From NCBI GenBank assembly GCA_963718525.1, contig OY970355.1:704001-768000 (forward strand): DNA of 64,000 nt. The letters are read 5' to 3'. The translations under genes were made by a program, and so were the position numbers. Shown in pieces: positions 1 to 64,000 of the stretch. The notes under the pieces are model-generated. The model was not told where the DNA came from. It saw only the letters and a list, made by a program, of their open reading frames with translations, and did no database searches. This stretch comes from Candidatus Dormiibacterota bacterium. GTDB lineage: Bacteria > Chloroflexota > Dormibacteria > Aeolococcales > Aeolococcaceae. How positions within the stretch are numbered: position 1 is the first letter of the stretch; every line of letters starts with the position of its first letter.

Positions 1-12
1 CGGCTCACTAGG

Positions 13-360
13 ATGAGACGAGACCTAACCCATTCCCCGACCAGAGACCCCTTGCCGCTGGTGCTTGGGGTCTCGCTTTGTTTGCGGTGCGGTGCCTTCA
101 GTCCCCTCAGGCACCTGGGTGCTCGAGAGACTCGCCTCAGCGCAGAGGTGCAAGCCGAAGTCGACGACACCATCACCAGGATTTGGACCGAGTGGGGGCT
201 GGAAGCGCTCAGCCCGAAGCAGCGCCTGGCGGTGATCCTCCACCACATGCTTGGACTTCCCGTCGCCGATGTCGCGAGAGCTTCGGGGTCGTCAACAGAG
301 ACCGTGCGCACGCACCTCAAACGTGCTCGCGTGCGCCTTCGTACCCCGACTCTCGGGTGA
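13..360 (+). pseudogene. ECF sigma factor region-4 fragment (N-terminal part not recognisable)
   Basis: C-terminal LSPKQRLAVILHHMLGLPVADVARASGSSTETVRTHLKRARVRLR matches the sigma70 region 4 HTH pattern; no region 2 is visible upstream in the window. Confidence 0.6.
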
Positions 361-368
361 GGAACGTG

Positions 369-602
369 ATGACTGAATTGAAGCGTGATTTGGAAGAGGT
401 CGGAAAGACCATTTGGCCTGATGCCGAGCAGGTTCGCCGTCGTGTATTTGGTAGCGTCCGAGGCAAGCGTTGGCCCTCGCCTCGGACCCTGGTGGCAATC
501 TTGGCCACAGCCGCGATTGCGGCTTTGATTGGGGCTGTGTCCGCTCCAGCGATCATCGGGGATGCGTGTGGCTTCCTGATGATGTTGTCGCCTCCGCTCT
601 AG
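369..602 (+). CDS. Small membrane-anchored protein, putative truncated anti-sigma factor
   Basis: ATG at 369 directly after the sigma fragment; MTELKRDL... followed by one hydrophobic helix. Confidence 0.4.
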   Translation: MTELKRDLEEVGKTIWPDAEQVRRRVFGSVRGKRWPSPRTLVAILATAAIAALIGAVSAPAIIGDACGFLMMLSPPL

Positions 603-895
603 ATCGTCACCAGTGATATTGGGGACGACCTTTCAGGCGCTCATTGGCTTCGTTGCAGACGACCGTCCGGGCAGGCTTGTGGGGCCCGCGGGCGATGTGC
701 TATACCGGCCGCCCCCACCCACCTGGCCGCTTGCGGCCGTTGCCACGATTGGAGGTGATCACGGAGGCGGCCAAGAGTCTCCGGCACCGCGGAAGCCAGG
801 CTTCGGAATGAGGAGCCAAATGTCAGTCGGGTGACCCAGCGCGTCCTGCGAAGGGGGCGAGGGGTCGCCGCCGTGTTCCAGAGAAGGGCGAACAA

Positions 896-2296
896 ATGAC
901 TTATCCCGTGCATCGGTCGGTCAGAGCGTCGATTGTCTTGGCGGGACTGGTGGCCGCAACCGTCCCAGCGGCCACTGCGGCCGCAGCACCAGGAAACCCT
1001 TTGCCGCAATCCAGCCCGACGGCTCAAGCCGACCTATCCCCGCTAAGCCAGCTTGCGGCGGGAATCAACACGGTCGGCGTGATGGACTTCCCGGCCTCCT
1101 ACGGAGGCATGCTCGTCACCGACGACCAGGACATCAAGGTTTACGTTGCTGGTAACGCCGCCGCCCTGATCGAGCGCGTGGGAAGTCTGGCAGCAAACCG
1201 CATACATGTCACCTATCTTCGAGTGAAGCATAGCCTGGGGTACCTTAATCGGATTGCCGAGGAGGTGGCGACCGACAATCCCGTTCTCGAAGCGGATGGA
1301 TTCCATCTTGACAATCTGTCGCCAGATGTGGTGCACGGGACACTTAGCGTAGTCATGGAGACGCCTCCAGGGACGGCGCGGCCAGCGACGTTGAGCAGCG
1401 CCGCCGTAAGCCAAGCGGAAGCTTTTCTCGGTGCGCACTATGGAACGATTTTCACCGTGCAGCCCACGACAGCAACAGCCCCATCCATTCAGGACTTCCC
1501 GGTTCCATGCACGGAGAACAATCGCAACTGCGACTTCACCCCCTTCTGGGGCGGTGACAGCATCGCGGTGCGCAACAAGTCTAACAACAGCCCATTCAGC
1601 CTTTGCTCGACCGCCTTCGCCGCCTACTCACCAAATTATGGAAATGGCGTCTTTACCGCAGGGCACTGCGTGGGAGACTCCCCAGCCAATCAAGCCAATC
1701 TATATACCAACTGCGCACCCCCTTACGAGGCTAAGGACTGTGCTGAGAAGTATCTTGGCGAAACCAAATATGACGAGAACGGCAACACGGCAGCGCGTGA
1801 CTGGCAGTTCGCTTGGTCGAATGGTGCATCGGATTATGAAACCGTATACGGCGGCAACGCCCTTGAGTACCCGACAAACCATTACCAGGTCGTCGGGTGG
1901 GAAGCGCCATTCACGCGCTGCTGCCTGACCGAGGATCCGGCCGGCTCTGGCGAAGTCGCAGGACTGCAACCTGTGACATTTTCGGGTGGGTCTGCGACCT
2001 CATGCCAGGAGTTTTCGGACAACGGTGTGAATAACAAGTTCATGACCTGTGGAGTCGGAGAGCTCAGACCTGGCAGCAACAGCTATCGTGTGGGCGGGGG
2101 CTCCGTCGGCACCGTCTGCCAGGGAGGAGACAGTGGTGGACCGGTGTACGAGCGTCAATCGACTTACGATGTGAAGGCTGTAGGCATCCACATCGCCGGC
2201 GGCAACAACGACTGCTACTACGAGTTGCTCAGCTACATCTTCTCGTATTGGGCCGGGGCCGTATACATTCTTACAACGAATGGACCGGAAGACTGA
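896..2296 (+). CDS. Secreted S1 (chymotrypsin-like, alpha-lytic/streptogrisin-type) serine protease with prodomain
   Basis: Signal peptide, FTAGHC (His) and GGDSGGP (Ser) motifs, Cys-rich mature domain. Confidence 0.85.
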   Translation: MTYPVHRSVRASIVLAGLVAATVPAATAAAAPGNPLPQSSPTAQADLSPLSQLAAGINTVGVMDFPASYGGMLVTDDQDIKVYVAGNAAALIERVGSLAANRIHVTYLRVKHSLGYLNRIAEEVATDNPVLEADGFHLDNLSPDVVHGTLSVVMETPPGTARPATLSSAAVSQAEAFLGAHYGTIFTVQPTTATAPSIQDFPVPCTENNRNCDFTPFWGGDSIAVRNKSNNSPFSLCSTAFAAYSPNYGNGVFTAGHCVGDSPANQANLYTNCAPPYEAKDCAEKYLGETKYDENGNTAARDWQFAWSNGASDYETVYGGNALEYPTNHYQVVGWEAPFTRCCLTEDPAGSGEVAGLQPVTFSGGSATSCQEFSDNGVNNKFMTCGVGELRPGSNSYRVGGGSVGTVCQGGDSGGPVYERQSTYDVKAVGIHIAGGNNDCYYELLSYIFSYWAGAVYILTTNGPED

Positions 2297-2338
2297 GTCC
2301 CCCTTCGGGACTAGAAGGCTTTAGAGGACTTAGGGGGT

Positions 2339-2378
2339 AATTGCAAGTGGTCAATGGTGACGTTGGCCACTTGCAGTT
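2339..2378. terminator. Imperfect 16-bp hairpin after the protease gene
   Basis: AATTGCAAGTGGTCAA / TTGGCCACTTGCAGTT, 14 of 16 complementary. Confidence 0.45.
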
Positions 2379-2803
2379 GACTACGCGCCGGCGGAGCCGG
2401 TAGCGATGCCTGACGCGACATCACAGGACATCTTCGACTCGAGGCGACTGCCGCGGATCCGGCCCTCGGCCACGGGCCTCCCGCTCATCTAATGCCACAT
2501 TAGTTGCTATGACGACTTATGCCGAGCTCGCGTCGCCCGAACTCGACGGCATCGGCTGGTCCGATAACTCTGATGCTCATGATCGAGTACGACCCGAGCG
2601 CCTCCCTAGGTCGAGCGAGAGGGTATGCCCACGTGCATCAACTCGTGGAGCGTGCCTTCGAATAACCACGGTGCGAAGATCGCATGCCGAGAGGCACCAT
2701 GTGCGGAGCGCGTAGCGAGGTAACGTGAGAGCCGTGGGCCTCTCTGAATGCGGCAATTCAGGCGCGCATGGAGGTTGGCATGACGAGTGTTGCAGTCCTC
2801 GGC

Positions 2804-4219
2804 TCAGGGAAGATCGACGGAGGATTGGCTAAGGCTAGCACCATCACGGCGGAGAAATATGCCCCGTCCTGGAGCCGCTGGAAAGCGTCCGGCGTCGAAG
2901 ATGATCTCGCCGCGAGATACCGTGGTCGTCGGCCAGCCGCGCAGTGTCATTCCTTCATAAACGCTGAAGTCGCTCGATCCCTGCAGTTCTTTCGCGACCA
3001 CTTCGTGCTCATGATCTACATCAATGATGGTGAAGTCTGCATCCGACCCTTCGGCAAGAGTCCCCTTGCGCGGGTGTAGCCCGAAACACTTCGCAACGTT
3101 GCTGCTCGTGACCCGGGCAATGCTCGTGATCGACAGCCCACTGGTCACGGCGATCGGTAGCAGGAGACCAGATCCGCTGAACGCCGAGTTCTGCTCCCAA
3201 AAGTCACTCATCGCCTTCTCGTCGGCGCGGTAGGGAATTTCATCCGACCCGAGAGTGTCCAGTCGCCCGTCCTCGATGGCATCGCGAATTGCTTCCTGGT
3301 CTGCACTCGAGCGGATGGGCGGTGACACCTTCGCCGCTTCTCCCGCTTGGTCGGTGAGCACTAGATAGTGAGGGCATGACTCAGCCCGCACATCCGTCTG
3401 AAGGATTCGAGCTTCGTCCACGGCCTGAAGAGCAGTCCGGTTCCCGATGTGGGGAATATACAGAGGAACGGCATAAGCCCGCGAGAGCGCGGCCGCCTGG
3501 TGGATGGCGAGTGATTCTGAAATTGGTGGTCGGGCCTCGTTCCAGGCCGCAAGACCGCGACGTCCGGTACCTGAAATTCTGCTGGTGGCAGCGGCAATCA
3601 CTTCGGAGTCTTCACAGTGGACGTTGAGCCGGATTCCATGCCGTACGGGGTGGAGTGCCTCGAAAACCCTGACCAGGAAGTCCAGGTCAAAGTCAACTGC
3701 AGCCGTCTCGACGGTGGCCTGGTGGTCGAGTGCGTCCATTCGCATCCGCTTCGCGAGCGGCATGCGCGAGTTCATGTAAATCTTGAACGACGTCACTCCC
3801 AACTTCCTGATGTACTCAGGGATTTCAGCGAGATGGCGATCGTTGAACAGAGTGAGATGAAATGTGTAATCCTGCAGGAGCGCCGCCTGTGCAACCGATA
3901 TCCGATCGGGAACCACGGTGTGATAGCTCTCAAGGCGCCGTAGGTATGAGATCAGGGTGGTGACGCCACCGGCTGCCGCGGACCGAGACTCGAGTGGCCA
4001 TCGTGACCGTAGCGGCGCGACGAGGCCGGGATGGGTGTGTGGATCGATGACTCCTGGAAGCAGGTACTTGCCTTCGGCGTGGAGGATACGTGCCGCTTGA
4101 ACGCGTGATCCGTCCACCACGCCAACGATCAGTCCATTGCTGACTCCGAGGTCGCCGTCCACGACGCCTTGATCCGGATGCACGATTCGGGCATTGCGGA
4201 CGAGAAGGTCGAGCTCCAC
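2804..4219 (-). CDS. Cyclic amidohydrolase (dihydroorotase/allantoinase/hydantoinase family), paralog 2
   Basis: IDPHTH, SFKIY, VHCE, IPHIG, GSD metal-ligand motifs; C-terminal GSDADF and TVSRG. Confidence 0.9.
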   Translation of the reverse strand: MELDLLVRNARIVHPDQGVVDGDLGVSNGLIVGVVDGSRVQAARILHAEGKYLLPGVIDPHTHPGLVAPLRSRWPLESRSAAAGGVTTLISYLRRLESYHTVVPDRISVAQAALLQDYTFHLTLFNDRHLAEIPEYIRKLGVTSFKIYMNSRMPLAKRMRMDALDHQATVETAAVDFDLDFLVRVFEALHPVRHGIRLNVHCEDSEVIAAATSRISGTGRRGLAAWNEARPPISESLAIHQAAALSRAYAVPLYIPHIGNRTALQAVDEARILQTDVRAESCPHYLVLTDQAGEAAKVSPPIRSSADQEAIRDAIEDGRLDTLGSDEIPYRADEKAMSDFWEQNSAFSGSGLLLPIAVTSGLSITSIARVTSSNVAKCFGLHPRKGTLAEGSDADFTIIDVDHEHEVVAKELQGSSDFSVYEGMTLRGWPTTTVSRGEIIFDAGRFPAAPGRGIFLRRDGASLSQSSVDLP

Positions 4220-4240
4220 TGTGCTATCGAAGGCGACAAC

Positions 4241-5674
4241 TCATGCGGACAGGCGCTGCAGTTGGGGATATCTCGTGATGAACTGGCCGCGGCCTGGATC
4301 CACCGCCATGTGACCATCCTCACAGATCACCTCGCCTCTCGATACGGTCACGTCAACACCCCCACGCAGACGCATCCCTTCATACACAGAGAATGACTGC
4401 AAGGATGCGAGATCCGCAGCATGAACCGTCCATTCACGGTCAAGGTTGACGATGATGAGATCGGCGTCGCTGCCCGGAAGCAAGCTCCCTTTCATGGGAT
4501 ACAGCCCAAACGCCTTGGCGACATTCGCCGAGGTCATCTGCGCAACCTGCCGGATCGTGAGTTCGCCTGTGTTGACGCCTGCGCTCAGCATCACCGGCAT
4601 CATCAAACCAAAGCTCCCGAAACCGGGGCGGGTCTTCCAGATGTCTGCGCCTCGCTTGACAGCCTCAGGATACGGGATGTGGTCGGTACCGATGGTCGAG
4701 AGCACGCCCGCACGCAGCGCGTCCCAGGTTGCTCGATTGTCCTCCTTCGTCCGCACAGGGGGCATGACCTTCAGCAGTTCGGCCGCGGGGCTCTCGAGGT
4801 TGTGGACAAGATAGTGAGGGCAGGTCTCAGCGACGAGGTTTGTTCCCGCCGCGAGCTCCTCCACAACCGCGTCGATCGCGAGGCGGCTCCCAATGTGCGG
4901 AAAGTACACGGGTACATTGAGGCGGCGTGAAAGGTATGAAACCTTTCGCACTCCCAGCGCCTCTGCCTCTTCAGGCCGAGCGTAGTGCCACGCCAGTAGA
5001 CCTCCCAGCCCCAGTGCGCGGACGCGTTCGGTCTGCCTGATGACGATATCGGCCTCCTCGACGTGCACGCTCAGTCGGGATCGCACACGAAGCGCTGCCA
5101 AGGCCTCCATCACGCTGATGAGCACGCCGTCGTCGTAGTCCAGGTCGGCGGTCTGGATCTCCTCGTCCTCGACAAGCGGGTCAATCAGGAAAGCCTTTGC
5201 CACCGCTGCCTTCAGGTTGGTATAGATCTTGAAGGAGGTGACGCCGAGCTCCTCGACATATCGGGGAATCTCTGCGGCCTGCGCCTCGTTGAAAATGGCC
5301 AGATGAACGGAGAAGTCCTGGTAGTGGTAGGCAGGATCGGCCGCGATGTGAGGTGGGAGCGATTGCAGGTACAAGTCCGGCCGCCGATAATATCTGACCA
5401 GAGTGGTGATCCCACCAAGAGCGGCGAACGCGGACTCTGGGGCGACGCGCTCGCTGAGTGGTGGAATGAGCCCGTAATGGCAATGCGGGTCAATAGCACC
5501 CGGCAATACGAAGCGCCCAGCCGCGTCGATGGTGCGCTCGGCGTCGGGTGCATCTTCGGAAAAGGGGAGTAGCGCGGATACTTTGCCGTCCTCGACGACA
5601 ACGTGGCCGTGGAGTAGTCCTGCCTCTGGGAGGACTACGACCGCGTCGCGCACCACCAACTGTGGGCGAGGCAA
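4241..5674 (-). CDS. Cyclic amidohydrolase (dihydroorotase/allantoinase/hydantoinase family), paralog 1
   Basis: IDPHCH, SFKIY, VHVE, FPHIG, GTDH motifs. Confidence 0.9.
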   Translation of the reverse strand: MPRPQLVVRDAVVVLPEAGLLHGHVVVEDGKVSALLPFSEDAPDAERTIDAAGRFVLPGAIDPHCHYGLIPPLSERVAPESAFAALGGITTLVRYYRRPDLYLQSLPPHIAADPAYHYQDFSVHLAIFNEAQAAEIPRYVEELGVTSFKIYTNLKAAVAKAFLIDPLVEDEEIQTADLDYDDGVLISVMEALAALRVRSRLSVHVEEADIVIRQTERVRALGLGGLLAWHYARPEEAEALGVRKVSYLSRRLNVPVYFPHIGSRLAIDAVVEELAAGTNLVAETCPHYLVHNLESPAAELLKVMPPVRTKEDNRATWDALRAGVLSTIGTDHIPYPEAVKRGADIWKTRPGFGSFGLMMPVMLSAGVNTGELTIRQVAQMTSANVAKAFGLYPMKGSLLPGSDADLIIVNLDREWTVHAADLASLQSFSVYEGMRLRGGVDVTVSRGEVICEDGHMAVDPGRGQFITRYPQLQRLSA

Positions 5675-6163
5675 CTACGCGTCCTCGAGGGGAGTGACCA
5701 GCATCTCCACTGTATTCGTCGATGCCTCCCAGCGCCGCGTCAGTCGCGCGCCAAGCAATTCGGTGATCACGAAGTCAAGATTGTTATAGATCGGGTTGAC
5801 CGATGGCTCGAAGTGACCCCCGAGAACGCGGCCGGTCGCGTCCGAGATCGCCCCGTGCAGGTGAGTCACTCGCCCGGAGCCGCCGTCATCGCAAACCAGC
5901 CCTTGCCCCGCAAGGAATTCAACGCGGTCGTCGATCGTCTGCGGCATCAGGGCCGCAGCCGCTTCAGGATCATCGGGCTGGTGCAGGCACTTGAAGGTGG
6001 CTGTACTCAGGCTGCCGTATGCCGCATTGATCGCGGCATAGCGTATTCCGTGTTCGTCGCAAACAGCCTCGAGGCCGCCGATAAGATCACTGCCGGGTAA
6101 GAGGCGGCCGACGATGGTGCGTCCCGTCCGCACAGCGATGCTGAGAAATGCGTCAGTTGACAC
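5675..6163 (-). CDS. PPC/DUF296 domain protein
   Basis: RLLPGSDL...AYGSL...HLHGAISD...LGGH motif set. Confidence 0.85.
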   Translation of the reverse strand: MSTDAFLSIAVRTGRTIVGRLLPGSDLIGGLEAVCDEHGIRYAAINAAYGSLSTATFKCLHQPDDPEAAAALMPQTIDDRVEFLAGQGLVCDDGGSGRVTHLHGAISDATGRVLGGHFEPSVNPIYNNLDFVITELLGARLTRRWEASTNTVEMLVTPLEDA

Positions 6164-6190
6164 GCCGGCCTCCCTGGAAAACTCGCGACA

Positions 6191-7618
6191 TCATTCCGGA
6201 CTGGTTAGGGTCTGCAGCAATTGGCGAACGGACGGTTCCCTGTCGATGTTGAGCAGCCTCTCGGCGAGGCGACCGGCAGACTGCAGAGGACCACCACCCC
6301 ATGCCAGGCAGTCGGAGAACTTCTCAATGAGCTCTGCATCAGTCATGGGGTTGTCCGGGCTGCCCTTGCCGAAGGCTGCGCGCGTCTCGAATGTCCGACC
6401 ATCACGCAGCCAGATTCGAATGATCGTCGTCATGTTGTTGTATCCAGCGGATTCGGCTTCAGGGTCGACATCGAAGTGCACACGTCCGATCATCTCCTGA
6501 ACGCGCGGCTGAATGACGACATCATCGGTGAACTGCTCAAGGCCAGCGCGGCGCTCCAGGAGAAGGATGGCAATGCAGAATTCCATACTGAACTTAGCTT
6601 CGAGGTGGTTCGTCGGCCGATGATGAATCAGTGCATTTGGCATGTGTCGGTTCGTCCCAACAGTGACCCTGTCAACGTCGGCAGGCTCCAGGTTCTCTCG
6701 GCGGATCAGGTCGATGAACGCACTCATTCCCGGGTGCGTGAGCGATCCGGAGGGATATGGCTTAATTGAAACGCCGGGGTCAGCGAACGTCCACGGGCGC
6801 CCTAGGCGAGAGTGGATTGCGTCCGCATCGTACCCTCCCCCTGCGGCTTGAAAAAACCCGCGCCTCGCTTCGAGAATGTCAGTCGCAGCTGTGAAGCCGT
6901 CGCGAGCGAGTTGCGCGCCGAGGATCCCGCTCTCTGCCGCCCGGCCGGCATGGAAGGGCTTGGTCATGGTTCCGAAGTTCTCGCGCAGGCCCGCCGCCTG
7001 GCTGGCAGCAATTCCAAGGGCAACCGCCGTTGTCTTCGCGTCGAGGTGCAGCATGCGAGCGGCGGCCGCCGCTGCTCCGATCGTCCCGAGGGTGCCTGTC
7101 GAGTGGAACCCCGCATCGTAGTGACGAGGATAGATCGCTTCGGCGACCTTCGTAGCCACTTCGACGCCGATCAGGTATCCGAGGAGCAAGTCAGCTCCAG
7201 AACGGTCGCACTCCTCCGCAATGGCGAGCGCTGCGGGCAAGACGGGCGCGGTGGGATGAGTGAGCAAACCATAAACCCGGTCAGGGAGTGTGGCGAGTTG
7301 CGTGTCGTCGTAGTCCTCGGCGTGGATGGCAAGACCGTTGAGGAATCCAGCAAAGCGGGCCGGGACCTTCACGGCTGTTCCGAGCACTGACGCGTCGCGA
7401 TTGGCACATCCGTACGAGGCGACTTCTCTCCTTGCGATGCCCGCTGCCGCACTCCTCGAGCCGGCCACTGCGAGTCCGAAGCCATCCAGCAGCGAACGTT
7501 TGGCCTTGTCCAGCGTCGAGGGTGAAATGGATGCGAGTTCAGCGTGGCCGATGAACTCCGCGACTTCGGCGGTCAGCCCTTCAACGAGAGCGGTTTCCGG
7601 ATCCTTGAGCACGTGCAC
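6191..7618 (-). CDS. MmgE/PrpD family protein
   Basis: HAEDYDDT, THP, GFHSTG, TKPFHAG, IKPYP and KGSPDNP motifs; start placed at GTG 7618 or 7612 because the TTG at 7648 lies in the operator. Confidence 0.9.
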   Translation of the reverse strand: MHVLKDPETALVEGLTAEVAEFIGHAELASISPSTLDKAKRSLLDGFGLAVAGSRSAAAGIARREVASYGCANRDASVLGTAVKVPARFAGFLNGLAIHAEDYDDTQLATLPDRVYGLLTHPTAPVLPAALAIAEECDRSGADLLLGYLIGVEVATKVAEAIYPRHYDAGFHSTGTLGTIGAAAAAARMLHLDAKTTAVALGIAASQAAGLRENFGTMTKPFHAGRAAESGILGAQLARDGFTAATDILEARRGFFQAAGGGYDADAIHSRLGRPWTFADPGVSIKPYPSGSLTHPGMSAFIDLIRRENLEPADVDRVTVGTNRHMPNALIHHRPTNHLEAKFSMEFCIAILLLERRAGLEQFTDDVVIQPRVQEMIGRVHFDVDPEAESAGYNNMTTIIRIWLRDGRTFETRAAFGKGSPDNPMTDAELIEKFSDCLAWGGGPLQSAGRLAERLLNIDREPSVRQLLQTLTSPE

Positions 7619-7634
7619 GAATAGCCAACCTTCG

Positions 7635-7648
7635 TATTTTGTATACAA
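7635..7648. promoter_or_regulatory. Putative GntR/FadR-type operator, copy 1
   Basis: TATTTTGTATACAA containing the perfect palindrome TTGTATACAA, just downstream of a minus-strand TTGACG-N18-TATTCT promoter-like sequence. Confidence 0.7.
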
Positions 7649-7698
7649 GCCGGCGGACAGAATACTCGGCGGCTCCTGCTGGCGTCAACCGGCGAGCC

Positions 7699-8112
7699 CT
7701 ACAGAGTCCATCCCAGGAGCCCGTCAGCTCCGTAGCGCCCGCCGCCGCTGATGAGGAGCGCAACCACGCTCCCAAGTACCGCCAATGGCCAGTCCCAGCC
7801 GCCGATGAATCCCGCGCGCCATTTGAACCGCGCGATCGCGACGACAAGAATTCCAACGAGAGGAATCGCGACCAATCGCACCAGGAGCCCTATCCCCATA
7901 AGGGAGCCCGCCACCAGCTCGCTTACACCGACCGCACGCGCCAGCGCGCTTGGCCATGGGAGTCCACCATATGCGATCAACTGCGCGAGGGCATTCCGGC
8001 CGTGCGGTGCGTTCGCGGGTCTCAGAACTTTCACCCATCCCTGTGCGACGAAGATCGAAGCCACCACGAGACGGAGCACAAGGAGCGAGACATCGAAACC
8101 CGAGGCAATCAC
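7699..8112 (-). CDS. DoxX family membrane protein
   Basis: LLVLRLVVASIFVAQGWVK...GGGRYGAD pattern, four hydrophobic segments. Confidence 0.85.
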   Translation of the reverse strand: MIASGFDVSLLVLRLVVASIFVAQGWVKVLRPANAPHGRNALAQLIAYGGLPWPSALARAVGVSELVAGSLMGIGLLVRLVAIPLVGILVVAIARFKWRAGFIGGWDWPLAVLGSVVALLISGGGRYGADGLLGWTL

Positions 8113-8972
8113 CCTGTTGTCTTGAGTGCGGATTTCTTCCGAGTTTCCCGGCGCCTACCCTCGGCCCCCCCTTGATCCAGCCGAGCCTCGGCAACGATGA
8201 TCTCACTCACCCCGAGCGGATGTCCGAGAGTGGCGTCGCCGCGTGGCGATTCGGATCCCGGCACGGAAAGCGCGCCCACATTTTCTCGACTGAAGTGCTC
8301 CATGAGTGACCGACGAGCACCCTCAACATGCTCGCGCATGAGTGCCTCAGCTTTGTTGCCGTCGCGCCGAGCAATGGCACCGAAAAGCTCGCGATGCGAC
8401 TGCATCACGACCTCGGGCCTCCCCGGAAACTGCAATGTCACGCTGCGATAGCGGAAAACGCGAGCGTAAATCACCGCGAGCATCTCAGAAAGAGATGTGC
8501 TGTGAGCACACTCGTAGATAGCGCGATGAAAGCTGTCCGCGTCGATGACGACGGCATCCTTGCCCGTCGAGCGTCGCACGGCACGATGCGGATGGCTGAG
8601 CAATCGGTCCATCTCCGCAATCTCGGACTCCGTGGCTCGCTCCGCCGCGAGGCGTGCTGCGATCCCTTCCAAAGCCCCGCGGATGCGATAGATATCGTCG
8701 GCATCATCAAGTGAGATCGAGGCAACGAAGATGCCGCTGCGCGGCCTGACCTCAACGAGGCCGTCCTGCTGCAGACGCCGAATTGCCTCGCGTACCGGAT
8801 TGCGGCTGACACCGAGCGTCGCCGCGAGGTCCGTCTCGTACAGTCGCTCCCCGAGCTGGAATTGGCCGGTCACGAGCGCGTTCCGAAGCGCACGATAAGT
8901 CCGTTCCTGTAACGACACGTGGTCTCCCAAAGCGGGGAGGCGGGGCGAGGAACCACCATCACGATTGCTCAT
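8109..8972 (-). CDS. GntR family transcriptional regulator (FCD domain)
   Basis: wHTH LGVSRNPVREA...L.QDGLV; FCD motifs D.SFH and SH...EH. Confidence 0.92.
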   Translation of the reverse strand: MSNRDGGSSPRLPALGDHVSLQERTYRALRNALVTGQFQLGERLYETDLAATLGVSRNPVREAIRRLQQDGLVEVRPRSGIFVASISLDDADDIYRIRGALEGIAARLAAERATESEIAEMDRLLSHPHRAVRRSTGKDAVVIDADSFHRAIYECAHSTSLSEMLAVIYARVFRYRSVTLQFPGRPEVVMQSHRELFGAIARRDGNKAEALMREHVEGARRSLMEHFSRENVGALSVPGSESPRGDATLGHPLGVSEIIVAEARLDQGGAEGRRRETRKKSALKTTG

Positions 8973-9016
8973 GCACAGCCCCCGAATGCCCGCGGACCCG
9001 GGTATTATCTAACAAC

Positions 9017-10084
9017 CTAGCGTTCCTCGTGATCCAACGCGGCAATCAATGCGTCAGACACTTCACTCGTTGACGCAACTCCGCCGAGGTCGCTGGTCCG
9101 TGGGCCACTTCTTGCCACGTGCTTCACTGCGCGCATCACCATCTCTGAGGATTCGCGCTCGCCGAGGTGGCTGAGCATCAGGGCGGCGCTCCAGACGGCA
9201 CCAATAGGATTGGCGATTCCCTGCCCGGCGATCGTCGGTGCGGATCCGTGCACGGGCTCGAACATGCTGGGGTAGCGGCGCTCGGGGTTGAGATTTGCGG
9301 ATGCCGCGAGTTCCATGCCCCCCTGCAATGCGGCGCCCAGATCGGTGAGGATATCGCCGAAGAGGTTGCTGGCGACAACCACGTCAAGAGTCTCTGGCGC
9401 ACTGACAAAGCGCGCGGCGAGCGCGTCAACATGAAACGCCGTGAGGTTGACGCCTGGATAGTCAGCGGCAACGTGGGCGGCAACCTTTTCCCAGAGCACC
9501 CCTGTGTACTGCAGGGCGTTCGCCTTCGAGGCACTGGCCACGGAATGCCTGCGCTCCGCGGCACGATCACAGGCGTACCTTACGATCCGTTCCACCGCAG
9601 TTTCAGTGAATACGGCTGTCTGGATCGCCACCTGTTCGGCCTGATGCGAGAATGCGCCGCCCAACCCTACGTACTCCCCTTCAGAGTTCTCCCGAATACA
9701 AAGAATGTCGAGATCCGCCGGGCCAACACCACGAAGTGGCGAACGCACGCCCTCCAACAGCTGGATGGGCCGTAGGTTGACATATTGGTCGAAGGACTGA
9801 CGGATGGGCAGAAGGAGTTCGCGAAGCGATACGTGGTCGGGAACCAGAGGCGATCCGATTGCCCCGAGGAGGATTGCGTCAGAGTCGCGGAGGCGCTCCA
9901 TACCATCCACGGGCATCATCCGCCCATGCTCCTGATACCACACACAAGACCACGGATACTCGATCAAGTCCAAGCCGAACGAATTTGTGAGCGCGGCGAC
10001 GCGCGCAAGGACGCGGCTCGCCACGGGGACGACCTCAGTTCCAACCCCATCTCCAGCGATCACCGCGATGCGATGTCGTCTCAA
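9017..10084 (-). CDS. Tartrate dehydrogenase / D-malate dehydrogenase (decarboxylating) family
   Basis: IAGDGVG, RENSEGEY, SNLFGDILTDL and FEPVHGSAP; VPDHVSL and FDQYVNLRP are typical of the TDH subgroup. Confidence 0.85.
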   Translation of the reverse strand: MRRHRIAVIAGDGVGTEVVPVASRVLARVAALTNSFGLDLIEYPWSCVWYQEHGRMMPVDGMERLRDSDAILLGAIGSPLVPDHVSLRELLLPIRQSFDQYVNLRPIQLLEGVRSPLRGVGPADLDILCIRENSEGEYVGLGGAFSHQAEQVAIQTAVFTETAVERIVRYACDRAAERRHSVASASKANALQYTGVLWEKVAAHVAADYPGVNLTAFHVDALAARFVSAPETLDVVVASNLFGDILTDLGAALQGGMELAASANLNPERRYPSMFEPVHGSAPTIAGQGIANPIGAVWSAALMLSHLGERESSEMVMRAVKHVARSGPRTSDLGGVASTSEVSDALIAALDHEER

Positions 10085-10085
10085 T

Positions 10086-11108
10086 CTAGCCCGCTGCCTG
10101 GGCGACCATGTTGAAAAGTCGCGATGCGTCAGCTGGATCTCTTCCCTCTCCCAACGCCACCATGAGCAGGATCCAAGCCTTTTCGGCGGTCAGGTCATTG
10201 GCGGACAAGAGCGGGAGCGCTCGCAGGGGTGAGCCGGTCCCACCGGTGGGCGGGGTCGGAACTCGGCCTTGAGGCGCTCTCGAGGCGATGACGACGGGAA
10301 CGTTCGCAGCTACCGCGCGCGCCACGCCTTCGAGCATCGGCAAGGGCACGGCCCCGGCGCCCGGAAGACCCTCAACAACAAGCCCGTGTGTGCCTCGATC
10401 CAAGGCAGCGTCAACCGCTGAAGCATCGGCGCCCGGGACAACTTTGAGGAGCGCAACCGCAGGATCGATGACGCCAGAGAAGCGCGGGCCCTCAACTGGC
10501 GTGCGCTCGTAGGTGACGTCGCCCTGTACCACCTTGCCCACCGGTCCGTTGACATCGATGAAAGCGTCGATGTCGTGCCTATGGCGCTTCCAGACCCCCC
10601 GGGCGGAAAGGATGCGCCCGTGAAAAGCGACTAAGACACCTTTGCCGCGAGATTCGTCTGCGCGCGCAACATCGAGCGCGTCCCGCAGGTTCGAGGGGCC
10701 ATCTGGTGAAGGATCGTCCGCACGGTGCATCGCGCCGGTGAAGACGATGGCGGCGTCGGCGTCGAAGAACAACTCGGTCATGTAGGCGAGATACTCAAGT
10801 GCAGACGTGCCAACAGTGACGACGAGGCCGCGCTCGGGATGCGTTCGAGCCTCATCACGGATCCTGAGGGCAATCACGCGCATCTGATCAGGGGTCAGCT
10901 GCCAACTCGGAACCCGCGAAATCTCCTCCGCGTCCACAGGCCCAGCCTGGCCGGCCAGACGCGTGACGGCATCACCGCCAAACAGCGGTGCGGTCTCGCC
11001 ACTGGATGGATCCAGCCCGGTGGCAATGGTTCCCCCGGTGGTCAAGACTTTGATCAGCCGGAGCCGATCGGATCCCGAGGTCTCGTCGCTCGCCAAGGGT
11101 TGGTGCAT
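10086..11108 (-). CDS. Asparaginase/glutaminase-fold amidohydrolase, non-canonical
   Basis: TTGGTIA motif and FTGAM...DGPSNL; HGTDT replaced by VGTSA. Confidence 0.8.
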   Translation of the reverse strand: MHQPLASDETSGSDRLRLIKVLTTGGTIATGLDPSSGETAPLFGGDAVTRLAGQAGPVDAEEISRVPSWQLTPDQMRVIALRIRDEARTHPERGLVVTVGTSALEYLAYMTELFFDADAAIVFTGAMHRADDPSPDGPSNLRDALDVARADESRGKGVLVAFHGRILSARGVWKRHRHDIDAFIDVNGPVGKVVQGDVTYERTPVEGPRFSGVIDPAVALLKVVPGADASAVDAALDRGTHGLVVEGLPGAGAVPLPMLEGVARAVAANVPVVIASRAPQGRVPTPPTGGTGSPLRALPLLSANDLTAEKAWILLMVALGEGRDPADASRLFNMVAQAAG

Positions 11109-11123
11109 GACGTTCGAGGCGGA

Positions 11124-13572
11124 CTACGCAGGCGGGGTATCGAGCGTCTGAGCGTCGCGCGTCGACTTCGCCTCGGCAGTATTTGCAGCTCGGCCTGCGT
11201 CGGCGACGAGTTCGGAGGATCTCATACGGCATGAGAGGCATCCGATCAACGCGAACACCCAGTGGGGACAGCGCATCTTCAATCGCTTCTGCAATGACAG
11301 CGGACACTGGAATGACGCCTGCTTCGCCCGTACCCTTGACACCCAACGGATTCAGCGGTGACGGCGTTTCAACATGATCGAGAATCACCTCTGGCACGAC
11401 ATCGGCCGTGGGGAGGCGGAAATCCATGAAGTTCGCTGAGAGCGGCTGTCCGTTGGGATCGAAGGCGAGCCTCTCGAGCAGCGCCCCGCCTATCCCCTGA
11501 ACCAAGCCGCCGAGCACCTGGCCCTCGACGATCATTGGATTCACCATGACGCCACAGTCATGCACGAGGACGTATTTGATGAGACGAACATCCCCGGTGC
11601 TAAGGTCGACCTCGATCGTGGCCGCATGGACGCCACTGCCATACAGCTGCTGTCCGGCGCCGAAGAATCCGCGCGCCTGAAACAGAGGAGGCACGCCGAT
11701 GACTTGTCCGGCTCGCAGGCTCAGCCGGTCCATGACGCTCGCGTCGTCAGCAGCAACGCGATCGACGGGGTAGCCGTATGGGTTCGTCAACGCGGCCAGC
11801 CCCGCGAACGATATCCGATTCTCCGGTGATCCGATCACCTGGACACCGCCATTGAGAAACTGCAGGTCAGCGGCCGAACATTCGAAAAGATCAGCGGCGT
11901 AGTCGGCAAGCTGGCGGCGGAGTTCCAGTGCCGCCTGCGCAACCGCGTTGCCCGCAAGAAGCAGCGACCGACTCCCAAAGGTCCCAAGACCAAACTCCAC
12001 TCGGCTGCTGTCACCTCCGCGTACGACCACCTGGTCAAAGGTCGCCCCGAGCGCGTCAGCAGCTATCTGCGCGAGCGATGTGCTGTGACCCTGCCCTTGG
12101 GAGGCTGTGGCCACGTCAAAGACAAACGTCCCTGAATCGGTGAGGCGCGCGGCGCATCCTTCGTATGGTCCGGGCCCAGTGGACTCGACGTACGTTCCCA
12201 TGCCCATGCCGATGAAGCGACCTTGGTTTCGCGCCTCACGCTGTTCAATACGGAAGCTGGTGGGGTCCAGGTGATCGAGTGCCTTTCCGAATGCTGCTGG
12301 GTAGTTGCCGCTGTCATAGCGAACCGGCGCATCAATGTGCAGGCCAACGTCATATGGGAACTCATCGGCCGGGATCAAATTGCGTGCGCGGATGACGTGA
12401 GGTTCAACGCCCAGACGCCGACCAACCGCACAGATGAGCCGCTCCATCACGAAAACCGCGTGCGGGCGGCCAGCGCCTCGATATGGGCTCACCGGCGGTT
12501 TGTTGGTGTAAAGAATGTCACCGTGGACTGAGTAATTGGCGACCTTGTACTGCCCGAGCACATGGGTCGCTGTATTTGCCGGGACTGCTATGCCATAGGG
12601 GATGTATGCGCCGGTGTCATGAATAAAGGAGGTGCGTACCGCAAGAATGGTTCCGTCAGCGTCAAACGCGATCTCCGCGTCATGTATCTGACCGCGCTCC
12701 TGGTTGGCGGCGACGAAGTGCTCCCATCGATCCTCTGCCCACTTCACAGGCAGGCCAAGCTGGCGCGCGGCGAAAGGGACGAGGACTTCCTCTGGGTAGA
12801 ACAGCATGATCTTGGCGCCAAACCCTCCGCCTACATCCGGTGCCACGACCTCCACCTGGTCTTGCGGCAGGCCGAGCAGCCTGCAGAGGCCGTGCTTGAT
12901 GGCGACTGGAGCTTGGGTCGAGTCCCAAACGCGCAGCAACTCGGCCTTCGGATCCCATTCCGCGAGGACACCTCGTGTCTCGATCGGACTCGCACAGGTT
13001 CTCTCGAGCGATAGGTGCAGGCGCTCTACAAAGGGTGCGTTCGCAAATGCTGCTTCCACATCGCCGATTCCATCGTCGATTGCCCCAGCGAGGTTGCCGG
13101 GCACCTCGTCGTGCACGCGGTCGGCGCTCCCTGCGGCAGATACCAGGTCGACGACTGCGCCAAGCGGCTCGTAGTCGACGCGGACCAGCGCCGCCGCATC
13201 TTCGGCGAGATACCGATCATCGGCGACGATCATCGCCACCGCTTCGCCGACGTAACGCACCCGGGAGACCGCGAGCGGCAATTGCGTACGCGGCGAGCTG
13301 AGTGCGGAATTCGGCGAGAGGAGCGGCAGTGGCGAATTGAGCGCTCCGATGTCATGACCGGTCAGGACGAGGTGCACGCCGGGTGCAGCAGTCGCGGCCG
13401 CGACATCGATAGACACTATCCGCGCATTCGCATGTGCGCTCCGGAGGAATGCAGCGTGGAGCGCTCCGTGCAGCTCAATGTCGTCCAAATATCGACCCCG
13501 TCCTCGGAGCAGACGATCATCTTCGCGCCGACGAACGGGTGCGCCGACGTAGCTCGGCGAATCGCTAACCAT
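11124..13572 (-). CDS. Xanthine dehydrogenase family molybdopterin-binding large subunit (CoxL-like); 1-nt frameshift near the 3' end (~11215)
   Basis: RREDDRLLRGRG, VGGGFGAK, PYRGAGR, GQGHST and KGTGEAG; removing one C in ATCCTCCGAACTC restores ILELVAD... ending at the 11124 stop. Confidence 0.9.
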
Positions 13573-14053
13573 CCTTGCCCATCTCCGCCGGCGCCAACAC
13601 GCTATCGATAGCGCGCACGATGTTCCGGTAGCCTGTGCAGCGGCAGAGGTGACCACCGAGAGAACTCAGCAACTCTTCTCTACCCGTCGCACCCTCGTTG
13701 AGGCTTGCTGTCAATGACATAACAATGCCGGAAGTGCAGAATCCACACTGGAGACCATGCTCAGCCCGGAACGCCTCCTGTACCCGGGTCAATGGGCCAT
13801 CGCCTGCGAGTCCCTCGATTGTTGTGATATTCGCTCCGTCCGCCTGGACCGCGAGCATGAGGCACGAGCGGACTGCGCCGCCATCGACGATGACGGTGCA
13901 AGCGCCACAGACGCCATGTTCACAACCGACATGCGTCCCTGTCAGGCCGAGCGTGTGACGAAGCCAATCCGAGAGCAACAGACGGGATGGGACCTCCATC
14001 TCGTGCCGGATCCCATTCACCTCGCACGTGATCGATCGCATATCCTGATTCAT
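13565..14053 (-). CDS. (2Fe-2S)-binding small subunit (CoxS-like)
   Basis: GCEHGVCGACTV, QCGFCT and LCRCTGY motifs. Confidence 0.95.
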   Translation of the reverse strand: MNQDMRSITCEVNGIRHEMEVPSRLLLSDWLRHTLGLTGTHVGCEHGVCGACTVIVDGGAVRSCLMLAVQADGANITTIEGLAGDGPLTRVQEAFRAEHGLQCGFCTSGIVMSLTASLNEGATGREELLSSLGGHLCRCTGYRNIVRAIDSVLAPAEMGKDG

Positions 14054-14919
14054 AAGGAGACCTGGGAAGTACTGAGGGCCTGTTGCAGGGATCGTACGAC
14101 CATTGGTCCAACGAGCTCATAGCGATACGCGGTTTCAGGGTCGTTCGTCGGCTCTTCGCGCACCTCGTCAACGGCCATCGCGGCCGCGGTGCGAATGCTG
14201 TCCTCAGCTATGTCGCGTTCCTTGAAGACGCTCTCGGCCGTATGGCACCGGACTGCTCGACGCCCGGGTCCGAAGGCGACGATCTGAACCGCAGCACCCT
14301 CCAGGCCGTTTCTAACCAGACAGGCAGCGCCTGCAAGAGCAAAGTCGCCCCGCCGTTGCGCATATTCTGTGAAGCCCCAACCAGTCCCCATCGGTGGCAG
14401 CGGCATGACAATCTCCACGAGCATCTCATCCGGATGAAGCGCGGTGGTGAGGAAGCCGCGGAAGAAGTCGTCCGCCGGGATCGTTCGAGTTCCCCCGGAA
14501 CTCGCGACACGCATCACAGCATCGGTAAGCATGCAGATCGCCGGAATCTCAGCGGCCGGGTCCGCGTGCGCGATCGTTCCTCCCACTGTACCCCGATTGC
14601 GGATTTGGACATGCCCCACCCATCGCGAGGCTGCGACCAGTAACGGGAATCGTTGCGCGAGCTCGGACGACTGTTCCAATGCCCGCACCCGCGTCAGCGC
14701 CCCAAGCGAGAGTTGCTCCTGGTCAAGGCGAATTCCTGCCAAGCCGGAGATGTAGTTGACATCAACAATCACCCGAGGTTGGACCAGGCGAAAGTTCATC
14801 AATGGGATGAGGCTCTGTCCGCCTGCCAGCACCTTGGAGTCGTCTGGAGCCGCAGCAAGGATTGTCACCGCTTCAGCAACGCTGCTGGGACGACTGTACT
14901 GAAACGGGGCGGGCTTCAT
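14050..14919 (-). CDS. FAD-binding medium subunit (CoxM-like)
   Basis: MKPAPFQY, LAGGQSL, IRNRGTVGG...HADP and RRGDFA motifs. Confidence 0.93.
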   Translation of the reverse strand: MKPAPFQYSRPSSVAEAVTILAAAPDDSKVLAGGQSLIPLMNFRLVQPRVIVDVNYISGLAGIRLDQEQLSLGALTRVRALEQSSELAQRFPLLVAASRWVGHVQIRNRGTVGGTIAHADPAAEIPAICMLTDAVMRVASSGGTRTIPADDFFRGFLTTALHPDEMLVEIVMPLPPMGTGWGFTEYAQRRGDFALAGAACLVRNGLEGAAVQIVAFGPGRRAVRCHTAESVFKERDIAEDSIRTAAAMAVDEVREEPTNDPETAYRYELVGPMVVRSLQQALSTSQVSL

Positions 14920-14954
14920 CGATGGGTGCTCCTCAGCAGTAGAGATCGCAGCGT

Positions 14955-14985
14955 TATATTGTATACATGAAGGCAACAGTGTCAA
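14955..14985. promoter_or_regulatory. Divergent promoter region with GntR-type operator, copy 2
   Basis: TATATTGTATACA at 14955-14967; minus-strand TTGACA-N16-TACAAT for coxM; plus-strand TATATT 6 nt before the MFS ATG (possibly leaderless). Confidence 0.7.
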
Positions 14986-16172
14986 GCGCGGCTCAGCGAA
15001 GCAGTGTGCGTGTCGCTTGTGCCTTCGTGCTCGCCGCGGCCACGCTCAGGCCGCAGCTGGTTGCGGTCGCTCCCTTGCTTCCGAACATGACAAGGGATCT
15101 CCACCTCTCGTACGTCACCGCCGGGTTGCTGGGCGCGCTTCCCGTTCTTTGCATGGGCCTCGCGGCTCCGCTGCCATTCTGGTTGCGTGAGTGGGTCACA
15201 TCGAGAGCCCTGCTCACTGCGGGTATGGGCGCGATCGCTCTCTTCGGGACCCTGCGCGCGCTCAGCCCTGATTCCCTGACCGTGTTGTTGACCACGCTCG
15301 GCGTCGGCGTGGGAATCGCCATCGCCGGCGCATCGCTGCCCATCATGGTTAAGGAGGAGTTTCCTGGGCAACCACTCCGAGCTACGGCAACCTACACGAC
15401 GGGCCTTCAAGTTGGTGCTGTCGCGTCCGCGGCATTGGCAATTCCACTTGCGGCCGCCTTCGGTGGCTGGCGCCTGGCATTGCTGGCGTTCTCAATAGCG
15501 ACAGCGGGACTTCTCATCCTCGTGATTGGTCTGACCCGACACTTGCGTGCTGGGGGCCGCGCGGGGAAGTCGATGATCCGTGTGCGGATCGACAGGCGAA
15601 CGCTGGCCAGCGCAGGCGCGTTCGCGCTCTTCTGCTTCGCGTATTACGGCCTCACCTCCTGGCTCCCCAGTGCGTATGTCGCGTTCGGCTGGACCGCCGC
15701 GGCGAGCGGCATCCTCATCGCATTGCTCAACGTGGGGTCGCTGCTCGGAAGCTTCGGGACGGTGTTCTGGGCCCGGCGCTGGTTATCGGGCGGAGACGGG
15801 CTGGCTCTCATCGCCGGCGCCTTCGCCATCAGCGTCGCCGGCCTGGTCTTCGTGCCCCTTCTCGGTTACCCCCTGGCCTTCATTTCAGGAGTCGCCAATG
15901 GAGCATTGCTGGCGCTTATGCTGGCACTCCCTGTTCAGATTAGCACTGACCCACGCGACGCTGCGGTGCGCTCGGCGGTCACCATTGGGGTTGGCTATGC
16001 CGTGGCGTCCGCAGGTCCAGTGACCGTGGGCGCGCTTCGCGACGTGACCACGTCGTTCACCATCGCGCTCTCGGCGGTCGTTGCAAGCGCGCTTGCGCTA
16101 TGGATCGTCTGCATCGGGATCGCAGCACACACCCGCCAGAGCAGACCGACACACGCCGTGCCTGGGGCCTAA
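14967..16172 (+). CDS. MFS transporter (CynX/NimT-like)
   Basis: About 12 hydrophobic segments; LRP...VAPLLP and P.MVKEEFP motifs typical of the CynX family. Confidence 0.85.
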   Translation: MKATVSSAAQRSSVRVACAFVLAAATLRPQLVAVAPLLPNMTRDLHLSYVTAGLLGALPVLCMGLAAPLPFWLREWVTSRALLTAGMGAIALFGTLRALSPDSLTVLLTTLGVGVGIAIAGASLPIMVKEEFPGQPLRATATYTTGLQVGAVASAALAIPLAAAFGGWRLALLAFSIATAGLLILVIGLTRHLRAGGRAGKSMIRVRIDRRTLASAGAFALFCFAYYGLTSWLPSAYVAFGWTAAASGILIALLNVGSLLGSFGTVFWARRWLSGGDGLALIAGAFAISVAGLVFVPLLGYPLAFISGVANGALLALMLALPVQISTDPRDAAVRSAVTIGVGYAVASAGPVTVGALRDVTTSFTIALSAVVASALALWIVCIGIAAHTRQSRPTHAVPGA

Positions 16173-16246
16173 CAGCAGCAGAAGGACACCACTTCTGCCG
16201 GCCCGGCGTCGTTTACGAGGACCGATTCGTCCCCTCGTAAAATCGC

Positions 16247-16275
16247 TTGACTTCTCAAATCTTATACTGTATACA
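16247..16275 (+). promoter_or_regulatory. Sigma70-type promoter of the ABC operon overlapped by operator copy 3
   Basis: TTGACT(16247)-N17-TATACA(16270); TATACTGTATACA at 16263-16275. Confidence 0.7.
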
Positions 16276-16384
16276 TGTCCGCCACGGGGGTACAGCACGG
16301 TCATATCGAACCGGTACGTCCGAGGGTGTATTCCCACAGCTGCATGGATGGTTTTGGTCCAAGTTGAACTGGAGGCGAGTGGTC

Positions 16385-17542
16385 ATGAGCGGCGATTCGG
16401 CGACACCCGAGGTAACACCAGAACTCAGGTTTCTGACTCGTGAGTTTCTCACTGGCCACATGACGCGCCGCGAGTGGATGGGCAAGATGCTCATGGCAGG
16501 GGTTTCCCTCGCCGGCCTGAGCTACGTGCTCGCGGCATGCGGAGGAGCAGCCACCAGCACCTCATCGTCCGGGACGGGCGGCAAAGGGCCAACAATCGGA
16601 TTCGTTATTCCACTGATTTCGAACCCGTATTGGGAGCTCATGCAGAACTTCGCACTGGAGTGCGCCAAGCAATTCGACATCACCCTCGTGACTGGTCAAG
16701 CCAACAGCGACGACAACACGCAGTTGAGCATTGTTCAGGACTTCATTTCGAAGAAGGTCGACGGAATGGTCATTGGGGCGGTTGACAATACCGTTGGCCA
16801 GCCCATCTTGTCGGCCGTGACACAGGCGAACATCCCGCTCACCTTCATGCAGAGACTCCCCGGCGTGGACCCCACGAACTTCTCGAAGAAAGTATTCGTC
16901 GGGTACGTCGGGACCGATGACGCGGATGCCGGATTCGCTTCAGCCCAAGCGCTGTACAACGCTGGTTCGCGGAAGTGGGTGGGGCTGACGGGTGCGGCCG
17001 GAAACTCCGTCGCCGTCGTGCGGCTGCAAGGCATGCAGAAGTTTGTCCAGCAGCATTCAGACGTGACCCTGCTCCATGTGCAGTATGGGAATGAGGCGAG
17101 GTCAAGCGGGCAGACAACAATGGAGGACTACTTGTCCGCCTATCCTGGGCCCAGCTTCGACGGCGTGTGGTCGTTCAACGACGAAGGTGCACTTGGAGCC
17201 ATCGCGGCGCTCGCCAATGCGAACGTCAGCAAAGAGAAGGTCGTGATGATCGACGGCACTGTCGATGGCTGCGATGCTGTGCAGGGCGGGAGTGCCCTCG
17301 CCACCTTTGGTGGTGGGTACGCGTGCGGCACTTTCGCGCTGATTGAACTGTATGATTCGCTCCACGGCAAGTACCCGGACAACCGCAACGTGAACATGCC
17401 TTTGATCCCTGTCACCCAACAGACTGTGACTGCTTACCAGGAGCAGGTCGTCAACGGTGCGTCCAGTTACAACTTCAAGGCAGCATCGGCAGTGTTCACT
17501 CCGGGGGCAGGAACCAAAGACTACAAGATCGTCCTGCACTAA
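16385..17542 (+). CDS. Sugar-type (RbsB-like) ABC substrate-binding lipoprotein with twin-arginine signal
   Basis: MTRREW...LAAC lipobox; SNPYW, YVGTDD and FNDEGALGA periplasmic-binding motifs. Confidence 0.9.
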   Translation: MSGDSATPEVTPELRFLTREFLTGHMTRREWMGKMLMAGVSLAGLSYVLAACGGAATSTSSSGTGGKGPTIGFVIPLISNPYWELMQNFALECAKQFDITLVTGQANSDDNTQLSIVQDFISKKVDGMVIGAVDNTVGQPILSAVTQANIPLTFMQRLPGVDPTNFSKKVFVGYVGTDDADAGFASAQALYNAGSRKWVGLTGAAGNSVAVVRLQGMQKFVQQHSDVTLLHVQYGNEARSSGQTTMEDYLSAYPGPSFDGVWSFNDEGALGAIAALANANVSKEKVVMIDGTVDGCDAVQGGSALATFGGGYACGTFALIELYDSLHGKYPDNRNVNMPLIPVTQQTVTAYQEQVVNGASSYNFKAASAVFTPGAGTKDYKIVLH

Positions 17543-17564
17543 CCAAGGAGGGCAGGGCGCTAAG

Positions 17565-19130
17565 GTGACTGTTGATCCCGAGGCTCAGATAGCCCCCTCC
17601 GACAGCAAACCCTCCGCCGGCGGGGCGGAGGGTTTGCCCATGCACGGGCTCAGCATTGTCGGTGTTACCAAGCATTACCCGGGAACACAGGCCCTACGGC
17701 TCGCTCCCGCAGAGACGCTGACCTTCGCCCACGGCTCGATACATGGGCTGGCCGGACTCAACGGCGCCGGAAAGTCGACCCTCGTGGCAATCATCGCCGG
17801 AATCCAGCGTCCTACGTCGGGACGCATGTGGCTCGACGGGGTTCCATATGCTCCACGCAATACGGAACACGCACGAGACCGCGGCATCGATATCGTGCTG
17901 CAGGAACCGGCTCTGATCGACAGCATGACCGTCGAGGAAAATCTTGTACTGGGCAGGGAAAGGAGCTTCGCGCCTTTCGGCGTGTTCAATCCCCAGAAGC
18001 GTCGACGTTTGGCGCAGGCGGCGCTGGATCGACTACCCGTCAAGCCTCCGCTGACAACCCTGGCCGGCAAATTGACGCTGGAAGAACAAAAACTTGTTGA
18101 GCTTGCTCGTGCGCTGAGCCTCAACCCCAAGATCTTGATCATGGATGAGGTCACGGCAAGCATGTCCGCGCGCGGGGCAGAGAACATCAGGCAAGTCCTA
18201 CGCCAATTCGCCGCCGAAGGGAAACTCATCATCTACATCTCGCATCATCTTGATGAGATCTTCCAGTCGTGCGACCTGGTCACTGTGATCAAGGATGGGC
18301 GGCCGGTGGGCACGATTCGGCCTGCCGATACTGACCGACCCCGCCTCGAGATGATGATGGTCGGAAGCGCAGTGGCAAATGCTCGAGATCGGCCACCGGT
18401 CGCTGACGGCGAACCCGTGCTCGAGCTAAACGATGTCGAGGTGCGAGGTCAGTTCCAACATGTTTCCCTCGCCGTACGACGAGGGCAGGTCCTTGGCATC
18501 GCCGGCCTGATGGATTCGGGGGCGGGCGCGCTTGCGATGACTCTCTTTGGTGCCCAACGCCCGAGAGCAGGAACCATGCGTCTGGAAGGGTCACCGATCC
18601 GCTTTCGAGGACCACACCACGCCGTTTCGTCGGGTGTCGGTTTCATCCCATCAGATCGTGACCGAGACGGAGTCATCCTCGGCATCAGTATCCAGAAGAA
18701 CATCGCCCTGGCGGCCCTTCCGTGGATCGCAACACGGGGCTTCCTGAATCCTCGTCGGGAGCGCCGTCTATCTGACGGACTCGTTGATCGTTTGAAGATC
18801 AAGTGCCATGACTCTGGTGATCTGCCCATGCGCCTGAGCGGCGGGAATCGCCAGAAGGTAGCCTTCGCAAAGTGGCTTGCTCGACAACCCAAGGTGCTTG
18901 TCCTGCACAATCCCACCCGAGGTGTCGACGTCGAGGGGTATGCCGACATTCACCGCCACATCATGGAATGCGCTGAGCAGGGGGTTGGCATCGTTCTCGT
19001 CAGCGACAACCTGTCGGAGCTGCTTGAGCTAAGTGATCAGATGATCACCATGCGACGGGGACAAATCTCTGGAACGTTTGCTCGGAGCCAGCGACCGAGC
19101 GAACGGCAACTTGTGGATCTAATGCTATGA
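17565..19130 (+). CDS. Sugar ABC transporter ATP-binding protein (tandem domains)
   Basis: GLNGAGKST, ILIMDE, LSGGNRQKV and NPTRGVD motifs. Confidence 0.92.
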   Translation: MTVDPEAQIAPSDSKPSAGGAEGLPMHGLSIVGVTKHYPGTQALRLAPAETLTFAHGSIHGLAGLNGAGKSTLVAIIAGIQRPTSGRMWLDGVPYAPRNTEHARDRGIDIVLQEPALIDSMTVEENLVLGRERSFAPFGVFNPQKRRRLAQAALDRLPVKPPLTTLAGKLTLEEQKLVELARALSLNPKILIMDEVTASMSARGAENIRQVLRQFAAEGKLIIYISHHLDEIFQSCDLVTVIKDGRPVGTIRPADTDRPRLEMMMVGSAVANARDRPPVADGEPVLELNDVEVRGQFQHVSLAVRRGQVLGIAGLMDSGAGALAMTLFGAQRPRAGTMRLEGSPIRFRGPHHAVSSGVGFIPSDRDRDGVILGISIQKNIALAALPWIATRGFLNPRRERRLSDGLVDRLKIKCHDSGDLPMRLSGGNRQKVAFAKWLARQPKVLVLHNPTRGVDVEGYADIHRHIMECAEQGVGIVLVSDNLSELLELSDQMITMRRGQISGTFARSQRPSERQLVDLML

Positions 19131-20122
19131 GCCAAGCGCCCGATGTTCCCGCGGCCGAGGTCGTGACGGTTGATGGCGGCAGCGCGCCCATAAGACGTGC
19201 GCGGTGGATCGGCGTGGTCCGGCGAATCGTCCCATTCGCAGCGCTGATCGTGCTCATCATTTTCTTCTCTATCACGGGAGGGACGGCCTTCCTGAGCTAC
19301 AACAACGCGTTGTTCCTGATTCAGCAGAGCGCAATCATCGCCATACCCGCGTACGGGACGACCATGGTCATTCTCGCCGGCAGCATCGATTTGTCGGTGG
19401 GGTCGAATATTGGCCTCTCAGGGATGGTGGCCGCGCTCGTCGCCACAAGCCATGGAGTCGTTGCAGGCATGGTGGCCGGTGTGCTGGCCGGAGTCGCGCT
19501 GGGGCTCCTCAACGGCATCGGATTTGCAGTGCTTCGGGTGCCGTCATTCATCGTAACACTGGCCACTCTGTCGATCGCTGAGGGAGTGACCCTCGTCCTG
19601 TCGCAATCGCAACCGGTGTCTGTTCCGCTCGGGTTTCAGGGCATCGGGCAGCTGCCCGGCATCATCGTGCTGTTTGCGGCCTGCACCATCGGCTGCGTGA
19701 TCGTCCTCCACCTGACCTCTTTTGGACGACGCGCAGTGGCCATCGGGGGCCAGGAGCGCGTGGCGTGGCTGTCGGGCGTCCGCGTCGCGCGAATGAAGAT
19801 CTACATCTTCATGTTCGCGGGTTTGATGGCAGGGCTCGGCGGCATCGCTCTCACAGCTCGCGTTGGTTCGGCCACACCGGATGCTGCACAGGGATTCGAA
19901 CTAACAGCGATCACTGCGGTGGTCTTGGGTGGCACTCCGCTCACCGGGGGCGTGGGCAACATGTTCAATACGCTGGTCGGCGCCTTCATCCTGTCGATTC
20001 TCTTGAACGGGATGATCATCCTTGGACTCTCGGATGATGCCCAGCTGATCGCGCAAGGCTGTGTGCTCGTGGCTGCAGTGCTCCTGTCCTTGGATCGCTC
20101 AAAGCTGTCGATGATCAAGTGA
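19127..20122 (+). CDS. Sugar ABC transporter permease (RbsC-like)
   Basis: GSIDLSVG, TSFGR...AIGG and ELTAITAVVLGGT motifs. Confidence 0.92.
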   Translation: MSQAPDVPAAEVVTVDGGSAPIRRARWIGVVRRIVPFAALIVLIIFFSITGGTAFLSYNNALFLIQQSAIIAIPAYGTTMVILAGSIDLSVGSNIGLSGMVAALVATSHGVVAGMVAGVLAGVALGLLNGIGFAVLRVPSFIVTLATLSIAEGVTLVLSQSQPVSVPLGFQGIGQLPGIIVLFAACTIGCVIVLHLTSFGRRAVAIGGQERVAWLSGVRVARMKIYIFMFAGLMAGLGGIALTARVGSATPDAAQGFELTAITAVVLGGTPLTGGVGNMFNTLVGAFILSILLNGMIILGLSDDAQLIAQGCVLVAAVLLSLDRSKLSMIK

Positions 20123-20152
20123 TTGCGCCGCGGCCGGTGCCTGGAGGATGAC

Positions 20153-20395
20153 ATGGGACTTGTAGGCGGACATCTTCCTGAGATCATCATCCTTTTGGTG
20201 GTGATCCTGATTGTCTGGGGACCGGGGAAACTCCCCGATATCGGCGCCGCAGTGGGTAAGGGTATCCGCGAGTTTCGTACGGCATCGTCCGAAGCTGACG
20301 ATTCGGTCACCGAGGCGACGAGGGTGGCGACTTCGCAATCGGCTGAGGGCATGCCCACCGAGGCGGTGAATTCCGAGCCGTCGGTTCCCGGGTGA
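20153..20395 (+). CDS. tatA: Twin-arginine translocase TatA/E subunit
   Basis: EIIILLVVILIVWGPGKLPDIG..VGKGIREFR; GGAGG RBS. Confidence 0.9.
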   Translation: MGLVGGHLPEIIILLVVILIVWGPGKLPDIGAAVGKGIREFRTASSEADDSVTEATRVATSQSAEGMPTEAVNSEPSVPG

Positions 20396-20435
20396 CGCTA
20401 ATGGCCGTACGTATTAGCCTGATCCCGTAAATATT

Positions 20436-21266
20436 CTACGTGCCCATCAACTCCGCTACGTGGTCGGGTACGTAGGTGTAGGTGTCGAGCGACGGTCGCA
20501 CGTACCCCTCGTCGGACTGGCGCGGCGGCAGCGTCAGTGGGGTCTGGATGACGTCCTTGTATGGCACCTTCGACAGCAGGTGTGCGAAGCAGTTCAGGCG
20601 AGCGCGTTGCTTGTCATCGGCCTCGACCACGTACCACGGCGATTCGGGCGTATCCGTGTGGACGAACATGATGTCCTTGGCACGCGAGTACTCCACCCAA
20701 CGGAGGCGCAACTCGAGGTCGATCTGACTCAGCTTCCACTGTTTGAGCGGATCGGTAAGACGGATGTGGAAGCGCCGCTCCTGCTCCTGATCGCTGACCG
20801 AGAACCAGTACTTGATGAGGACAAGCCCTGATTCGATGAGCAGGTTCTCGAAAATCGGGCACTGGCGGAGGAACAGACGGTGCTCTTCGTGAGTGCAGTA
20901 GCCCATCACGTACTCGACGCCGGCGCGGTTGTACCAGGACCGGTCGAACAGGACGATCTCGCCTGCCGCGGGCAGACGATCGACGTACCGCTGGAAGTAC
21001 CACTGTGCACGTTCACGATCCGACGGCGCGGGCAAAGCCGCCACCTTGACGACCCGGGGATTGAGGTACTGCGTGATGCGGCTGATGGTGCCACCCTTGC
21101 CGGCACCATCGCGGCCCTCGAAGATCACGGCGACGCGGGCGCCACTCGAGCGGACCCATTCCTGCAGCTTGACCAACTCCACCTGGAGCCGCCGCAACTC
21201 CTTCTGGTACCGCTTGTCGGTCAGATATGTCGCGCGTTCGCGCTTGGACGCTGTCTTCTTTGCCAC
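20436..21266 (-). CDS. ppk2: Polyphosphate kinase 2
   Basis: FEGRDGAGKGG, QWYFQRY and FDRSWYNRAGVE motifs. Confidence 0.96.
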   Translation of the reverse strand: MAKKTASKRERATYLTDKRYQKELRRLQVELVKLQEWVRSSGARVAVIFEGRDGAGKGGTISRITQYLNPRVVKVAALPAPSDRERAQWYFQRYVDRLPAAGEIVLFDRSWYNRAGVEYVMGYCTHEEHRLFLRQCPIFENLLIESGLVLIKYWFSVSDQEQERRFHIRLTDPLKQWKLSQIDLELRLRWVEYSRAKDIMFVHTDTPESPWYVVEADDKQRARLNCFAHLLSKVPYKDVIQTPLTLPPRQSDEGYVRPSLDTYTYVPDHVAELMGT

Positions 21267-21576
21267 GACTCTCTATTGTGAGGGTCAGGAACACGCGATC
21301 CGGGCACTGTCGGTCGTTTGCCAGATTGGTGCGGGAGCGTCGACGCACCTCGGTATTGGCACGCCAGCTTCGCGGGACGGGACTGCTTCGCGCATCCACC
21401 CGTCCGAGCCCTCAATGAGCGTGATCTACGTCCGCTCCGCGGATGATCCGGAGCGACCATAGTATCAACGTGCCACGCGAGCGGCGCCGGTCGCATTCGC
21501 GCTGGCGGCGTCGAGCGCGACGTGACGTTCGGCGACGCGACGGCCAGGTGCAGCGCTGACCGCCGCGTCACCAGAT

Positions 21577-22926
21577 TCATGGTCGATCTCCTTCGCAGTG
21601 CGAGGACGTCCGGATATGCTCGGCTCGCTCTGGCCGTCCTCGCGCTGGGAAGACGACGCGAAAGGTGCTTCCAACTCCAGGCTCGCTCCGTACTTCGATG
21701 TGCCCTCGAAGCTCCCTGGCTGCGCGATGTGCGATGGAAAGGCCTAGACCGCTGCCTCCCGTTGCGCGCTGCCGCGCCTGGTCGATCCGGTAAAACCGGT
21801 CGAAGATCCGCTCCTGGTACTCGGGCGCGATTCCTATGCCGGTATCACGCACCTCAATGACCACGTCGTTTCGGTGTCGATGATGTTCGACGAGAACCTT
21901 GCCGCCCGCCGGAGTGTAACGGAGTGCGTTGGAGATGAAGTTGCCGATGACCATCTCAAGAAGCCGGCGGTCGGCGAGCGCGGTGACCCGTCGCCCGCCA
22001 ACGCCGAGCTGCACTCCCGCTGTAGAAGCGAGGGGAATATAGCGGGTCACGATGTCTCGACAGATCTCGTCCACCGACACGTCTTCGTTGCGAACGGTCT
22101 GAGTAATATCGAGCCGGGTCAGCTGCCGCAGGTCTGAGAGCAGCGCCTGCAGCCTTCGTGTTTCGTTGATCACATGCTCAGCAGCGCGTCGCCGATCACT
22201 CTCAGCTGCGGCCACCCCGTCGGCGAGCGCGAGGGCGCTGGCTGAGATCGCTGTGACTGGGGTTGCGATCTCGTGAGCCAAATCACCGAGGAACTGGCGC
22301 TGATTCTGATCAGCGCTTTCCAAGCGCGCAGCCATACCGTTGAAGGCTCGCGCAAGGGGACCGAATTCACCTTGCCCGTCCAAACCCATCCGTGTACTGA
22401 AATCTCCTTCGGCCATGCGATCGGCCGCATGAGTTGCGTGGCCGATCCGCCTGCGAAGCGCCCGCGATAGGTAACTCATGCCTGATGCTGCGCTGATCAC
22501 CAACAGAAGGATCGGGATGGCTGCGATGAAGAGCAGCTCATATGGTGGCGGCTCGATTACTGAACTGTAGTCGCTGACCGTCACTGAGCCAGGCGGCACG
22601 TTGCCGACGGCTGTGAGTTCGAGCGTCCGTTTCATCAAATCTGTTGGAAGCGGCGTAGAAAAGATGAGACGGCCATCCAGCTTCACGGTGATTTGGTCAT
22701 TGGGCAGAGCCGCCTCCAGGGTCCTAGCGTCGGGCAGGCGCTGCCCTGAGGCGACGAGAGAGGCGATATCGTGGGCCACCTCAGTCGCGTCTTGTCGATC
22801 CGCTGCTAGTTCGGTGCTCTGATGGACGAATGACAATAGGACTGCTGCGAGGACGATCGCCGGAAAGGCGGGCAGAATCATGGCTACCAGAAATCGGGCA
22901 CGAAGGGAAGTTCGAATGCGTTTCAT
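21577..22926 (-). CDS. HAMP-domain sensor histidine kinase
   Basis: Two TM helices, LAHEIATP H-box, NALRYT N-box, DTGIGI and GSGLGL motifs. Confidence 0.93.
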   Translation of the reverse strand: MKRIRTSLRARFLVAMILPAFPAIVLAAVLLSFVHQSTELAADRQDATEVAHDIASLVASGQRLPDARTLEAALPNDQITVKLDGRLIFSTPLPTDLMKRTLELTAVGNVPPGSVTVSDYSSVIEPPPYELLFIAAIPILLLVISAASGMSYLSRALRRRIGHATHAADRMAEGDFSTRMGLDGQGEFGPLARAFNGMAARLESADQNQRQFLGDLAHEIATPVTAISASALALADGVAAAESDRRRAAEHVINETRRLQALLSDLRQLTRLDITQTVRNEDVSVDEICRDIVTRYIPLASTAGVQLGVGGRRVTALADRRLLEMVIGNFISNALRYTPAGGKVLVEHHRHRNDVVIEVRDTGIGIAPEYQERIFDRFYRIDQARQRATGGSGLGLSIAHRAARELRGHIEVRSEPGVGSTFRVVFPARGRPERAEHIRTSSHCEGDRP

Positions 22927-23597
22927 TGCGGCTCGAGGCGATAACCGATTCCGCGAAGAGTCGTGATTGTGAGCGCTCCGAGAAGTTTGCGACGGAGCGT
23001 CGAAACGTGGACATCGACGGTTTTCGCGGTGAAGAATGGGGAACCCCAGACGTGCTCCAGTAATTGCTCGCGGCTGAACACCTGGCCGGGGTGCTTGAGA
23101 AACAGGGCGAGGAGATCGAATTCGCGCCGGGTCAACTCGACTTCATCCGAACCGTACAGACAGCGCCGCTGCTCGAGATCGACATCCAATGAGCCGAGGT
23201 GCAGTGTGCTTGATACTTCCGCGAATCCCGTTGCCCGGCGGAGGTGCGCCCGCACGCGAGCGACGAGCTCGTGCGCGAAGAAGGGTTTGACGATGTAGTC
23301 GTCCGCGCCCAATTCCAGGCCTGCAACACGGCTCACCTCATCGGCCCTCGCAGTCACGAACAATATGGGGATTGATGAGAGAGCGCGCGCCTGTCGCACC
23401 ACCTCGAATCCGTCCAAACCAGGGAGCATGACATCAATGAGCGCTAACTCAAGCTGCGCCTCGCGAAGCATGGCGAGGGCCCTTGGTCCATCTGCGGCCT
23501 CGACGACGTTGAATCCTGACTCTCTCAGGTAGAGGGCGACAACATCGCGGAGTGCCGCATCGTCCTCGGCCACGAGGATACGTGCGCCGCTCATCAT
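22923..23597 (-). CDS. OmpR-family response regulator
   Basis: EDD, IDVMLP, GADDYIVKPF and wHTH TLRGIGYR motifs. Confidence 0.95.
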   Translation of the reverse strand: MMSGARILVAEDDAALRDVVALYLRESGFNVVEAADGPRALAMLREAQLELALIDVMLPGLDGFEVVRQARALSSIPILFVTARADEVSRVAGLELGADDYIVKPFFAHELVARVRAHLRRATGFAEVSSTLHLGSLDVDLEQRRCLYGSDEVELTRREFDLLALFLKHPGQVFSREQLLEHVWGSPFFTAKTVDVHVSTLRRKLLGALTITTLRGIGYRLEPQ

Positions 23598-23639
23598 TCA
23601 ATTGAGTCTGTCATACGGTACGGACTGCGACTGGAAGCG

Positions 23640-23675
23640 GGGATGCCGACCCTGGTAAAGGAGGGTCGGCATCCC
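23640..23675 (-). terminator. Perfect 14-bp stem hairpin, likely terminator
   Basis: GGGATGCCGACCCT / AGGGTCGGCATCCC just downstream of the 23699-23944 ORF. Confidence 0.65.
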
Positions 23676-23698
23676 TGAGTGGAGCCTGCGATGGACTG

Positions 23699-23944
23699 CT
23701 AACTGCGCTGATTGGCATCCGCCGTGCGACCGTGAACCTCAGAAGGAGCGGGTCGCCAATCGGAGAGGCGGGTCCGCTCCGTCATGGGTGTTCTGGCCGA
23801 CCGGGATGCACGATCGCCGACTGGCTCTCCGGCGGGAAGGTCACGATCGAGGAAGAGCGGCAGACACATCCCCGCAGCAACGACGACGGACACCAGAGCC
23901 ATCAGGGCAAGGTTCAGGACGAGAGCGAAAGTGTTCATGCCCAA
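23699..23944 (-). CDS. Small hypothetical membrane protein
   Basis: N-terminal hydrophobic helix; followed by the hairpin. Confidence 0.45.
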   Translation of the reverse strand: MGMNTFALVLNLALMALVSVVVAAGMCLPLFLDRDLPAGEPVGDRASRSARTPMTERTRLSDWRPAPSEVHGRTADANQRS

Positions 23945-24476
23945 ACCGTACGCGTCGAAGGTTAGGGGATGGCAATGCTACCGTCATTTCTTGGCAAGTC
24001 GTATGGCCATTCCCCGCTCGGCAGCAAGTCATGGACTTCGGTGGAACCGGGGGCCGTATGCGCTGATCGGTGGCGGCGAGCGAATCCCGTGTACCGGGCG
24101 TTCCGGCATACCTTCAGGTCGGCTGATGCCAAATTATTCGTTCCGCAAACCGTCTGCCATTTCGGTGCCGGGGAACCCACACGTATCGGCTGATCCGCCA
24201 ATGCCGATCCTGGCCATCGACTGATCTCACGCCGCCGCTGTTGGCTCAGCCGGTCGACGTCGAGACGGCCACGACAATGGCAAATAGCACGAGCGTGACT
24301 AGGATGGATATCGTCCCGAAGACGGCGCACGATCTCCGCGCGTCGCTGCTCGGGCCCTAAGACGGCAGCGAAGATTGATCGTCGTTGTTTGTCCATGGTT
24401 CAACAACGGGTCGATCCTTCGACAGGTGCTGCAAATGCCAGCTCGTGCGACCACAAGATCTGCGAACGGGAGGCGG

Positions 24477-25286
24477 CTAGGCGACGACGCGTTTGCCCGC
24501 GATGCGCGGGCGCGGACCGAGACCCTCGCGGGCAGCTTGATCGAGCAGCGCGCTTACCTTGGCAACATCGAACCGCGTTCTCGGAGGACTCGGCCTGCAC
24601 AACCAGTCGACTAGCTCACTACCGCGTACGAAGGTGACCTTGTCCACCTCAGTCGGACCCTGCTCGAACTGCCCCCACAGCACGACCACGGGATCCACCC
24701 ATATCCTGATTCCGGTCGCGTGCTGGATGCGCTCCTTCAGAGCGGCGCTCGCACTCCCTTCTTTGGCAAAGATTCCGCGGTATTCCGAGACCATGTCGGG
24801 GTCCTCCAGCCATTGGAAGTGAAGACCACTCTTGTCGACGGTAATCTGCCCGAAGCAGTCCTTGGTGTCCAGCAGGAAGACACCTGTGCTACCAACGACA
24901 ACATGGTCGATGTTTGTCTTGTCCTCCCATTGAAGATCGTGCCATACCCTCCAGTCTGCGGGGGGCAGACGGCGTAGAGCCTTCGCAGTTTTCCGCTCGC
25001 CTTCACTGCCCCATTGCCAATTCTGGATCCGTGCCGGAGGGGACTCCCTCTGCCATGCGAGCGATCCGAGGAGCAACCCTGCTGCGATTCCGAAGGTGAC
25101 CTTCCACTGCCCGCCTACTACGAAACCGATGACACCGAAGATGACAGCGAGCCCCAGCCACAACGCAAAGAAGACACGGAACCGCCGCCGCCAGGCGCGT
25201 GCGAGCTCCGTGTATTTCTGCCCAGCTGATCGACCGCCACGCTGCGGGGTATTCACGACTTGTATCCTCGTTGGTCGATGTCCCAC
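24477..25286 (-). CDS. Membrane-anchored NERD (nuclease-related domain) protein
   Basis: Two TM helices, then W..GSEGE, HDL, NIDHVVVG...VFLLDTK. Confidence 0.85.
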   Translation of the reverse strand: MGHRPTRIQVVNTPQRGGRSAGQKYTELARAWRRRFRVFFALWLGLAVIFGVIGFVVGGQWKVTFGIAAGLLLGSLAWQRESPPARIQNWQWGSEGERKTAKALRRLPPADWRVWHDLQWEDKTNIDHVVVGSTGVFLLDTKDCFGQITVDKSGLHFQWLEDPDMVSEYRGIFAKEGSASAALKERIQHATGIRIWVDPVVVLWGQFEQGPTEVDKVTFVRGSELVDWLCRPSPPRTRFDVAKVSALLDQAAREGLGPRPRIAGKRVVA

Positions 25287-25350
25287 GTGCCGCTAAGTCG
25301 GGTGGTACACGCCTCCGTCAACCCGACCTATGAGCAGAACCTGGTCGGCA

Positions 25351-25692
25351 TCACAGAAGCCCCGCTCGCTCCGCTTCTGCCCATTCAACCAGCATCCCTG
25401 GCCCGCCCCACTCGTCCCAGACTGAGAGGTTCCGCTGGATGTACCCGGTCACGGTTGCGAGGCGAACGCGGGCGCCGATCATAGAGCAAACCCGGACTGT
25501 CTCTTCTGACCATCCCTCTGTCGAGGTCACGCAAGAATCGCTCCCAATCACCCAGCAGTTACCGACTTCGCGGGATGGCCGCTCGCCGGGTTCGACGCCG
25601 AGCGCCTCGAGGTAGGCATGGTAGGTATCACGAGTGAGTTCATCGGCGCTGCCAGCGCGGAAGAAAATTGCGTCCAGAGTGAGAAAGGTCAT
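25351..25692 (-). CDS. Hypothetical protein
   Basis: 113-aa ORF following a small upstream ORF; no motif recognised. Confidence 0.4.
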   Translation of the reverse strand: MTFLTLDAIFFRAGSADELTRDTYHAYLEALGVEPGERPSREVGNCWVIGSDSCVTSTEGWSEETVRVCSMIGARVRLATVTGYIQRNLSVWDEWGGPGMLVEWAEAERAGLL

Positions 25693-25707
25693 CGGTCGGT
25701 ACGGCGG

Positions 25708-25878
25708 TCAGCGCGTCGTCATGTGACGCCTGTCTGCCGGTCGGTTGTACTTTTCGATCAAGGCGACCGCTTCCGGCAGCGGCAGGACGGCGAGTTGCCT
25801 CGCTAACCAGCGAGCGCCGTTCTTGCGTCCCTTGAGTCCCACAGGTGTCGAGTGCGGTTTGGTCGTAGTCGTGGTCAT
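25708..25878 (-). CDS. Small hypothetical protein
   Basis: AGAAGGAG RBS before MTTTTTKPH. Confidence 0.4.
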   Translation of the reverse strand: MTTTTTKPHSTPVGLKGRKNGARWLARQLAVLPLPEAVALIEKYNRPADRRHMTTR

Positions 25879-26320
25879 CGCGTCTCCTTCTTGGCCGAGT
25901 GGGCCTCGGTTGAATGGTTGCTCCGTAAGCGCCGATGCAGTGTCACGAATCAGCGACAGCTGGGCGATCTCGTTCATCCAGTGCACACTGGCCGCGTCGT
26001 CTCTGACAGGGAAATGTTCCGAGAATGACGAGCAAGTCACGACAATCGCTGTCAACTATCGCCGGAAAGCCCCGGAGCTGAGTAGGGCAGGCAATAGGGA
26101 GACGCTCTGATCTGACAGATCGGAGTGCCATCCGATTACCTAACCCGCGATTACATCACTCCGCAGGTGCCCTGAGTGCGAATGCGGCGAATGCGTTCGC
26201 ATCGACTAACCCGATATTCCAGATTGCTTATAGTCGACTAATCCGCCTCACCGAGATCGTGACACCGCAACGCCTCATCGTCCGGGCCGACTGTTCAGCA
26301 CGCACCGACTGAGGGCCCGT

Positions 26321-27412
26321 CTATCCGTCCTCGACCCCGAAGATGGCCGCGAGCCGGGTCAACGTGAATCGCTGCCGGAGTGGACACGCACTGTTCTGGT
26401 TGGCGAACATGCCCTGTTCCCATATGGCCTCAGCCTGCGGGCGTGTGCGCTCCCAACGCACCGGAACGACGTACTCCGTCTTGTCTTTCGCCGCGTCTGT
26501 CCCCCAGAAGTACGTTCCCTTCAATGGCACGTCCGCGAGCCTTCGTTCTTGTCCGCCCACCTCGGCAGTAGCGTCGGCGAAAGGGCGTGCCTCACCAGTC
26601 ACATGCCCAACCCCCACGTAGCCGCTCTTTGGGATGCAGCAGAAGATTCGCGCATCGACGGGTAACTTGCGGAGGGTGTGGGAGAACCATTCCCCGCCGC
26701 CGGCCGCGACAAAGCCATAGTTCCGGGCGTCTTCCCAGACCCGACCGTCGGGATCCACACCAAAGTTGACGTACCAGTCCTTACCGTTCCACGGCTCCTT
26801 GTTCCGCACACCAAGGTGTCTCGGCGCTGTGGCGCCCGCATCACTCGCGGCATCCAGCAACCATGTCCGGGCAAGATAGGCCCGATCGCCGTCTTGGTAG
26901 TAGCGGAAGAAGGCGACATTGATGGGGACGCCGTAGCCGCTATTCAGGTAGGTGATGATCCGCTCGCTCGCAGGGTCCACCTCCGCGGCGATGATGGTCA
27001 GTTGGTGCTCAGTGTTAAGGGCGTCGGGCGGAGCGTCGCCAAACACCTCGCTGAAGGCCTGCTCAAACACCACGCCAGGACGGTATCCCGCGAAGGTGTC
27101 GAGCACCTGTTGATGGCTCAGCGTGCTGACCCAGGACCCGTAGTCCAGCGCTTGGGCGACCACCTCGCGAGGAGTCCGGTGACGCTTCAACTCCAAAACG
27201 TGCAGAACACCGTCGCCGTCTACGGCGAGCAGATCAATGACGCCCCCGTATGCTGTTGAGACCTGGCGGCCAATGAGGAGGAGGCGCTCTCCAAGCATGC
27301 TTGGGTCCTTCTCGAGCATGTCTTCGAGCTGCTGCTCGCGCGGTACGCCCAGGGGATCCAGCCGGTGAGGCTCGCCACCGTCGACCCTCCACAAGCCTAT
27401 CTCAAGTGACAT
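26321..27412 (-). CDS. NucS/DUF91-like PD-(D/E)XK endonuclease with C-terminal EVE/PUA-like region
   Basis: EQQLE, IGRQ, IDLLAVD, LELKR and VAQALDY nuclease motifs. Confidence 0.8.
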   Translation of the reverse strand: MSLEIGLWRVDGGEPHRLDPLGVPREQQLEDMLEKDPSMLGERLLLIGRQVSTAYGGVIDLLAVDGDGVLHVLELKRHRTPREVVAQALDYGSWVSTLSHQQVLDTFAGYRPGVVFEQAFSEVFGDAPPDALNTEHQLTIIAAEVDPASERIITYLNSGYGVPINVAFFRYYQDGDRAYLARTWLLDAASDAGATAPRHLGVRNKEPWNGKDWYVNFGVDPDGRVWEDARNYGFVAAGGGEWFSHTLRKLPVDARIFCCIPKSGYVGVGHVTGEARPFADATAEVGGQERRLADVPLKGTYFWGTDAAKDKTEYVVPVRWERTRPQAEAIWEQGMFANQNSACPLRQRFTLTRLAAIFGVEDG

Positions 27413-27973
27413 GCGAGTATTCTCGCCCGTGGCGCGATTAAGGGGTGAGATGGAATTACTTGTCTCCGCTGCCAACGACATTCAAATAGTTCAGCGAGCG
27501 CAATGGGCCTAGCCCGGCTCCGAGTTCGTGAGCTGCAGGAACTTGAGCCCTTTGATCTCGCTCGCGTACACAGCTAGCATTTGTTCTCAGCGCGCACCAC
27601 ACGCCGCCTCGTAGCAGCGCATCGCGAGCTCGCGGATGCGTCTTGTGCGCTAAATCGGGAAGCATCACTAGGGAAGTAGCTCCGATTCTAGGGCTCGGCC
27701 TCCTGGTGCATGCGGCCGTCCCAGTCGCTCGTGGTACGTCGGCGGGAAAGGGCGAGTTGGATATACCTTACCGGTCCGGGCATAGTGTGCCGATCGCATT
27801 GCCCATCCACAAGCCGCACGCGCGCCGGCGCGCTCGGAGATGAGCCGGAGGTGCGTACTCTGCGTCTTTCCGGTTGGCCCGACCGTCGAGCCGAACGTTG
27901 AGCTCTCAATCTTCCTAGTAGCCGGCACGCAGTCGCAGGTACGCTCCGCCCGCGATCCGTCTACGCTTCTGGC

Positions 27974-28753
27974 GTGATATACGACCGCCCGGTCAGCGAT
28001 CTCATGCGAGATGCCGCTGCCGCCATGACACCCCCCTTCTCTGTAGGCGACGTGGTCGCCTGGTTCAACCAGCATTACCCGAAGATCAAGAACAACACGA
28101 TCGGTGCTCACGTCCGGGGATTGACTTGGAACGACCCCAATCGGAAGCACTACGCGTGGCTTGCAACGAAAGATCCCCTCTTTACCCGGACCGTATTTGG
28201 AAAGCTTCGGCTCTTCGACCCGGACGATGTTGGGATTGAGATCGGTGGCGACAACTCGGCAGATCTTGAGGAGGGCGATGGAGACGAGGTGCCGTCCACG
28301 GCGCAGGACGTTGAGTTCGTTCTGGAGAATCAGCTCGAGGAATTCCTCGTGGGTAACTGGCACCGCATCAATTGGGCGCGGGACCTTCAGATATGGAAGT
28401 CACCCACCGGAGTCTCGGGGCATCAGTTCAACACGGCGGTGGGACGTCTAGATTTCCTTTGCATCGACGCCAAAACTAAGGCTCTCGTGGTGGTGGAGCT
28501 GAAGCGGGGACGACCCTCTGACAAGGTGGTCGGACAGATTGCCCGGTATATGGGGTGGGTTCGTCGGAACATCGGCTCGAAAGGGCAGGCTGTGGAGGGC
28601 CTGATCGTTGCGCACGAGAGCGACACGGCTCTGAGTTATGCGGTAAGCGAGATTCCGGGACTTCGTCTTATGACCTATGAAGTCAAGTTCGAGCTCTCAG
28701 CGGCGGGATTGCCAGACCCGCGGGAGGCGGCCGATTCGGCGATGTCAGGGTAA
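27974..28753 (+). CDS. NucS/DUF91-like endonuclease with N-terminal helical/wHTH-like domain
   Basis: LENQLEEFL, GRLDFLC, VVELK and VGQIARYMGWV motifs. Confidence 0.85.
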   Translation: MIYDRPVSDLMRDAAAAMTPPFSVGDVVAWFNQHYPKIKNNTIGAHVRGLTWNDPNRKHYAWLATKDPLFTRTVFGKLRLFDPDDVGIEIGGDNSADLEEGDGDEVPSTAQDVEFVLENQLEEFLVGNWHRINWARDLQIWKSPTGVSGHQFNTAVGRLDFLCIDAKTKALVVVELKRGRPSDKVVGQIARYMGWVRRNIGSKGQAVEGLIVAHESDTALSYAVSEIPGLRLMTYEVKFELSAAGLPDPREAADSAMSG

Positions 28754-29154
28754 GCATCGCCTCCAAGGTTGTCGCCGGCGTGGTGAAAAGCCCTCCATTA
28801 GGTCCCGCAGTTGTAAGGGACCACGGAGCTCCTGGCCGGGCCCGGGTGCGCATATGCACCGAACGGGGACTCGCATATTGGTCTGCAGATCGGGCCGGTC
28901 GACACATGAGGGATATGCTGAGTGATGTAGGGGAGGTCACGCCCACCCCCACATTGACATCGTACGTGACTCGACCTGTCCCATCAAGCCCTTGTTGGCG
29001 CCGGCTTTGGGTTCGGTGATCAATCCAAGTGCAGTGATGTGCCCTCGTTCTTGCCGTGAGACGCTGCGAGGACCGCCCACGCCGTTGTCGACACGAGGCT
29101 CCCCCGCGAGCACAAGGAGAACCAATGCGCCCAACTGCTTCAGCTCCGTCCCGC

Positions 29155-29595
29155 ATGAGGATCCACTTTCCCGGTGGCGAGCCGCTTATCACGGTACGAC
29201 GTCCACCCAAACAGTTCGGCGAGGTCGTGTACGTCCTGACCGCAAACCGGTTGATCAAGTACGCGCAGGAGCGATCGCACGTCGTCTATGTGGGACGCAG
29301 CGATTTCGGACTGCCCCGCCTTTGCGCTTCAGCTGCCATCCGAGGAAGGAGAGCCTTTCAGGACGAGCGTGGGATCCGGTCGATCCACGTCTGGCCATTG
29401 ACTTGGGCTACTGGGCGGGATGTGGGCACTGCGAAGGTCCTAGAACGTGCCTTCCTGCTCCGCTTTAGGGAATTCCACGGCGAGATACCCATTTTGAACA
29501 AGCAAGGGACTGGGATGCGCGAGCGCGACGAATTCGACTTCTTTCGGCGGATAGCGGTCGACCGGGTGATTCGGCAATTCGGCACCACTTGGTAG
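29155..29595 (+). CDS. GIY-YIG-like small nuclease
   Basis: VVYVL...VVYVGRS, R, LE..F and PILN pattern; start uncertain. Confidence 0.55.
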   Translation: MRIHFPGGEPLITVRRPPKQFGEVVYVLTANRLIKYAQERSHVVYVGRSDFGLPRLCASAAIRGRRAFQDERGIRSIHVWPLTWATGRDVGTAKVLERAFLLRFREFHGEIPILNKQGTGMRERDEFDFFRRIAVDRVIRQFGTTW

Positions 29596-30753
29596 GTGTC
29601 GACGAGTGCGCGACAAGTCTTCCGACAGGGCCTCCGTTTCGCGTTCGTGCGCAGACCACCACTTCTCAGCGAGCGGGTTCGGTTTCATAAAGTGCCAGTC
29701 GGGGTCTGCTCAGATGCCATCTTGGATCCCGAAGGTATCAACAGGTCGGAACGACGCAGGCTGATCCAGGATTACACGTTCCACTGTGCGGCCTTCCCAT
29801 CATGCGGCCACAGTTCGACGACATCACCTGACTCTCCTTCTACCGTGTTGTGCATCGACTGAGTCGGACCGTCTGAGTGAATGGCAGATCGTATGGGACC
29901 AGGGGCCGAGTTGTGTGATGCAAACGAGCTACCTCGGCAGCGCGAGGAGTGCAGCATGCTGTTCGGATGTCGCAACACGCTAAGCGTCGCCAGGCTCGTG
30001 TCTCGCAATCGCGAGTGGAGCGGCGTCCCACCCGATGTGACCATGAGCTGGCGCCGGTGGTTTCGAATCCTGCATGTAGCCCAGACCCTGCCAACTCGGC
30101 CGATGGGGGCGTCAGCGCCGGTGGCACTAGAGCGGCGATACAATAGTGACATGCGAACATCCGTACGGGTGCGCTGCCGAGCATGCGTGCCCACATCGCG
30201 TATGTGCCGGTACCGGCCTTTCAGGGAAATGAACGCTGCAGTTGTTGCAGAGCTGAATATGGATGGACGCTCGACCAATCCAGTGGTTCTCGTGGCGTGG
30301 GCTCATGGACTCTCCTGGGGGCTCAACTCTCTCGATCTCGGCACCCTCTACACCCTGTGACGTAATGACCGAGGGTGGGCTTCTAATCGACCCTCAGGCG
30401 TCATCCGCGAGGCGACCAAGCGTGTGCTGGGCGCGGGTTCGATGCACTCGATCAACGTTGATCTCCATCGACGCAAGCTCCGCACCAGCACCGGCAAGCA
30501 GTGGACGACGTCGAGGCTGACGATCGACACGAGAGCAGGCCCGCAAAACGAAACGTGGTGTCGTTGCCCTCTCCCGGAAGCCGCCGCGTCGATCGCGGCT
30601 GGTGCCCAGTGGTGGATGGCGGCCGTGCGGCCAATGCCGCCACCCGTGCTCAATCGTGAGGTCACAGCGACAATTCCCTGCTCTCGCGTTTCCGGATGCA
30701 CGGGCTGGAGGAAATTAGATCACTCGCTCAGTTGGCGCCTGCTGAAGGGCTGA

Positions 30754-32112
30754 CTACGCGCGTTCGACGAAGACCTCGATGGCTGGCCCGATCTGCGCGA
30801 GTAATTCCGCTGCCAACTCTTGCACCAAGCGTTCCAGCTCGACGCTGCCAACGGCGGCACGCCGTTCTGGAGGTTGCCACATGTACGGAACATCAAGGAC
30901 ATCCACACGGCCAACTGTCACGAGGGTTCGGACGATGGCTTCGCCGGCCTCCGTCATCTCGACGGCGCGGCTGGCACGAAGTTGAAGGTTGCGTCTTTGC
31001 GGGCTCGGCATGAGTTGAGTACACCTCTGCCAACGAAAGGGAATCACAGGAGCACCGATGTAATCTCGCGTGCGCAAAGTGTTGTTGGTTAGCTTGTCGT
31101 CGACCGCGTCGATCTCGAGGTAGCCTCCGATGACACCCAGGGCATCATTGATAGGGCTACAAAGCCGTCGGAACCTCTCGACGGTCTCCTCAATCTGGCT
31201 CATGCGCCGGCCCAAGAGGTCACTCGCTGCGAGCTCTGCCTCGTTCTTTGCGCGAAACCGCGCCGCCAGCTCACTGACATCGGGGACCGAGCTTTCATTG
31301 GAGAGGAGCTGCCAGGCTGCGAGATCGCGCGAAACCTGTTCCATTGATGGGCGAGCCACTGGGTCGGTCCTCGTCATTCCATCGATGAGCCGATCCAGAG
31401 CATCGGCATTCGGATGCGGACGGAGTTCCTCGATAGTGAATCTCCGATCGCTAGCGGCCTGATGTCCATCGGGCGGGAATCGCTGTTCTGTGGCCAGCAC
31501 CCACAGTGTCTTGCTTAGCGAGTACACATCCGCCGGATGAGGGTCCGCGTTGGCTGGATCCCTCACGAGCTCGTAGGCGGTGAAATGCGCCGGCCCCAAC
31601 GGACGGTCGTGCCGCGTGAGCTCCGCCATGTCTGGAAGATGAATGATGCCGAAGTCACCGACCAACGGTCTGCTGTCGACCACGTATACGTTTTCAGGTT
31701 TGATATCTCTATGGGCTACGCCATAAGACGCCTTCAGGCGTGTGAGGGTCAGGGCGATCTCCTCGATCGCAGCGACGACGGCGTTGAGAGGCTGGCCAGC
31801 TAGAGCCTGATTTATTGGGGTAGCGATAGGCATCGCAAGCCACGCCCGATCCTCCGCCGTCGGATTCTCGGGTAGATACGCATCCAGTAGAGGCAAGATG
31901 CCTGTCGTGTCCCCGAGCTTTTGGAGGAACGCCACTTCTCGAATGAATCGACGGTACGGCTCCTTGTCGACATGAGTCGCATGCAGCACCTTGAGCGCGA
32001 CCGGAGTCGCATTTCCCGGTCGAGTTGCGGACCAGACGGTCGCGTTACCGCCTTCGCCGAGCTTCGGGCCTCGGAGCCATGGACCGATTGTCTTTGGTGT
32101 CTCGTCGCCCAT
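30754..32112 (-). CDS. Hanks-type Ser/Thr protein kinase, cytoplasmic
   Basis: LGEGGNATVW, VALKVL, HRDIKPEN, DFG and DVYSL motifs. Confidence 0.92.
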   Translation of the reverse strand: MGDETPKTIGPWLRGPKLGEGGNATVWSATRPGNATPVALKVLHATHVDKEPYRRFIREVAFLQKLGDTTGILPLLDAYLPENPTAEDRAWLAMPIATPINQALAGQPLNAVVAAIEEIALTLTRLKASYGVAHRDIKPENVYVVDSRPLVGDFGIIHLPDMAELTRHDRPLGPAHFTAYELVRDPANADPHPADVYSLSKTLWVLATEQRFPPDGHQAASDRRFTIEELRPHPNADALDRLIDGMTRTDPVARPSMEQVSRDLAAWQLLSNESSVPDVSELAARFRAKNEAELAASDLLGRRMSQIEETVERFRRLCSPINDALGVIGGYLEIDAVDDKLTNNTLRTRDYIGAPVIPFRWQRCTQLMPSPQRRNLQLRASRAVEMTEAGEAIVRTLVTVGRVDVLDVPYMWQPPERRAAVGSVELERLVQELAAELLAQIGPAIEVFVERA

Positions 32113-32221
32113 TCTCAGTAGCCAATCGCAGCTTACGCGCCTACCCGTCCGTAACAGGAGCGGCCATTTTTCGGTGGAGGCACGGACCAGTCTCTCATCT
32201 TCTTTGACGAGTTCGCGTTTA

Positions 32222-33076
32222 CTATCCCGGCCACAGCGCATCCTTGACCGATGAAGCAAACGGAATGACACAGGAGGCAAGGAAGTCTGGTAGGTGCTCT
32301 TGCTGGACAAAGTCAATAGCAAAGCGACCAGTGAGCGAGGTTGACTTGAGCTCCCGCTCCAGCGTAATGAATGGCACCCGCTCAGGCACCACGGGATCGC
32401 GATGGACATCGACGATCCAAAGCGGTGACGGCACGACCACCATTGGGAAGTAAAGGCTTGCGTGTGCGTACTGTCCGCCAGTAGCTTCGACGGGCATTCC
32501 TGGTTTCATCGGTCCCATCGTGTACTTGTGGCTCTTCTGAAAGTCGCGCAGAGCCTTCGCCAATGGATAGACGAGAGATGTGAACACTGAGTTGTTATCA
32601 GCAGCCCACTCCTTCCCACGACGATTGAGGCGCACGATCTGAACGGCCTTCAACTCCTTCTGGAACTGGTAATGGTGCGCTGACAAGCCGAAGTGTCGGA
32701 AAGGAGGTGTCTCAGTGTATCCAGTGCCATGAGGGACCTGAACAAACCGCATGGGAAACTGATACTCGCTTGGACTCCGTTCAAGGTCGGCCACGCTCTT
32801 TCGACGAGCAAGGAACACAAAGGGATTCGACGTGTTCTTGCACTCGCACAGCAGCTGCACATATATGGCTCGGCGCCGAGCCTCATCGTGAAGCGACCGC
32901 CAGAAGCCATGCACGTCGATCTCACGCGACGTGCCCTCCTCAGGATCTGTGAACGCCCGCCCCGTTTTGGCATAGAACCCGGCCGCCTCGAAGGCCGTCG
33001 CGACCTCTTGCTCCAAGAGGAACCCCGAAGCGCTCAGGGCGTCGACTATCTGGCTTTCGGTGGGCTCGTCGGACAT
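32222..33076 (-). CDS. Hypothetical PD-(D/E)XK nuclease-like protein
   Basis: SGFLLEQEV...REIDV...CECK spacing. Confidence 0.6.
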   Translation of the reverse strand: MSDEPTESQIVDALSASGFLLEQEVATAFEAAGFYAKTGRAFTDPEEGTSREIDVHGFWRSLHDEARRRAIYVQLLCECKNTSNPFVFLARRKSVADLERSPSEYQFPMRFVQVPHGTGYTETPPFRHFGLSAHHYQFQKELKAVQIVRLNRRGKEWAADNNSVFTSLVYPLAKALRDFQKSHKYTMGPMKPGMPVEATGGQYAHASLYFPMVVVPSPLWIVDVHRDPVVPERVPFITLERELKSTSLTGRFAIDFVQQEHLPDFLASCVIPFASSVKDALWPG

Positions 33077-33363
33077 CAGGCTGCAATGTAGTCCGAGCGG
33101 GCCGCTCTTCGTGCAGGAGGTACCTCGACACCTCGGGTAACCAAGGGCGTAGTTGCCTTGGTCGGGGGGGATTAAGCCCTACCGCCACAGCGCGTCCATT
33201 GTGGTCACGGCGCTCGATCAGTTCCCAAAGAGCTTGTTCCACTCACACACCGAGCCCTCGGCAAGCGCCGCATCGGACACCCCTGCGCCGAGGGCCGAAG
33301 GTCGCCGAGACTTCGGGTATGGCTTCCGGGTTGGGGCTGAAAAGGCGACCACATGCCACTCTC

Positions 33364-34098
33364 TCAAGCTGCGGCCGCGCGAACGCTGTCCAGGATTCCG
33401 ACAAGCTGGTCAATCTCCTGTTCTGAGAACAGGTCTTCCGGCCCGTGCGGAGCGAGATCTGTAAATGGGGCCTCGTAGAGAAGCGCAGCACCCATCACAC
33501 CGCGCTGAGTCAGGTGGTTGACGATCATATCTACGAACTCGATCTGATTAGCCGTCATCATCTTTCCGGACAAGAAGTCGGCAAACGCCTCCTTGGCCGC
33601 TCCCCGATCAAGCCCTATCAGCGAGCGTACGAACAATCCGAGGCCTTGGTTCTCCTCCTTGGCCTTGGCGATCGCTTCGGCGTCACCGATGCCGTGATCG
33701 GTGAACATGGCTTCGAGGGAATCCAGATCGGTCGCTGTCAGTGGCTTATTCATCCGCAAGCGATGGACCGCGATGTTGTCCTGGTGGTCTCGTAGGAAGG
33801 CTCTTGCCTTTGCTTGGAAGCGCTCGAATGACACGGCGGGGACCACGCCAATCAAGTCGTACTCGGTTTCCGGGCCTATCTCATCTTCGAAATCGGAGTA
33901 GAGCAAAGAGCGCTGACTCTTTTCGATGAAACGCACTAGCAACCGCAGCTTCTTGCGGACCTGCTCGAGCATTGCCACGGTGACGTCTTCCCACCACTCC
34001 GGGGATTGCAAGTCCTCAAGCAGGACGAGTTGCTCCTTGACCATCGGGATGGTCGATAGCCCTTCGAGAAGACCGGCGATCTCCTGCACCTGGCTCTT
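33364..34098 (-). pseudogene. hsdR: 3' remnant of type I restriction enzyme R subunit (EcoEI R C-terminal domain)
   Basis: EWWEDVT..MLE.VR.KLR.L, GLGLFVRSLIGLDR, NQIEFVDMIV and LYEAPFT; 5' part replaced by IS110 sequence. Confidence 0.85.
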
Positions 34099-34099
34099 C

Positions 34100-34727
34100 C
34101 CGGCCGCGGCGGTGTCATGGCACGGCTGCGTGCCCTCCACGGCCTCTCTACCGCACCCAGCTGTACCGACCACTCACCAGCCGAGGCAGAGCTTGTCGCC
34201 TGGGCACTCGAGCTGAGATGCGAGATCCTCGGCTTCGAATCGCTGATCAAGCAGCTCGAAGCGCGTTTGCCACAACTGCTGGCCGAGCGCGGCTCAACAC
34301 TGACCCAGGAGTTCGGGATTGGCGTCGTGTCCGCAGCAGAGTTGGTGGCTCAAGTCGGGGACGCTCGTCGATTTCGCAGCGAGAGCGCGTTCGCCCGCTG
34401 GTGTGGCGTTGCACCGGTCGCCGTCTCGAGTGGCGAAGGCGCAGGGCAGCCTCGTCGACACCGACTCGACCTTCTCGGCAATCGCGCGGTCAACCGGATC
34501 CTCTACACGATGTCGGTGACCCAGGCGAGTCACCACCCACCTGGACGCGAGTTCCTGCAACGCAAGCGGCATGAAGGCAAGTCGTTGAAGGAGGCTCGAC
34601 GAGCTCACAAGCGACTGCTCGCCAACCGTGTCATCCGTCGAATGTGGGCGGACACGCGGAATACGCGCCGAACCACTTCCGTCTGCATAGCCGTGGGCCT
34701 GACTGCTGTCGCTTGACAAAGGAGCCT
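34100..34727 (+). mobile_element. IS110-family transposase 3' fragment and right end
   Basis: GIGVVSAA, FRSESAFA..CGVAP..SSG, RHRL..GNR and A.RA.KR motifs; DEDD N-domain missing; TTGACA at 34713. Confidence 0.85.
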
Positions 34728-35241
34728 CGCAACGTGGCCAGCGCCGTGCCCAAGCTGCACGCGCCGGCGGTGCTCGCGGTCGTGAAGTCGATCTTTCTGC
34801 AGCCAACTCGTGAGACCGCCCGCGACGCCGTGCACCACGCCCTCAGCGTGCTCGAGCCACGCTTTCCGACAGTGGCAGCCAAGCTCCGTGCGGCTGAAGC
34901 CGACGTGCTCGCGTACTTGGACTTTCCGGTCGACCACTGGCGCTCGATCTCCTCGACCAATGCCATCGAGCGGGTCAATGCGGAGCTCGACCGCCGCGCC
35001 AAGGTGGTGGGCATCTTCCCCAACACCGACTCGCTGCTCCGGCTGTTCACCGCAGTGCTCCAGGACCAGCACGACGAGTGGCAGGACGGACGCCGTCACT
35101 TCAGTCAGCAGTCGATGGCTCGCGTAATGCACCCCGACGGCCCGCCGCTGCTCACCAATCCGCTCACGGAGGGACTTGTCGCGTAGCTCACCGACGTTGC
35201 GAGAACTCCACCGAATTCACACCACTACCGGGGACTTGACC
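34728..35241 (+). mobile_element. IS256-family 3' fragment with right terminal repeat
   Basis: Near-identical to the 3' part of the 37795-39191 element; ends ...GGGACTTGACC. Confidence 0.92.
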
Positions 35242-35308
35242 GGGAGGAGGTTCGTTAGAGAGCGAGCGCTTGCGTTCTCACCTGCGTGGTCGCAAACAAA
35301 GAGCAACC

Positions 35309-35412
35309 ACTTGCAGCATTAATGAGCGCAGGAAAACCTACTTGCAGCATTTCTGCACCCACTTGCAGCATTTGTGATCGTTGAATACTTGCATCATTAA
35401 TGAGCGCTAACA
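35309..35412 (-). repeat. Four direct repeats ending at a TGT terminus; putative Tn7/Tn402/Mu-class transposon end
   Basis: ACTTGCAKCATT at 35309, 35340, 35361 and 35387 (two extend to AATGAGCGC); the minus strand reads TGTTAGCGCTCATTAATGATGCAAGT from 35412. Confidence 0.65.
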
Positions 35413-35413
35413 A

Positions 35414-35670
35414 TCAGCCACAACGGTTCGTAGCTCCGCAGCTGTGGCACATGTAACCGGCGCCGCTGCGCACCATGAGGCTGCCGCAATCGCTGCACGT
35501 TGGCGCGTTCCTCCTGGTTGATGAATGCACCGGAGCTGATCGTGGAAATCGGAGCGACCGGCCTGCGACGGTGGCTGCAGGAGCGGTCGCAACCGCCGAC
35601 GCGGCTGATCGTTCGAGCCTTCCGTGGCCATGCGCAGGAAGTACTCGCCAGGAGTGTCGTCCCTCGTACA
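35414..35670 (-). pseudogene. nrdJ: Degenerate, internally deleted copy of the nrdJ 3' end
   Basis: Aligns to 52956-53020 and ~53310-53489; by hand, 16 mismatches plus 1 indel over the last 114 nt. Confidence 0.85.
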
Positions 35671-36277
35671 GGACGCGCTTCCAGACCCAGCGAAATGGAT
35701 GCGTAACGCGTCAGCCGATAGATTCGGCTCGCGTCTCCGCAACGGTATTTCTTGTTCGCGCGGGCATGCGTGCCTAAACAATGCACGCGCACGCGTCGGC
35801 GACCCTTCCCTCGCTAGGGAATGCGACAGGGTGTACCTCCGTCGCATGGAAAGGCGCGATGGATCTTATCGGACCCAGCGCCGGTGGCTCCGACACCCTG
35901 GCGTTCTCAAGACCCCTCCGGAGAAGCGTCCGGTAGCGCCGCCCGACACGAGGATCGCCCAGCCCCTGCGACACGGGATCCGCTCAGCGGCTGCGTTCAT
36001 CTAGTCGGAAAGCGGGCCCGACTCGAAGCGAGGTACGAGCTCGGTGATTGGCTGAGCCAGAGTTTTCCAATCTAAAGCCAGCGCCTGCACAGCGGGCTCG
36101 CTGAACTCCGTCGGGTAGGCTGACGCCAACAACCCCGCTCGTGTGCAGCGACTGACCGATGCGACGCGACCGCGAGGGACTCGAGCGCCGACAGTGCTTG
36201 TGGTTGCATGGCTGCCTTGACCCAGCGGCCACACCAATTGCTCCCCCTGTGCGATCGGCAAGCGGCGGCTAAGCCGG

Positions 36278-37411
36278 CTACGCCAGGGCGCCTACCGGCG
36301 GGTTGGGTGAGATCTTTTTGGGGCTCGTGAACCCGGTCGAGAGCAACCAGGTCGCCCCAACCGGGAAGTCGTTCTCCGACGCGACAAGACGATCGTCAGC
36401 GAGCCACTCCTCCGGAGCGAAATCCCGCAGGGTGGAAACGGCAGCGTCGGTGCTCAAATCCACGACCGTGGTCACGTAGTAACCGGAGGGGGAGCCGAGG
36501 ACCCCCACGTACGCGCCATACGCCAGGTAGCGTCCGTCGCCGGACACGCTCACAGCCCCGTACTCTGCGTTTGCAGGTTGCATGGTCAGCGTCTCGGTGC
36601 CCGAACTGCGCACCACCTTCAGGCTCGACGAGCCCACCTGAGTGACGCATACCGAGCCGGACTGGTTGAATACGGTGCATTTCTGAGGCTGCGTGAGCGC
36701 CCGCGTGGTGAGATCGAATGTGGCTGGGTTGAAACCAACGTAGGTGAGGAACGGTCCCGCCCCACCGAGCCCTTTGGGCATCTCCGAAACCGAGATACCA
36801 GTGGTGCTCCATCCGAAGGGCATCAGCACCTCGCCACCGTTGTCGCTGTTGTTGGCGTCGTCATAGACCATGGTCGCGGATAGGGCGGTGCCGCCCAGAG
36901 GCTCGGTCCAGAGCTGTGAGTGGTCGGTGGTCGCGCCGTTGTCGCCGGTGATGGCAAGGGGGAGGCCGAATACGAGCGTTGTCTCGTCGGGGGACACGGC
37001 AAACGCGGTGTCCCCCCGGAGATCGATCGCGGTGACCGTAGTGCTCACCTGGGGCACCTGGCCAACGTCGGTGACGGTGCCGTCGCGTCCGATCGCCTTC
37101 ACGGCGGTGCCGTCGATGAAGTAGACATGATCGGTTCCGACGTAGTACGCGTCGCCGTCGGCTCCCCCGGGGTCGTCGACCGTGGCGGCGACGCTGCCGT
37201 CCTCACCGACCAGGGTGAGCTGCACAGCGCTCCCGGTCCTCAGTGCGGTCACCACCAGCGGCGGAGGCGGCGCGGGAGTGGGTGATGGAGTCGGCACCGG
37301 CGTTGCGGTCTGCGCAAGGGTTGGCCGCGCAGTCGGTGTGACCGGACTCGATCCACAAGCTGCGAGGCCAAGAGCTGCGAATGCAGTGCCGATGATGGTT
37401 ATGCGTTTCAT
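36278..37411 (-). CDS. Lipoprotein with Pro/Thr linker and probable beta-propeller domain
   Basis: MKRI...LAAC lipobox; AVSPDE and SVSGDGRYLAY WD40/TolB-like blades. Confidence 0.75.
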   Translation of the reverse strand: MKRITIIGTAFAALGLAACGSSPVTPTARPTLAQTATPVPTPSPTPAPPPPLVVTALRTGSAVQLTLVGEDGSVAATVDDPGGADGDAYYVGTDHVYFIDGTAVKAIGRDGTVTDVGQVPQVSTTVTAIDLRGDTAFAVSPDETTLVFGLPLAITGDNGATTDHSQLWTEPLGGTALSATMVYDDANNSDNGGEVLMPFGWSTTGISVSEMPKGLGGAGPFLTYVGFNPATFDLTTRALTQPQKCTVFNQSGSVCVTQVGSSSLKVVRSSGTETLTMQPANAEYGAVSVSGDGRYLAYGAYVGVLGSPSGYYVTTVVDLSTDAAVSTLRDFAPEEWLADDRLVASENDFPVGATWLLSTGFTSPKKISPNPPVGALA

Positions 37412-37794
37412 GACTGCCAATTCAACGGGAACCATCATCAACGGTTACATGCGTATCAAATGCGTCGAACGCTCTCACCTTGGGATCGGGCTCAGGCGAA
37501 GCGAGGAGGCGCGTGAGGTTGTCAACGATGGCCGCGGGCGCGACGTCACTGACGTCACGCGGGGCGCTGGGTTGACCAACACGGAGACCGGCTGAATGCG
37601 CTCGGGGGAGAGGCTGCCAGATCGAATCAACTCTCGGCGTTGGGACCACGCTCCGCGCGACAGTCCGCGTCTCCCCCGCCGTGATGGTCGTGGTGAATGT
37701 CTGAGACACCCCTCGGTCTTCGGAAGCCCCCGAGGGTGTCGACCTGACTCCCCGCGGGCCAACCGAATATTGGGGAGCATGGGGACTGCCAAAA

Positions 37795-39191
37795 GGTCAA
37801 GTCCCGGGTAGTGGTGTGAATTCGGTGGAGTTCTCACAACGTCGGTGAACTAAGCGACAAGGCCCTCCGTGAGCGGGTTGGTGAGCAACGGCGGACCGTC
37901 GGGGTGGAGCAGGCGAGCCATCGACTGCTGACTGAAATGTCGGCGACCGTCCTGCCACTCGTCGTGCTGGTCCTGGAGCACGGCGGTGAACAGGCGCAAC
38001 AGGGAGTCGGTGTTGGGAAAGATGCCCACCACCTTGGCGCGGCGGTCGAGCTCGGCATTGACCCGCTCGATGGCGTTGGTCGAGGAGATCGAGCGCCAGT
38101 GGTCGACCGGGAAATCCAGGTAGGCGAGCACATCGGCCTCAGCCGCACGCAGCTTGGCTGCCACCGCGGGAAAGCGTGGCTCCAACACGGTGAGCGCATG
38201 CCCCACCGCGTCGCGGGCGGTCTCGCGCGTCGGCTGCAGGAAGATCGACTTGACCACCGCCAGCACCGCCGGCGCGTGGAGCTTGGGGACCGCGCTGGCC
38301 ACGTTGCGCAGAAAGTGCACCTTGCAGCGCTGCCACGTCGCCCCAGTGAACACCTGCGACAGCGCACTGCGCAGCCCTTCGTGGGCGTCGGAGATGACCA
38401 GCTGCACGCCGCTCAGTCCGCGTCGCGACAGGCTGCGGCAGAACTCCAGCCAGAACGCCTCGCTCTCGCTGGCGCCGACCGCAAGCCCGAGCACGCTCTT
38501 CTCGCCGCTGTCGCGCACACCCACGGCCACCACCGCCGCTTGGCTCACGATGCGCGCACCCTGACGCACCTTCTCGTAGGTCGCGTCGAACCAGACGTAC
38601 GGGTACGGCTCATCGAGGGGCCGCTCCCGGAACTCGGCGAGCTCCTCGTCGAGCAGCGCGCAGATCCGGCTCACCTCGCTGCGACTGATGCTGCAGCCAC
38701 CCAAGGCGGCCATGAGGTCGTCGACCTTGCGCGTGCTGATGCCGAGCACGTAGGCCTCTTGGACGACCGCCAGCAGCGCGCGATCGATACGTCGCCGAGG
38801 CTCGAGCAGCGACGGGAAGAAGCTGCCAGAGCGCAGCTTGGGGATCTGCAGCTCGAGGCGTCCCGAGCCGGTGTCGAGAACCCGCTCTCGGTAGCCGTTG
38901 CGGTACGTGGTGCGTGTCGATGCTCGCTCGTGTGGGCCGGCGCCGATCTGCGTGGCCGCCTCGGCTTCGATGAGCCGCTGCATGGCGTGTTCGAGGACAC
39001 GTCGCAACACGTCCGTGTCCGCGCCCTGAAGTTGACCGATCAGCGCCTGGTGCGTCATCCTGTTCTGGGCCATCGTGGGTCTCCTGGTTTGGGTTAGAGC
39101 TTCCAAGAGAACTCCGCGGTGGCCTACTTTGTCTACCTCGTCGGCAGCCCTGAGGTCACCCCGGATTTACACCACAATAAGGGACATCACT
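37795..39191 (-). mobile_element. Complete IS256-family element with 8-bp target-site duplication
   Basis: Imperfect terminal IRs GGTCAAGTCCC.../AGTGATGTCCC...; TGCCAAAA at 37787-37794 and 39192-39199. Confidence 0.95.
37850..39073 (-). CDS. IS256-family (mutator) transposase
   Basis: RNGYR, IPKLR.GSFFP, FDA, ISDAHEGL, WQRCKVHF and TNAIER motifs. Confidence 0.96.
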   Translation of the reverse strand: MAQNRMTHQALIGQLQGADTDVLRRVLEHAMQRLIEAEAATQIGAGPHERASTRTTYRNGYRERVLDTGSGRLELQIPKLRSGSFFPSLLEPRRRIDRALLAVVQEAYVLGISTRKVDDLMAALGGCSISRSEVSRICALLDEELAEFRERPLDEPYPYVWFDATYEKVRQGARIVSQAAVVAVGVRDSGEKSVLGLAVGASESEAFWLEFCRSLSRRGLSGVQLVISDAHEGLRSALSQVFTGATWQRCKVHFLRNVASAVPKLHAPAVLAVVKSIFLQPTRETARDAVGHALTVLEPRFPAVAAKLRAAEADVLAYLDFPVDHWRSISSTNAIERVNAELDRRAKVVGIFPNTDSLLRLFTAVLQDQHDEWQDGRRHFSQQSMARLLHPDGPPLLTNPLTEGLVA

Positions 39192-39345
39192 TGCCAAAAC
39201 GCGTCCACCCAGCGTCCACCAAAGCTGGGAGAGAAGCTTCGGGCGCTCTGATCGGCTGAGCCAGCGTTAGCCGTTCTACTCGGCGTTCGCGATTTGGTGT
39301 GCACATGAACCTGATTAGCACCGACTGAGCGCGCATCCCCGGTCA

Positions 39346-39638
39346 TCAGGAGCGACTAATCGCCTGCGTCCGGGTCCTCGAGTCCCTGTCGTATCCGCTC
39401 CCGCTGGTTCACCCTGGCGGATGCAGACCAGCACTACAAGCAGTCGTCGGGGGCTCGATTTCGGGAGCGGTCGCTGCAGGGTTGTTGGCCGTCGAGGTAC
39501 GGCGATGCTCGCGTCAGTGAGACGGGGTCCTGGTCTTAAGGACTCGTACGGTCATGGTTGGCAGCCCTTCATGCAGACATTGGAGCGTTTATGGTCGTCG
39601 ACCGAGCCGAAAAATCAATGCTCAGGAGCGACTAATCG
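39346..39638 (+). repeat. 17-bp perfect direct repeat near the tRNA 3' end
   Basis: TCAGGAGCGACTAATCG at 39346-39362 and 39622-39638. Confidence 0.8.
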
Positions 39639-39710
39639 GGTGATGTTTTGAGGACTTATCCACAGGTCGAAATCACCCGAAACTGCCCGAATCGAATTCA
39701 AAATTCGGGT

Positions 39711-39785
39711 TGGCTGGGGAGGGAGGATTCGAACCTCCGATTGGCTGATCCAGAATCAGCTGCCTTACCACTTGGCCACTCCCCA
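39711..39785 (-). tRNA. tRNA-Gln (anticodon CTG)
   Basis: TGGGGAG acceptor stem, GCTGA-TTCTGGA-TCAGC anticodon arm, GGTTCGAATCC T-arm, encoded CCA. Confidence 0.97.
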
Positions 39786-39863
39786 GCGGAGGCCATCGAG
39801 TGTACCGGACGCCCCCCGGGCCTCCTGTTTGCCGCCCTGGCACGCGGCATATACTGGGCAGTG

Positions 39864-40184
39864 ATGGATCTCCTCGAGCTGCTCCGCTTTCAAGCCCGGC
39901 GCTATCGCTGCTCGGCGTGTGGCGAGAACATGGCCGACTGCGGGATCAACGTACTTGCACAGCAGGGCAATCGCGCCCTGGTCCGCGTTACCTGCGCGTC
40001 GTGCAATGACGAGAACCTTCTCCAGATCATCTTCCAGACAGAGGCCGAGGAGAACAAGGTCCCAGCCATCGATGAGGGCGTCCCGGACGTCGCAGACCCC
40101 ATCACCGGTGACGAGATGCTCGAGCTCCACTCCCTGCTCTCCTCGCACGAAGGCGCCCTCACCGAGCTGCTCGTCAAGCGCTGA
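39864..40184 (+). CDS. Small Zn-ribbon protein
   Basis: CSAC and CASC pairs; strong GC3 bias. Confidence 0.75.
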   Translation: MDLLELLRFQARRYRCSACGENMADCGINVLAQQGNRALVRVTCASCNDENLLQIIFQTEAEENKVPAIDEGVPDVADPITGDEMLELHSLLSSHEGALTELLVKR

Positions 40185-40225
40185 CCGCGACCTCCGCGGA
40201 GGCTCGTGCGACACTTGCCCGCCGT

Positions 40226-40624
40226 ATGGCGAGCCTCGATCCCGGTCAGAGCATGGTCTTCGACGCCCTGTACGGGCTCGAGTTCGGCGAGACCACATCG
40301 GAGCACATGACCGCGTCGTGCCCGGTCACCCCGAAGGTCGTCCAGCCGTTCGGCATCGTCCACGGCGGCGTCTTCTGCGCCATGGCCGAGACGATCACGT
40401 CAGTCGGCACCTACCTCGGCGTCAAGGAGGGCGGCAACATCGCCGTAGGGATGTCTAACAACATGAGCTTCCTCCGCCCGATCACCACCGGCACCATCCA
40501 CGCCGATGCGAAGCCGCGTCACCGCGGGCGCACCACCTGGATCTGGGACGTGGAGATCACCAACGACGACGGCGCGCTCTGCGCCATCGGCCGGGTGACC
40601 ATCGCGGTCAGGCCCCGGCCCTAG
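40226..40624 (+). CDS. PaaI/hotdog-fold thioesterase
   Basis: QPFGIVHGG...AET, SFLRP and HRGRTT.IW motifs. Confidence 0.92.
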   Translation: MASLDPGQSMVFDALYGLEFGETTSEHMTASCPVTPKVVQPFGIVHGGVFCAMAETITSVGTYLGVKEGGNIAVGMSNNMSFLRPITTGTIHADAKPRHRGRTTWIWDVEITNDDGALCAIGRVTIAVRPRP

Positions 40625-41027
40625 CCTCCTGGCGATCGACGAGCCGCTTTGCGGCAGCGGCGCCTCCGGCCGACGCGGCCGCACTCACGCCCCGCAGCAC
40701 GATCTTCTGCCAGATCGGCGTCTTGTCGCCGCCCTTCTTGATGTCCTTGCGCAGCTCGTGGAGCTCGGCGACGAGTTCCTCCAGCGTCACCGGATCCGCC
40801 TCCTGCTCCTCCTTGTCGCCGCGTAAGCGCGAGCGGACTATCACAATCGTTCCGATGAGCACGATCGCTCCACCCGCGATGGCCGCATAGCGCGGTCCAT
40901 CCCGGCGCAGGCGCGCTTTCCAGTCGAGCTCGGCTCGCACCTTCTCCTCCAGCCGGCTCGCGCTCTGCGCGAGCGCCGCCTTGGTCAGCTCCCGCTGACG
41001 CTGCGCTTCGTCAGTTCCCGGAGCCAC
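40608..41027 (-). CDS. Hypothetical membrane protein (DUF3618-like partner of holin-like gene)
   Basis: Overlaps the upstream holin-like gene; helix plus TM segment; start uncertain. Confidence 0.55.
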   Translation of the reverse strand: MAPGTDEAQRQRELTKAALAQSASRLEEKVRAELDWKARLRRDGPRYAAIAGGAIVLIGTIVIVRSRLRGDKEEQEADPVTLEELVAELHELRKDIKKGGDKTPIWQKIVLRGVSAAASAGGAAAAKRLVDRQEARAGA

Positions 41028-41416
41028 TCGGCATCCTCCTTCAAGGTTTCCTGCACGTTCTTCCGCCCCCGTTTGATCGCCTTTCTCGCACGCGACTGGC
41101 CGAAGTAGATGAGCACAACCGCGAGAATCAGGAAGATCCCGCCCAGCGCCGCCCACCGCGCCCACTCGCTGCCGAGGATGTTGAGCCCGGACGGCAGCGC
41201 CCCCAACGCCTCGATCACGCCGATCAGCAGGAACACAGCCGCAAACATGATCAAGGCGATCGCAATCGCGAGCTGTATCACCGCTCGTTTCAGTTCCGAC
41301 GCGACGAGGTTCAGGTCCGCGCGAGCGAGCTTGACGGCATCCTCGACCACCTGACGAGCGAGCGTGATGGGGTCGGTGCTGTCAGGCGCGTCGCCGTCCA
41401 CGGTACCTCCAGACAT
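40985..41416 (-). CDS. Actinobacterial holin-X/YhjD-like membrane protein
   Basis: V.DAVKLA.A.L.L...ELK, two TM helices, ETLKEDAEWL. Confidence 0.75.
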   Translation of the reverse strand: MSGGTVDGDAPDSTDPITLARQVVEDAVKLARADLNLVASELKRAVIQLAIAIALIMFAAVFLLIGVIEALGALPSGLNILGSEWARWAALGGIFLILAVVLIYFGQSRARKAIKRGRKNVQETLKEDAEWLRELTKRSVSGS

Positions 41417-41527
41417 CCGATCGGGAGCTCAACGCGACACTGCAGTGCGGCGCGTCGCCCGCAAGCTCACCCAAACTCGCAAGGTTGCATGATACTTGCG
41501 CGTACCCGGGGGGGCGTAACCCGACCC

Positions 41528-41746
41528 ATGTCAACCCCGTTGGACACGCAGATGGCGGATATCTCTCCACTTCAACGACTCCCCCGCGGCGGGCCCGATG
41601 GTTCTGCTGATCTGGCGGTTCGCGTCCGCTACCTTCGCCGCAGCCGTCGCTTTGCGACCGGCCGCATGTGGATCACCCTCTGGGTCACCGCCTTCGCAGT
41701 GGTGGGCTGGCTGTTCATCGCGGGGTTCGCCGGCTTCAACCACTGA
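41528..41746 (+). CDS. Small membrane protein
   Basis: C-terminal TM helix. Confidence 0.45.
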   Translation: MSTPLDTQMADISPLQRLPRGGPDGSADLAVRVRYLRRSRRFATGRMWITLWVTAFAVVGWLFIAGFAGFNH

Positions 41747-41771
41747 GCCGGAAGGACCGAGCGGCGATCTC

Positions 41772-43268
41772 TCAGTCGATCAGCTCGCGGAGGTCTTGGA
41801 GCTGGAGTGAGATCCATCGCGTGATGTCATTGGTTCGGACCACGTCGCGAATCTTTGCCTGGCGGGCCTTCTTCTGGCCCTCATCCATCATCAGCCCGAG
41901 GTAGAGGGCCTCCGCCGTCTCGTCGATGTCGAACGGATTGACGGTGATCGCCCATTCGCCGAGCTCCTCGTGTGAGCCGGCGTTCTCGCTGAGCACCAGC
42001 ACACCGTCGCGCTGGTTGACGAGCGGTCCCTCCTTGGCGACAAGGTTCATCCCGTCGTAGATCGGATTGACGAGGAGCACATCGAAGATGCGGTATCCGG
42101 CGATTGCGCGCTCCATGTTGTCCTCGATCTCGACGCGGATCGGCGTCCATCCGCCGCGACTGTATTCGCGATTGATGCGCGCCGCCACTCGCAACACGCT
42201 CCCGAGGTAGGCGCGATAGTCGTCGATGTCCTGCCGGCTCGGTTGCAGGAATGCCCAGAACATGACGTCGCCGGTCAGCTCGGGATGAGCCTCGAGCATG
42301 CGCTCGTATGCGAGAAAACCGCGCACGATGTTCTTGCTCAGGTCAGTGCGGTCGACGCGCAGGATCAGGTGTTTCGGACGCCACTGGTCGATGCGTTCGA
42401 TTTCCGCCAGCACCGCGGGTTGTTCGGAATGCTGGATGAACGTCTTCGGATCGACGCTGATCGGGTAGTTGCGCACCCACACCGCGCGCCCTTCCGAGAA
42501 CACCGTGCGCTCGCGATGGTCGACCGTCAGACCGAGGTTCTGCTCGCACGTCATCAGGAAGTTGCGGACGTCGCGTGACGTCTGGAAGCCGATGATGTCC
42601 GAGCCGAGCAGGCCGTGCACGATCGCATCGCGGATGTGCCGCGGCAGCACCGTCCAGTACTGCGGCGTCGGCCACGGGATGTGCACGAAATGCTGGATGC
42701 GCACGTCGGGACGCTGTTCGCGGATCAGTCCCGGCACGCAGTACATCTGATAGTCCTGCACGAACACCACCGCCGGTTTGTCCGCGCCGTCGACCTCCGC
42801 GATCACACGGTCCGCGACGAGCCGGTTCACCTTGACGTACCCGTCGCGCCACGCCCGGTGGATGGTCTCGTCGACGACCGGTTCACGAGCCAGGTCCCAC
42901 AGGTAGTGCTGGATGAACCAGAGCAGCGGGTTCGAGATGACGTTGTAGTAGAGGTCATATGCCTCGGTGGTCGGCTCCACGAAGGCAACCTTGAGCGTGG
43001 TCCCGTCCTCGGTGGTCAGCTCGGCCGGATCACCCCGTTCCGCGAGCTTGCGATCCGAGGCATCGCGGGCCAGCGCGACCCACACGGCCTCGGTCGCCGA
43101 GGCGAGCGAGGTCATCGCGGTGACCAGACCCCCTGCACCCTTGACCAGCCGCTCCGAGGTGCCCCGATACGGGTCTGCGTTGTGCAGGACCAGCGGGGCC
43201 CGGTTGGCGACGATGATGGGCTGGACGCTGCCGAGGATCCTGCGCGTGTACGGCTCGATCGCCGACAA
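41772..43268 (-). CDS. otsA: Trehalose-6-phosphate synthase (GT20)
   Basis: VANRAP, GGLV, QDYQ, HIPWP, RVDRTD.SKN and DGMNLVAKE motifs. Confidence 0.9.
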   Translation of the reverse strand: MSAIEPYTRRILGSVQPIIVANRAPLVLHNADPYRGTSERLVKGAGGLVTAMTSLASATEAVWVALARDASDRKLAERGDPAELTTEDGTTLKVAFVEPTTEAYDLYYNVISNPLLWFIQHYLWDLAREPVVDETIHRAWRDGYVKVNRLVADRVIAEVDGADKPAVVFVQDYQMYCVPGLIREQRPDVRIQHFVHIPWPTPQYWTVLPRHIRDAIVHGLLGSDIIGFQTSRDVRNFLMTCEQNLGLTVDHRERTVFSEGRAVWVRNYPISVDPKTFIQHSEQPAVLAEIERIDQWRPKHLILRVDRTDLSKNIVRGFLAYERMLEAHPELTGDVMFWAFLQPSRQDIDDYRAYLGSVLRVAARINREYSRGGWTPIRVEIEDNMERAIAGYRIFDVLLVNPIYDGMNLVAKEGPLVNQRDGVLVLSENAGSHEELGEWAITVNPFDIDETAEALYLGLMMDEGQKKARQAKIRDVVRTNDITRWISLQLQDLRELID

Positions 43269-43367
43269 AGGCTCAACTCCTTCTCACGCCGAGCGGGGCC
43301 TGCCCGCCGAGCCCATGCTACCGGGACCGTCCTTGCGAGGGCCTCAGCGGCCACAATCCGATGGCAC

Positions 43368-44261
43368 ATGGCCCATCCCCTCGCCGAATATCGCGTCGAT
43401 ACGGCGCGCCTGACGCTCTCGGTGCGAGACCACGCCGGTGGCGAGCCGTCCATCCTCGCGCTCCACGGCCTGGCGAGCAATGCGCGCTGGTGGGATCTCG
43501 TCGCGGAGGATCTCGTTCCCGCATATCGGGTGATCTCGGTGGACCTGCCGGGTCATGGCAAGAGCGATCGGCCGGACTCGGGCTACGACTTCGACACGGT
43601 GTCGAGCGACCTCGAGGGACTGCTTGCGGCGATCCGCCACCCTGAGCCGGTGGTGGTGGTCGGGCACAGCTGGGGCGCGACGGTCGCCCTCGCGTTCGCC
43701 GCGAACCACCCGGAGTTGGCGCTCGGCGTCGTCTGCATCGATGGCGGCGCCGGCGACCTCAAGGCGTACTTCGGCCCGAGCTGGGAGATGGCCGAGCAGA
43801 CCATGCGCCCGCCGGCGCTGAAGGGCGTGACCCCGGCGATGCTGCGCGCGTGGATGGACTCGTCGCCGCTGCGCGACGGGTCTGACCCGGACACTGCGGC
43901 CGCGATCCTGATGGGCAACTTCGAGGACGACGGCACCGGCGCCGGCACCCTCCGCCCGCGCCTCTCGCTCGAGCACCACATGGAGATTGCCCACCACCTC
44001 TTCGACGCCAATGGGTTCGAGCTGATGGCGAAGGTGCGCTGTCCGATGCTCTTCATTCCCGCCGGTCATCCCGACCACGAGGACTCGCCGAAGGTGCGGT
44101 CGATCGAGCGAGCCAGGGAGGTGGTGGGCGATCGCGCACGCTTCGTGTGGATCGACGGAGTGCACGACCTCCCGGTGCAGCGGCCGAAGCAGGTCGCGCA
44201 GGCGATCGCGGCATTCGTCGACGAGCTGGTGGCTCAGCCGAGCAGCACGTCCCAGAAGTAG
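43368..44261 (+). CDS. Alpha/beta hydrolase
   Basis: LHGL, DLPGHG.S, GHSWG nucleophile elbow, GVHD. Confidence 0.9.
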   Translation: MAHPLAEYRVDTARLTLSVRDHAGGEPSILALHGLASNARWWDLVAEDLVPAYRVISVDLPGHGKSDRPDSGYDFDTVSSDLEGLLAAIRHPEPVVVVGHSWGATVALAFAANHPELALGVVCIDGGAGDLKAYFGPSWEMAEQTMRPPALKGVTPAMLRAWMDSSPLRDGSDPDTAAAILMGNFEDDGTGAGTLRPRLSLEHHMEIAHHLFDANGFELMAKVRCPMLFIPAGHPDHEDSPKVRSIERAREVVGDRARFVWIDGVHDLPVQRPKQVAQAIAAFVDELVAQPSSTSQK

Positions 44262-45760
44262 CGCTCGCTCCGGGGCACGCCCTGATCGACGTGGATGTGC
44301 TTCACCTCGGTGTACTCGAGCAGGCCCGCTCGTCCGTGCTCGCGACCGATGCCGCTCTGCTTGTAACCCCCGAACGGCGCGAGCGGGTTGAGCAGGTGCC
44401 AGTCGTTGATCCAGACCGTCCCGGTACGCAGCTGTTTGGCGATCTCGATGGCGCCGCGCGTGTCGCGCGACCACACGCCGCCCGCGAGTCCGTAGATCGT
44501 CCGGTTGGCGCGCTGGATCACCTCGCCGAGGTCGCTCCAGCGCTGCACCGCGAGGACCGGTCCGAAGATCTCTTCGGTGCCGGCGTGCGAGTCGGGCGAC
44601 ACATTGGTGAGCACGGTTGGCTGGATGAAGAAGCCGCGGTCGCCGACGTTGGGCGCTCGCCCGCCGCCGCAGGCGACGGTCGCTCCCTCCTGCTTCGCCC
44701 GCTCGATCGCGGCCAAGATCATGTCGTACTGAGCGCGGTTGATCACCGGGCCGACCTGGGTGTCGAAGTCGGCCGCGTCACCCACACGCAGCGACGCCGC
44801 TCCGTCGACGAGACGGTCGACAAAGGTGTCGTAGATGTCGTCGTGGACGAAGAGGCGGGTGCCCGATTCGCACATCTGACCCTGATGGAAGAAGGTGCCG
44901 AAGAGCGCGCCATCGACCGCGATATCGAGGTCCGCATCCGGGCAGACGATGTTCGCGGACTTGCCGCCGAGCTCGAGCGTCACCTTCTTTATGGTGGGTG
45001 CGGCAGCTGCGAGGATCTTGCGGCCGGTGGCGGTGGATCCTGTGAAGGCCACCTTGTCCACGTCTGGGTTCTCGACGAGCTCGATGCCCGCGTCAACGCT
45101 GTCCCCGGTGACGACGTTGAGCACGCCTTTGGGGAGCAGGCCCGTTTCGTCGATGGCGCGAGCGACCGCCAGTGCGGACAGCGGCGTCTGCGGCGCCGGC
45201 TTCAGGACGATCGAGTTGCCCATGGCGAGCGCCGGCGCGATCTTCCACATCGCGAAGATCAACGGGTAGTTCCACGGGATGATCCCGGCGCACACGCCCA
45301 CCGGCTCGCGCTGCACGAAGTTCCAGGAGACGTAGGGGGAATCGATCCAGGGCAGCGGCTCGTACCAGGGCACGCCAAGCGCCTGCTCGGCCATGCTCCG
45401 GAACCACTCGATGGCGAGGGGCACATCGACCACAGAGGTCTTGCGCAGCGCAGCGCCGGCATTCTGCGATTCGAGCAGCCCCCAGTCGTCCGAGACCTCC
45501 TGGAGGTGCTCGACGATCTGGAACATGATCTGGGTGCGCTGCAACTGCGACTTGAGGCGCCAGTCCCCGGCTTCGAAGGAGCGGCGTGCGGCAGCGACGG
45601 CCCGGCGGGCGTCGGCCCGCGTGCTCGCCGGCGCGACGGCCATGACCTCTTCGGTGGACGGGTTGATGACGTCATAGGTGTGTCCGTCCTCGGCTCCGAC
45701 CCACTCACCGTCGATGTACTGCTGATACGTCGTCACCTCGGGCTCGACGACCGCTGTCAC
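44234..45760 (-). CDS. Aldehyde dehydrogenase
   Basis: PWNYP, FTGST, LELGGKS, GQMC and EEIFGP motifs. Confidence 0.96.
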   Translation of the reverse strand: MTAVVEPEVTTYQQYIDGEWVGAEDGHTYDVINPSTEEVMAVAPASTRADARRAVAAARRSFEAGDWRLKSQLQRTQIMFQIVEHLQEVSDDWGLLESQNAGAALRKTSVVDVPLAIEWFRSMAEQALGVPWYEPLPWIDSPYVSWNFVQREPVGVCAGIIPWNYPLIFAMWKIAPALAMGNSIVLKPAPQTPLSALAVARAIDETGLLPKGVLNVVTGDSVDAGIELVENPDVDKVAFTGSTATGRKILAAAAPTIKKVTLELGGKSANIVCPDADLDIAVDGALFGTFFHQGQMCESGTRLFVHDDIYDTFVDRLVDGAASLRVGDAADFDTQVGPVINRAQYDMILAAIERAKQEGATVACGGGRAPNVGDRGFFIQPTVLTNVSPDSHAGTEEIFGPVLAVQRWSDLGEVIQRANRTIYGLAGGVWSRDTRGAIEIAKQLRTGTVWINDWHLLNPLAPFGGYKQSGIGREHGRAGLLEYTEVKHIHVDQGVPRSERYFWDVLLG

Positions 45761-45943
45761 TGACCACCTCCACCGCCCTGGGCCGCTGTTGACACCGGTG
45801 TCGATTATGCGGCGGGAGCTTGAGCGCTCTCATCGTGCCCCTCGCCTGACGACAGCCGTGGCGGTGCGCATTTGTCCGCGCCGCTGCGGCTACCATACCC
45901 TACGATACTGTCATTCTGCGAGCGCATACAGTGGAGTGGCGGC

Positions 45944-47110
45944 ATGGATCAGATCGAGTTCGCCGACGGCTTCGACAGACCAGACACGATCGCGTTCGGG
46001 CTCGGCGCCGGGCAGGTCGCCGTGGTCATGGCCTGCGCGCTTGCCGCGTATTCGCTGGTGCGCTCGCCGCTGCCGCCCGCGTTTGTCGACCCGATCGCCG
46101 GATTGCTCGTGGTTGCGGCGGCTGCGCTCGGGTGGCTGAGAGTCGAGGGGCGGCCGGCGCTCGACTGGGCGATCTTCGCCGGACGTTTCTGGATGCGTCC
46201 GCGCCGGGGGATGACCCGGTGGGAGCTCGCGACCACCACCCCGGGTGACGACGCCCAGCCTGCGCCGGGCACCGCTGCACAAGGGGCTGTCATTGAGCTC
46301 TTCGCTGCGCGCGGCACGCCTCCCGCGAGCGACCCGGGAACGCCGCCCGTGCTTCGCCCCATCAGCCGGGGGAGTGGCGCGCGACGGGTGACCTTCTTCT
46401 CCCTGCGAGGCGGCACCGGGCGCAGCACGCTGGCCACCGAACTCGCGTGCCTGCTCGCCGCCAGCCATAGCGAACAGCGCGCGGCTCCTCGGGTGGCACT
46501 CGTCGATCTCGACCTGCGCAGTCCGAGCGTGGCAGTCCGCCTCGGTACGCCGGAGCAGACGCTGCTCGACTACGCGCTCGCCCCGCCCGAAGAGAGACGA
46601 GTCGTCGACTTCATGGCCACCCACTCGTCCGGCGTCCGCCTGCTGCTCGGTCCACAGCGCCCCGTGAATCCCGAGTGGCCGGTGACGCCGGCGCTCCTCC
46701 GCGAGGTGCTTCGCGAGCTGGACATGGAGGCGTTCGACCTCGTGGTTCTGGACGTGTCGCCAGAGCTGTCACCACTGAACACCACGGCGATCTGCGCGTG
46801 CGATGACGTGTTCGTGGTGGTCGTGCCCACAGCGGGCGGTGTGCAGGATGCGTATCGGAGCACGGCGGCACTTCGCGGCCTCGGGCTGCGCCATCAGCTC
46901 CGCTACGTCGTCAATCGATCCAGGCCCGAGACGGACCTGAGTGAGCCGATGGCCGACCTCGGCGGTCAGGTGATTGGCGATATTCCGGACGACGAGTCGG
47001 TGGTCACCGCAGAGAATGCGCATCGACTCGTGACCCTCGACGAGTCGGCTCCTGCGGCGATCGCCCTCCGCCGACTCGCGCGCAGGGTCGGGAGCGAGCT
47101 GCACGCCTAG
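45944..47110 (+). CDS. PrgI (VirB3-like) membrane domain fused to MinD/CpaE-like P-loop domain
   Basis: N-terminal DRPDTIAFGL..GQ plus two TM helices; FFSLRGGTGRSTLA, LVDLDL, VVLD and VVNR motifs. Confidence 0.7.
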   Translation: MDQIEFADGFDRPDTIAFGLGAGQVAVVMACALAAYSLVRSPLPPAFVDPIAGLLVVAAAALGWLRVEGRPALDWAIFAGRFWMRPRRGMTRWELATTTPGDDAQPAPGTAAQGAVIELFAARGTPPASDPGTPPVLRPISRGSGARRVTFFSLRGGTGRSTLATELACLLAASHSEQRAAPRVALVDLDLRSPSVAVRLGTPEQTLLDYALAPPEERRVVDFMATHSSGVRLLLGPQRPVNPEWPVTPALLREVLRELDMEAFDLVVLDVSPELSPLNTTAICACDDVFVVVVPTAGGVQDAYRSTAALRGLGLRHQLRYVVNRSRPETDLSEPMADLGGQVIGDIPDDESVVTAENAHRLVTLDESAPAAIALRRLARRVGSELHA

Positions 47111-49305
47111 TGGCCGGACTCAGCATCCGGGGCTGGCGGCCATCGGCGGCACCGGGACTCGCTGCGAAGATCGAGATCCGCGGAGACCATTGCGAGTACA
47201 CCGGGCGGGTTTCCGCAGTGCTCGCGACCAGCGAGTTGGACATCGATGCGCTGGATCCCGCGCGCAAGGCGGCTGCATCGGCGTCGTTCGCGCGCCTCTG
47301 CCACACGTTGCAGACCCCGATGCAGCTGCTCGTCCGCGTCCGGCTCCTCGACGCACCAGACGAACCGATCGCTGATGGCCCTCATGCCCATCTCGATGAC
47401 GCGATGCACCGGCACTGGACTGAACAGATCCTCGACGGCAACCGGCACACCCGTCAGGTCCTGGTCGCGCTGAGTGCCTCGACGCCATCGGCGCTTGACG
47501 CGGCGTGTGCGCACGCGAGCGATCGCCTCGGAGCGCTCGGCGTCATCGCGACGCGCCTCCAGGACGGCCCGCTGATGGACGCGCTCACCGCCGGCCTCGA
47601 GACGAAGTGCGATTGGTACGAGTATCCGAAACACGTCGCGATCGGCGGGATGCTGGTGCGCGGTCATGCGCTTCGGCGTCTTCCCGGCCACGCGGTGGGG
47701 GCGGGCTGGCTGGCACCGCTGCTCAGCGTGCAGACCGAGTGCGACATCGCGATCCACGTGGTGCCGGCACCCCTCGGCGAAGCCCTCGGCCGCCTGAGCA
47801 GGCGACTGCGTGATCTCTCCGCACATCGCATGCTCGAGGTCGAGCGAGGCGCGCTCGGTGACGTGCACGTCGACATCGGTTTCAACTCGGCAACCGCACT
47901 CCGCGAGAGGCTGGCACGCAACCAGGGACGTCCGCTCCATCTCTCAGTCGTGGCAACGGTTCGCGGCGATTCCCTCGACAGCGTGCACGCCCGTGGCGAG
48001 ACGTTGCGCGTGGCATTCGCGTCGTCGCTCATCGGCGTCGAGGCAACGCACTTCCGCCACATGGCCGCGCTGGTCAGCACGCTCCCACTCGGCGTCGAAG
48101 CGCTGAGCGCCGGCAAGCTCGTCGACTCTGCGGCCGCGGCCACGTGCATCCCGTGGGTCGAGACAGGATGCTCGGATCCAGGCGGATACCGGCTCGGCGC
48201 GGCGATCACCTCCGGACTTCCGGTCAAGGTCGCGCCGTTCGACACCACGCGCCATCCCAACCCGAACATCGCCGTCTTCGCAGCCTCAGGCCACGGCAAG
48301 AGCTTCGCGATCGGCACGCTCGTGCTCGAAGCCGCGGTCACAGGCGTGAACTCGGTGATCATCGATCCCGAGGGCGAGTACCGCGGCCTGGTCCGCGCGC
48401 TCGGCGGGCGCTACCTCGAGCTCGCGCCCGGCACCGGCGCCGCAGTCAACGTGTTCGAAGGCGCCGGCAATGATCCCGAAGCGGCGATTGCCGCGGTGGT
48501 TGACCTCGTCACCGTGCTGTGCGGCGATCAACTCGGCGAGGTGGAGCGCGCCGTCATCGACGCCGCAGCGCGGGCGGGTCTCGAGCGTGCGGCGGGCGAC
48601 CACCGCGTCCCGCTCCTCGAGGACTGCATTCCCACGCTCGATGTCGACGCGCGCCCCGTTGCCGCTGTGGTCCGGCGCTTCTGCACCGGAGGCCTCGGTG
48701 CCCTCTTCAACCGTCCCACGTCGCTCGCCGTCGATTCCGGCGTGTGCGCCATCTCGCTGCGAGACATGCCGCCCGAGCATGTTGCGGCCGCGACGCTCAT
48801 CGTCGCGCGTTGGTTGTGGGAGCTGGTGCAGCGCGACCGGCGGCGCCGTCATATCGTGTTCGACGAGGTTGGCGCGCTCTGCGTGCACCGCCCCCTGCGC
48901 GACCTGCTCGTGCAGCTCGCGCGACGCTGCCGCAAGTACAGCGCATCGCTGGTGGTGGCGACGCAGAACGCGCAGGACCTGCTCGGCACCGATGAGGGCA
49001 GCGTGATCGCGACCAATTGCGCAGTGGTCCTCCTGGGTGGTCATCGAGCGGCGGAAACCGCGCGAATGGAACGTGCGTTCGGCCTCACCGAGGCGCAGCG
49101 AGGCTTCCTCGAGACCGCATCTCGCGGCGAGTTCCTGCTCCTCGCGGGCGATCGGCGCGTTGCCATGCGCATCGAGGTTCCGGAGGTACACCGGTCCATA
49201 CTCAATGGCGAATTCGCGGCGCAGTACCCCCTTGACGGCAGCCCTCCCGACTCGCAAGATATGGGGGCTCCCGGACGGCTGAGCCCCAAGATATGGGATC
49301 ATTAA
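47110..49305 (+). CDS. VirB4/TraE-like HerA-FtsK superfamily ATPase
   Basis: NPNIAVFAASGHGKS, IIDPEGEY, IVFDEV, RCRKY...ATQ and RGEFLL motifs. Confidence 0.85.
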   Translation: MAGLSIRGWRPSAAPGLAAKIEIRGDHCEYTGRVSAVLATSELDIDALDPARKAAASASFARLCHTLQTPMQLLVRVRLLDAPDEPIADGPHAHLDDAMHRHWTEQILDGNRHTRQVLVALSASTPSALDAACAHASDRLGALGVIATRLQDGPLMDALTAGLETKCDWYEYPKHVAIGGMLVRGHALRRLPGHAVGAGWLAPLLSVQTECDIAIHVVPAPLGEALGRLSRRLRDLSAHRMLEVERGALGDVHVDIGFNSATALRERLARNQGRPLHLSVVATVRGDSLDSVHARGETLRVAFASSLIGVEATHFRHMAALVSTLPLGVEALSAGKLVDSAAAATCIPWVETGCSDPGGYRLGAAITSGLPVKVAPFDTTRHPNPNIAVFAASGHGKSFAIGTLVLEAAVTGVNSVIIDPEGEYRGLVRALGGRYLELAPGTGAAVNVFEGAGNDPEAAIAAVVDLVTVLCGDQLGEVERAVIDAAARAGLERAAGDHRVPLLEDCIPTLDVDARPVAAVVRRFCTGGLGALFNRPTSLAVDSGVCAISLRDMPPEHVAAATLIVARWLWELVQRDRRRRHIVFDEVGALCVHRPLRDLLVQLARRCRKYSASLVVATQNAQDLLGTDEGSVIATNCAVVLLGGHRAAETARMERAFGLTEAQRGFLETASRGEFLLLAGDRRVAMRIEVPEVHRSILNGEFAAQYPLDGSPPDSQDMGAPGRLSPKIWDH
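49232..49299 (+). promoter_or_regulatory. nrdJ promoter with tandem NrdR boxes
   Basis: CAAGATATGGG cores at 49255 and 49287 (32-bp spacing); TTGACG at 49232 with CAAGAT 17 nt later. Confidence 0.75.
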
Positions 49306-49406
49306 CGTGATCTCACCACTGGAGATAGGGGCTCGAGGTCGCCAGGGCGCGGTCCTGCACACGTCTCTGCACAATGAAGCGCCCACCAGCTAGAAGAGGA
49401 AAGACC

Positions 49407-52400
49407 GTGGATCGATCCGCCTCCAAACCCGTCCCAGACAACTCGCACAGCATCTCGATGGAGCCCCCGTCGGGACGCAGATCGGGTCGTAGAAACGGGA
49501 CCGCGCAGGCGCGCGTCAGCGCCAAGGTGGAGGTCGAGGGCGGCGGGATTCACGTCGAGCGGCGCTTCACCAAAGAGGGTGTGCATCCCTTCGACGAGGT
49601 GACCTGGGAACAGCGCACCGCGGCCATCGGCAACGAGAAGGGCGAGACCGTCTTCGAGCAGAAGGATTGCGAGATCCCGACGTTCTGGTCACAGATGGCC
49701 ACAAACGTGGTGGTCAGCAAGTACTTCCGCGGCAAGCTCGGAACGCCCGGTCGCGAGACCAGTGTCAAGCAGATGATCTCGCGCGTTGCCGAAGCCATCG
49801 GTAAGTTCGGCAGGGCAGGCGGGTATTTCGCCACCGAGACCGACGCCCAGGCATTCCAGGACGAGCTCACCCACCTGTTGCTCCACCAGAAGATGGCCTT
49901 CAACAGCCCGGTGTGGTTCAACCTCGGCGTCTCCACGAGCAAGCCGCAGATCAGTGCGTGTCAGCCGTATGACGCACGAGTCGCGACACCCAATGGCATG
50001 ATCCCCATCGGAGAGCTCGTCGATCGCGATGCCATCGGCGAGGAAGTCTTTGATCGGAATGGCGTGACGCGGATCGTAGCGACCAAGGCGAACGGCCGGA
50101 AGGAAGTCTTCAGGTTGACCATCGGATCGGGGGTCACGGTGGACGCAACCGCAGACCACGTCATCCTGGTTGCCGATGACCGAAAGGGGCTTCGGACATC
50201 TTGGAAGCGCGTCGGCGAGGTGAGGCCCGGGGATCGCCTGGTTCTCGATGCAAGTAGGACCGTGATGCGTCCCGCGGAAGTCTCCGTCATGGAGCTTGCT
50301 GGCCTTGGCGCGCCTCGTCCCTATGCAGGACGCGGTCGGCGGTTCCAGCAGCAGGGCGATGTCGAGAGCTGGATCGAGACAGCAGCCACTGAACCGCATC
50401 TGATTGCGGTTGCGGAAGCGTCCCTCGCCGGCTGGCTGCAGGGCGATGGTTACGTTGGGATCCCAGCTGGCTGCACATCACTCGTCATCGAACTGCAGCC
50501 TGCGGACGCAGAGGAATTGGCGGATGTCGAGAGGCTCCTCGATATCGTCTTTCCTGGCGTCCATCGTCATGTCACACGCTCCGACGCGGCTGGAGATCGG
50601 GGCTGCTACAGGGTGCGGCTGTCCGGCGAAGTCCTCGTTCCGTTTGTGAACAAGTGGGAATTGACCACCCGTGGCGCCGAGATGCACGTTCCCAGCTGCC
50701 TGTGGAGCTCATCGACGGATGAGATCGCCGGGTACGTGCGCAGTCTCTTCCAGGCAGATGGCTACGTGAGCATCCAGGCTAGAACAGCCGATCGCGCATG
50801 GCCGCGAGCCGCCGTCGGTCTTGGCACTGTTTCCTATCAGCTCGCGGCGGACGTCCAGCAGTTGCTGCTGACCCTCGGTGTCCAATCGACGGTCAGGACT
50901 GAGCCGGCGCACGGCGTCCGGCAAGCGTTCAACACAGTCACCATCGGCACACGCCCGGACCGGCTGCTCTTCGAAGAGCTCGTCGGCTTCCCCTGTGCTC
51001 GCAAGGCCTCCTTGCTGAAGGCGTCACTCGAGATCGGTGTCGATAACACCCCAAGGCATCAGATCCGATTCCCGCGCGTCGCCGCGATCGCGTCACGCGG
51101 CGTCATGGACGTCTACGACATCCAGACGGAAAGCGGCAACTACCTGAGCAATCACGTCGTCGTGCACAACTGCTTCATCAACAGCGTTGACGACACCATG
51201 GAGTCGATCCTCACGCTCGCCAAGACCGAGGGCATGCTCTTCAAGTACGGCAGCGGCACGGGGACCAACCTCTCCAGCATCCGTTCGTCGACCGAGTCGC
51301 TCGCCGGCGGCGGCACCGCCAGCGGGCCTGTGTCCTTCATGAAGGGCTTCGACGCCTTCGCCGGGGTCATCAAGAGCGGTGGCACGACGCGCCGCGCCGC
51401 CAAGATGGTGATCCTCAATGCCGACCATCCCGACATCGAGGAGTTCATCACCTGCAAGGTGAGCGAGGAGCGCAAGGCGTGGGCGCTCATCGAGGCCGGA
51501 TACGACAGCTCCTTCACCGGCGAGGCGTACGCGTCGGTCTTCTTCCAGAACAGCAACAACTCGGTCCGCGTGACCGACGAGTTCATGCGCGCGGTGCAGG
51601 ACGATCGCGACTGGCATCTCCACGCGGTCACCAACTCCAGCCGGATCCTCAAGACCGTGAAGGCCCGCGAGCTGATGCGGCTCATCGCCGAGTCGGCGTG
51701 GCAGTGCGGCGACCCCGGCATGCAGTACGACACCACCATCAACGACTGGCACACGTCCGCGGCAACGGGTCGCATCAACGCCAGCAATCCGTGCAGCGAG
51801 TTCATGTTCCTCGATGACACCAGCTGCAACCTAGCGTCGATCAATCTCACCCGGTTCCTCAACGACGACGGTTCGATCGACATCGAGGCCTACAAGCACG
51901 CGATCCACATCACGATCACCGCGCAGGAGATCCTGGTCAGCAACGCCTCGTATCCCACGGAGAAGATCGCCAGAAACAGCGAGGAGTTCCGTCCGCTCGG
52001 TCTCGGCTATGCCAATCTCGGCGCCCTGCTCATGGCGCGCGGCGTTCCGTACAACTCCCCGCAGGGTCGTGACCTGGCCGCGTGCCTCACCTCGATCCTC
52101 ACCGGCGAGGCGTACGCGCAATCGGCTCGCATCGCACGCGAGATCGGACCCTTCAGCGGCTACGCCGTCAACCGCCAGCCGATGCTGCGCGTGGTCGGCA
52201 AGCACCGTGAGGCCGCGTACAACATCCCGACCGACAACATCGAGCCCGACCTCGTCGGCGCGGCGCGCCATGCATGGGACGAGGCCCACGAGCTTGGCGC
52301 GCGTTACGGCTATCGCAACTCGCAGGCCACCGTGCTCGCACCCACCGGGACGATCAGCTTCATGCTCGACTGCGACACCACCGGCGTCGAGCCGGACATC

Positions 52401-53489
52401 GCGCTGGTCAAGTACAAGAAGCTCGTCGGCGGCGGCATGCTGAAGATGGTCAACGGCACCGTACCTGCCGCGCTTCGCAGGCTCGGCTATGGCGAGACCG
52501 CCATCGGTGACATCGTGGCGTTCATCGACGCCAACGACACCATCGAAGGAGCACCGACGCTTCGCGACGAGGATATCGCGGTCTTCGACTGCGCCTTCAC
52601 GCCGCAGAACGGCAAGCGCTCGATCACGTGGCAGGGCCACCTCCGCATGATGGCCGCGGTGCAGCCGTTCATCAGCGGCGCGATCTCCAAGACGGTGAAC
52701 ATGCCCAACGAGGCGACCGTCGAGGACATCGAACGTGCGTACACCGACGGCTGGAAGCTCGGCCTCAAGGCGGTCGCGATCTACCGCGATGGCAGCAAGC
52801 GCAGCCAACCGCTGGCAACCAGCATCGACAAGACCACGGGGCATCGCGTCCAGATCGTCGAGCGTCCGCTGCGCAAGCGACTGCCCGCCGAGCGCACCGC
52901 GATCACGCACAAGTTCGAGGTCGGCGGCCACGAGGGATACATCACCGTCGGCCTCTACGAGGACGGCACACCGGGAGAGATCTTCCTGCGCATGGCCAAG
53001 GAGGGTTCCACGGTCAGCGGACTGATGGACTCGTTTGCGACAGCGGTCTCGCTCGCGCTGCAGTACGGCGTTCCCCTGCCGGCGCTCGTCGACAAGTTCT
53101 CGCACACCCGCTTCGATCCGCAGGGATTCACGCGCAACCCGGAGATCCCCATCGCCAAGTCGGTGATGGACTACATCTTCCGGTGGCTCGCCTCCCGCTT
53201 CCTGCCCCAGGAGGAGCGCGATCGCCTCGGCATCATCCGCCGCGAACCCGACGGCAGCGTCACGGAACCCGTGTCAGCCGCCGAGGCCGCAATCGAGGCC
53301 ATGGCACCAGTGACGGTTGCTCCTGTCGCTGCAGCGCGCAAGCTCACCACCGCGATTCCCCTGACGAGCGCAGGCGCATTCATCAACCAGGAAGACGCAC
53401 CCACATGCAGCGACTGCGGCAGCCTCATGGTGCGCAACGGCGCCTGCTACAAGTGCCACAACTGCGGAGCGACGAGCGGCTGCAGCTGA
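49407..53489 (+). CDS. nrdJ: Class II (B12-dependent) ribonucleotide reductase with intein, TSCPD domain and C-terminal Zn ribbon
   Basis: FNSPVWFN, SA|CFI, GGTTRRAAKM, SNPCSE, SCNLAS, APTGT and C..C...C..CG..SGCS motifs. Confidence 0.97.
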   Translation: MDRSASKPVPDNSHSISMEPPSGRRSGRRNGTAQARVSAKVEVEGGGIHVERRFTKEGVHPFDEVTWEQRTAAIGNEKGETVFEQKDCEIPTFWSQMATNVVVSKYFRGKLGTPGRETSVKQMISRVAEAIGKFGRAGGYFATETDAQAFQDELTHLLLHQKMAFNSPVWFNLGVSTSKPQISACQPYDARVATPNGMIPIGELVDRDAIGEEVFDRNGVTRIVATKANGRKEVFRLTIGSGVTVDATADHVILVADDRKGLRTSWKRVGEVRPGDRLVLDASRTVMRPAEVSVMELAGLGAPRPYAGRGRRFQQQGDVESWIETAATEPHLIAVAEASLAGWLQGDGYVGIPAGCTSLVIELQPADAEELADVERLLDIVFPGVHRHVTRSDAAGDRGCYRVRLSGEVLVPFVNKWELTTRGAEMHVPSCLWSSSTDEIAGYVRSLFQADGYVSIQARTADRAWPRAAVGLGTVSYQLAADVQQLLLTLGVQSTVRTEPAHGVRQAFNTVTIGTRPDRLLFEELVGFPCARKASLLKASLEIGVDNTPRHQIRFPRVAAIASRGVMDVYDIQTESGNYLSNHVVVHNCFINSVDDTMESILTLAKTEGMLFKYGSGTGTNLSSIRSSTESLAGGGTASGPVSFMKGFDAFAGVIKSGGTTRRAAKMVILNADHPDIEEFITCKVSEERKAWALIEAGYDSSFTGEAYASVFFQNSNNSVRVTDEFMRAVQDDRDWHLHAVTNSSRILKTVKARELMRLIAESAWQCGDPGMQYDTTINDWHTSAATGRINASNPCSEFMFLDDTSCNLASINLTRFLNDDGSIDIEAYKHAIHITITAQEILVSNASYPTEKIARNSEEFRPLGLGYANLGALLMARGVPYNSPQGRDLAACLTSILTGEAYAQSARIAREIGPFSGYAVNRQPMLRVVGKHREAAYNIPTDNIEPDLVGAARHAWDEAHELGARYGYRNSQATVLAPTGTISFMLDCDTTGVEPDIALVKYKKLVGGGMLKMVNGTVPAALRRLGYGETAIGDIVAFIDANDTIEGAPTLRDEDIAVFDCAFTPQNGKRSITWQGHLRMMAAVQPFISGAISKTVNMPNEATVEDIERAYTDGWKLGLKAVAIYRDGSKRSQPLATSIDKTTGHRVQIVERPLRKRLPAERTAITHKFEVGGHEGYITVGLYEDGTPGEIFLRMAKEGSTVSGLMDSFATAVSLALQYGVPLPALVDKFSHTRFDPQGFTRNPEIPIAKSVMDYIFRWLASRFLPQEERDRLGIIRREPDGSVTEPVSAAEAAIEAMAPVTVAPVAAARKLTTAIPLTSAGAFINQEDAPTCSDCGSLMVRNGACYKCHNCGATSGCS
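49959..51170 (+). mobile_element. 404-aa intein with LAGLIDADG homing endonuclease
   Basis: Starts CQPYD, block B ATADH, LAGWLQGDG and SLFQADG motifs, ends VYDIQT...VVHN|C. Confidence 0.95.
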
Positions 53490-53517
53490 TTCCATAGCAC
53501 CTCCTCCCCTCTCGCCC

Positions 53518-53548
53518 GGGGCCGCCTCCGATCGCTGGAGGCGGCCCC
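53518..53548 (+). terminator. nrdJ terminator hairpin
   Basis: GGGGCCGCCTCC / GGAGGCGGCCCC 12-bp stem. Confidence 0.75.
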
Positions 53549-53635
53549 TCTTAGAGCACTCGACGGTCCTGAGAATGGTTCGTTACCTACGCGCGACCAC
53601 GGACTCCGGTACCGTCTGGCAACACTTTCCCCGCG

Positions 53636-55165
53636 ATGTTTGCATTGGACAATACGAAGACACATGCGCACCTGATGGGGGCATCGGGGCTCCGAGATGG
53701 ATCGGCACCACAGCCGAATATCAGGCTCGGTCGACTTTTCAATCTCGCGCAGGACATGCTGTGCGTCGCCAGCTTCGACGGCTACCTGATAGAGGTCAAT
53801 CCAGCCTGGCAACGTATCCTGGGTTGGACGGCCACCGAGTTGACAAGCAGGCCATACGCCGACCTTGTGCACCCCGCAGATCGTGAAACGACTTTGTCCG
53901 CGCCCGATGTGCTGATGGATGGACAGCATGTGGTTCATTACGAGAACCGCTACCGAACCCGCGAGGGCTCATTTCGCTGGCTGTCGTGGATGGCGACACC
54001 AAGCGTCGAGGATGGCGTGATCTACGCGGCCGCACATGACATCACTCAAGCGAAGCTCGAGAGTCAGATTGAAGCGGCCAAGACCGCGGTGACCCGAATC
54101 GCCGGCGAGTTCGCAGATTGGGATGAGGCGGCGTGGCAAATCCTCAAGGCGGTCTGCACTTGCCTTCTTTGGGACGTGGGCGCGTTGTGGCTCGTTGACC
54201 CCGGACAGCAGCAGCTGGTGTGCAAGCACGCGTACTTCGCCACGGACGACCTTCGGGAGTTGCTCGGCTCGGAACTTCGACACGATCGTCGGCGGATTGG
54301 GGAATCGCTCGTTGGGCTTGCATGGGAGCGTGACGAACCCCTGCTGAGCGAGGACGTGCTCAGCGACACGCGCTTCGCGGCGCCAGCGCCTGCCGCGCGA
54401 GCTGATCTCGGCGGCGGATTCGCTTTCCCCTTACGCCACGGCGGAGATGTCGTAGGCGTGATGGGCTTCGGCAGTCGTGACGTCGCACACGTGGACGTCG
54501 ATTTGCGTACGAAATCAAGGCAGCTGGCCGCGCAGATTGAAGGCGTGCTGGGCAAACTTGCAACGCAGCGTGACACCTATCACATGGCGTTTCACGATGC
54601 GCTCACGGGTCTCCCAAATGTGGCGCTCTTCCGCGAGCGAGCGAATCAAGCACTGTTGATGAGTCGGCGGCTCAAGATGCCGGTCGGCATCGGAATCGCG
54701 GACATCGACCATTTCAAGGACATCAACGACACGCTCGGGCACGCGGCCGGTGACGGTGTGCTCCGTCATATCGGGGTTCGATTGAAGGATTCATTGCGAG
54801 GATCCGATACCGTTGCACGCCTCGGGGGCGACGAGTTTGCGATCCTCTTTCCAGCAACTTCCATAGAGGGTATCGAGCGCGCAATGCGTAAGCTGCGCGC
54901 CAGCCTTTCGCACGGACTGAAGCTGGATGGCTGCGAACCGATCCACGTGAGCGTGGGCTATGCCATCGCCAGGAGTGGTGAGACGTCACTCGACGACCTG
55001 CTCAAGATTGCCGACGCGAACATGTACCGATGGAAACGATGCCGACGGCACGAGAGCGAAGAGCACCGCGTCAGCGCTGGTCATGCGGCTGGTGTCGCTC
55101 GCGGCGGCAGAGACCTGCGGGGCCTTTCGCGTCGCCCTGCCGGTCACTCTCGCTCAACTCGCTGA
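53636..55165 (+). CDS. PAS-GAF diguanylate cyclase
   Basis: PAS VNPAW...VHPAD, GAF, HDALTGLPN, DIDHFK.INDT.GH and RLGGDEF; start uncertain. Confidence 0.92.
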   Translation: MFALDNTKTHAHLMGASGLRDGSAPQPNIRLGRLFNLAQDMLCVASFDGYLIEVNPAWQRILGWTATELTSRPYADLVHPADRETTLSAPDVLMDGQHVVHYENRYRTREGSFRWLSWMATPSVEDGVIYAAAHDITQAKLESQIEAAKTAVTRIAGEFADWDEAAWQILKAVCTCLLWDVGALWLVDPGQQQLVCKHAYFATDDLRELLGSELRHDRRRIGESLVGLAWERDEPLLSEDVLSDTRFAAPAPAARADLGGGFAFPLRHGGDVVGVMGFGSRDVAHVDVDLRTKSRQLAAQIEGVLGKLATQRDTYHMAFHDALTGLPNVALFRERANQALLMSRRLKMPVGIGIADIDHFKDINDTLGHAAGDGVLRHIGVRLKDSLRGSDTVARLGGDEFAILFPATSIEGIERAMRKLRASLSHGLKLDGCEPIHVSVGYAIARSGETSLDDLLKIADANMYRWKRCRRHESEEHRVSAGHAAGVARGGRDLRGLSRRPAGHSRSTR

Positions 55166-55298
55166 ACTTCGGCCGGCACGATCCTCGGACTCGGACGCGC
55201 TCAGTTCCTCCCGGGGTGGGGGCCGGGGGCGGCTCACCCGCATGGGTGCATGGCGCTATCATCAAAGCTGATAGTTGGACGCGCACAGGAGGCTTATC

Positions 55299-55778
55299 AT
55301 GGGTGGAGCAGCAGAGGACCGCGAGAAGGCAGCGAGACTTCCGAAGGGCGATGTCATCGGCATCTTGTACGAGCAGCACGCGCAGGTTCTCGATCTGTTC
55401 GAACGCGTCGAAAATTCGAGCGCTGAAGCACGACAGGAAGCCTTCGACGAACTCATCGCTCTCCTCGTTGCCCATGAAACGGCGGAGCAGGAGGTGCTTC
55501 GGCCGGTGACTCGAGAGACTGCGGGGGATGACGTCGTTCAGGCACGACTTCAGGAAGAGAAGAAGGCGAATCAGGCGATCGCCGAGCTCAAAAAGTTGGA
55601 CGTCTCCAGTTCGGAGTTCGATCGGATGTTCGCGGACTTCAAACAAGCCGTGGTCGATCATGCCGAGCACGAAGAGACGGACGAGTTCCCCACCGTGCTT
55701 GAAGAGCGTGACGAAGACGAGCGACGGGTCATGGGAGAGCGGTTGTCCAGGGCGGAGGCCACTGCATCCACTCGTTAA
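55299..55778 (+). CDS. Hemerythrin/HHE domain protein
   Basis: EQH, HETAEQE and HAEHEE motifs; AGGAGG RBS. Confidence 0.85.
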   Translation: MGGAAEDREKAARLPKGDVIGILYEQHAQVLDLFERVENSSAEARQEAFDELIALLVAHETAEQEVLRPVTRETAGDDVVQARLQEEKKANQAIAELKKLDVSSSEFDRMFADFKQAVVDHAEHEETDEFPTVLEERDEDERRVMGERLSRAEATASTR

Positions 55779-56101
55779 GGTTGTATGTAGGCTGCAAACC
55801 AGAGTGCGGAGATCGGCGGAGCTATAGCAGCCGATGCAACGGCGCCAGGTCCTGATCGTGGCGCGGCCCGTGCCATCCCGCTCCACCAAACGCATATGGC
55901 GCTACCGAGCTGATCGTGGGGTTGCGTGTGGATGCGTCGAGGCAGGCCGGCGACCGCGCGATACTCCTTGGTGGCGAGGACTCGTCCACTGATCGGGTTG
56001 ACGCTGATCGTCGCGCTGACTGACCGGTGGTGAAGAAGTATCTGCGGTAGGCTGAGGGGGGCCTTAGGCTTTCCGAAGGCCCTCCCGAGCGTCGGGGGAG
56101 T

Positions 56102-58969
56102 TGCGCCACCACGGGATCCACCACAACGCTAACGAATCTGGATAAGAGTTTCGATCGCCGTTTCGAGGCGTGCGTCGCAGATTGGGACGGGACGCTGGTT
56201 CCAAATCGGCATGCCGACGCCGGACGTGTACGTCAGGTCATCGAGGCGCTGTGTGCTCATGGATTCGATGTCGCAATCATCACCGGCACGCATGTGGAGA
56301 ACGTTGACGGGCAGCTGCAAGCCCGTCCGTCAGGACCCGGGCGTCTGCTCCTGTGTGTCAACCGTGGATCCGAGGTGTTCGAGTGCCGTCATGACGGCCC
56401 GGAGCTCGTCACGCGACGCGTCGCAACACCGGAGGAGGATGCCCAGCTGGACCGTGCAACAGCGCTCACGGTCGATCGGCTGAGAGCGCGTGGGCTGGAG
56501 ACAACCATCGTTGCGCAGCGCCTCAACCGCCGCAAGATCGACATCATCCCCCTCGCAGCGTGGGCTGATCCGCCGAAGGCGAGGATCGTCGACCTGCTCA
56601 ACGCCACCGAGGCCCGTCTGCGTGCGGCGGGAATCGCCTCCGTCGCGGAGGTCGTAGCCATTGCGCAGGAAGCGTCAACTGATGCCGGCCTTGCCGATGC
56701 GCGAATCACCAGTGATGCGAAGTACGTGGAGATCGGCCTCACCGACAAGGCCGACGCCGCTCGTTGGGCGTTCGCCGACCTGTGGGCTCATGGCATCGCG
56801 CCGAGTGACGTTATCGTCGTCGGAGACGAATTCGGTTTGCTGGGTGGCGTGCCAGGCAGCGATTCGCTGATGCTCGTTCCAGAGTCCCAAGGCTGCCTGG
56901 CGGTCACCGTCGGCGCCGAGCCCTTTGGACCGCCGCCGGGCGTGCTTCCACTACCTGGTGGCCCGGACAAGCTTCTTGAGGTGCTGGCTGACCAGCTCGG
57001 GCGCCGCCAACGCGGACAACCGCCAGACCCGACACCTGAGAGCTCGTGGCGGGTCGCCATTGAGGGCCTCGACGAGGGACACGAGCCGGCACGCTCGACC
57101 ATGCTGACGTTGGCGGACGGCCGTATCGGAACCACTTCCCAGCCGCTGGGAAGCACCCGCGTGACCGGCGAAACGCGGATGGCCGGGTTCTACGAAGGTG
57201 AAGGACCCGAGGAGCACCTCTGCACCGCTCCTTCATGGAACCAGCTCGGTATCCCTCTCGACGGGAGTGGGCGACTCGCTCGAGTTCTTGACCTCCATAC
57301 CGGCGTTCTCGTCCAACACTTGGAGCACGACGGCTCGTCGTTGTCGGTCGTGGAGTTCAGCTCGCTGGCGGAGCCCGGCACCGCAGTGGGGTGGGCGGCT
57401 GGGAGTCACTCGCTTCTCGACTCGATCAATACAAAGGCGACCGAAGCCGAGATCCTCGCGGCACGAGACGGCGTCCTGGCCCTGCACATCGGTGACGAAC
57501 GGCGCGACGGCGATCCCGCTGTCCTGGAGCGCATCGCGGTATATGCCCGCGGGGATATAGGCATCGCGCGTGAGCGCGCACGTGAAGCGAGGGCTGTTGG
57601 AGTCAGCACGCTACATCGTCGCCACCGAGAGTCGTGGGCGCGACGGTGGAATGACGCGCATATCGACATACGTGGCGACGACGAGTTGCTCCGCAATATC
57701 CGCTTCTCGTTGTTCCAGCTCATGGGGGCTGTCGGCACCGAGGGGGAAGCGGCACTCGGGGCGCGAGGTCTGAGCGGCGATGGGTATCACGGACATGTCT
57801 TCTGGGATTCCGATGTCTTCGTTCTTCCCTTTCTTGCAGCCACATGTGCGCCTGCGGCGAGAGCGATGCTCGAATATCGAATTCGCCGGACCGGTGCTGC
57901 GATGGAGCAGGCGCGCGAGCTCGGACTTCAGGGAGCGAAGTTTCCCTGGGAATCAGCCAGTTCCGGATACGAGATCACCCCCGACACGGTGATGGGTCCG
58001 CGCGGCGAAATCGTGCGCGTCCGCAACGGGGAGATGGAGAATCACATCGTGGCCGATGTCGCGTGGGCAGCCTGCCGGTACGATGACTGGGCGGGGAACG
58101 ACGCGTTCCGCCGCGGCCCCTTGTTGCATCTTCTGGTGGCGACCGCACGCTATTGGGCGTCCCGAATCGAGTGCGATGCCGACGGGTCGGCGCACATTCG
58201 CCATGTCATCGGACCCGACGAATATCATGACGACGTTGACGACAACGCCTTCACCAATGTGATGGCGCGATGGAATCTGCGTGCAGCAGCAACGCGAGCG
58301 GGCGGCGATTGCGATGAGCGTGAGGTTCGGCAATGGCAGGTCCTCGCGGAAGCGATCGAGGATGGCCTCGACCCTGAGAGTCGTATCTACGAGCAGTTCT
58401 CAGGGTTCTCATCGCTTGCTCCATTTCCTCTTCGCGAAACGTATGGACCGGCACCATTCGCAGCGGACGCGGTCATCGGTTTCGATCGCATTCAGAGACT
58501 GCAGGTTCTCAAGCAAGCCGATGCGCTCATGCTCCACCTGCTCATCCCCGCCGAGGTCGCGGAGGACTCGCTGCGCCCGAATCTCGATCGGTACCTTCCG
58601 ATGACGGCTCATGGGAGCTCGCTCTCACCGGCTGTCCACGCCGCATTGCTCGCCCGTGTTGCGCGTTACCCTGAGGCACTTGAGCTGCTGCGTCTCGCGG
58701 CAGGCATCGACGTTGGGGATACGTCGGGGCCAAACGCGGGACTGCACGTCGCGACCATGGGAGGGGTCTGGCTGGCTTTGGTGGAGGGGTTTGCCGGCGT
58801 CCAGGCGGACGGCGATGGTCTCTCCGTTCGGCCGCGGCTTCCCGACGCCTGGGAGACGCTGACGGTACATCTCGTATATCGTGGAACGCGCGTTCAGCTT
58901 CGAATCAAAGGCGACGAAGTGAAGGTGGAGACGGGCGGGCCGCTGCGCGTGGCGGTCTTGAGGGACTAG
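56102..58969 (+). CDS. HAD-IIB-like phosphatase domain fused to glycoside hydrolase family 65; start unresolved
   Basis: In-frame ADWDGTL, ITG, TDK and VGDE HAD motifs; GH65 Y.GHVFWD, GPDEYH, KQAD and HGSSLS. Confidence 0.85.
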   Translation, partial: CATTGSTTTLTNLDKSFDRRFEACVADWDGTLVPNRHADAGRVRQVIEALCAHGFDVAIITGTHVENVDGQLQARPSGPGRLLLCVNRGSEVFECRHDGPELVTRRVATPEEDAQLDRATALTVDRLRARGLETTIVAQRLNRRKIDIIPLAAWADPPKARIVDLLNATEARLRAAGIASVAEVVAIAQEASTDAGLADARITSDAKYVEIGLTDKADAARWAFADLWAHGIAPSDVIVVGDEFGLLGGVPGSDSLMLVPESQGCLAVTVGAEPFGPPPGVLPLPGGPDKLLEVLADQLGRRQRGQPPDPTPESSWRVAIEGLDEGHEPARSTMLTLADGRIGTTSQPLGSTRVTGETRMAGFYEGEGPEEHLCTAPSWNQLGIPLDGSGRLARVLDLHTGVLVQHLEHDGSSLSVVEFSSLAEPGTAVGWAAGSHSLLDSINTKATEAEILAARDGVLALHIGDERRDGDPAVLERIAVYARGDIGIARERAREARAVGVSTLHRRHRESWARRWNDAHIDIRGDDELLRNIRFSLFQLMGAVGTEGEAALGARGLSGDGYHGHVFWDSDVFVLPFLAATCAPAARAMLEYRIRRTGAAMEQARELGLQGAKFPWESASSGYEITPDTVMGPRGEIVRVRNGEMENHIVADVAWAACRYDDWAGNDAFRRGPLLHLLVATARYWASRIECDADGSAHIRHVIGPDEYHDDVDDNAFTNVMARWNLRAAATRAGGDCDEREVRQWQVLAEAIEDGLDPESRIYEQFSGFSSLAPFPLRETYGPAPFAADAVIGFDRIQRLQVLKQADALMLHLLIPAEVAEDSLRPNLDRYLPMTAHGSSLSPAVHAALLARVARYPEALELLRLAAGIDVGDTSGPNAGLHVATMGGVWLALVEGFAGVQADGDGLSVRPRLPDAWETLTVHLVYRGTRVQLRIKGDEVKVETGGPLRVAVLRD

Positions 58970-59013
58970 CGGGAAAGGTCGATGTCTTCGTACGGCGGGA
59001 GCGGCGGGAGTCG

Positions 59014-60110
59014 ATGACACAACGCCATGTCGTGATCGTGGCGCCACCGTGGTATCCGATTCCCCCGAATGGCTATGGCGGGATCGAACTGGTCGTCGGG
59101 TTGCTGGGCGACGCCTTGCGCCAGCAGGGGGATCGGGTCACGCTCCTTGCCGCCGAGGGTTCAGAGCCCGGCGCGATTGTGCTGGCGCCCCGTTCGTGGC
59201 AGGCGGACCTCGGTGGACCGGACGAGCGGCTCCGCGAGTTGACCTATGCGTCGCGGGTGGCCACGACGCTGACCCAGCTCGAACGCATTGACGTGATTCA
59301 CGACCACTGCGGCTTCGCGACACTTGTGGCGGCATGTGCCGCGAATGTCGCTCCCGTCGTCCACACCGTGCATGGGGATATCCCCGAGGCGTATGCAACC
59401 TCTACTCCTCGGCCGTCGATCACGCGGGCTTTGTGGCGATCAGCGCGGCGCAGCGCCGAACCCTGCCGGATTTCCGGTGGATTGGCACCGTTCACAACGC
59501 CGTCGATGTCGACAACCTGCTGGTGACGCCGACGCAAAAGGTTCCATTCCTGCTGTGTCTCGCGCGCATATGTCCGGACAAAGGCCAGCACGTCGCCATC
59601 GAGGTGGCGCGGCGCACTGGGGTGCGCCTCGTGCTGGCCGGCAAGGTCGAATCCACACCGCGGGCGACCGACTACTTCAGGCGCCAGATCGAACCGTTCA
59701 TCGATGGCATACGGGTCCTCCATTTCGACAATGTCGTCGGCGACGAGAAGGCGCTCCTCCTAGCGCGAGCATATGCGCTCCTCGCGCCGCTGCAGTGGGA
59801 TGAGCCTTTCGGACTCGCACTGGTCGAGGCGATGGCGAGTGGTACGCCGGTCATCGCCATCAGCCGTGGTGCGGCACCGGAACTGGTGACGGATGGGACG
59901 ACCGGCTTCCTCGTCAACGATGTCGAGGAGATGGTGCAAGCGGTCTCCCGGGTTGCCGACCTGCGGCCCTCCGACTGTGCCGCGGCAACGCGCGCCCGCT
60001 TCAGCCCATCAACGATGGCGTCGTCCTATCGACGCATCTACGACAAAGTCGCGTGGGAACCGGAAGCGCCCCGGGAGCCAGCGGGGGTCTTGGAGAACTC
60101 GGCCGCATAG
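59014..60110 (+). CDS. GT4 glycosyltransferase with 1-nt frameshift at ~59400
   Basis: PP.GYGGIE in the first frame; DKG and EPFGLALVEAMASGTPV in the second frame. Confidence 0.85.
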
Positions 60111-60183
60111 GCTTGCATGCCAGGCTCACGCCCGGGCTGGCGGCCAAATTCGCCTTGAGGCGGGTTGAGCGCCATGCCGCGGG

Positions 60184-60340
60184 GTGGTTCGATGCTGCCG
60201 CGCCGGCTATACGCACCTTCCAGTCGACATCCGCCAGACGGACGACGCCTTCCTCGTTGAGGCGTCGGTTCCAGGACTGGGTCCGGACGACGTCCAGGTC
60301 ACGGTCGACGGCGGCGTACTCACCATCGCGGGGACAGCGA
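60184..60340 (+). pseudogene. Hsp20/alpha-crystallin fragment
   Basis: LPVDIRQTDDAFLVEASVPGL..DDVQVTVDGGVLTI.G; C-terminal half absent. Confidence 0.7.
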
Positions 60341-60473
60341 ATTGTGGAGCACGAGTTCGGGCTAACCGACCCGGTGCTCGCGTCGCCATAGGACATGCTG
60401 GCGACCGCGTGTGACAGCAATCATCTCCATCGCGGTCGCCAGCCTCGACCAGGCCTGCCTGGTCGCGCGATCT

Positions 60474-60884
60474 TTAGGGATGGACGGCCATCACCGGGGT
60501 GGGCTGCAACAGCGCCACGCGATTGCCCTCCGTATCCTTGAAGGAAACGTACCTTCCCACCCCGGGAATATCCATAGGCTCGCCGAGAACCTCGCCGCCC
60601 GATGACACAACCGTCTGCGCAGCGGCCTGAATGTCCTCCACGGCGATCACCACGGAAGGGTGCGCGTCGGTCATTTGCCCGCTCCTGGCGAAGAGCCCCC
60701 CGTTGATGGCGCCGGGACTCGTGGGCCGACCAGTTTGGGGATCGCTTTCGGTTGTCGTGACGGTCACGTAGTTGCCCATCTCCTCGCCAAATCTTTGCGT
60801 CTTCCAACCGAAGGCCTGCTCGTAAAAGCTGGCGGCACGGTCTGCGTTCTCATATGGGATCTCGAAATGAACTACAGGATTCAT
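60474..60884 (-). CDS. VOC/glyoxalase family protein
   Basis: VVHFEI, FY..AFGW, INGG and FKDTEGN motifs. Confidence 0.9.
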   Translation of the reverse strand: MNPVVHFEIPYENADRAASFYEQAFGWKTQRFGEEMGNYVTVTTTESDPQTGRPTSPGAINGGLFARSGQMTDAHPSVVIAVEDIQAAAQTVVSSGGEVLGEPMDIPGVGRYVSFKDTEGNRVALLQPTPVMAVHP

Positions 60885-60982
60885 AAGGTTGGGCCTCCTT
60901 GACGCCATCTCTCCACCGTCAGAAGGATAGCAAGTTGAGCCCAAGGCCACTGATCTCGCCATGCCTGTTGACGCGTGGAGAT

Positions 60983-61438
60983 CTATCGCCGGGACGCCCC
61001 CGGCGATGATGCCGAGCGAGAGAGTTTCATATCAAAATCATGATTCCAAGTCTCACCGCCATCCGTTGACTTTTCCCAGTGCGATGTGATGGTGTTGTCG
61101 TCGTCACTGATCAGTCCTTCGTAGCGCTGCGAAAACTCGGGATGATTGCGCCAGATGCGCCACCGTTTATTGTCCAAGGTCATGTGATACACACGTGACA
61201 CTCTGCGGCTGTCGTAATAGAGAACGGTGTACTCGTCACTCTGGTCATCTCGTCCGATGACCCATGTAGCCTGGTCCCCCTGTCTCATGGCGATCAGACC
61301 CCCTTCTTCTATCCAAGCAAAAACGACCTGGCCGTTCACGGTGTGTTGTGGGCCTGGCAAGAACGCGGCATTTGAAAGCTCCATCTGCCACTCGCCAACA
61401 ATCGAGGCCAAGTCTGCGAGCCGGGGATTTTCGAACAT
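60983..61438 (-). CDS. Hypothetical protein (DUF1579-like beta barrel)
   Basis: VGEW, YYDSR.VSRVY and WEKS.DG..W..DF pattern. Confidence 0.65.
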   Translation of the reverse strand: MFENPRLADLASIVGEWQMELSNAAFLPGPQHTVNGQVVFAWIEEGGLIAMRQGDQATWVIGRDDQSDEYTVLYYDSRRVSRVYHMTLDNKRWRIWRNHPEFSQRYEGLISDDDNTITSHWEKSTDGGETWNHDFDMKLSRSASSPGASRR

Positions 61439-61500
61439 CCGCTACTCCCCGTCTGGGCGAGCCGAAATGACCATGTCGCCGCCGTTGACTAGACACGACA

Positions 61501-62385
61501 TCACTTGTGCTCGGTCAAGACATCGCGCAGTTTGCGTGCGAAGGCTTCCGGCTGGCCGGCATAACCGGAGTCGCCGCCCACGAAACCCCCGTGATGGCTG
61601 GGGAAGACCGTCGTCTTCTGACCAAGTCGTTCGGCCGTAGCCTCGGACGTGCGACCAGTGAAGATGCCCGTCGACTCCTCGCCCACACCGATTACGATGC
61701 GGGTCGGCGCTGCGCGCAGTGCGTCGAAGTCGGGACGATAGCTGGTGACCGCCGCTGAGCGCTCGGAGAGCAGCGGGTCGTCACGCGAGCCGTCGTCCTC
61801 AGTCGTCATCCCGAATTGGGCCGGGTCCGGCTCCGGTCGCGCGAAGAATTCCTCGGTGAACTCTCCTCGCCACGATGTCATGGCGATGAAAGCCGCCATA
61901 CCAGCACCCTGCCCCTTGGCTGCATACGCGTCCCGAAATTGGGCCACGGCGCGCTCGGTTGACTCCGCATCCGGCAGCACCATCACCATCGGTGGCTCGT
62001 GTGCCACCAAGACGGTGACGTCGTCGGGATATGCAGCCACGAGCGCGAGCGCGGTGACCGCGCCGCCACTGCTGGCGAACATCTCAACTCGGCCGGCGCC
62101 GAGAGCCTCGATGATGGCGTGCACGTCCTCTGCCTGGATGTCAGGGACGTTGTCGACCCGGCCGTCTTTGCGGACGCTGCGGCCGAGACCGCGCGGGTCA
62201 TAGGTGATCACGGTGCGGTCGGCGAAGTACGACGCCAGCGTGCGGAAGCCGCTGGCGTCCATCGGCTGCCCGATCATGAACAGCGGCGGGCGTCCGTCGG
62301 CTGTTGGCAACGGGCCCTGGACGTCGTAGACGATGCCGGCTTCGGCGGTATCCAGCCTGTGCGTTGCGATGTCCACGACCATCAC
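61501..62385 (-). CDS. Alpha/beta hydrolase
   Basis: TYDPRG.GRS, ASSGGA, HEPP and HHGG motifs. Confidence 0.88.
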   Translation of the reverse strand: MMVVDIATHRLDTAEAGIVYDVQGPLPTADGRPPLFMIGQPMDASGFRTLASYFADRTVITYDPRGLGRSVRKDGRVDNVPDIQAEDVHAIIEALGAGRVEMFASSGGAVTALALVAAYPDDVTVLVAHEPPMVMVLPDAESTERAVAQFRDAYAAKGQGAGMAAFIAMTSWRGEFTEEFFARPEPDPAQFGMTTEDDGSRDDPLLSERSAAVTSYRPDFDALRAAPTRIVIGVGEESTGIFTGRTSEATAERLGQKTTVFPSHHGGFVGGDSGYAGQPEAFARKLRDVLTEHK

Positions 62386-62885
62386 TCCGCCAGAAGCCGC
62401 TCGAGCTTGTCGAGTTGCTCGGACCAGCCCTGCTCGGCACCGGCCATCGCCTCGGCAGGCGGCATCGGCTCGAAGTAGGACTGTCGCACCGTGAGCGCGG
62501 TCCCCCCGTCGCGGGCCTCAAAGGTCACCTCGATGAGCGTTGCGAAGAGCTCGCCCTGCTCGTCGTTGACGGCCCGGCCGCTCATCACGAGACGATTCGG
62601 ACGATCGATCTCGTAATACTCACCACCCATGTAGTGGGAGAACTGGGCCTCCGTAGGGATGAAGTCCGGCCACTCCATGCCGAGCCGGTAGGCCCCGCCG
62701 ACGCGAAGGTCCACCTCTGCGGCGGGGCAGGTGAAGCCGTTGGGCCACCACCATTGCTTGAGTTGCTCCGGGTCTGTGAAGGCGTCGAAGACGCGCTCCG
62801 GCGAGGCCTTCAGGGTGCGCTCGATGACGAGCTGCTTGGTCGGAGTCGCGGATTGGACGTCCACTCGGGTACGGGTCTCAGGCAT
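62382..62885 (-). CDS. SRPBCC/AHSA1 domain protein
   Basis: ERVFDAFTDP..L.QWW, DLRVGG and GW...LDKL motifs. Confidence 0.92.
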   Translation of the reverse strand: MPETRTRVDVQSATPTKQLVIERTLKASPERVFDAFTDPEQLKQWWWPNGFTCPAAEVDLRVGGAYRLGMEWPDFIPTEAQFSHYMGGEYYEIDRPNRLVMSGRAVNDEQGELFATLIEVTFEARDGGTALTVRQSYFEPMPPAEAMAGAEQGWSEQLDKLERLLAE

Positions 62886-63234
62886 CGGGGCTCTCCTCCG
62901 TAATGGTTGATTCGGTTTGGGCGGCAAGATGGGCATCGAGACGGTCGAGGCGGTCGGACCATTCGGCGTGGGCGCTGCGGAGCCAGTCGTCCACGGGAAG
63001 GAGGCCCTCGAGCTGAAGGCGCGCGGGGCGGCGCTGACCGTCGCGGCCCCGGCCGATGAGGCCGGCCTGCTCCAGCACCTTGAGATGCTTGGTGATGGCG
63101 GGCTGTGTCAGCGTGGAGGACGCCGCGAGTTCGACGACCCCGGCCTCGCCAGCCGCGAGGCGCTCGAGGATGGCCCGGCGGGTGGGGTCCGCAAGGGCGG
63201 CGAAGGCGCGGCTCAGGGGATCGTGTGTAGCCAT
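62878..63234 (-). CDS. ArsR/SmtB family transcriptional regulator
   Basis: FAALADPTRRAIL and HLKVLEQAGLI motifs. Confidence 0.93.
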   Translation of the reverse strand: MATHDPLSRAFAALADPTRRAILERLAAGEAGVVELAASSTLTQPAITKHLKVLEQAGLIGRGRDGQRRPARLQLEGLLPVDDWLRSAHAEWSDRLDRLDAHLAAQTESTITEESPDA

Positions 63235-63270
63235 TACCGCTAGGTTATATAACTAGACGGTAAAAGTCAA
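63234..63270 (-). promoter_or_regulatory. Leaderless promoter and palindromic ArsR operator
   Basis: TTGACT-N17-TAACCT-N7-ATG; near-palindrome TTACCGCTAGGTTATATAACTAGACGGTAA. Confidence 0.75.
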
Positions 63271-63374
63271 CCAGGTATCGCTACGGCCTGCCGGCGCCTG
63301 GAGCCGGCGCGCCACGGACTCCTGGTCACTCATGAGTCCGCGCGTCGACCGTCCTCACCCATCATCCTTGGCAC

Positions 63375-64000
63375 GTGGAACCGCGGCATTCTCAGGCCCC
63401 TCCCGCGGCGGACGCCACGGACGCCGAGTTTCCGGGATTCACCGCGTGGGTCTTCGAGTGGTTCGCCGGGCTCGAGTTGGACAACTCACGCGCATATTTC
63501 ACTGCCACACGCGAGCGATATGAGACCGAGGTTCGGGGCGCTCTCACCGAGATGCTGCAGGAGCTTGAGTGGCACGTTCGGTGGAGCGGTTCGCGTGTTC
63601 CGTCAGCAGAACGACATGCGATTCGCTCCCGCGTCGCCATACAAGACACGAACCTACGGGGTCCTGGAATTCACATCGCCTGCAAGGGCGCGGCTCTACG
63701 CCGATGTGTCGGCGCGTGGCCTCTACTCGGGGACGGGGTATCACCGGCTGACGTCCGACCAGCTGGCCCGATACCGCGCCGCGGTCGTCGATGATCAAAT
63801 CGGTGCGCGCCTGTTCGAAGCGCAGGCCATGGTTCTGGATGCCGGCCTCGAGTTAATTGGCGACGACCTCAGTTCGGTGCCTCGCGGATACCCACGCGAT
63901 CACCGCCGGGCAACGCTCCTGAAACACAGGTCGCTGCTGGCTGGGCGTCTGCTGTCCGGAGGGGCCGGCGTTGGCCGCAGGGACGCGCTCGACCACGTCG
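63375..64000 (+). CDS. DUF2461 family protein, frameshift at ~63565, runs off the window
   Basis: F.GF...F..L..DNSR.YF, then shifted frame VFRQQNDMRF...PYKT and VPRGYPRDH. Confidence 0.75.

Follow-up and report, generated by a model that had tools for sequence, protein, structure and literature searches.

Structure of the locus and the probable relic transposon end

We analyzed the window, which is the whole 64-kb stretch of DNA under study, and found a 171-bp segment on the minus strand (35242-35412) whose TGT terminus (35412-35410, by direct reading) lies next to the stop codon of a decayed nrdJ fragment; the real nrdJ is 14 kb away and points the other way. The segment is probably a relic transposon end, and it is flanked on its inner side by insertion sequence (IS) debris and by candidate defense genes. 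The features of the locus are as follows, where G030 is a genome of the same genus that carries an intact relative of the element, and L042 and L044 are metagenome contigs with related ends.

27973..28721, plus strand: cargo gene for a DUF7669 and NucS-like nuclease, like PADLOC PDC-S02; 71% identity to the G030 element
33329..34093, minus strand: C-terminal fragment of a type I restriction R subunit (EcoEI_R_C), a cargo remnant; 87% identity to the G030 element
34117..34716, plus strand: IS110-family transposase fragment (Pfam Transposase_20)
34728..35241, plus strand: IS256-family fragment (Pfam Transposase_mut), with its terminus at 35241, where it truncates the relic on its inner side
35242..35412, minus strand: probable relic right (nrdJ-proximal) end, from direct reading, the repeats and 83% identity to the G030 junction
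35257-35242, minus strand: first 16 nt only of a conserved segment, which is followed by a GC-rich hairpin where the element is intact
35387-35398, 35361-35372, 35340-35351 and 35309-35320, minus strand: four repeat cores (repeat search)
35412-35387, minus strand: terminal 26-mer TGTTAGCGCTCATTAATGATGCAAGT, with three more repeats inward and then a spacer of ~50 nt
35413..35416, minus strand: junction, made up of the TGA (35416-35414) and the target-derived base 35413; same geometry in G030, L042 and L044
35414..35675, minus strand: nrdJ pseudogene fragment in two pieces, 35414-35581 and 35604-35675, from comparison with intact genes
39711..39785, minus strand: tRNA-Gln(CTG), the island boundary by synteny
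49374-53489, plus strand: intact nrdJ for a class II ribonucleotide reductase of 1371 aa with a LAGLIDADG intein (Pfam)
53485-53489, plus strand: unoccupied insertion point GCTGA, the last 5 nt of nrdJ (direct reading)
53498..53550, plus strand: native GC-rich hairpin after nrdJ, a putative terminator; one full copy in the genome

Read on the minus strand, ...GGCTGA T is followed by the terminal 26-mer, with one base (35413) between the TGA and the TGT. A repeat search identified four direct copies of a single repeat family at 35303-35406, with spacings of 31, 21 and 26 nt, and the repeat core (AATGCTGCAAGT) has the same orientation in all four copies. By analogy with Tn7, these cores are presumed to be TnsB-binding sites. 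The 12-mer core ACTTGCAGCATT had three exact matches and another with a single mismatch, always inside 35309-35398. When up to 2 mismatches were allowed, the 64-kb window had 7 matches, and the 3 that fell outside the array were scattered and had 2 mismatches each. Since the shuffled window gave a mean of 3.08 matches at this threshold over the whole 64 kb, it is the clustering of the repeats that stands out and not their total count. An earlier note on this DNA had pointed to a TGT terminus with four same-orientation repeats 1 nt past a TGA, and direct reading together with the repeat search confirmed this arrangement. When 8 transposon ends were aligned, TGTTAGCG was found to be invariant, as were the TGCA cores. 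The 127-bp end region is present as a single copy in its own 3.34-Mb single-contig genome, and no second end was found in these 3.34 Mb. A tblastn search of the same genome with eight proteins of the G030 transposition operon returned no tns homologues other than Lon-like matches. Both the single copy and the tblastn result agree with the proposal in the earlier note that the end is an orphan that has lost its tns genes.

The ORF that ends at the TGA had 28 of 58 residues (48%) identical to the C-terminus of the window's NrdJ (E 6e-15). Comparison with intact genes indicated that the piece at 35414-35581 is the last ~170 nt of nrdJ, while the piece at 35604-35675 maps ~490-560 nt before the stop of the intact genes, with ~310 nt deleted between the two. 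The fragment is 82% identical to the nrdJ of its own genome versus 88.6% to that of G014, which is another species of the same genus. Because the fragment is closer to the G014 gene, it looks imported and not like a recent duplicate, and the relic is therefore not at the attachment site of its own genome. Thus, the end does abut a sequence that resembles an nrdJ 3' end, as had been noted earlier, but this sequence is a pseudogene fragment and the real nrdJ lies elsewhere in the window. The intact NrdJ has the Pfam domains Ribonuc_red_2_N, barrel and TSCPD along with the LAGLIDADG intein, and a GC-rich hairpin is located directly 3' of its gene. Direct reading revealed no transposon end after the intact nrdJ.

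Synteny with five relatives begins exactly at 39710/39711, which is the 3' end of tRNA-Gln(CTG), and the regions past this tRNA were different in each of the 4 relatives compared. These observations place the relic and the foreign nrdJ fragment within a variable island. On the left side of the island, a PPK2 gene alone was matched, in 2 of the 5 relatives and at other loci. An Rfam scan of window 30-56 kb identified tRNA only. Collinearity with G030, without any change of orientation, was found for three blocks of the window, namely 27973-28721 (71%), 33024-34093 (72-87%) and 35242-35567 (83%), the last of which covers the end and the nrdJ junction. The collinear cargo spans 27.9-34.1 kb of the window, and the DUF7669/NucS-like gene has the order and orientation that it has in the G030 element. 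PADLOC candidates among the window cargo were PDC-S11, a PDC-S02-like protein, a PD-T4-6-like kinase and the type I REase fragment. The earlier suggestion that the defense genes to the left of the relic were its cargo is supported by this collinearity and by the PADLOC candidates. Between the hsdR fragment and the end, G030 has ~8.8 kb of cargo, in place of which the window has 1.1 kb of IS debris that includes the IS110-family fragment. The segment 34728-35241 of the window is 89.9% identical to a full IS256-family copy at 38308-37795 and the alignment stops exactly at both termini. The possibility that the arrangement arose by inversion between the two IS256-family copies was considered and dropped, since the order of cargo, end and nrdJ fragment in the window is already that of G030.

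Intact relatives and junctions at the nrdJ stop codon

We used the end together with nrdJ as a query to search 60 relatives and the own genome. The query matched 33 of 36 same-genus genomes, in all except one of which the nrdJ part alone was matched. In the exception, G030, which is a congener of the source genome, the match ran through the end (84% over query 2-271) and a second, inverted repeat match was located 58 kb off. The G030 element occupies C20:480479-538648 (58 kb). Its nrdJ-proximal junction reads ...GGCTGCAGCTGAT / TGTTAGCGGTCAAAAATGCTGCAAGT... and belongs to a four-repeat end located 1 nt after the stop of the real nrdJ, and its distal junction reads ...ACTTGCAGCAATGATGACCGCTAACA / GCTGATTTCCTAGAACC... 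and has three repeats in inverted orientation. GCTGAT, which includes the stop codon, was found on both flanks, and the distal flank runs on into the nrdJ hairpin. The duplication is either GCTGA or GCTGAT, 5 and 6 bp being indistinguishable at this site. G030 minus the element and minus one copy of the duplication gives an empty site like that of the window. A second end and a target duplication, neither of which the earlier note had been able to confirm, are thus present in a congener. A (GCTGA)n run was seen in another genome, G107. Among the genes that the G030 element carries as cargo are those for RelA/SpoT-like, TrbL and CHAP-domain proteins, a large serine recombinase, DUF4365, WapI, a DUF7669/NucS-like protein and a type I restriction-modification system. 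In another genome, G033, the hairpin and GCTGAC precede a distal end with 3 repeats, and the contig stops 460 nt inside the element.

The terminal 26-mer pattern was found in 4 of 42 genus genomes (G000, G017, G030 at both ends, and G033), and a search of a collection of species-representative genomes identified those same records only. One metagenome scan added three contigs with the end: L042, L043 and L044. The junctions of L042 and L044 read ...GGCTGCAGCTGAG / TGTTAGCGATCAG..., and since the two contigs differ in their nrdJ sequences and repeat variants, the junctions are independent. On the other hand, L043 is identical to the G017 contig, on which a 5-repeat variant of the end adjoins a different ORF. 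The nrdJ site of G017 is empty, and G017 and L043 together represent one independent end away from nrdJ. No tns homologue was found in the 22.7 kb of the G017 contig inside this end.

To extend the survey beyond the genus, we searched 161 genomes of the order with the G030 TnsB and obtained 10 with a match at E <=1e-20, nine of them at 27-32% identity. A close TnsB is present in 1 of the 161 order genomes, which together with the 4 of 42 genus genomes that have the end indicates that the element is rare. In 8 other genomes with distant TnsB matches, we checked the sequence downstream of nrdJ. A TGT end with repeats followed the TGA immediately in 2 of them (G102 and G140) and was absent in the other 6. 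Among 401 genomes sampled from the phylum, the 243-aa protein of the G030 operon had one relative, in G136, which belongs to another genus. The G136 module adjoins nrdJ directly, with nrdJ on the opposite strand, and is transcribed towards it. The nrdJ junction in this genome reads ...GGGTGCAGTTGA / TGTCATGCGACAAAAAGATGCAACA... and has three repeats, and the distal end, at which two repeat copies were found, is 23.7 kb away. The G136 element is flanked by a clean 5-bp duplication, GTTGA, which corresponds to the final five bases of nrdJ. An older end remnant located past the distal duplication indicates repeated use of the site. Taken together, the intact relatives have inverted TGT...ACA termini, with 3-4 repeats at the nrdJ-proximal end and 3 (G030 and G033) or 2 found (G136) at the distal end.

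In all, seven junctions from four genera (the window, G030, L042, L044, G136, G102 and G140) are located 0-1 nt after the nrdJ TGA, and these genera belong to Candidatus Dormibacteraeota. None of our conclusions depends on G056, which was flagged as an unpublished genome. Insertion at the nrdJ 3' end occurred in one orientation at all seven, the G017/L043 end being elsewhere. The recurrence of the junction strongly supports the nrdJ 3' end as the attachment site that the earlier note had proposed. The accompanying expectation, that matches would follow nrdJ and be flanked by 5-bp duplications, held for the seven junctions and for the duplication in G136; it did not hold for the end in G017, and in G030 the duplication may be 5 or 6 bp.

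The same data bear on whether the array is an operator or iteron-like regulatory array, or a chance one, that adjoins a TGA by coincidence. The end is a single copy in its own genome with no transposase nearby, as would be expected of such an array. However, no Rfam family matches the repeats, and the array and TGT terminus recur at the same position in other genomes together with an inverted partner and a target duplication. We therefore regard this explanation as having a negligible probability. The doubt expressed in the earlier note, that the adjacency could be due to chance, is contradicted by the recurrence in G030, L042 and L044 as well as by the inverted partner and the duplication.

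The segment that follows nrdJ, CTAACG.ACCTCCTCCCCTCTCGCCCGGGGCCGCC...GGAGGCGGCCC, is also found 60-250 nt inside all five genus-1 ends, that is, those of the window, G030, G017, L042 and L044. The internal hairpin of G017 is 98% identical over 52 nt to the native hairpin of the window, and the relic in the window keeps 16 nt of the internal hairpin segment before the IS256 cut. A dispersed genome-wide repeat was rejected as the source of the internal hairpin because the own genome has one full copy. Since the element splits nrdJ from its hairpin, the simplest reading is that the internal copy would act as a built-in replacement terminator. We also considered that 4-repeat ends are solo scars that precede the native terminator. 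This was contradicted for G030 by the duplication at both ends and for G017 by the fact that the end had moved together with the hairpin. The ends in L042 and L044, whose contigs stop 1-1.8 kb inside, may be solo scars.

Transposition genes and the candidate target selector

The transposition operon of G030 is located 42 kb from the nrdJ-proximal end and consists of overlapping genes for proteins of 243, 499, 250, 154 and 253 aa, an HTH protein and a Lon-like AAA protein. The 499-aa protein contains rve and Mu-transpos_C domains; among solved structures it is closest to ShCAST TnsB (E 1.1e-20), followed by the Pseudoalteromonas TnsA-TnsB fusion and Tn6677 TnsB. The 250-aa ATPase matched AAA_22 at 1.5e-20 and, weakly, TniB at 6.7e-4; it is similar in size to ShCAST TnsC (276 aa), to which it gave a weak match (E 0.1). 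The 243-aa protein had no Pfam match, and a sequence search with a 299-aa ORF of G030 against solved structures gave nothing usable. In G136, the C-terminus of a 458-aa protein matches the 243-aa protein, a 597-aa TnsB homologue has ~28% identity to the G030 TnsB, and a 229-aa ATPase matches Pfam TniB at 6.5e-6. These are accompanied by a 421-aa protein that spans both the 154-aa and 253-aa proteins of G030, with an HTH protein after it. PADLOC gave no match for the G136 module proteins.

Elements of the IS21 type end in TG and have several repeats just inside their termini. We therefore asked how the data fit an end of an IS21-family or other multi-repeat-ended IS that came by chance to lie beside an nrdJ fragment. 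An IS21-type element with 22-bp repeats and an IstA-like gene is indeed present inside the G136 element. On the other hand, the ends bracket 58 kb in G030 and ~24 kb in G136, not 2-3 kb. The transposase has a Mu-transpos_C domain with TnsB as its best solved relative, and it scored 33 bits against the NCBIfam IS21 model, for which the cut-off is 160. Seven junctions at the same nrdJ nucleotide are also not IS-like, and an IS origin is thus very improbable.

The earlier note had anticipated that matches to the end would flank tnsABC and tniQ genes. This was borne out in G030 for TnsB-like and TniB/TnsC-like genes, but Pfam TniQ and TnsA were not detected in the intact relatives. Specifically, Pfam TniQ (PF06527) was found neither in the G030 operon at E <=1 nor in the G136 operon at E <=0.01, and it was likewise absent from 63 members of the 421-aa family and from 5 whole genomes. 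A very divergent TniQ may be present, for example among the HTH proteins. Pfam TnsA_N (PF08722) was not found in the elements or in 5 genomes, a result of little weight since control genomes also gave zero. With neither TniQ nor TnsA_N found, these elements are only putative members of the Tn7 family sensu stricto. The gene upstream of tnsB encodes an E...D...ExK motif, which was retained in all 3 homologues as well as in G136. We modeled the protein at this TnsA position with AF2 from a 3-sequence alignment. The model was poor (pLDDT 51), and its neighbors by VIA-align were Cas4-family, Dna2 and AdnAB nucleases (Z 7.1-5.1). A PD-(D/E)xK nuclease-like partner at the TnsA position is thus plausible from the motif and this poor model.

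We then looked at the 421-aa protein, which had 345 relatives at E <=1e-3 among 1.84 billion cluster representatives, and the cluster members of this family were labelled hypothetical protein only. An AF2 model built from a 63-sequence alignment had a pLDDT of 90.4. By Foldseek, the N-terminal domain resembled AAA+ proteins (Cdc6 at 5.6e-4 and the MuB filament at 1.3e-3) and the C-terminal half resembled Cre, XerH and XerA. The sequence profile of the family matched XerA at 7e-5, and Pfam Phage_integrase was matched at 5e-6 in 1 of 63 members. Conserved positions in the family were R246 (60/62), Q249 (62/62), R354 (58/62) and W408 (53/62). No conserved tyrosine was found after R354 in the 62 sequences, and the family consensus has no GK[ST] Walker A motif. 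Both domains of the protein therefore look catalytically dead. Split forms recur, since in G030 the two domains are encoded by two overlapping genes and several database matches cover one domain only. By analogy with known selectors, the best candidate for the target selector would be the 421-aa-type protein, with its degenerate AAA+ domain and tyrosine-recombinase-like domain. The HTH protein that follows it in both elements is an alternative candidate.

The fold of this protein raises a different explanation, in which the elements move by site-specific recombination, with the tyrosine-recombinase-like protein as an active integrase, the repeats as arm-type sites, the nrdJ 3' end as attB, and the DDE genes as a nested transposon. 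The gene after the ATPase does have a tyrosine-recombinase-like fold, with the one Phage_integrase match in its family, and the 3' ends of genes are often used by integrative islands. However, no tyrosine is conserved where the nucleophile would lie, and TGT...ACA inverted repeats with a 5-bp direct target duplication are the signature of a transposase and not of a shared att core. The nrdJ coding end is also unduplicated in both G030 and G136, and in two distant elements a single operon of overlapping genes encodes the DDE, ATPase and recombinase-like proteins. Site-specific recombination is accordingly an unlikely explanation, with only a slim chance of being correct.

Interpretation and comparison with known systems

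We conclude that window 35242-35412 is, with a probability of roughly 0.88, a dead right end left by a lineage of Tn7-like DDE transposons that inserts at the nrdJ stop. The earlier note was largely right in both observation and interpretation, and every testable element of its reading held. We propose the following mechanism for the intact elements. A transposon-encoded selector would recognize the 3' end of nrdJ, which is highly conserved and codes for a zinc ribbon, and would recruit the ATPase, which would in turn bring in the TnsB that occupies the end repeats. Cuts staggered across GCTGA would then leave the multi-site end adjoining nrdJ. The selector may be the degenerate AAA+/pseudo-tyrosine-recombinase protein, acting like TnsF, and the carried hairpin copy would replace the terminator that is lost to nrdJ on insertion. 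The relic in the window probably came attached to a piece of another species' nrdJ, into the island beside tRNA-Gln. It has lost its distal end and all transposition genes, was cut at 35241 by an IS256-family element, and is no longer able to move.

More tentatively, and at slightly less than even odds, these elements may form an undescribed TniQ-less Tn7-like branch in Dormibacteraeota, perhaps also in Actinomycetota and others, that has a two-domain pseudo-enzyme selector, inserts on the stop codon and brings its own terminator. Under this proposal, the dead AAA+ domain would dock on the TnsC-like ATPase and the dead tyrosine recombinase would read the zinc-ribbon end of nrdJ. The possible spread to other phyla such as Actinomycetota was judged from the 345 selector-like relatives.

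Several aspects of these elements appear to be new. A Tn7-like lineage from an uncultured soil phylum would be one, and a candidate selector derived from two inactivated enzyme folds, with TniQ undetected, would be another. For annotation, the defense-gene island in the window can be read as the probable wreck of such an element, and the 3' end of the intact nrdJ as an empty attachment site. The use of the nrdJ stop as a landing site was not found described: full-text literature searches gave nothing that linked nrdJ with Tn7-like elements or TniQ. The main text of Faure et al. 2023 contains neither 'nrd' nor 'ribonucleotide' (PMC10293859).

Tn7 has three sites in its left end and four in its right end, its right end faces glmS, and its insertion creates a 5-bp duplication. 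Interest in Tn7-like elements comes from their target selectors, which direct DNA insertion in a precise and programmable way, and from the tendency of their attachment sites to become hot spots of defense and resistance islands. The elements described here are like Tn7 and Tn7-like elements in their TGT...ACA termini, their direct repeats with more copies on the target-facing end, and their fixed orientation. They also share with them the use of the 3' end of a conserved housekeeping gene, which is not destroyed, the 5-bp duplication (G136), a TnsB-type DDE transposase, a small AAA+ regulator and a large, defense-rich cargo. Unlike Tn7, they insert 0-1 nt after the TGA and not tens of nt downstream. 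They further differ in that Pfam searches detected neither TniQ nor TnsA in them and in that their host belongs to an uncultured phylum. Their tns operon also differs from that of Tn7 in its placement and orientation, being 42 kb from the nrdJ-proximal end in G030 and transcribed towards nrdJ in G136.

With ShCAST TnsB as the nearest solved relative, a TnsC-sized ATPase and the TniB match in G136, the modules resemble those of type V-K CAST and Tn5053-like elements, but they have no CRISPR components and no TniQ. Unlike TnsA-less CAST and Tn5053-like elements, they have a PD-(D/E)xK nuclease-like gene upstream of tnsB.

The closest parallel to the candidate selector is TnsF, which is described in PMC10293859 as the selector of Tn6022-like elements, with an inactivated tyrosine-recombinase domain, N-terminal zinc fingers and tandem CB domains, that targets comM and acts with TniQ. 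Measured against that description, the 421-aa-type protein is similar in having a catalytically dead-looking tyrosine-recombinase fold, in being encoded with TnsB and TnsC and in being a candidate reader of a conserved coding sequence. It differs in that its N-terminal domain is a degenerate AAA+ domain (Cdc6/MuB-like) without zinc fingers, and the comparison is one of described features. Its domains are split in G030, no TniQ was detected, and the target is nrdJ versus comM.

With respect to the target, a 2025 preprint (10.1101/2025.07.27.667033) reports that a major branch of elements in Acinetobacter baumannii has nrdB as its attachment site and that archaeal elements, along with some bacterial ones, use nrdD. 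According to this preprint, ribonucleotide reductase genes became targets several times in evolution. Like these nrdB and nrdD elements, the lineage described here targets a ribonucleotide reductase gene, in this case nrdJ (class II), which would join nrdB and nrdD as a recurrent safe harbor. If this is true, all three classes of ribonucleotide reductase would be landing sites for transposons.

Gene content to the left of tRNA-Gln

We noted that the tRNA-Gln(CTG) gene at 39711-39785 of the window formed the edge of a variable island that extended left to about 23.6 kb. The sequence past this tRNA gene was dissimilar in all four of the relatives fetched, which marks the site as a hot spot of integration. 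In the window, no integrase was found within the island. Several candidate defence genes, named after their PADLOC matches, and a NERD-domain protein were identified in the window:

24477-25286, NERD-domain protein
26321-27481, PDC-S11 candidate (E 1e-147)
27974-28753, PDC-S02-like nuclease, candidate defence gene
30754-32409, Ser/Thr kinase similar to PD-T4-6/mad6, candidate defence gene

An ORF of 387 aa at 36278-37441 (- strand) was lipoprotein-like and belonged to no Pfam family. Its paralogue, 66% identical and located at genome position ~2,238,000, adjoined further copies of the IS256-family element found at 37795-39200 of the window, an element of which the genome contains at least four copies, complete or partial.

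The nrdJ gene and its surroundings

The intein content of nrdJ, which encodes the class II ribonucleotide reductase, differed between the copies in the window, in the congener carrying the intact 58-kb element (G030) and in the member of another genus carrying the ~24-kb element (G136):

Window, 49374-53489, 1371 aa, one intein with a LAGLIDADG domain
G030, L017:4653-7622, 990 aa, no intein
G136, L052:9669-14450, 1594 aa, two Intein_splicing stretches

Immediately upstream of nrdJ, the window (45872-49305) encoded a ParA-like protein and a TraG/VirB4-like P-loop protein. This pair lay directly upstream of nrdJ in G030 as well, while in G136 the TraG/VirB4-like gene alone was confirmed there. 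Both genes seem to belong to the backbone and not to a mobile element, and they form a conserved setting that is unusual for nrdJ. Further along the window, a GT4-family glycosyltransferase (59014-60110) was broken into two overlapping ORFs, carrying Glyco_transf_4 (59014-59526) and Glycos_transf_1 (59334-60110); either the gene is frameshifted or the assembly is in error.

Signs of recurrent insertion at the nrdJ stop

In the relative G107 (L053, contig C88) the nrdJ stop was followed directly by the pentamer run GCTGA GCTGA GCTGA GCTGC GCTGA, and in a second relative, G098 (L055, contig C79), by GCTGA-TGA-GCTGA. Since GCTGA is also the target duplication of the transposon, these runs may be footprints of recurrent insertion and loss that were then expanded by slippage; the alternative is that they arose by chance.

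The G136 element itself carried an IS21-like insertion just upstream of the tns operon (L051:15477-18406), which encoded a 521-aa IstA-like protein with Mu-transpos_C_2 and a 273-aa ORF. Arrays of a 22-bp repeat bounded this insertion, one of four copies and, at the opposite end, one of two copies in inverted orientation. Directly outside the distal copy of the target duplication in G136, we found a second, older end remnant, TGTCGGTAGACACAAAAGGTGAAACA (contig C6, ~180,960-180,990; L051 ~2960-2990). The nrdJ site of G136 has therefore been struck at least twice, although target immunity is expected of Tn7-like elements.

What the first reader, a model, noticed from the sequence alone, without database searches (positions are those of the whole stretch)
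45944..49305. Orphan two-gene T4SS-like module: PrgI-MinD/CpaE fusion plus VirB4-like ATPase among housekeeping genes
Seen: a translationally coupled pair (TAG/GTG overlap at 47110) between an aldehyde dehydrogenase and nrdJ, with host-like codon usage. No relaxase, VirD4, VirB6, integrase or att site lies nearby. Knowledge: PrgI/VirB3 with VirB4 is the conjugation motor core, while MinD/CpaE ATPases position pili and other machines. I do not know this fusion from described conjugation systems. Inference: a domesticated, spatially localised DNA-transfer or secretion machine whose other parts are encoded elsewhere.
Basis: partly seen in the sequence, partly recalled or inferred. Interest (0 to 1): 0.8.

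Follow-up and report, generated by a model that had tools for sequence, protein, structure and literature searches.

The report
Leftover VirB3-TadZ/VirB4 pair of Dormibacteria
Two overlapping genes, a membrane anchor fused to a pilus-organising ATPase and a VirB4-type motor ATPase, are the conserved end pieces of a pilus operon that related soil bacteria still carry whole, and this genus keeps them intact without the pilus genes.

Summary
ORF1 (45944-47110) has a PrgI/VirB3-like two-helix membrane domain, a disordered linker and a MinD/ParA-fold ATPase. ORF2 (47110-49305) is a full-length VirB4-fold ATPase. The genes overlap (TAGTG) and lie between aldehyde dehydrogenase and nrdJ.

The "orphan T4SS" reading is only partly right. 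The organism is a Dormibacteria member. In related genera and families the two homologs bracket a dedicated Tad/Flp pilus set (TadA, TadB, TadC, TadE-like, RcpC), so the ATPase half of ORF1 sits where TadZ/CpaE does. In another family a standalone PrgI gene precedes the VirB4 ortholog.

The window's genus has lost the inner Tad genes. It keeps the pair in 28 of 28 sampled genomes, in conserved synteny, under purifying selection (dN/dS about 0.09-0.2) and with invariant VirB4 catalytic motifs.

The ORF2 type occurs in 262 of 301 class genomes. A separate VirD4/VirB6/VirB4 cluster in the same genome is patchy (20 of 151).

Best reading: this is the adaptor-plus-motor module of a lineage-specific Tad-VirB4 hybrid, now stripped of its own pilus genes. 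Its substrate is unknown. It is a new variant of the known chimeric VirB4 plus type IV pilus systems, and my literature searches found no description of the fusion.

The parts
45933..45936 (+). GGAG ribosome-binding site, 7 nt before the ORF1 ATG
   Evidence: Read directly from the sequence. The same AGTGGAGTGGCGG-ATG context occurs in two genus relatives.
45944..47110 (+). ORF1, 388 aa: fusion of a PrgI/VirB3-like membrane domain and a TadZ-position MinD/ParA-fold ATPase
   Evidence: Full-length homologs occur in 28 of 28 sampled genomes of the genus.
45944..46228 (+). Residues 1-95: PrgI/VirB3-like domain (helices 22-39 and 45-64 form a hairpin, plus helix 72-84)
   Evidence: PF12666 E 8e-4, sub-threshold. 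hhalign against the standalone PrgI of family f3: 97.9%, E 5.8e-13. hhalign against a plasmid PrgI: 78%, E 1.9e-5. The AF2 model gives pLDDT 86-91 over residues 21-80.
46229..46369 (+). Residues 96-142: disordered linker of variable length
   Evidence: pLDDT below 50 for residues 90-141. Linker length varies by well over 100 residues among 15 homologs. Highest dN/dS of the three segments.
46370..47107 (+). Residues 143-388: MinD/ParA-fold ATPase domain with atypical Walker A (FFSLRGGTGRS)
   Evidence: Pfam ParA/CbiA/AAA_31. Foldseek FlhG 4rz3 TM 0.79 and MinD 1hyq TM 0.83, normalised to target. The signature Lys position is variable and the P-loop Lys is Arg in 11 of 15 sequences.
47108..47112 (+). 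TAGTG stop/start overlap of ORF1 and ORF2
   Evidence: In compact-type relatives my chosen starts leave 6-25 nt gaps or overlaps; the -217 nt value for L055 probably reflects a wrongly chosen start.
47110..49305 (+). ORF2, 731 aa: VirB4-family ATPase with N- and C-terminal domains
   Evidence: NF045971 E 7e-50. PDB profile search: 4ag5 E 5.9e-52, TrwK E 6.5e-14. AF2 pLDDT 87.6. Foldseek against full-length TrwK/VirB4 8rtd: TMq 0.70 over 769 alignment columns, E 7.6e-30.
48286..48300 (+). ORF2 Walker A (S393-G394-x-G396-K397)
   Evidence: Invariant in 16 of 16 homologs from five families.
48862..48867 (+). ORF2 Walker B (D585-E586)
   Evidence: Invariant in 16 of 16 homologs.

Best explanation
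ORF1 and ORF2 are the two end genes of a chromosomal, vertically inherited Dormibacteria operon. In its full form that operon reads prgI::tadZ - tadA - tadB - tadC - tadE-like genes - rcpC/cpaB - virB4. In the window's genus the inner Tad genes have been deleted, leaving the first and last gene translationally coupled. Shown: the domain make-up of both proteins; the full operon in relatives; orthology of the embedded Tad genes across three families; absence of that embedded set from this genome; conserved synteny; purifying selection; and invariant VirB4 catalytic motifs. Inferred mechanism: the VirB3-like hairpin of ORF1 sits in the cytoplasmic membrane with both ends in the cytoplasm and recruits the VirB4 hexamer, as VirB3 does in type IV secretion systems. 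The fused TadZ-like ATPase has a degenerate Walker A, so it is more likely a nucleotide-dependent scaffold than a motor, and it links that motor to a Tad-type platform. In this genus the pair probably still works as an adaptor-plus-motor unit, possibly in trans with the canonical Tad machinery encoded at 3.05-3.07 Mb. The cargo is not shown; it could be DNA, as in Ced/Ups and PAPI-1-like hybrids, or pilins.
For: Domains. Full operon in relatives: in L054 (family f2) and L050 (family f1, genus g100), TadA, TadB, TadC, TadE/Tad-like and RcpC lie between the ORF1 and ORF2 homologs. L048 and L058 show the same by tblastn. In family f4 (G110) the set is split into ORF1h-TadA-TadB-TadC and TadE-Tad-RcpC-VirB4h. 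The embedded Tad genes are mutual orthologs (TadA 62-67%, TadB 49% between f2 and f4, TadC 43-46%, RcpC 38-43% identity). They are distinct from this genome's canonical Tad set (TadA 39-45%, TadC 26-28%). This genome has no embedded-type set. Family f3 has a standalone PrgI-like ORF directly upstream of VirB4 in 4 of 4 loci examined. Distribution: ORF1 type in 125 of 301 class genomes and 28 of 28 in the genus; ORF2 type in 262 of 301 and 28 of 28. Synteny: otsA/aldDH upstream (genera g1, g106, g5) and nrdJ downstream (g1, g106, g102, g105, g5) are kept. The VirB4 tree agrees with the family labels. dN/dS against the closest relative is 0.09 for ORF1 and 0.195 for ORF2, compared with 0.034 for aldDH; other genus members give 0.11-0.19. 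Walker A and B of ORF2 are invariant in 16 of 16. Complex prediction of ORF1 residues 1-96 with ORF2 residues 1-370 gave weak support: score 0.49, best of 3 controls 0.26. The mark was reached by 116 of 157 solved complexes and 2 of 215 mismatched pairs, but at 0.60 or under by only 18 of those 157 and by both mismatches. Runs agree in at least 65% of contacts and the partner's pLDDT is at least 69. VirB3-VirB4 complexes have been solved, so the pass may come from likeness.
Against: The window itself holds no Tad gene, so any pilus link in this genus is indirect. The polarity of events (Tad set inserted between prgI and virB4, or lost in family f3) is not settled; the tree root rests on a very long outgroup branch. 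The PrgI, VirB4 and CpaE HMM scores of the window's proteins all lie below the curated cut-offs. In four genus genomes (G207, G302, G326, G300) ORF2 is in two frames, broken near residues 335-340. This could mean decay, gene fission or assembly error. One family f4 genome (G053) has the ORF1 homolog with no Tad gene hit beside it. Two of the four f3 loci have an integrase next to the PrgI-VirB4 pair. The complex prediction is weak only. No expression data could be obtained.
Confidence: 0.6

Rival explanations
1. One reading: the pair is the energising core of a domesticated classical T4SS. Its channel, coupling protein and relaxase are encoded elsewhere, for example in the VirD4 / VirB11-like / VirB4 / TrbL-like cluster at G000:C1:339-354 kb.
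For: Such a cluster exists in this genome. Its VirB4 was found in 8 of 9 genus genomes sampled. ORF2's nearest plasmid relatives (about 30% identity) sit in bona fide conjugation loci: TrbL-like (Pfam), PrgI, XF1762, VirB4, T4CP, replication-relaxation protein, NlpC/P60.
Against: That cluster has its own 876-aa VirB4, only 25-29% identical to ORF2. It is patchy: 20 of 151 class genomes (f1 16/33, f46 0/15, f2 0/43, f3 3/48, f4 0/11), against 262 of 301 for the ORF2 type. In every relative where ORF2 has conserved machine genes beside it, they are Tad genes, not VirB6, VirB8 or VirD4.
Confidence: 0.15
2. The pair serves pilus biogenesis only. VirB4 acts as a pilin-extracting or retraction-type motor for Flp/Tad pilins, as VirB4 does for VirB2 pilins, and no macromolecular cargo is transported.
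For: VirB4 follows rcpC at the end of the Tad operon in relatives. No relaxase, T4CP or single-strand-binding gene was seen in the scanned Tad-containing loci. From my own recall: VirB4 is needed for conjugative pilus assembly, and Tad systems lack a separate retraction ATPase.
Against: Family f3 (PrgI plus VirB4 with no embedded Tad genes in 4 of 4 loci) and the window's genus both keep the pair without the embedded Tad genes. The pair therefore has value independent of that pilus set. The canonical Tad region of this genome has its own two TadA ATPases.
Confidence: 0.15
3. The pair is a decaying remnant of a deleted operon with no present function.
For: The inner genes of the operon are gone. 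ORF2 is frame-broken near residues 335-340 in four genus genomes. dN/dS is several-fold higher than for the neighbouring housekeeping genes.
Against: Both genes were found in 28 of 28 genus genomes sampled. dN/dS is 0.09-0.2. The ATPase motifs are invariant. The tight gene coupling is retained. The compact form persists in many genera of family f1 and in two genera of f46.
Confidence: 0.05

Closest known systems
Monoderm (MPF-FATA type) T4SS energising pair PrgI/VirB3 plus CD1110/PrgJ-type VirB4
   Same: A small two-helix PrgI-like membrane domain is encoded immediately upstream of, and coupled to, a two-domain VirB4 ATPase. The best HMM is the CD1110 family. The fold matches TrwK/VirB4 over its full length. 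Plasmid relatives at about 30% identity sit in conjugation loci.
   Different: Here the PrgI domain is fused to a MinD/ParA-fold ATPase. No VirB6, VirB8, VirD4, relaxase or cell-wall hydrolase lies in the locus. The pair is chromosomal, syntenic and nearly class-wide. HMM scores are below the curated cut-offs.
TadZ/CpaE of Tad (type IVc) pilus systems
   Same: A MinD/FleN-like fold with an atypical Walker A. In relatives it is the first gene of a tadA-tadB-tadC-tadE-rcpC operon. A passage of PMC6668835 describes TadZ as an atypical-Walker-A ATPase that acts as a hub recruiting Tad components.
   Different: The receiver-like N-terminal domain is replaced by a PrgI/VirB3 membrane hairpin. This genome's canonical CpaE-like paralogs do carry a receiver domain. 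In the window no Tad gene follows.
Chimeric VirB4/VirD4 plus type IV pilus systems (PAPI-1 island; IncI plasmids) and archaeal Ups pili plus the Ced importer
   Same: A VirB4-family ATPase is genetically combined with a type IV-filament machine. The review PMC12857230 (passages read) describes VirB4/VirD4 working with a T4P as a proposed chimeric translocation route.
   Different: Those systems lie on mobile elements of diderm bacteria, or in archaea. They use other pilus classes, include a T4CP, and have no VirB3-TadZ fusion. Here the full form is one operon, vertically inherited in a monoderm-related lineage, and in this window it is reduced to two genes.
Patescibacteria chromosomal T4SS (PMC12102498, passages read)
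   Same: [quoted passage not shown]
   Different: The Patescibacteria loci also carry VirB6, VirB8, TrsD and VirB2-like genes. That paper mentions no Tad genes and found no VirB3-VirB4 fusions. I did not test direct kinship of the VirB4s.
Cutibacterium acnes linear plasmids with a tad locus next to VirB4/TcpC/FtsK genes (PMC5696575, passages read)
   Same: Tad genes and a VirB4-family ATPase are neighbours in a monoderm. The authors leave open whether the Flp pili are linked to conjugation.
   Different: Those are plasmid-borne, with separate loci, other conjugation genes present and no fusion protein. ORF1 has no match in 72,556 plasmid records at E 1e-5.

Membership tests
VirB4 ATPase family (ORF2) | Walker A and Walker B motifs of the C-terminal ATPase domain | tested here: met
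   S393-G394-x-G396-K397 and D585-E586 are invariant in 16 of 16 aligned homologs.
VirB4 ATPase family (ORF2) | Two-domain architecture (N-terminal plus C-terminal domain) with the VirB4 fold | tested here: met
   AF2 model pLDDT 87.6, pTM 0.84. Foldseek against TrwK/VirB4 8rtd_O: E 7.6e-30, TMq 0.70 over 769 alignment columns; HerA reaches only TMq 0.36. PDB profile search: 4ag5 E 5.9e-52.
VirB4 ATPase family (ORF2) | Score above the curated family cut-off | tested here: not met
   NF045971 scores 170.1 bits against a cut-off of 325. TIGR00929 scores 70.3 against 643. ORF2 is a divergent member.
VirB4 ATPase family (ORF2) | Gene directly preceded by a VirB3/PrgI-type gene | tested here: met
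   The ORF1 N-terminal domain is PrgI-like. A standalone PrgI-like ORF lies upstream in 4 of 4 family f3 loci.
PrgI/VirB3 family (ORF1 residues 1-95) | Match to PF12666 above the gathering score | tested here: not met
   The window's protein scores 20.3 bits against 27. The standalone ortholog in L064 scores 36.8 bits and aligns to the ORF1 N-terminal profile with hhalign probability 97.9%.
PrgI/VirB3 family (ORF1 residues 1-95) | Two transmembrane helices forming a hairpin | tested here: met
   The AF2 model has helices 22-39 and 45-64 at pLDDT 88-91. Membrane insertion itself was not tested.
PrgI/VirB3 family (ORF1 residues 1-95) | Binds and anchors VirB4 | tested here: inconclusive
   Complex prediction gave weak support only: 0.49 against a best control of 0.26.
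TadZ/CpaE (ORF1 residues 143-388) | MinD/FleN-like fold with atypical Walker A | tested here: met
   Foldseek FlhG, FleN and MinD give TM 0.78-0.83 normalised to target. The Walker A reads xGGxG[RK][ST], and the signature Lys position is not conserved.
TadZ/CpaE (ORF1 residues 143-388) | N-terminal receiver-like domain | tested here: not met
   It is replaced by the PrgI-like hairpin and a linker. The canonical paralogs at 3.07 Mb do have Response_reg plus ParA.
TadZ/CpaE (ORF1 residues 143-388) | Encoded at the head of a tad operon, followed by tadA | tested here: not met
   Not met in the window, where ORF2 follows. Met in relatives L050, L054, L056, L048 and L058.
TadZ/CpaE (ORF1 residues 143-388) | Score above the curated cut-off of a CpaE model | tested here: not met
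   TIGR03815 CpaE_hom_Actino scores 38.4 bits against 154.
MinD proper | Deviant Walker A KGGxGK[ST] with the signature lysine | tested here: not met
   The window has RGGTGRS, and the first position varies among 15 homologs. The MinD models score about 53-55 bits against cut-offs of 200 or more.
Conjugative element (ICE or plasmid T4SS) | Relaxase, coupling protein, integrase and att repeats in the locus | tested here: not met
   None among the ORFs scanned at 34.6-62.4 kb. No flanking repeats. The flanking genes are syntenic in relatives.
Tad/Flp pilus system | TadA, TadB/C, pilin or pseudopilins in the locus | tested here: not met
   Absent from the window locus. Present between the homologs in relatives. 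A canonical set lies elsewhere in this genome.

The most novel reading that the evidence does not exclude
The VirB3::TadZ fusion is a physical adaptor that docks a VirB4 motor onto a Tad-pilus platform. That would give Dormibacteria a chromosomally inherited, pilus-coupled machine for moving DNA or protein across the envelope, a bacterial counterpart of the archaeal Ups/Ced pairing. The Tad-less pair in this genus would then show that adaptor and motor can be kept on their own and re-targeted in trans to the cell's other Tad machine.
Probability: 0.25. Interest if true: 0.8.

Novelty: new variant of a known kind. Interest (0 to 1): 0.6.

Why it matters
Hybrids of VirB4-type motors and type IV pili are known from a few mobile elements and from archaea, but how the two machines are joined is unknown. 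Here a single polypeptide joins the VirB4 anchor (VirB3) to the Tad organiser (TadZ). That is a concrete, testable coupling point.

The lineage also offers a natural series: a standalone PrgI plus VirB4, the full Tad-containing operon, a split operon, and the two-gene remnant. This series shows which parts depend on one another.

Dormibacteria are abundant, uncultured soil bacteria. A class-wide chromosomal VirB4 module suggests a conserved envelope-transport or exchange function. For this window specifically, the value lies in showing that the adaptor and the motor persist together under selection after the pilus genes are lost.

Tried and rejected
RNA evidence: the run search listed 14 holders in 10 studies, but no RNA holder was listed.

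Complex prediction gave weak support only. I use it as a hint, not as proof.

Plasmid search with ORF1 found no match at E 1e-5. The nearest plasmid VirB4 neighbours carry no MinD fusion: the Embleya PrgI (349 aa) has PrgI only, and the Chlorohelix upstream protein has no Pfam hit.

Attempts to place the ORF1 ATPase domain by family model were not decisive. MinD, BcsQ, KGGVGR-variant and CpaE models all score below cut-off, so the TadZ assignment rests on gene position in relatives.

Rooting the VirB4 tree with this genome's second VirB4 gave a very long outgroup branch (end branch 5.47) and an unresolved backbone. I therefore do not claim the order of events.

An island origin was considered and rejected. 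There are no att-like repeats. The tRNA-Gln and the Mutator transposases lie 6-11 kb upstream, beyond genes that are syntenic in relatives.

Many 'stops inside' flags for ORF2 homologs turned out, where I checked (L049, L052, L057, L058), to be the genes' true stop codons read through at the variable C-terminal tail. They are not pseudogenes. Only the breaks at residues 335-340 are real frame changes.

The earlier-findings look-ups by place and with the long word list returned nothing.


Full report
OBSERVATION. The two ORFs are as described. ORF1 spans 45944-47110 (388 aa; GGAG lies 7 nt before the ATG) and ORF2 spans 47110-49305 (731 aa). They overlap as TAGTG. An aldehyde dehydrogenase lies upstream on the other strand, and an intein-containing class II ribonucleotide reductase lies downstream. 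GC3 is 0.81 for both ORFs, close to the 0.83-0.89 of the neighbours. The ORFs I scanned between 34.6 and 62.4 kb gave no relaxase, coupling protein, VirB6 or integrase. There are no flanking direct repeats. The nearest tRNA (Gln, 39711-39785) and two Mutator-family transposase ORFs (34644-35186, 37850-39106) lie beyond genes that are syntenic in relatives.

WHAT THE PROTEINS ARE: ORF1. Residues 148-362 match ParA/CbiA/AAA_31 above the Pfam cut-offs. Residues 12-87 match PrgI below cut-off (E 8e-4), and residues 15-122 match the N-terminus of NCBIfam SCO6880_fam (E 8e-8, also below cut-off). An AF2 model built on 15 homologs (pLDDT 80) shows a helical hairpin (22-39, 45-64), a third helix (72-84), a disordered linker (90-141) and a MinD/FlhG/FleN-like domain (Foldseek TM 0.78-0.83 normalised to target). 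The Walker A reads FFSLRGGTGRS. Across 15 homologs the MinD 'signature' lysine position is not conserved, and the P-loop lysine is Arg in 11 and Lys in 4.

WHAT THE PROTEINS ARE: ORF2. It matches the CD1110-type VirB4 model (E 7e-50, below cut-off). A profile of 16 homologs finds the Thermoanaerobacter VirB4 C-terminal domain (4ag5, E 5.9e-52) and TrwK (E 6.5e-14) in the PDB. Its AF2 model (pLDDT 87.6, pTM 0.84) superposes on full-length TrwK/VirB4 of R388 (TMq 0.70 over 769 alignment columns, E 7.6e-30), well ahead of HerA (TMq 0.36). Walker A (SGxGK) and Walker B (DE) are invariant in 16 of 16 homologs.

ORGANISM AND DISTRIBUTION. The source names attached to close homologs are Candidatus Dormibacteria, Dormibacteraeota or Dormiibacterota. 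One cluster is labelled Saccharimonadales.
- In 301 sampled genomes of the class, ORF1-type proteins were found in 125: genus g1 28/28, family f1 78/84, f4 11/11, f2 24/43, f46 4/39, f3 7/123 (the f3 hits are weak).
- ORF2-type proteins were found in 262: f1 77/84, f46 37/39, f2 28/43, f3 108/123, f4 11/11.
- In a phylum-wide sample of 151 genomes, ORF1 matches at E 1e-20 were confined to this class (9 of 151).
- These tallies include genomes flagged as unpublished.

THE KEY CONTEXT. In relatives the two genes are not neighbours of classical T4SS genes. They bracket a Tad/Flp pilus set.
- In L054 (family f2) the order is: ORF1 homolog, TadA (in two ORFs), TadB, TadC, a TadE/Tad-like protein, a PKD protein, RcpC/CpaB, VirB4 homolog.
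- L050 (f1, genus g100) has the same order. L048 and L058 have it by tblastn.
- In family f4 (G110) the set is split into two loci: ORF1h-TadA-TadB-TadC, and TadE-Tad-RcpC-VirB4h.
- In family f3 all four loci examined have a small standalone PrgI-like ORF directly upstream of the VirB4 homolog. One of these scores above the Pfam PrgI threshold (36.8 bits) and aligns with the ORF1 N-terminal profile at hhalign probability 97.9%, E 5.8e-13.

ARRANGEMENT COUNTS. I compared by hand the places listed.
- The two genes are adjacent in 26 genus g1 genomes, in 35 further f1 genomes (genera g2, g5, g99, g102, g103, g105, g106, g107, g108) and in 4 f46 genomes.
- They are about 5-6 kb apart in 7 f1 genomes (g3, g100, g101, g113).
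- They are about 6-7 kb apart in all 17 f2 genomes where both lie on one contig.
- They are on different contigs in 10 of 10 f4 genomes where both places were listed.

ORTHOLOGY AND LOSS. The embedded Tad genes of f1, f2 and f4 are mutual orthologs (TadA 62-67%, TadB 49% between f2 and f4, TadC 43-46%, RcpC 38-43% identity). They are clearly different from this genome's own Tad genes (TadA 39-45%, TadC 26-28%). A tblastn search of this genome with the embedded set finds only those canonical paralogs. The window therefore holds a reduced form in which the first and last genes of the operon are joined.

VERTICAL INHERITANCE AND SELECTION. The upstream block (thioesterase, holin-X, otsA, hydrolase, aldDH) is kept within the genus. 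Its otsA/aldDH part recurs in genera g106 and g5, and nrdJ lies downstream in g1, g106, g102, g105 and g5. The VirB4 tree follows the family labels, with f3 monophyletic at 100/100. Against the closest relative (dS 0.3-0.4), dN/dS is 0.09 for ORF1 and 0.195 for the first 499 codons of ORF2, compared with 0.034 for aldDH. Other genus members give 0.11-0.19, with dS near saturation.

OTHER MACHINES IN THE GENOME.
- A canonical Tad region lies at 3.047-3.074 Mb. It holds two TadA, a TadE, a SAF-domain protein (RcpC/CpaB-like), TadB, TadC, an Flp pilin and three receiver-plus-MinD CpaE-like proteins.
- A T4SS-like cluster lies at 339-354 kb. It holds VirD4, a VirB11-like ATPase, an 876-aa VirB4 and a TrbL-like protein.
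- The VirB4 of that cluster is patchy in the class: 20 of 151 (f1 16/33, f3 3/48, none in f2, f4 or f46). It is therefore an unlikely obligate partner of the nearly class-wide ORF2.
- The N-terminal profile of ORF1 hits only ORF1 in a six-frame search of the whole genome.

BREADTH OF THE FUSION. A profile of the N-terminal domain found 822 proteins at E 1e-3 among 1.84 billion representatives. Of the best 150, 76 also carry the ORF1-type ATPase domain; many of the rest are short. Of the 10 clusters I looked up, the 3 that carry names are all Dormibacteria. ESM Atlas neighbours are Dormiibacterota clusters, one of which has PrgI in 44% and CbiA in 90% of members. ORF1 has no match in 72,556 plasmid records. 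ORF2's nearest plasmid relatives (about 30% identity; Embleya, Streptomyces, Chlorohelix) sit in ordinary conjugation-type loci whose PrgI protein has no MinD domain.

MECHANISM. Shown: domain composition, gene order, orthology, selection. Inferred: the VirB3-like hairpin places ORF1 in the membrane with the linker and ATPase in the cytoplasm and recruits the VirB4 hexamer. The TadZ-like domain, with its degenerate Walker A, acts as a scaffold toward a Tad platform. The complex prediction of ORF1 residues 1-96 with ORF2 residues 1-370 gave weak support: 0.49 against a best control of 0.26, and solved VirB3-VirB4 complexes may explain the pass. The pair survives without the embedded Tad genes both here and, as PrgI plus VirB4, in family f3. 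I therefore take adaptor plus motor to be the functional unit, possibly using the canonical Tad machine in trans in this genus. The cargo is unknown.

COMPARISON WITH THE LITERATURE.
- Passages of PMC12857230 describe VirB4/VirD4 working with a type IV pilus (PAPI-1) as a proposed chimeric route, and 'hybrid assemblies' with type IV pili.
- Passages of PMC12102498 describe the lineage-wide chromosomal T4SS of Patescibacteria, with VirB3 anchoring VirB4 and no VirB3-VirB4 fusions found.
- Passages of PMC5696575 describe C. acnes plasmids with a tad locus beside VirB4/TcpC/FtsK genes and an open question of linkage. They also cite Tad-dependent transformation in Micrococcus luteus.
- Passages of PMC6668835 describe TadZ as an atypical-Walker-A hub protein.
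- For Ups/Ced I saw only search listings and abstracts (PMC11868833, PMC9905601).
- Four full-text searches found no paper describing a PrgI/VirB3-TadZ fusion or a Tad operon bracketed by VirB3 and VirB4. Subscription journals and closed supplements were not covered.
- Earlier notes of this scan describe the full operon in another Dormibacterota genome (e1-1156533). I reached the same anatomy independently and tested it here.

VERDICT. This is a reduced member of a lineage-specific Tad-VirB4 hybrid whose defining piece, the VirB3::TadZ fusion, I could not find described. It is a new variant of a known kind, and I rate interest at 0.6.

OPEN POINTS. The substrate is unknown. Binding is not shown. 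The order of gain and loss of the Tad set is not settled. The meaning of the ORF2 frame break in four genus genomes is unclear.

Noticed in passing
window 49374-53489: nrdJ (class II ribonucleotide reductase) carries an intein with a LAGLIDADG domain, roughly residues 197-599. One genus relative (L045) lacks it. L047 and L049 show intein-like sequence at a different site, near residue 807; L051 has a gap there but the insert was not detected. The intein content of this gene therefore varies within the family.
   Followed up: partly
window 34644-35186, 37850-39106, 39711-39785: One fragment and one full Mutator-family transposase ORF, and a tRNA-Gln, lie 6-11 kb upstream of the finding.
   Followed up: no
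G000:C1:339046-353399 (loci L061, L062, L003): A second, T4SS-like cluster holds VirD4/TraG (339046-340815), a VirB11/T2SSE-like ATPase (345643-347046, minus strand), an 876-aa VirB4 (349225-351852, minus strand) and a weak TrbL/VirB6-like protein (351849-353399, minus strand). Its VirB4 is patchy in the class, 20 of 151.
   Followed up: partly
G000:C1:3047776-3074140 (loci L059, L060): The canonical Tad/Flp region holds two TadA, a TadE, a SAF-domain protein (RcpC/CpaB-like), TadB, TadC, an Flp pilin and three receiver-plus-MinD CpaE-like paralogs, two of them divergently arranged.
   Followed up: partly
L045 11880-11893 (G207); also G302, G326, G300: The ORF2 homolog is broken into two frames at the same place (query residues about 335-340) in four genomes of the genus. 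In L045 this is a +1 nt difference relative to the window. It could be an inherited gene fission into N- and C-terminal domain proteins, or a recurrent assembly error.
   Followed up: partly
L054 10732-12040: In the family f2 operon the embedded TadA is split into two ORFs (274 and 154 aa) that cover consecutive parts of the T2SSE model.
   Followed up: no
L064 13303-13872; L067 11496-12629: In two of the four family f3 loci a phage-type integrase (one a fragment) lies next to the standalone PrgI plus VirB4 pair. The other two f3 loci and the f4 locus instead share a Hydrolase_4 gene downstream.
   Followed up: no
L053 (G053, family f4): This ORF1 homolog (391 aa) has no embedded-type Tad gene hit in the 14 kb contig piece around it, unlike G110 of the same family.
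   Followed up: no
P0050: A 72%-identical ORF1 homolog is labelled Candidatus Saccharimonadales by its source, among otherwise Dormibacteria-labelled relatives. It is probably a binning or labelling error.
   Followed up: no
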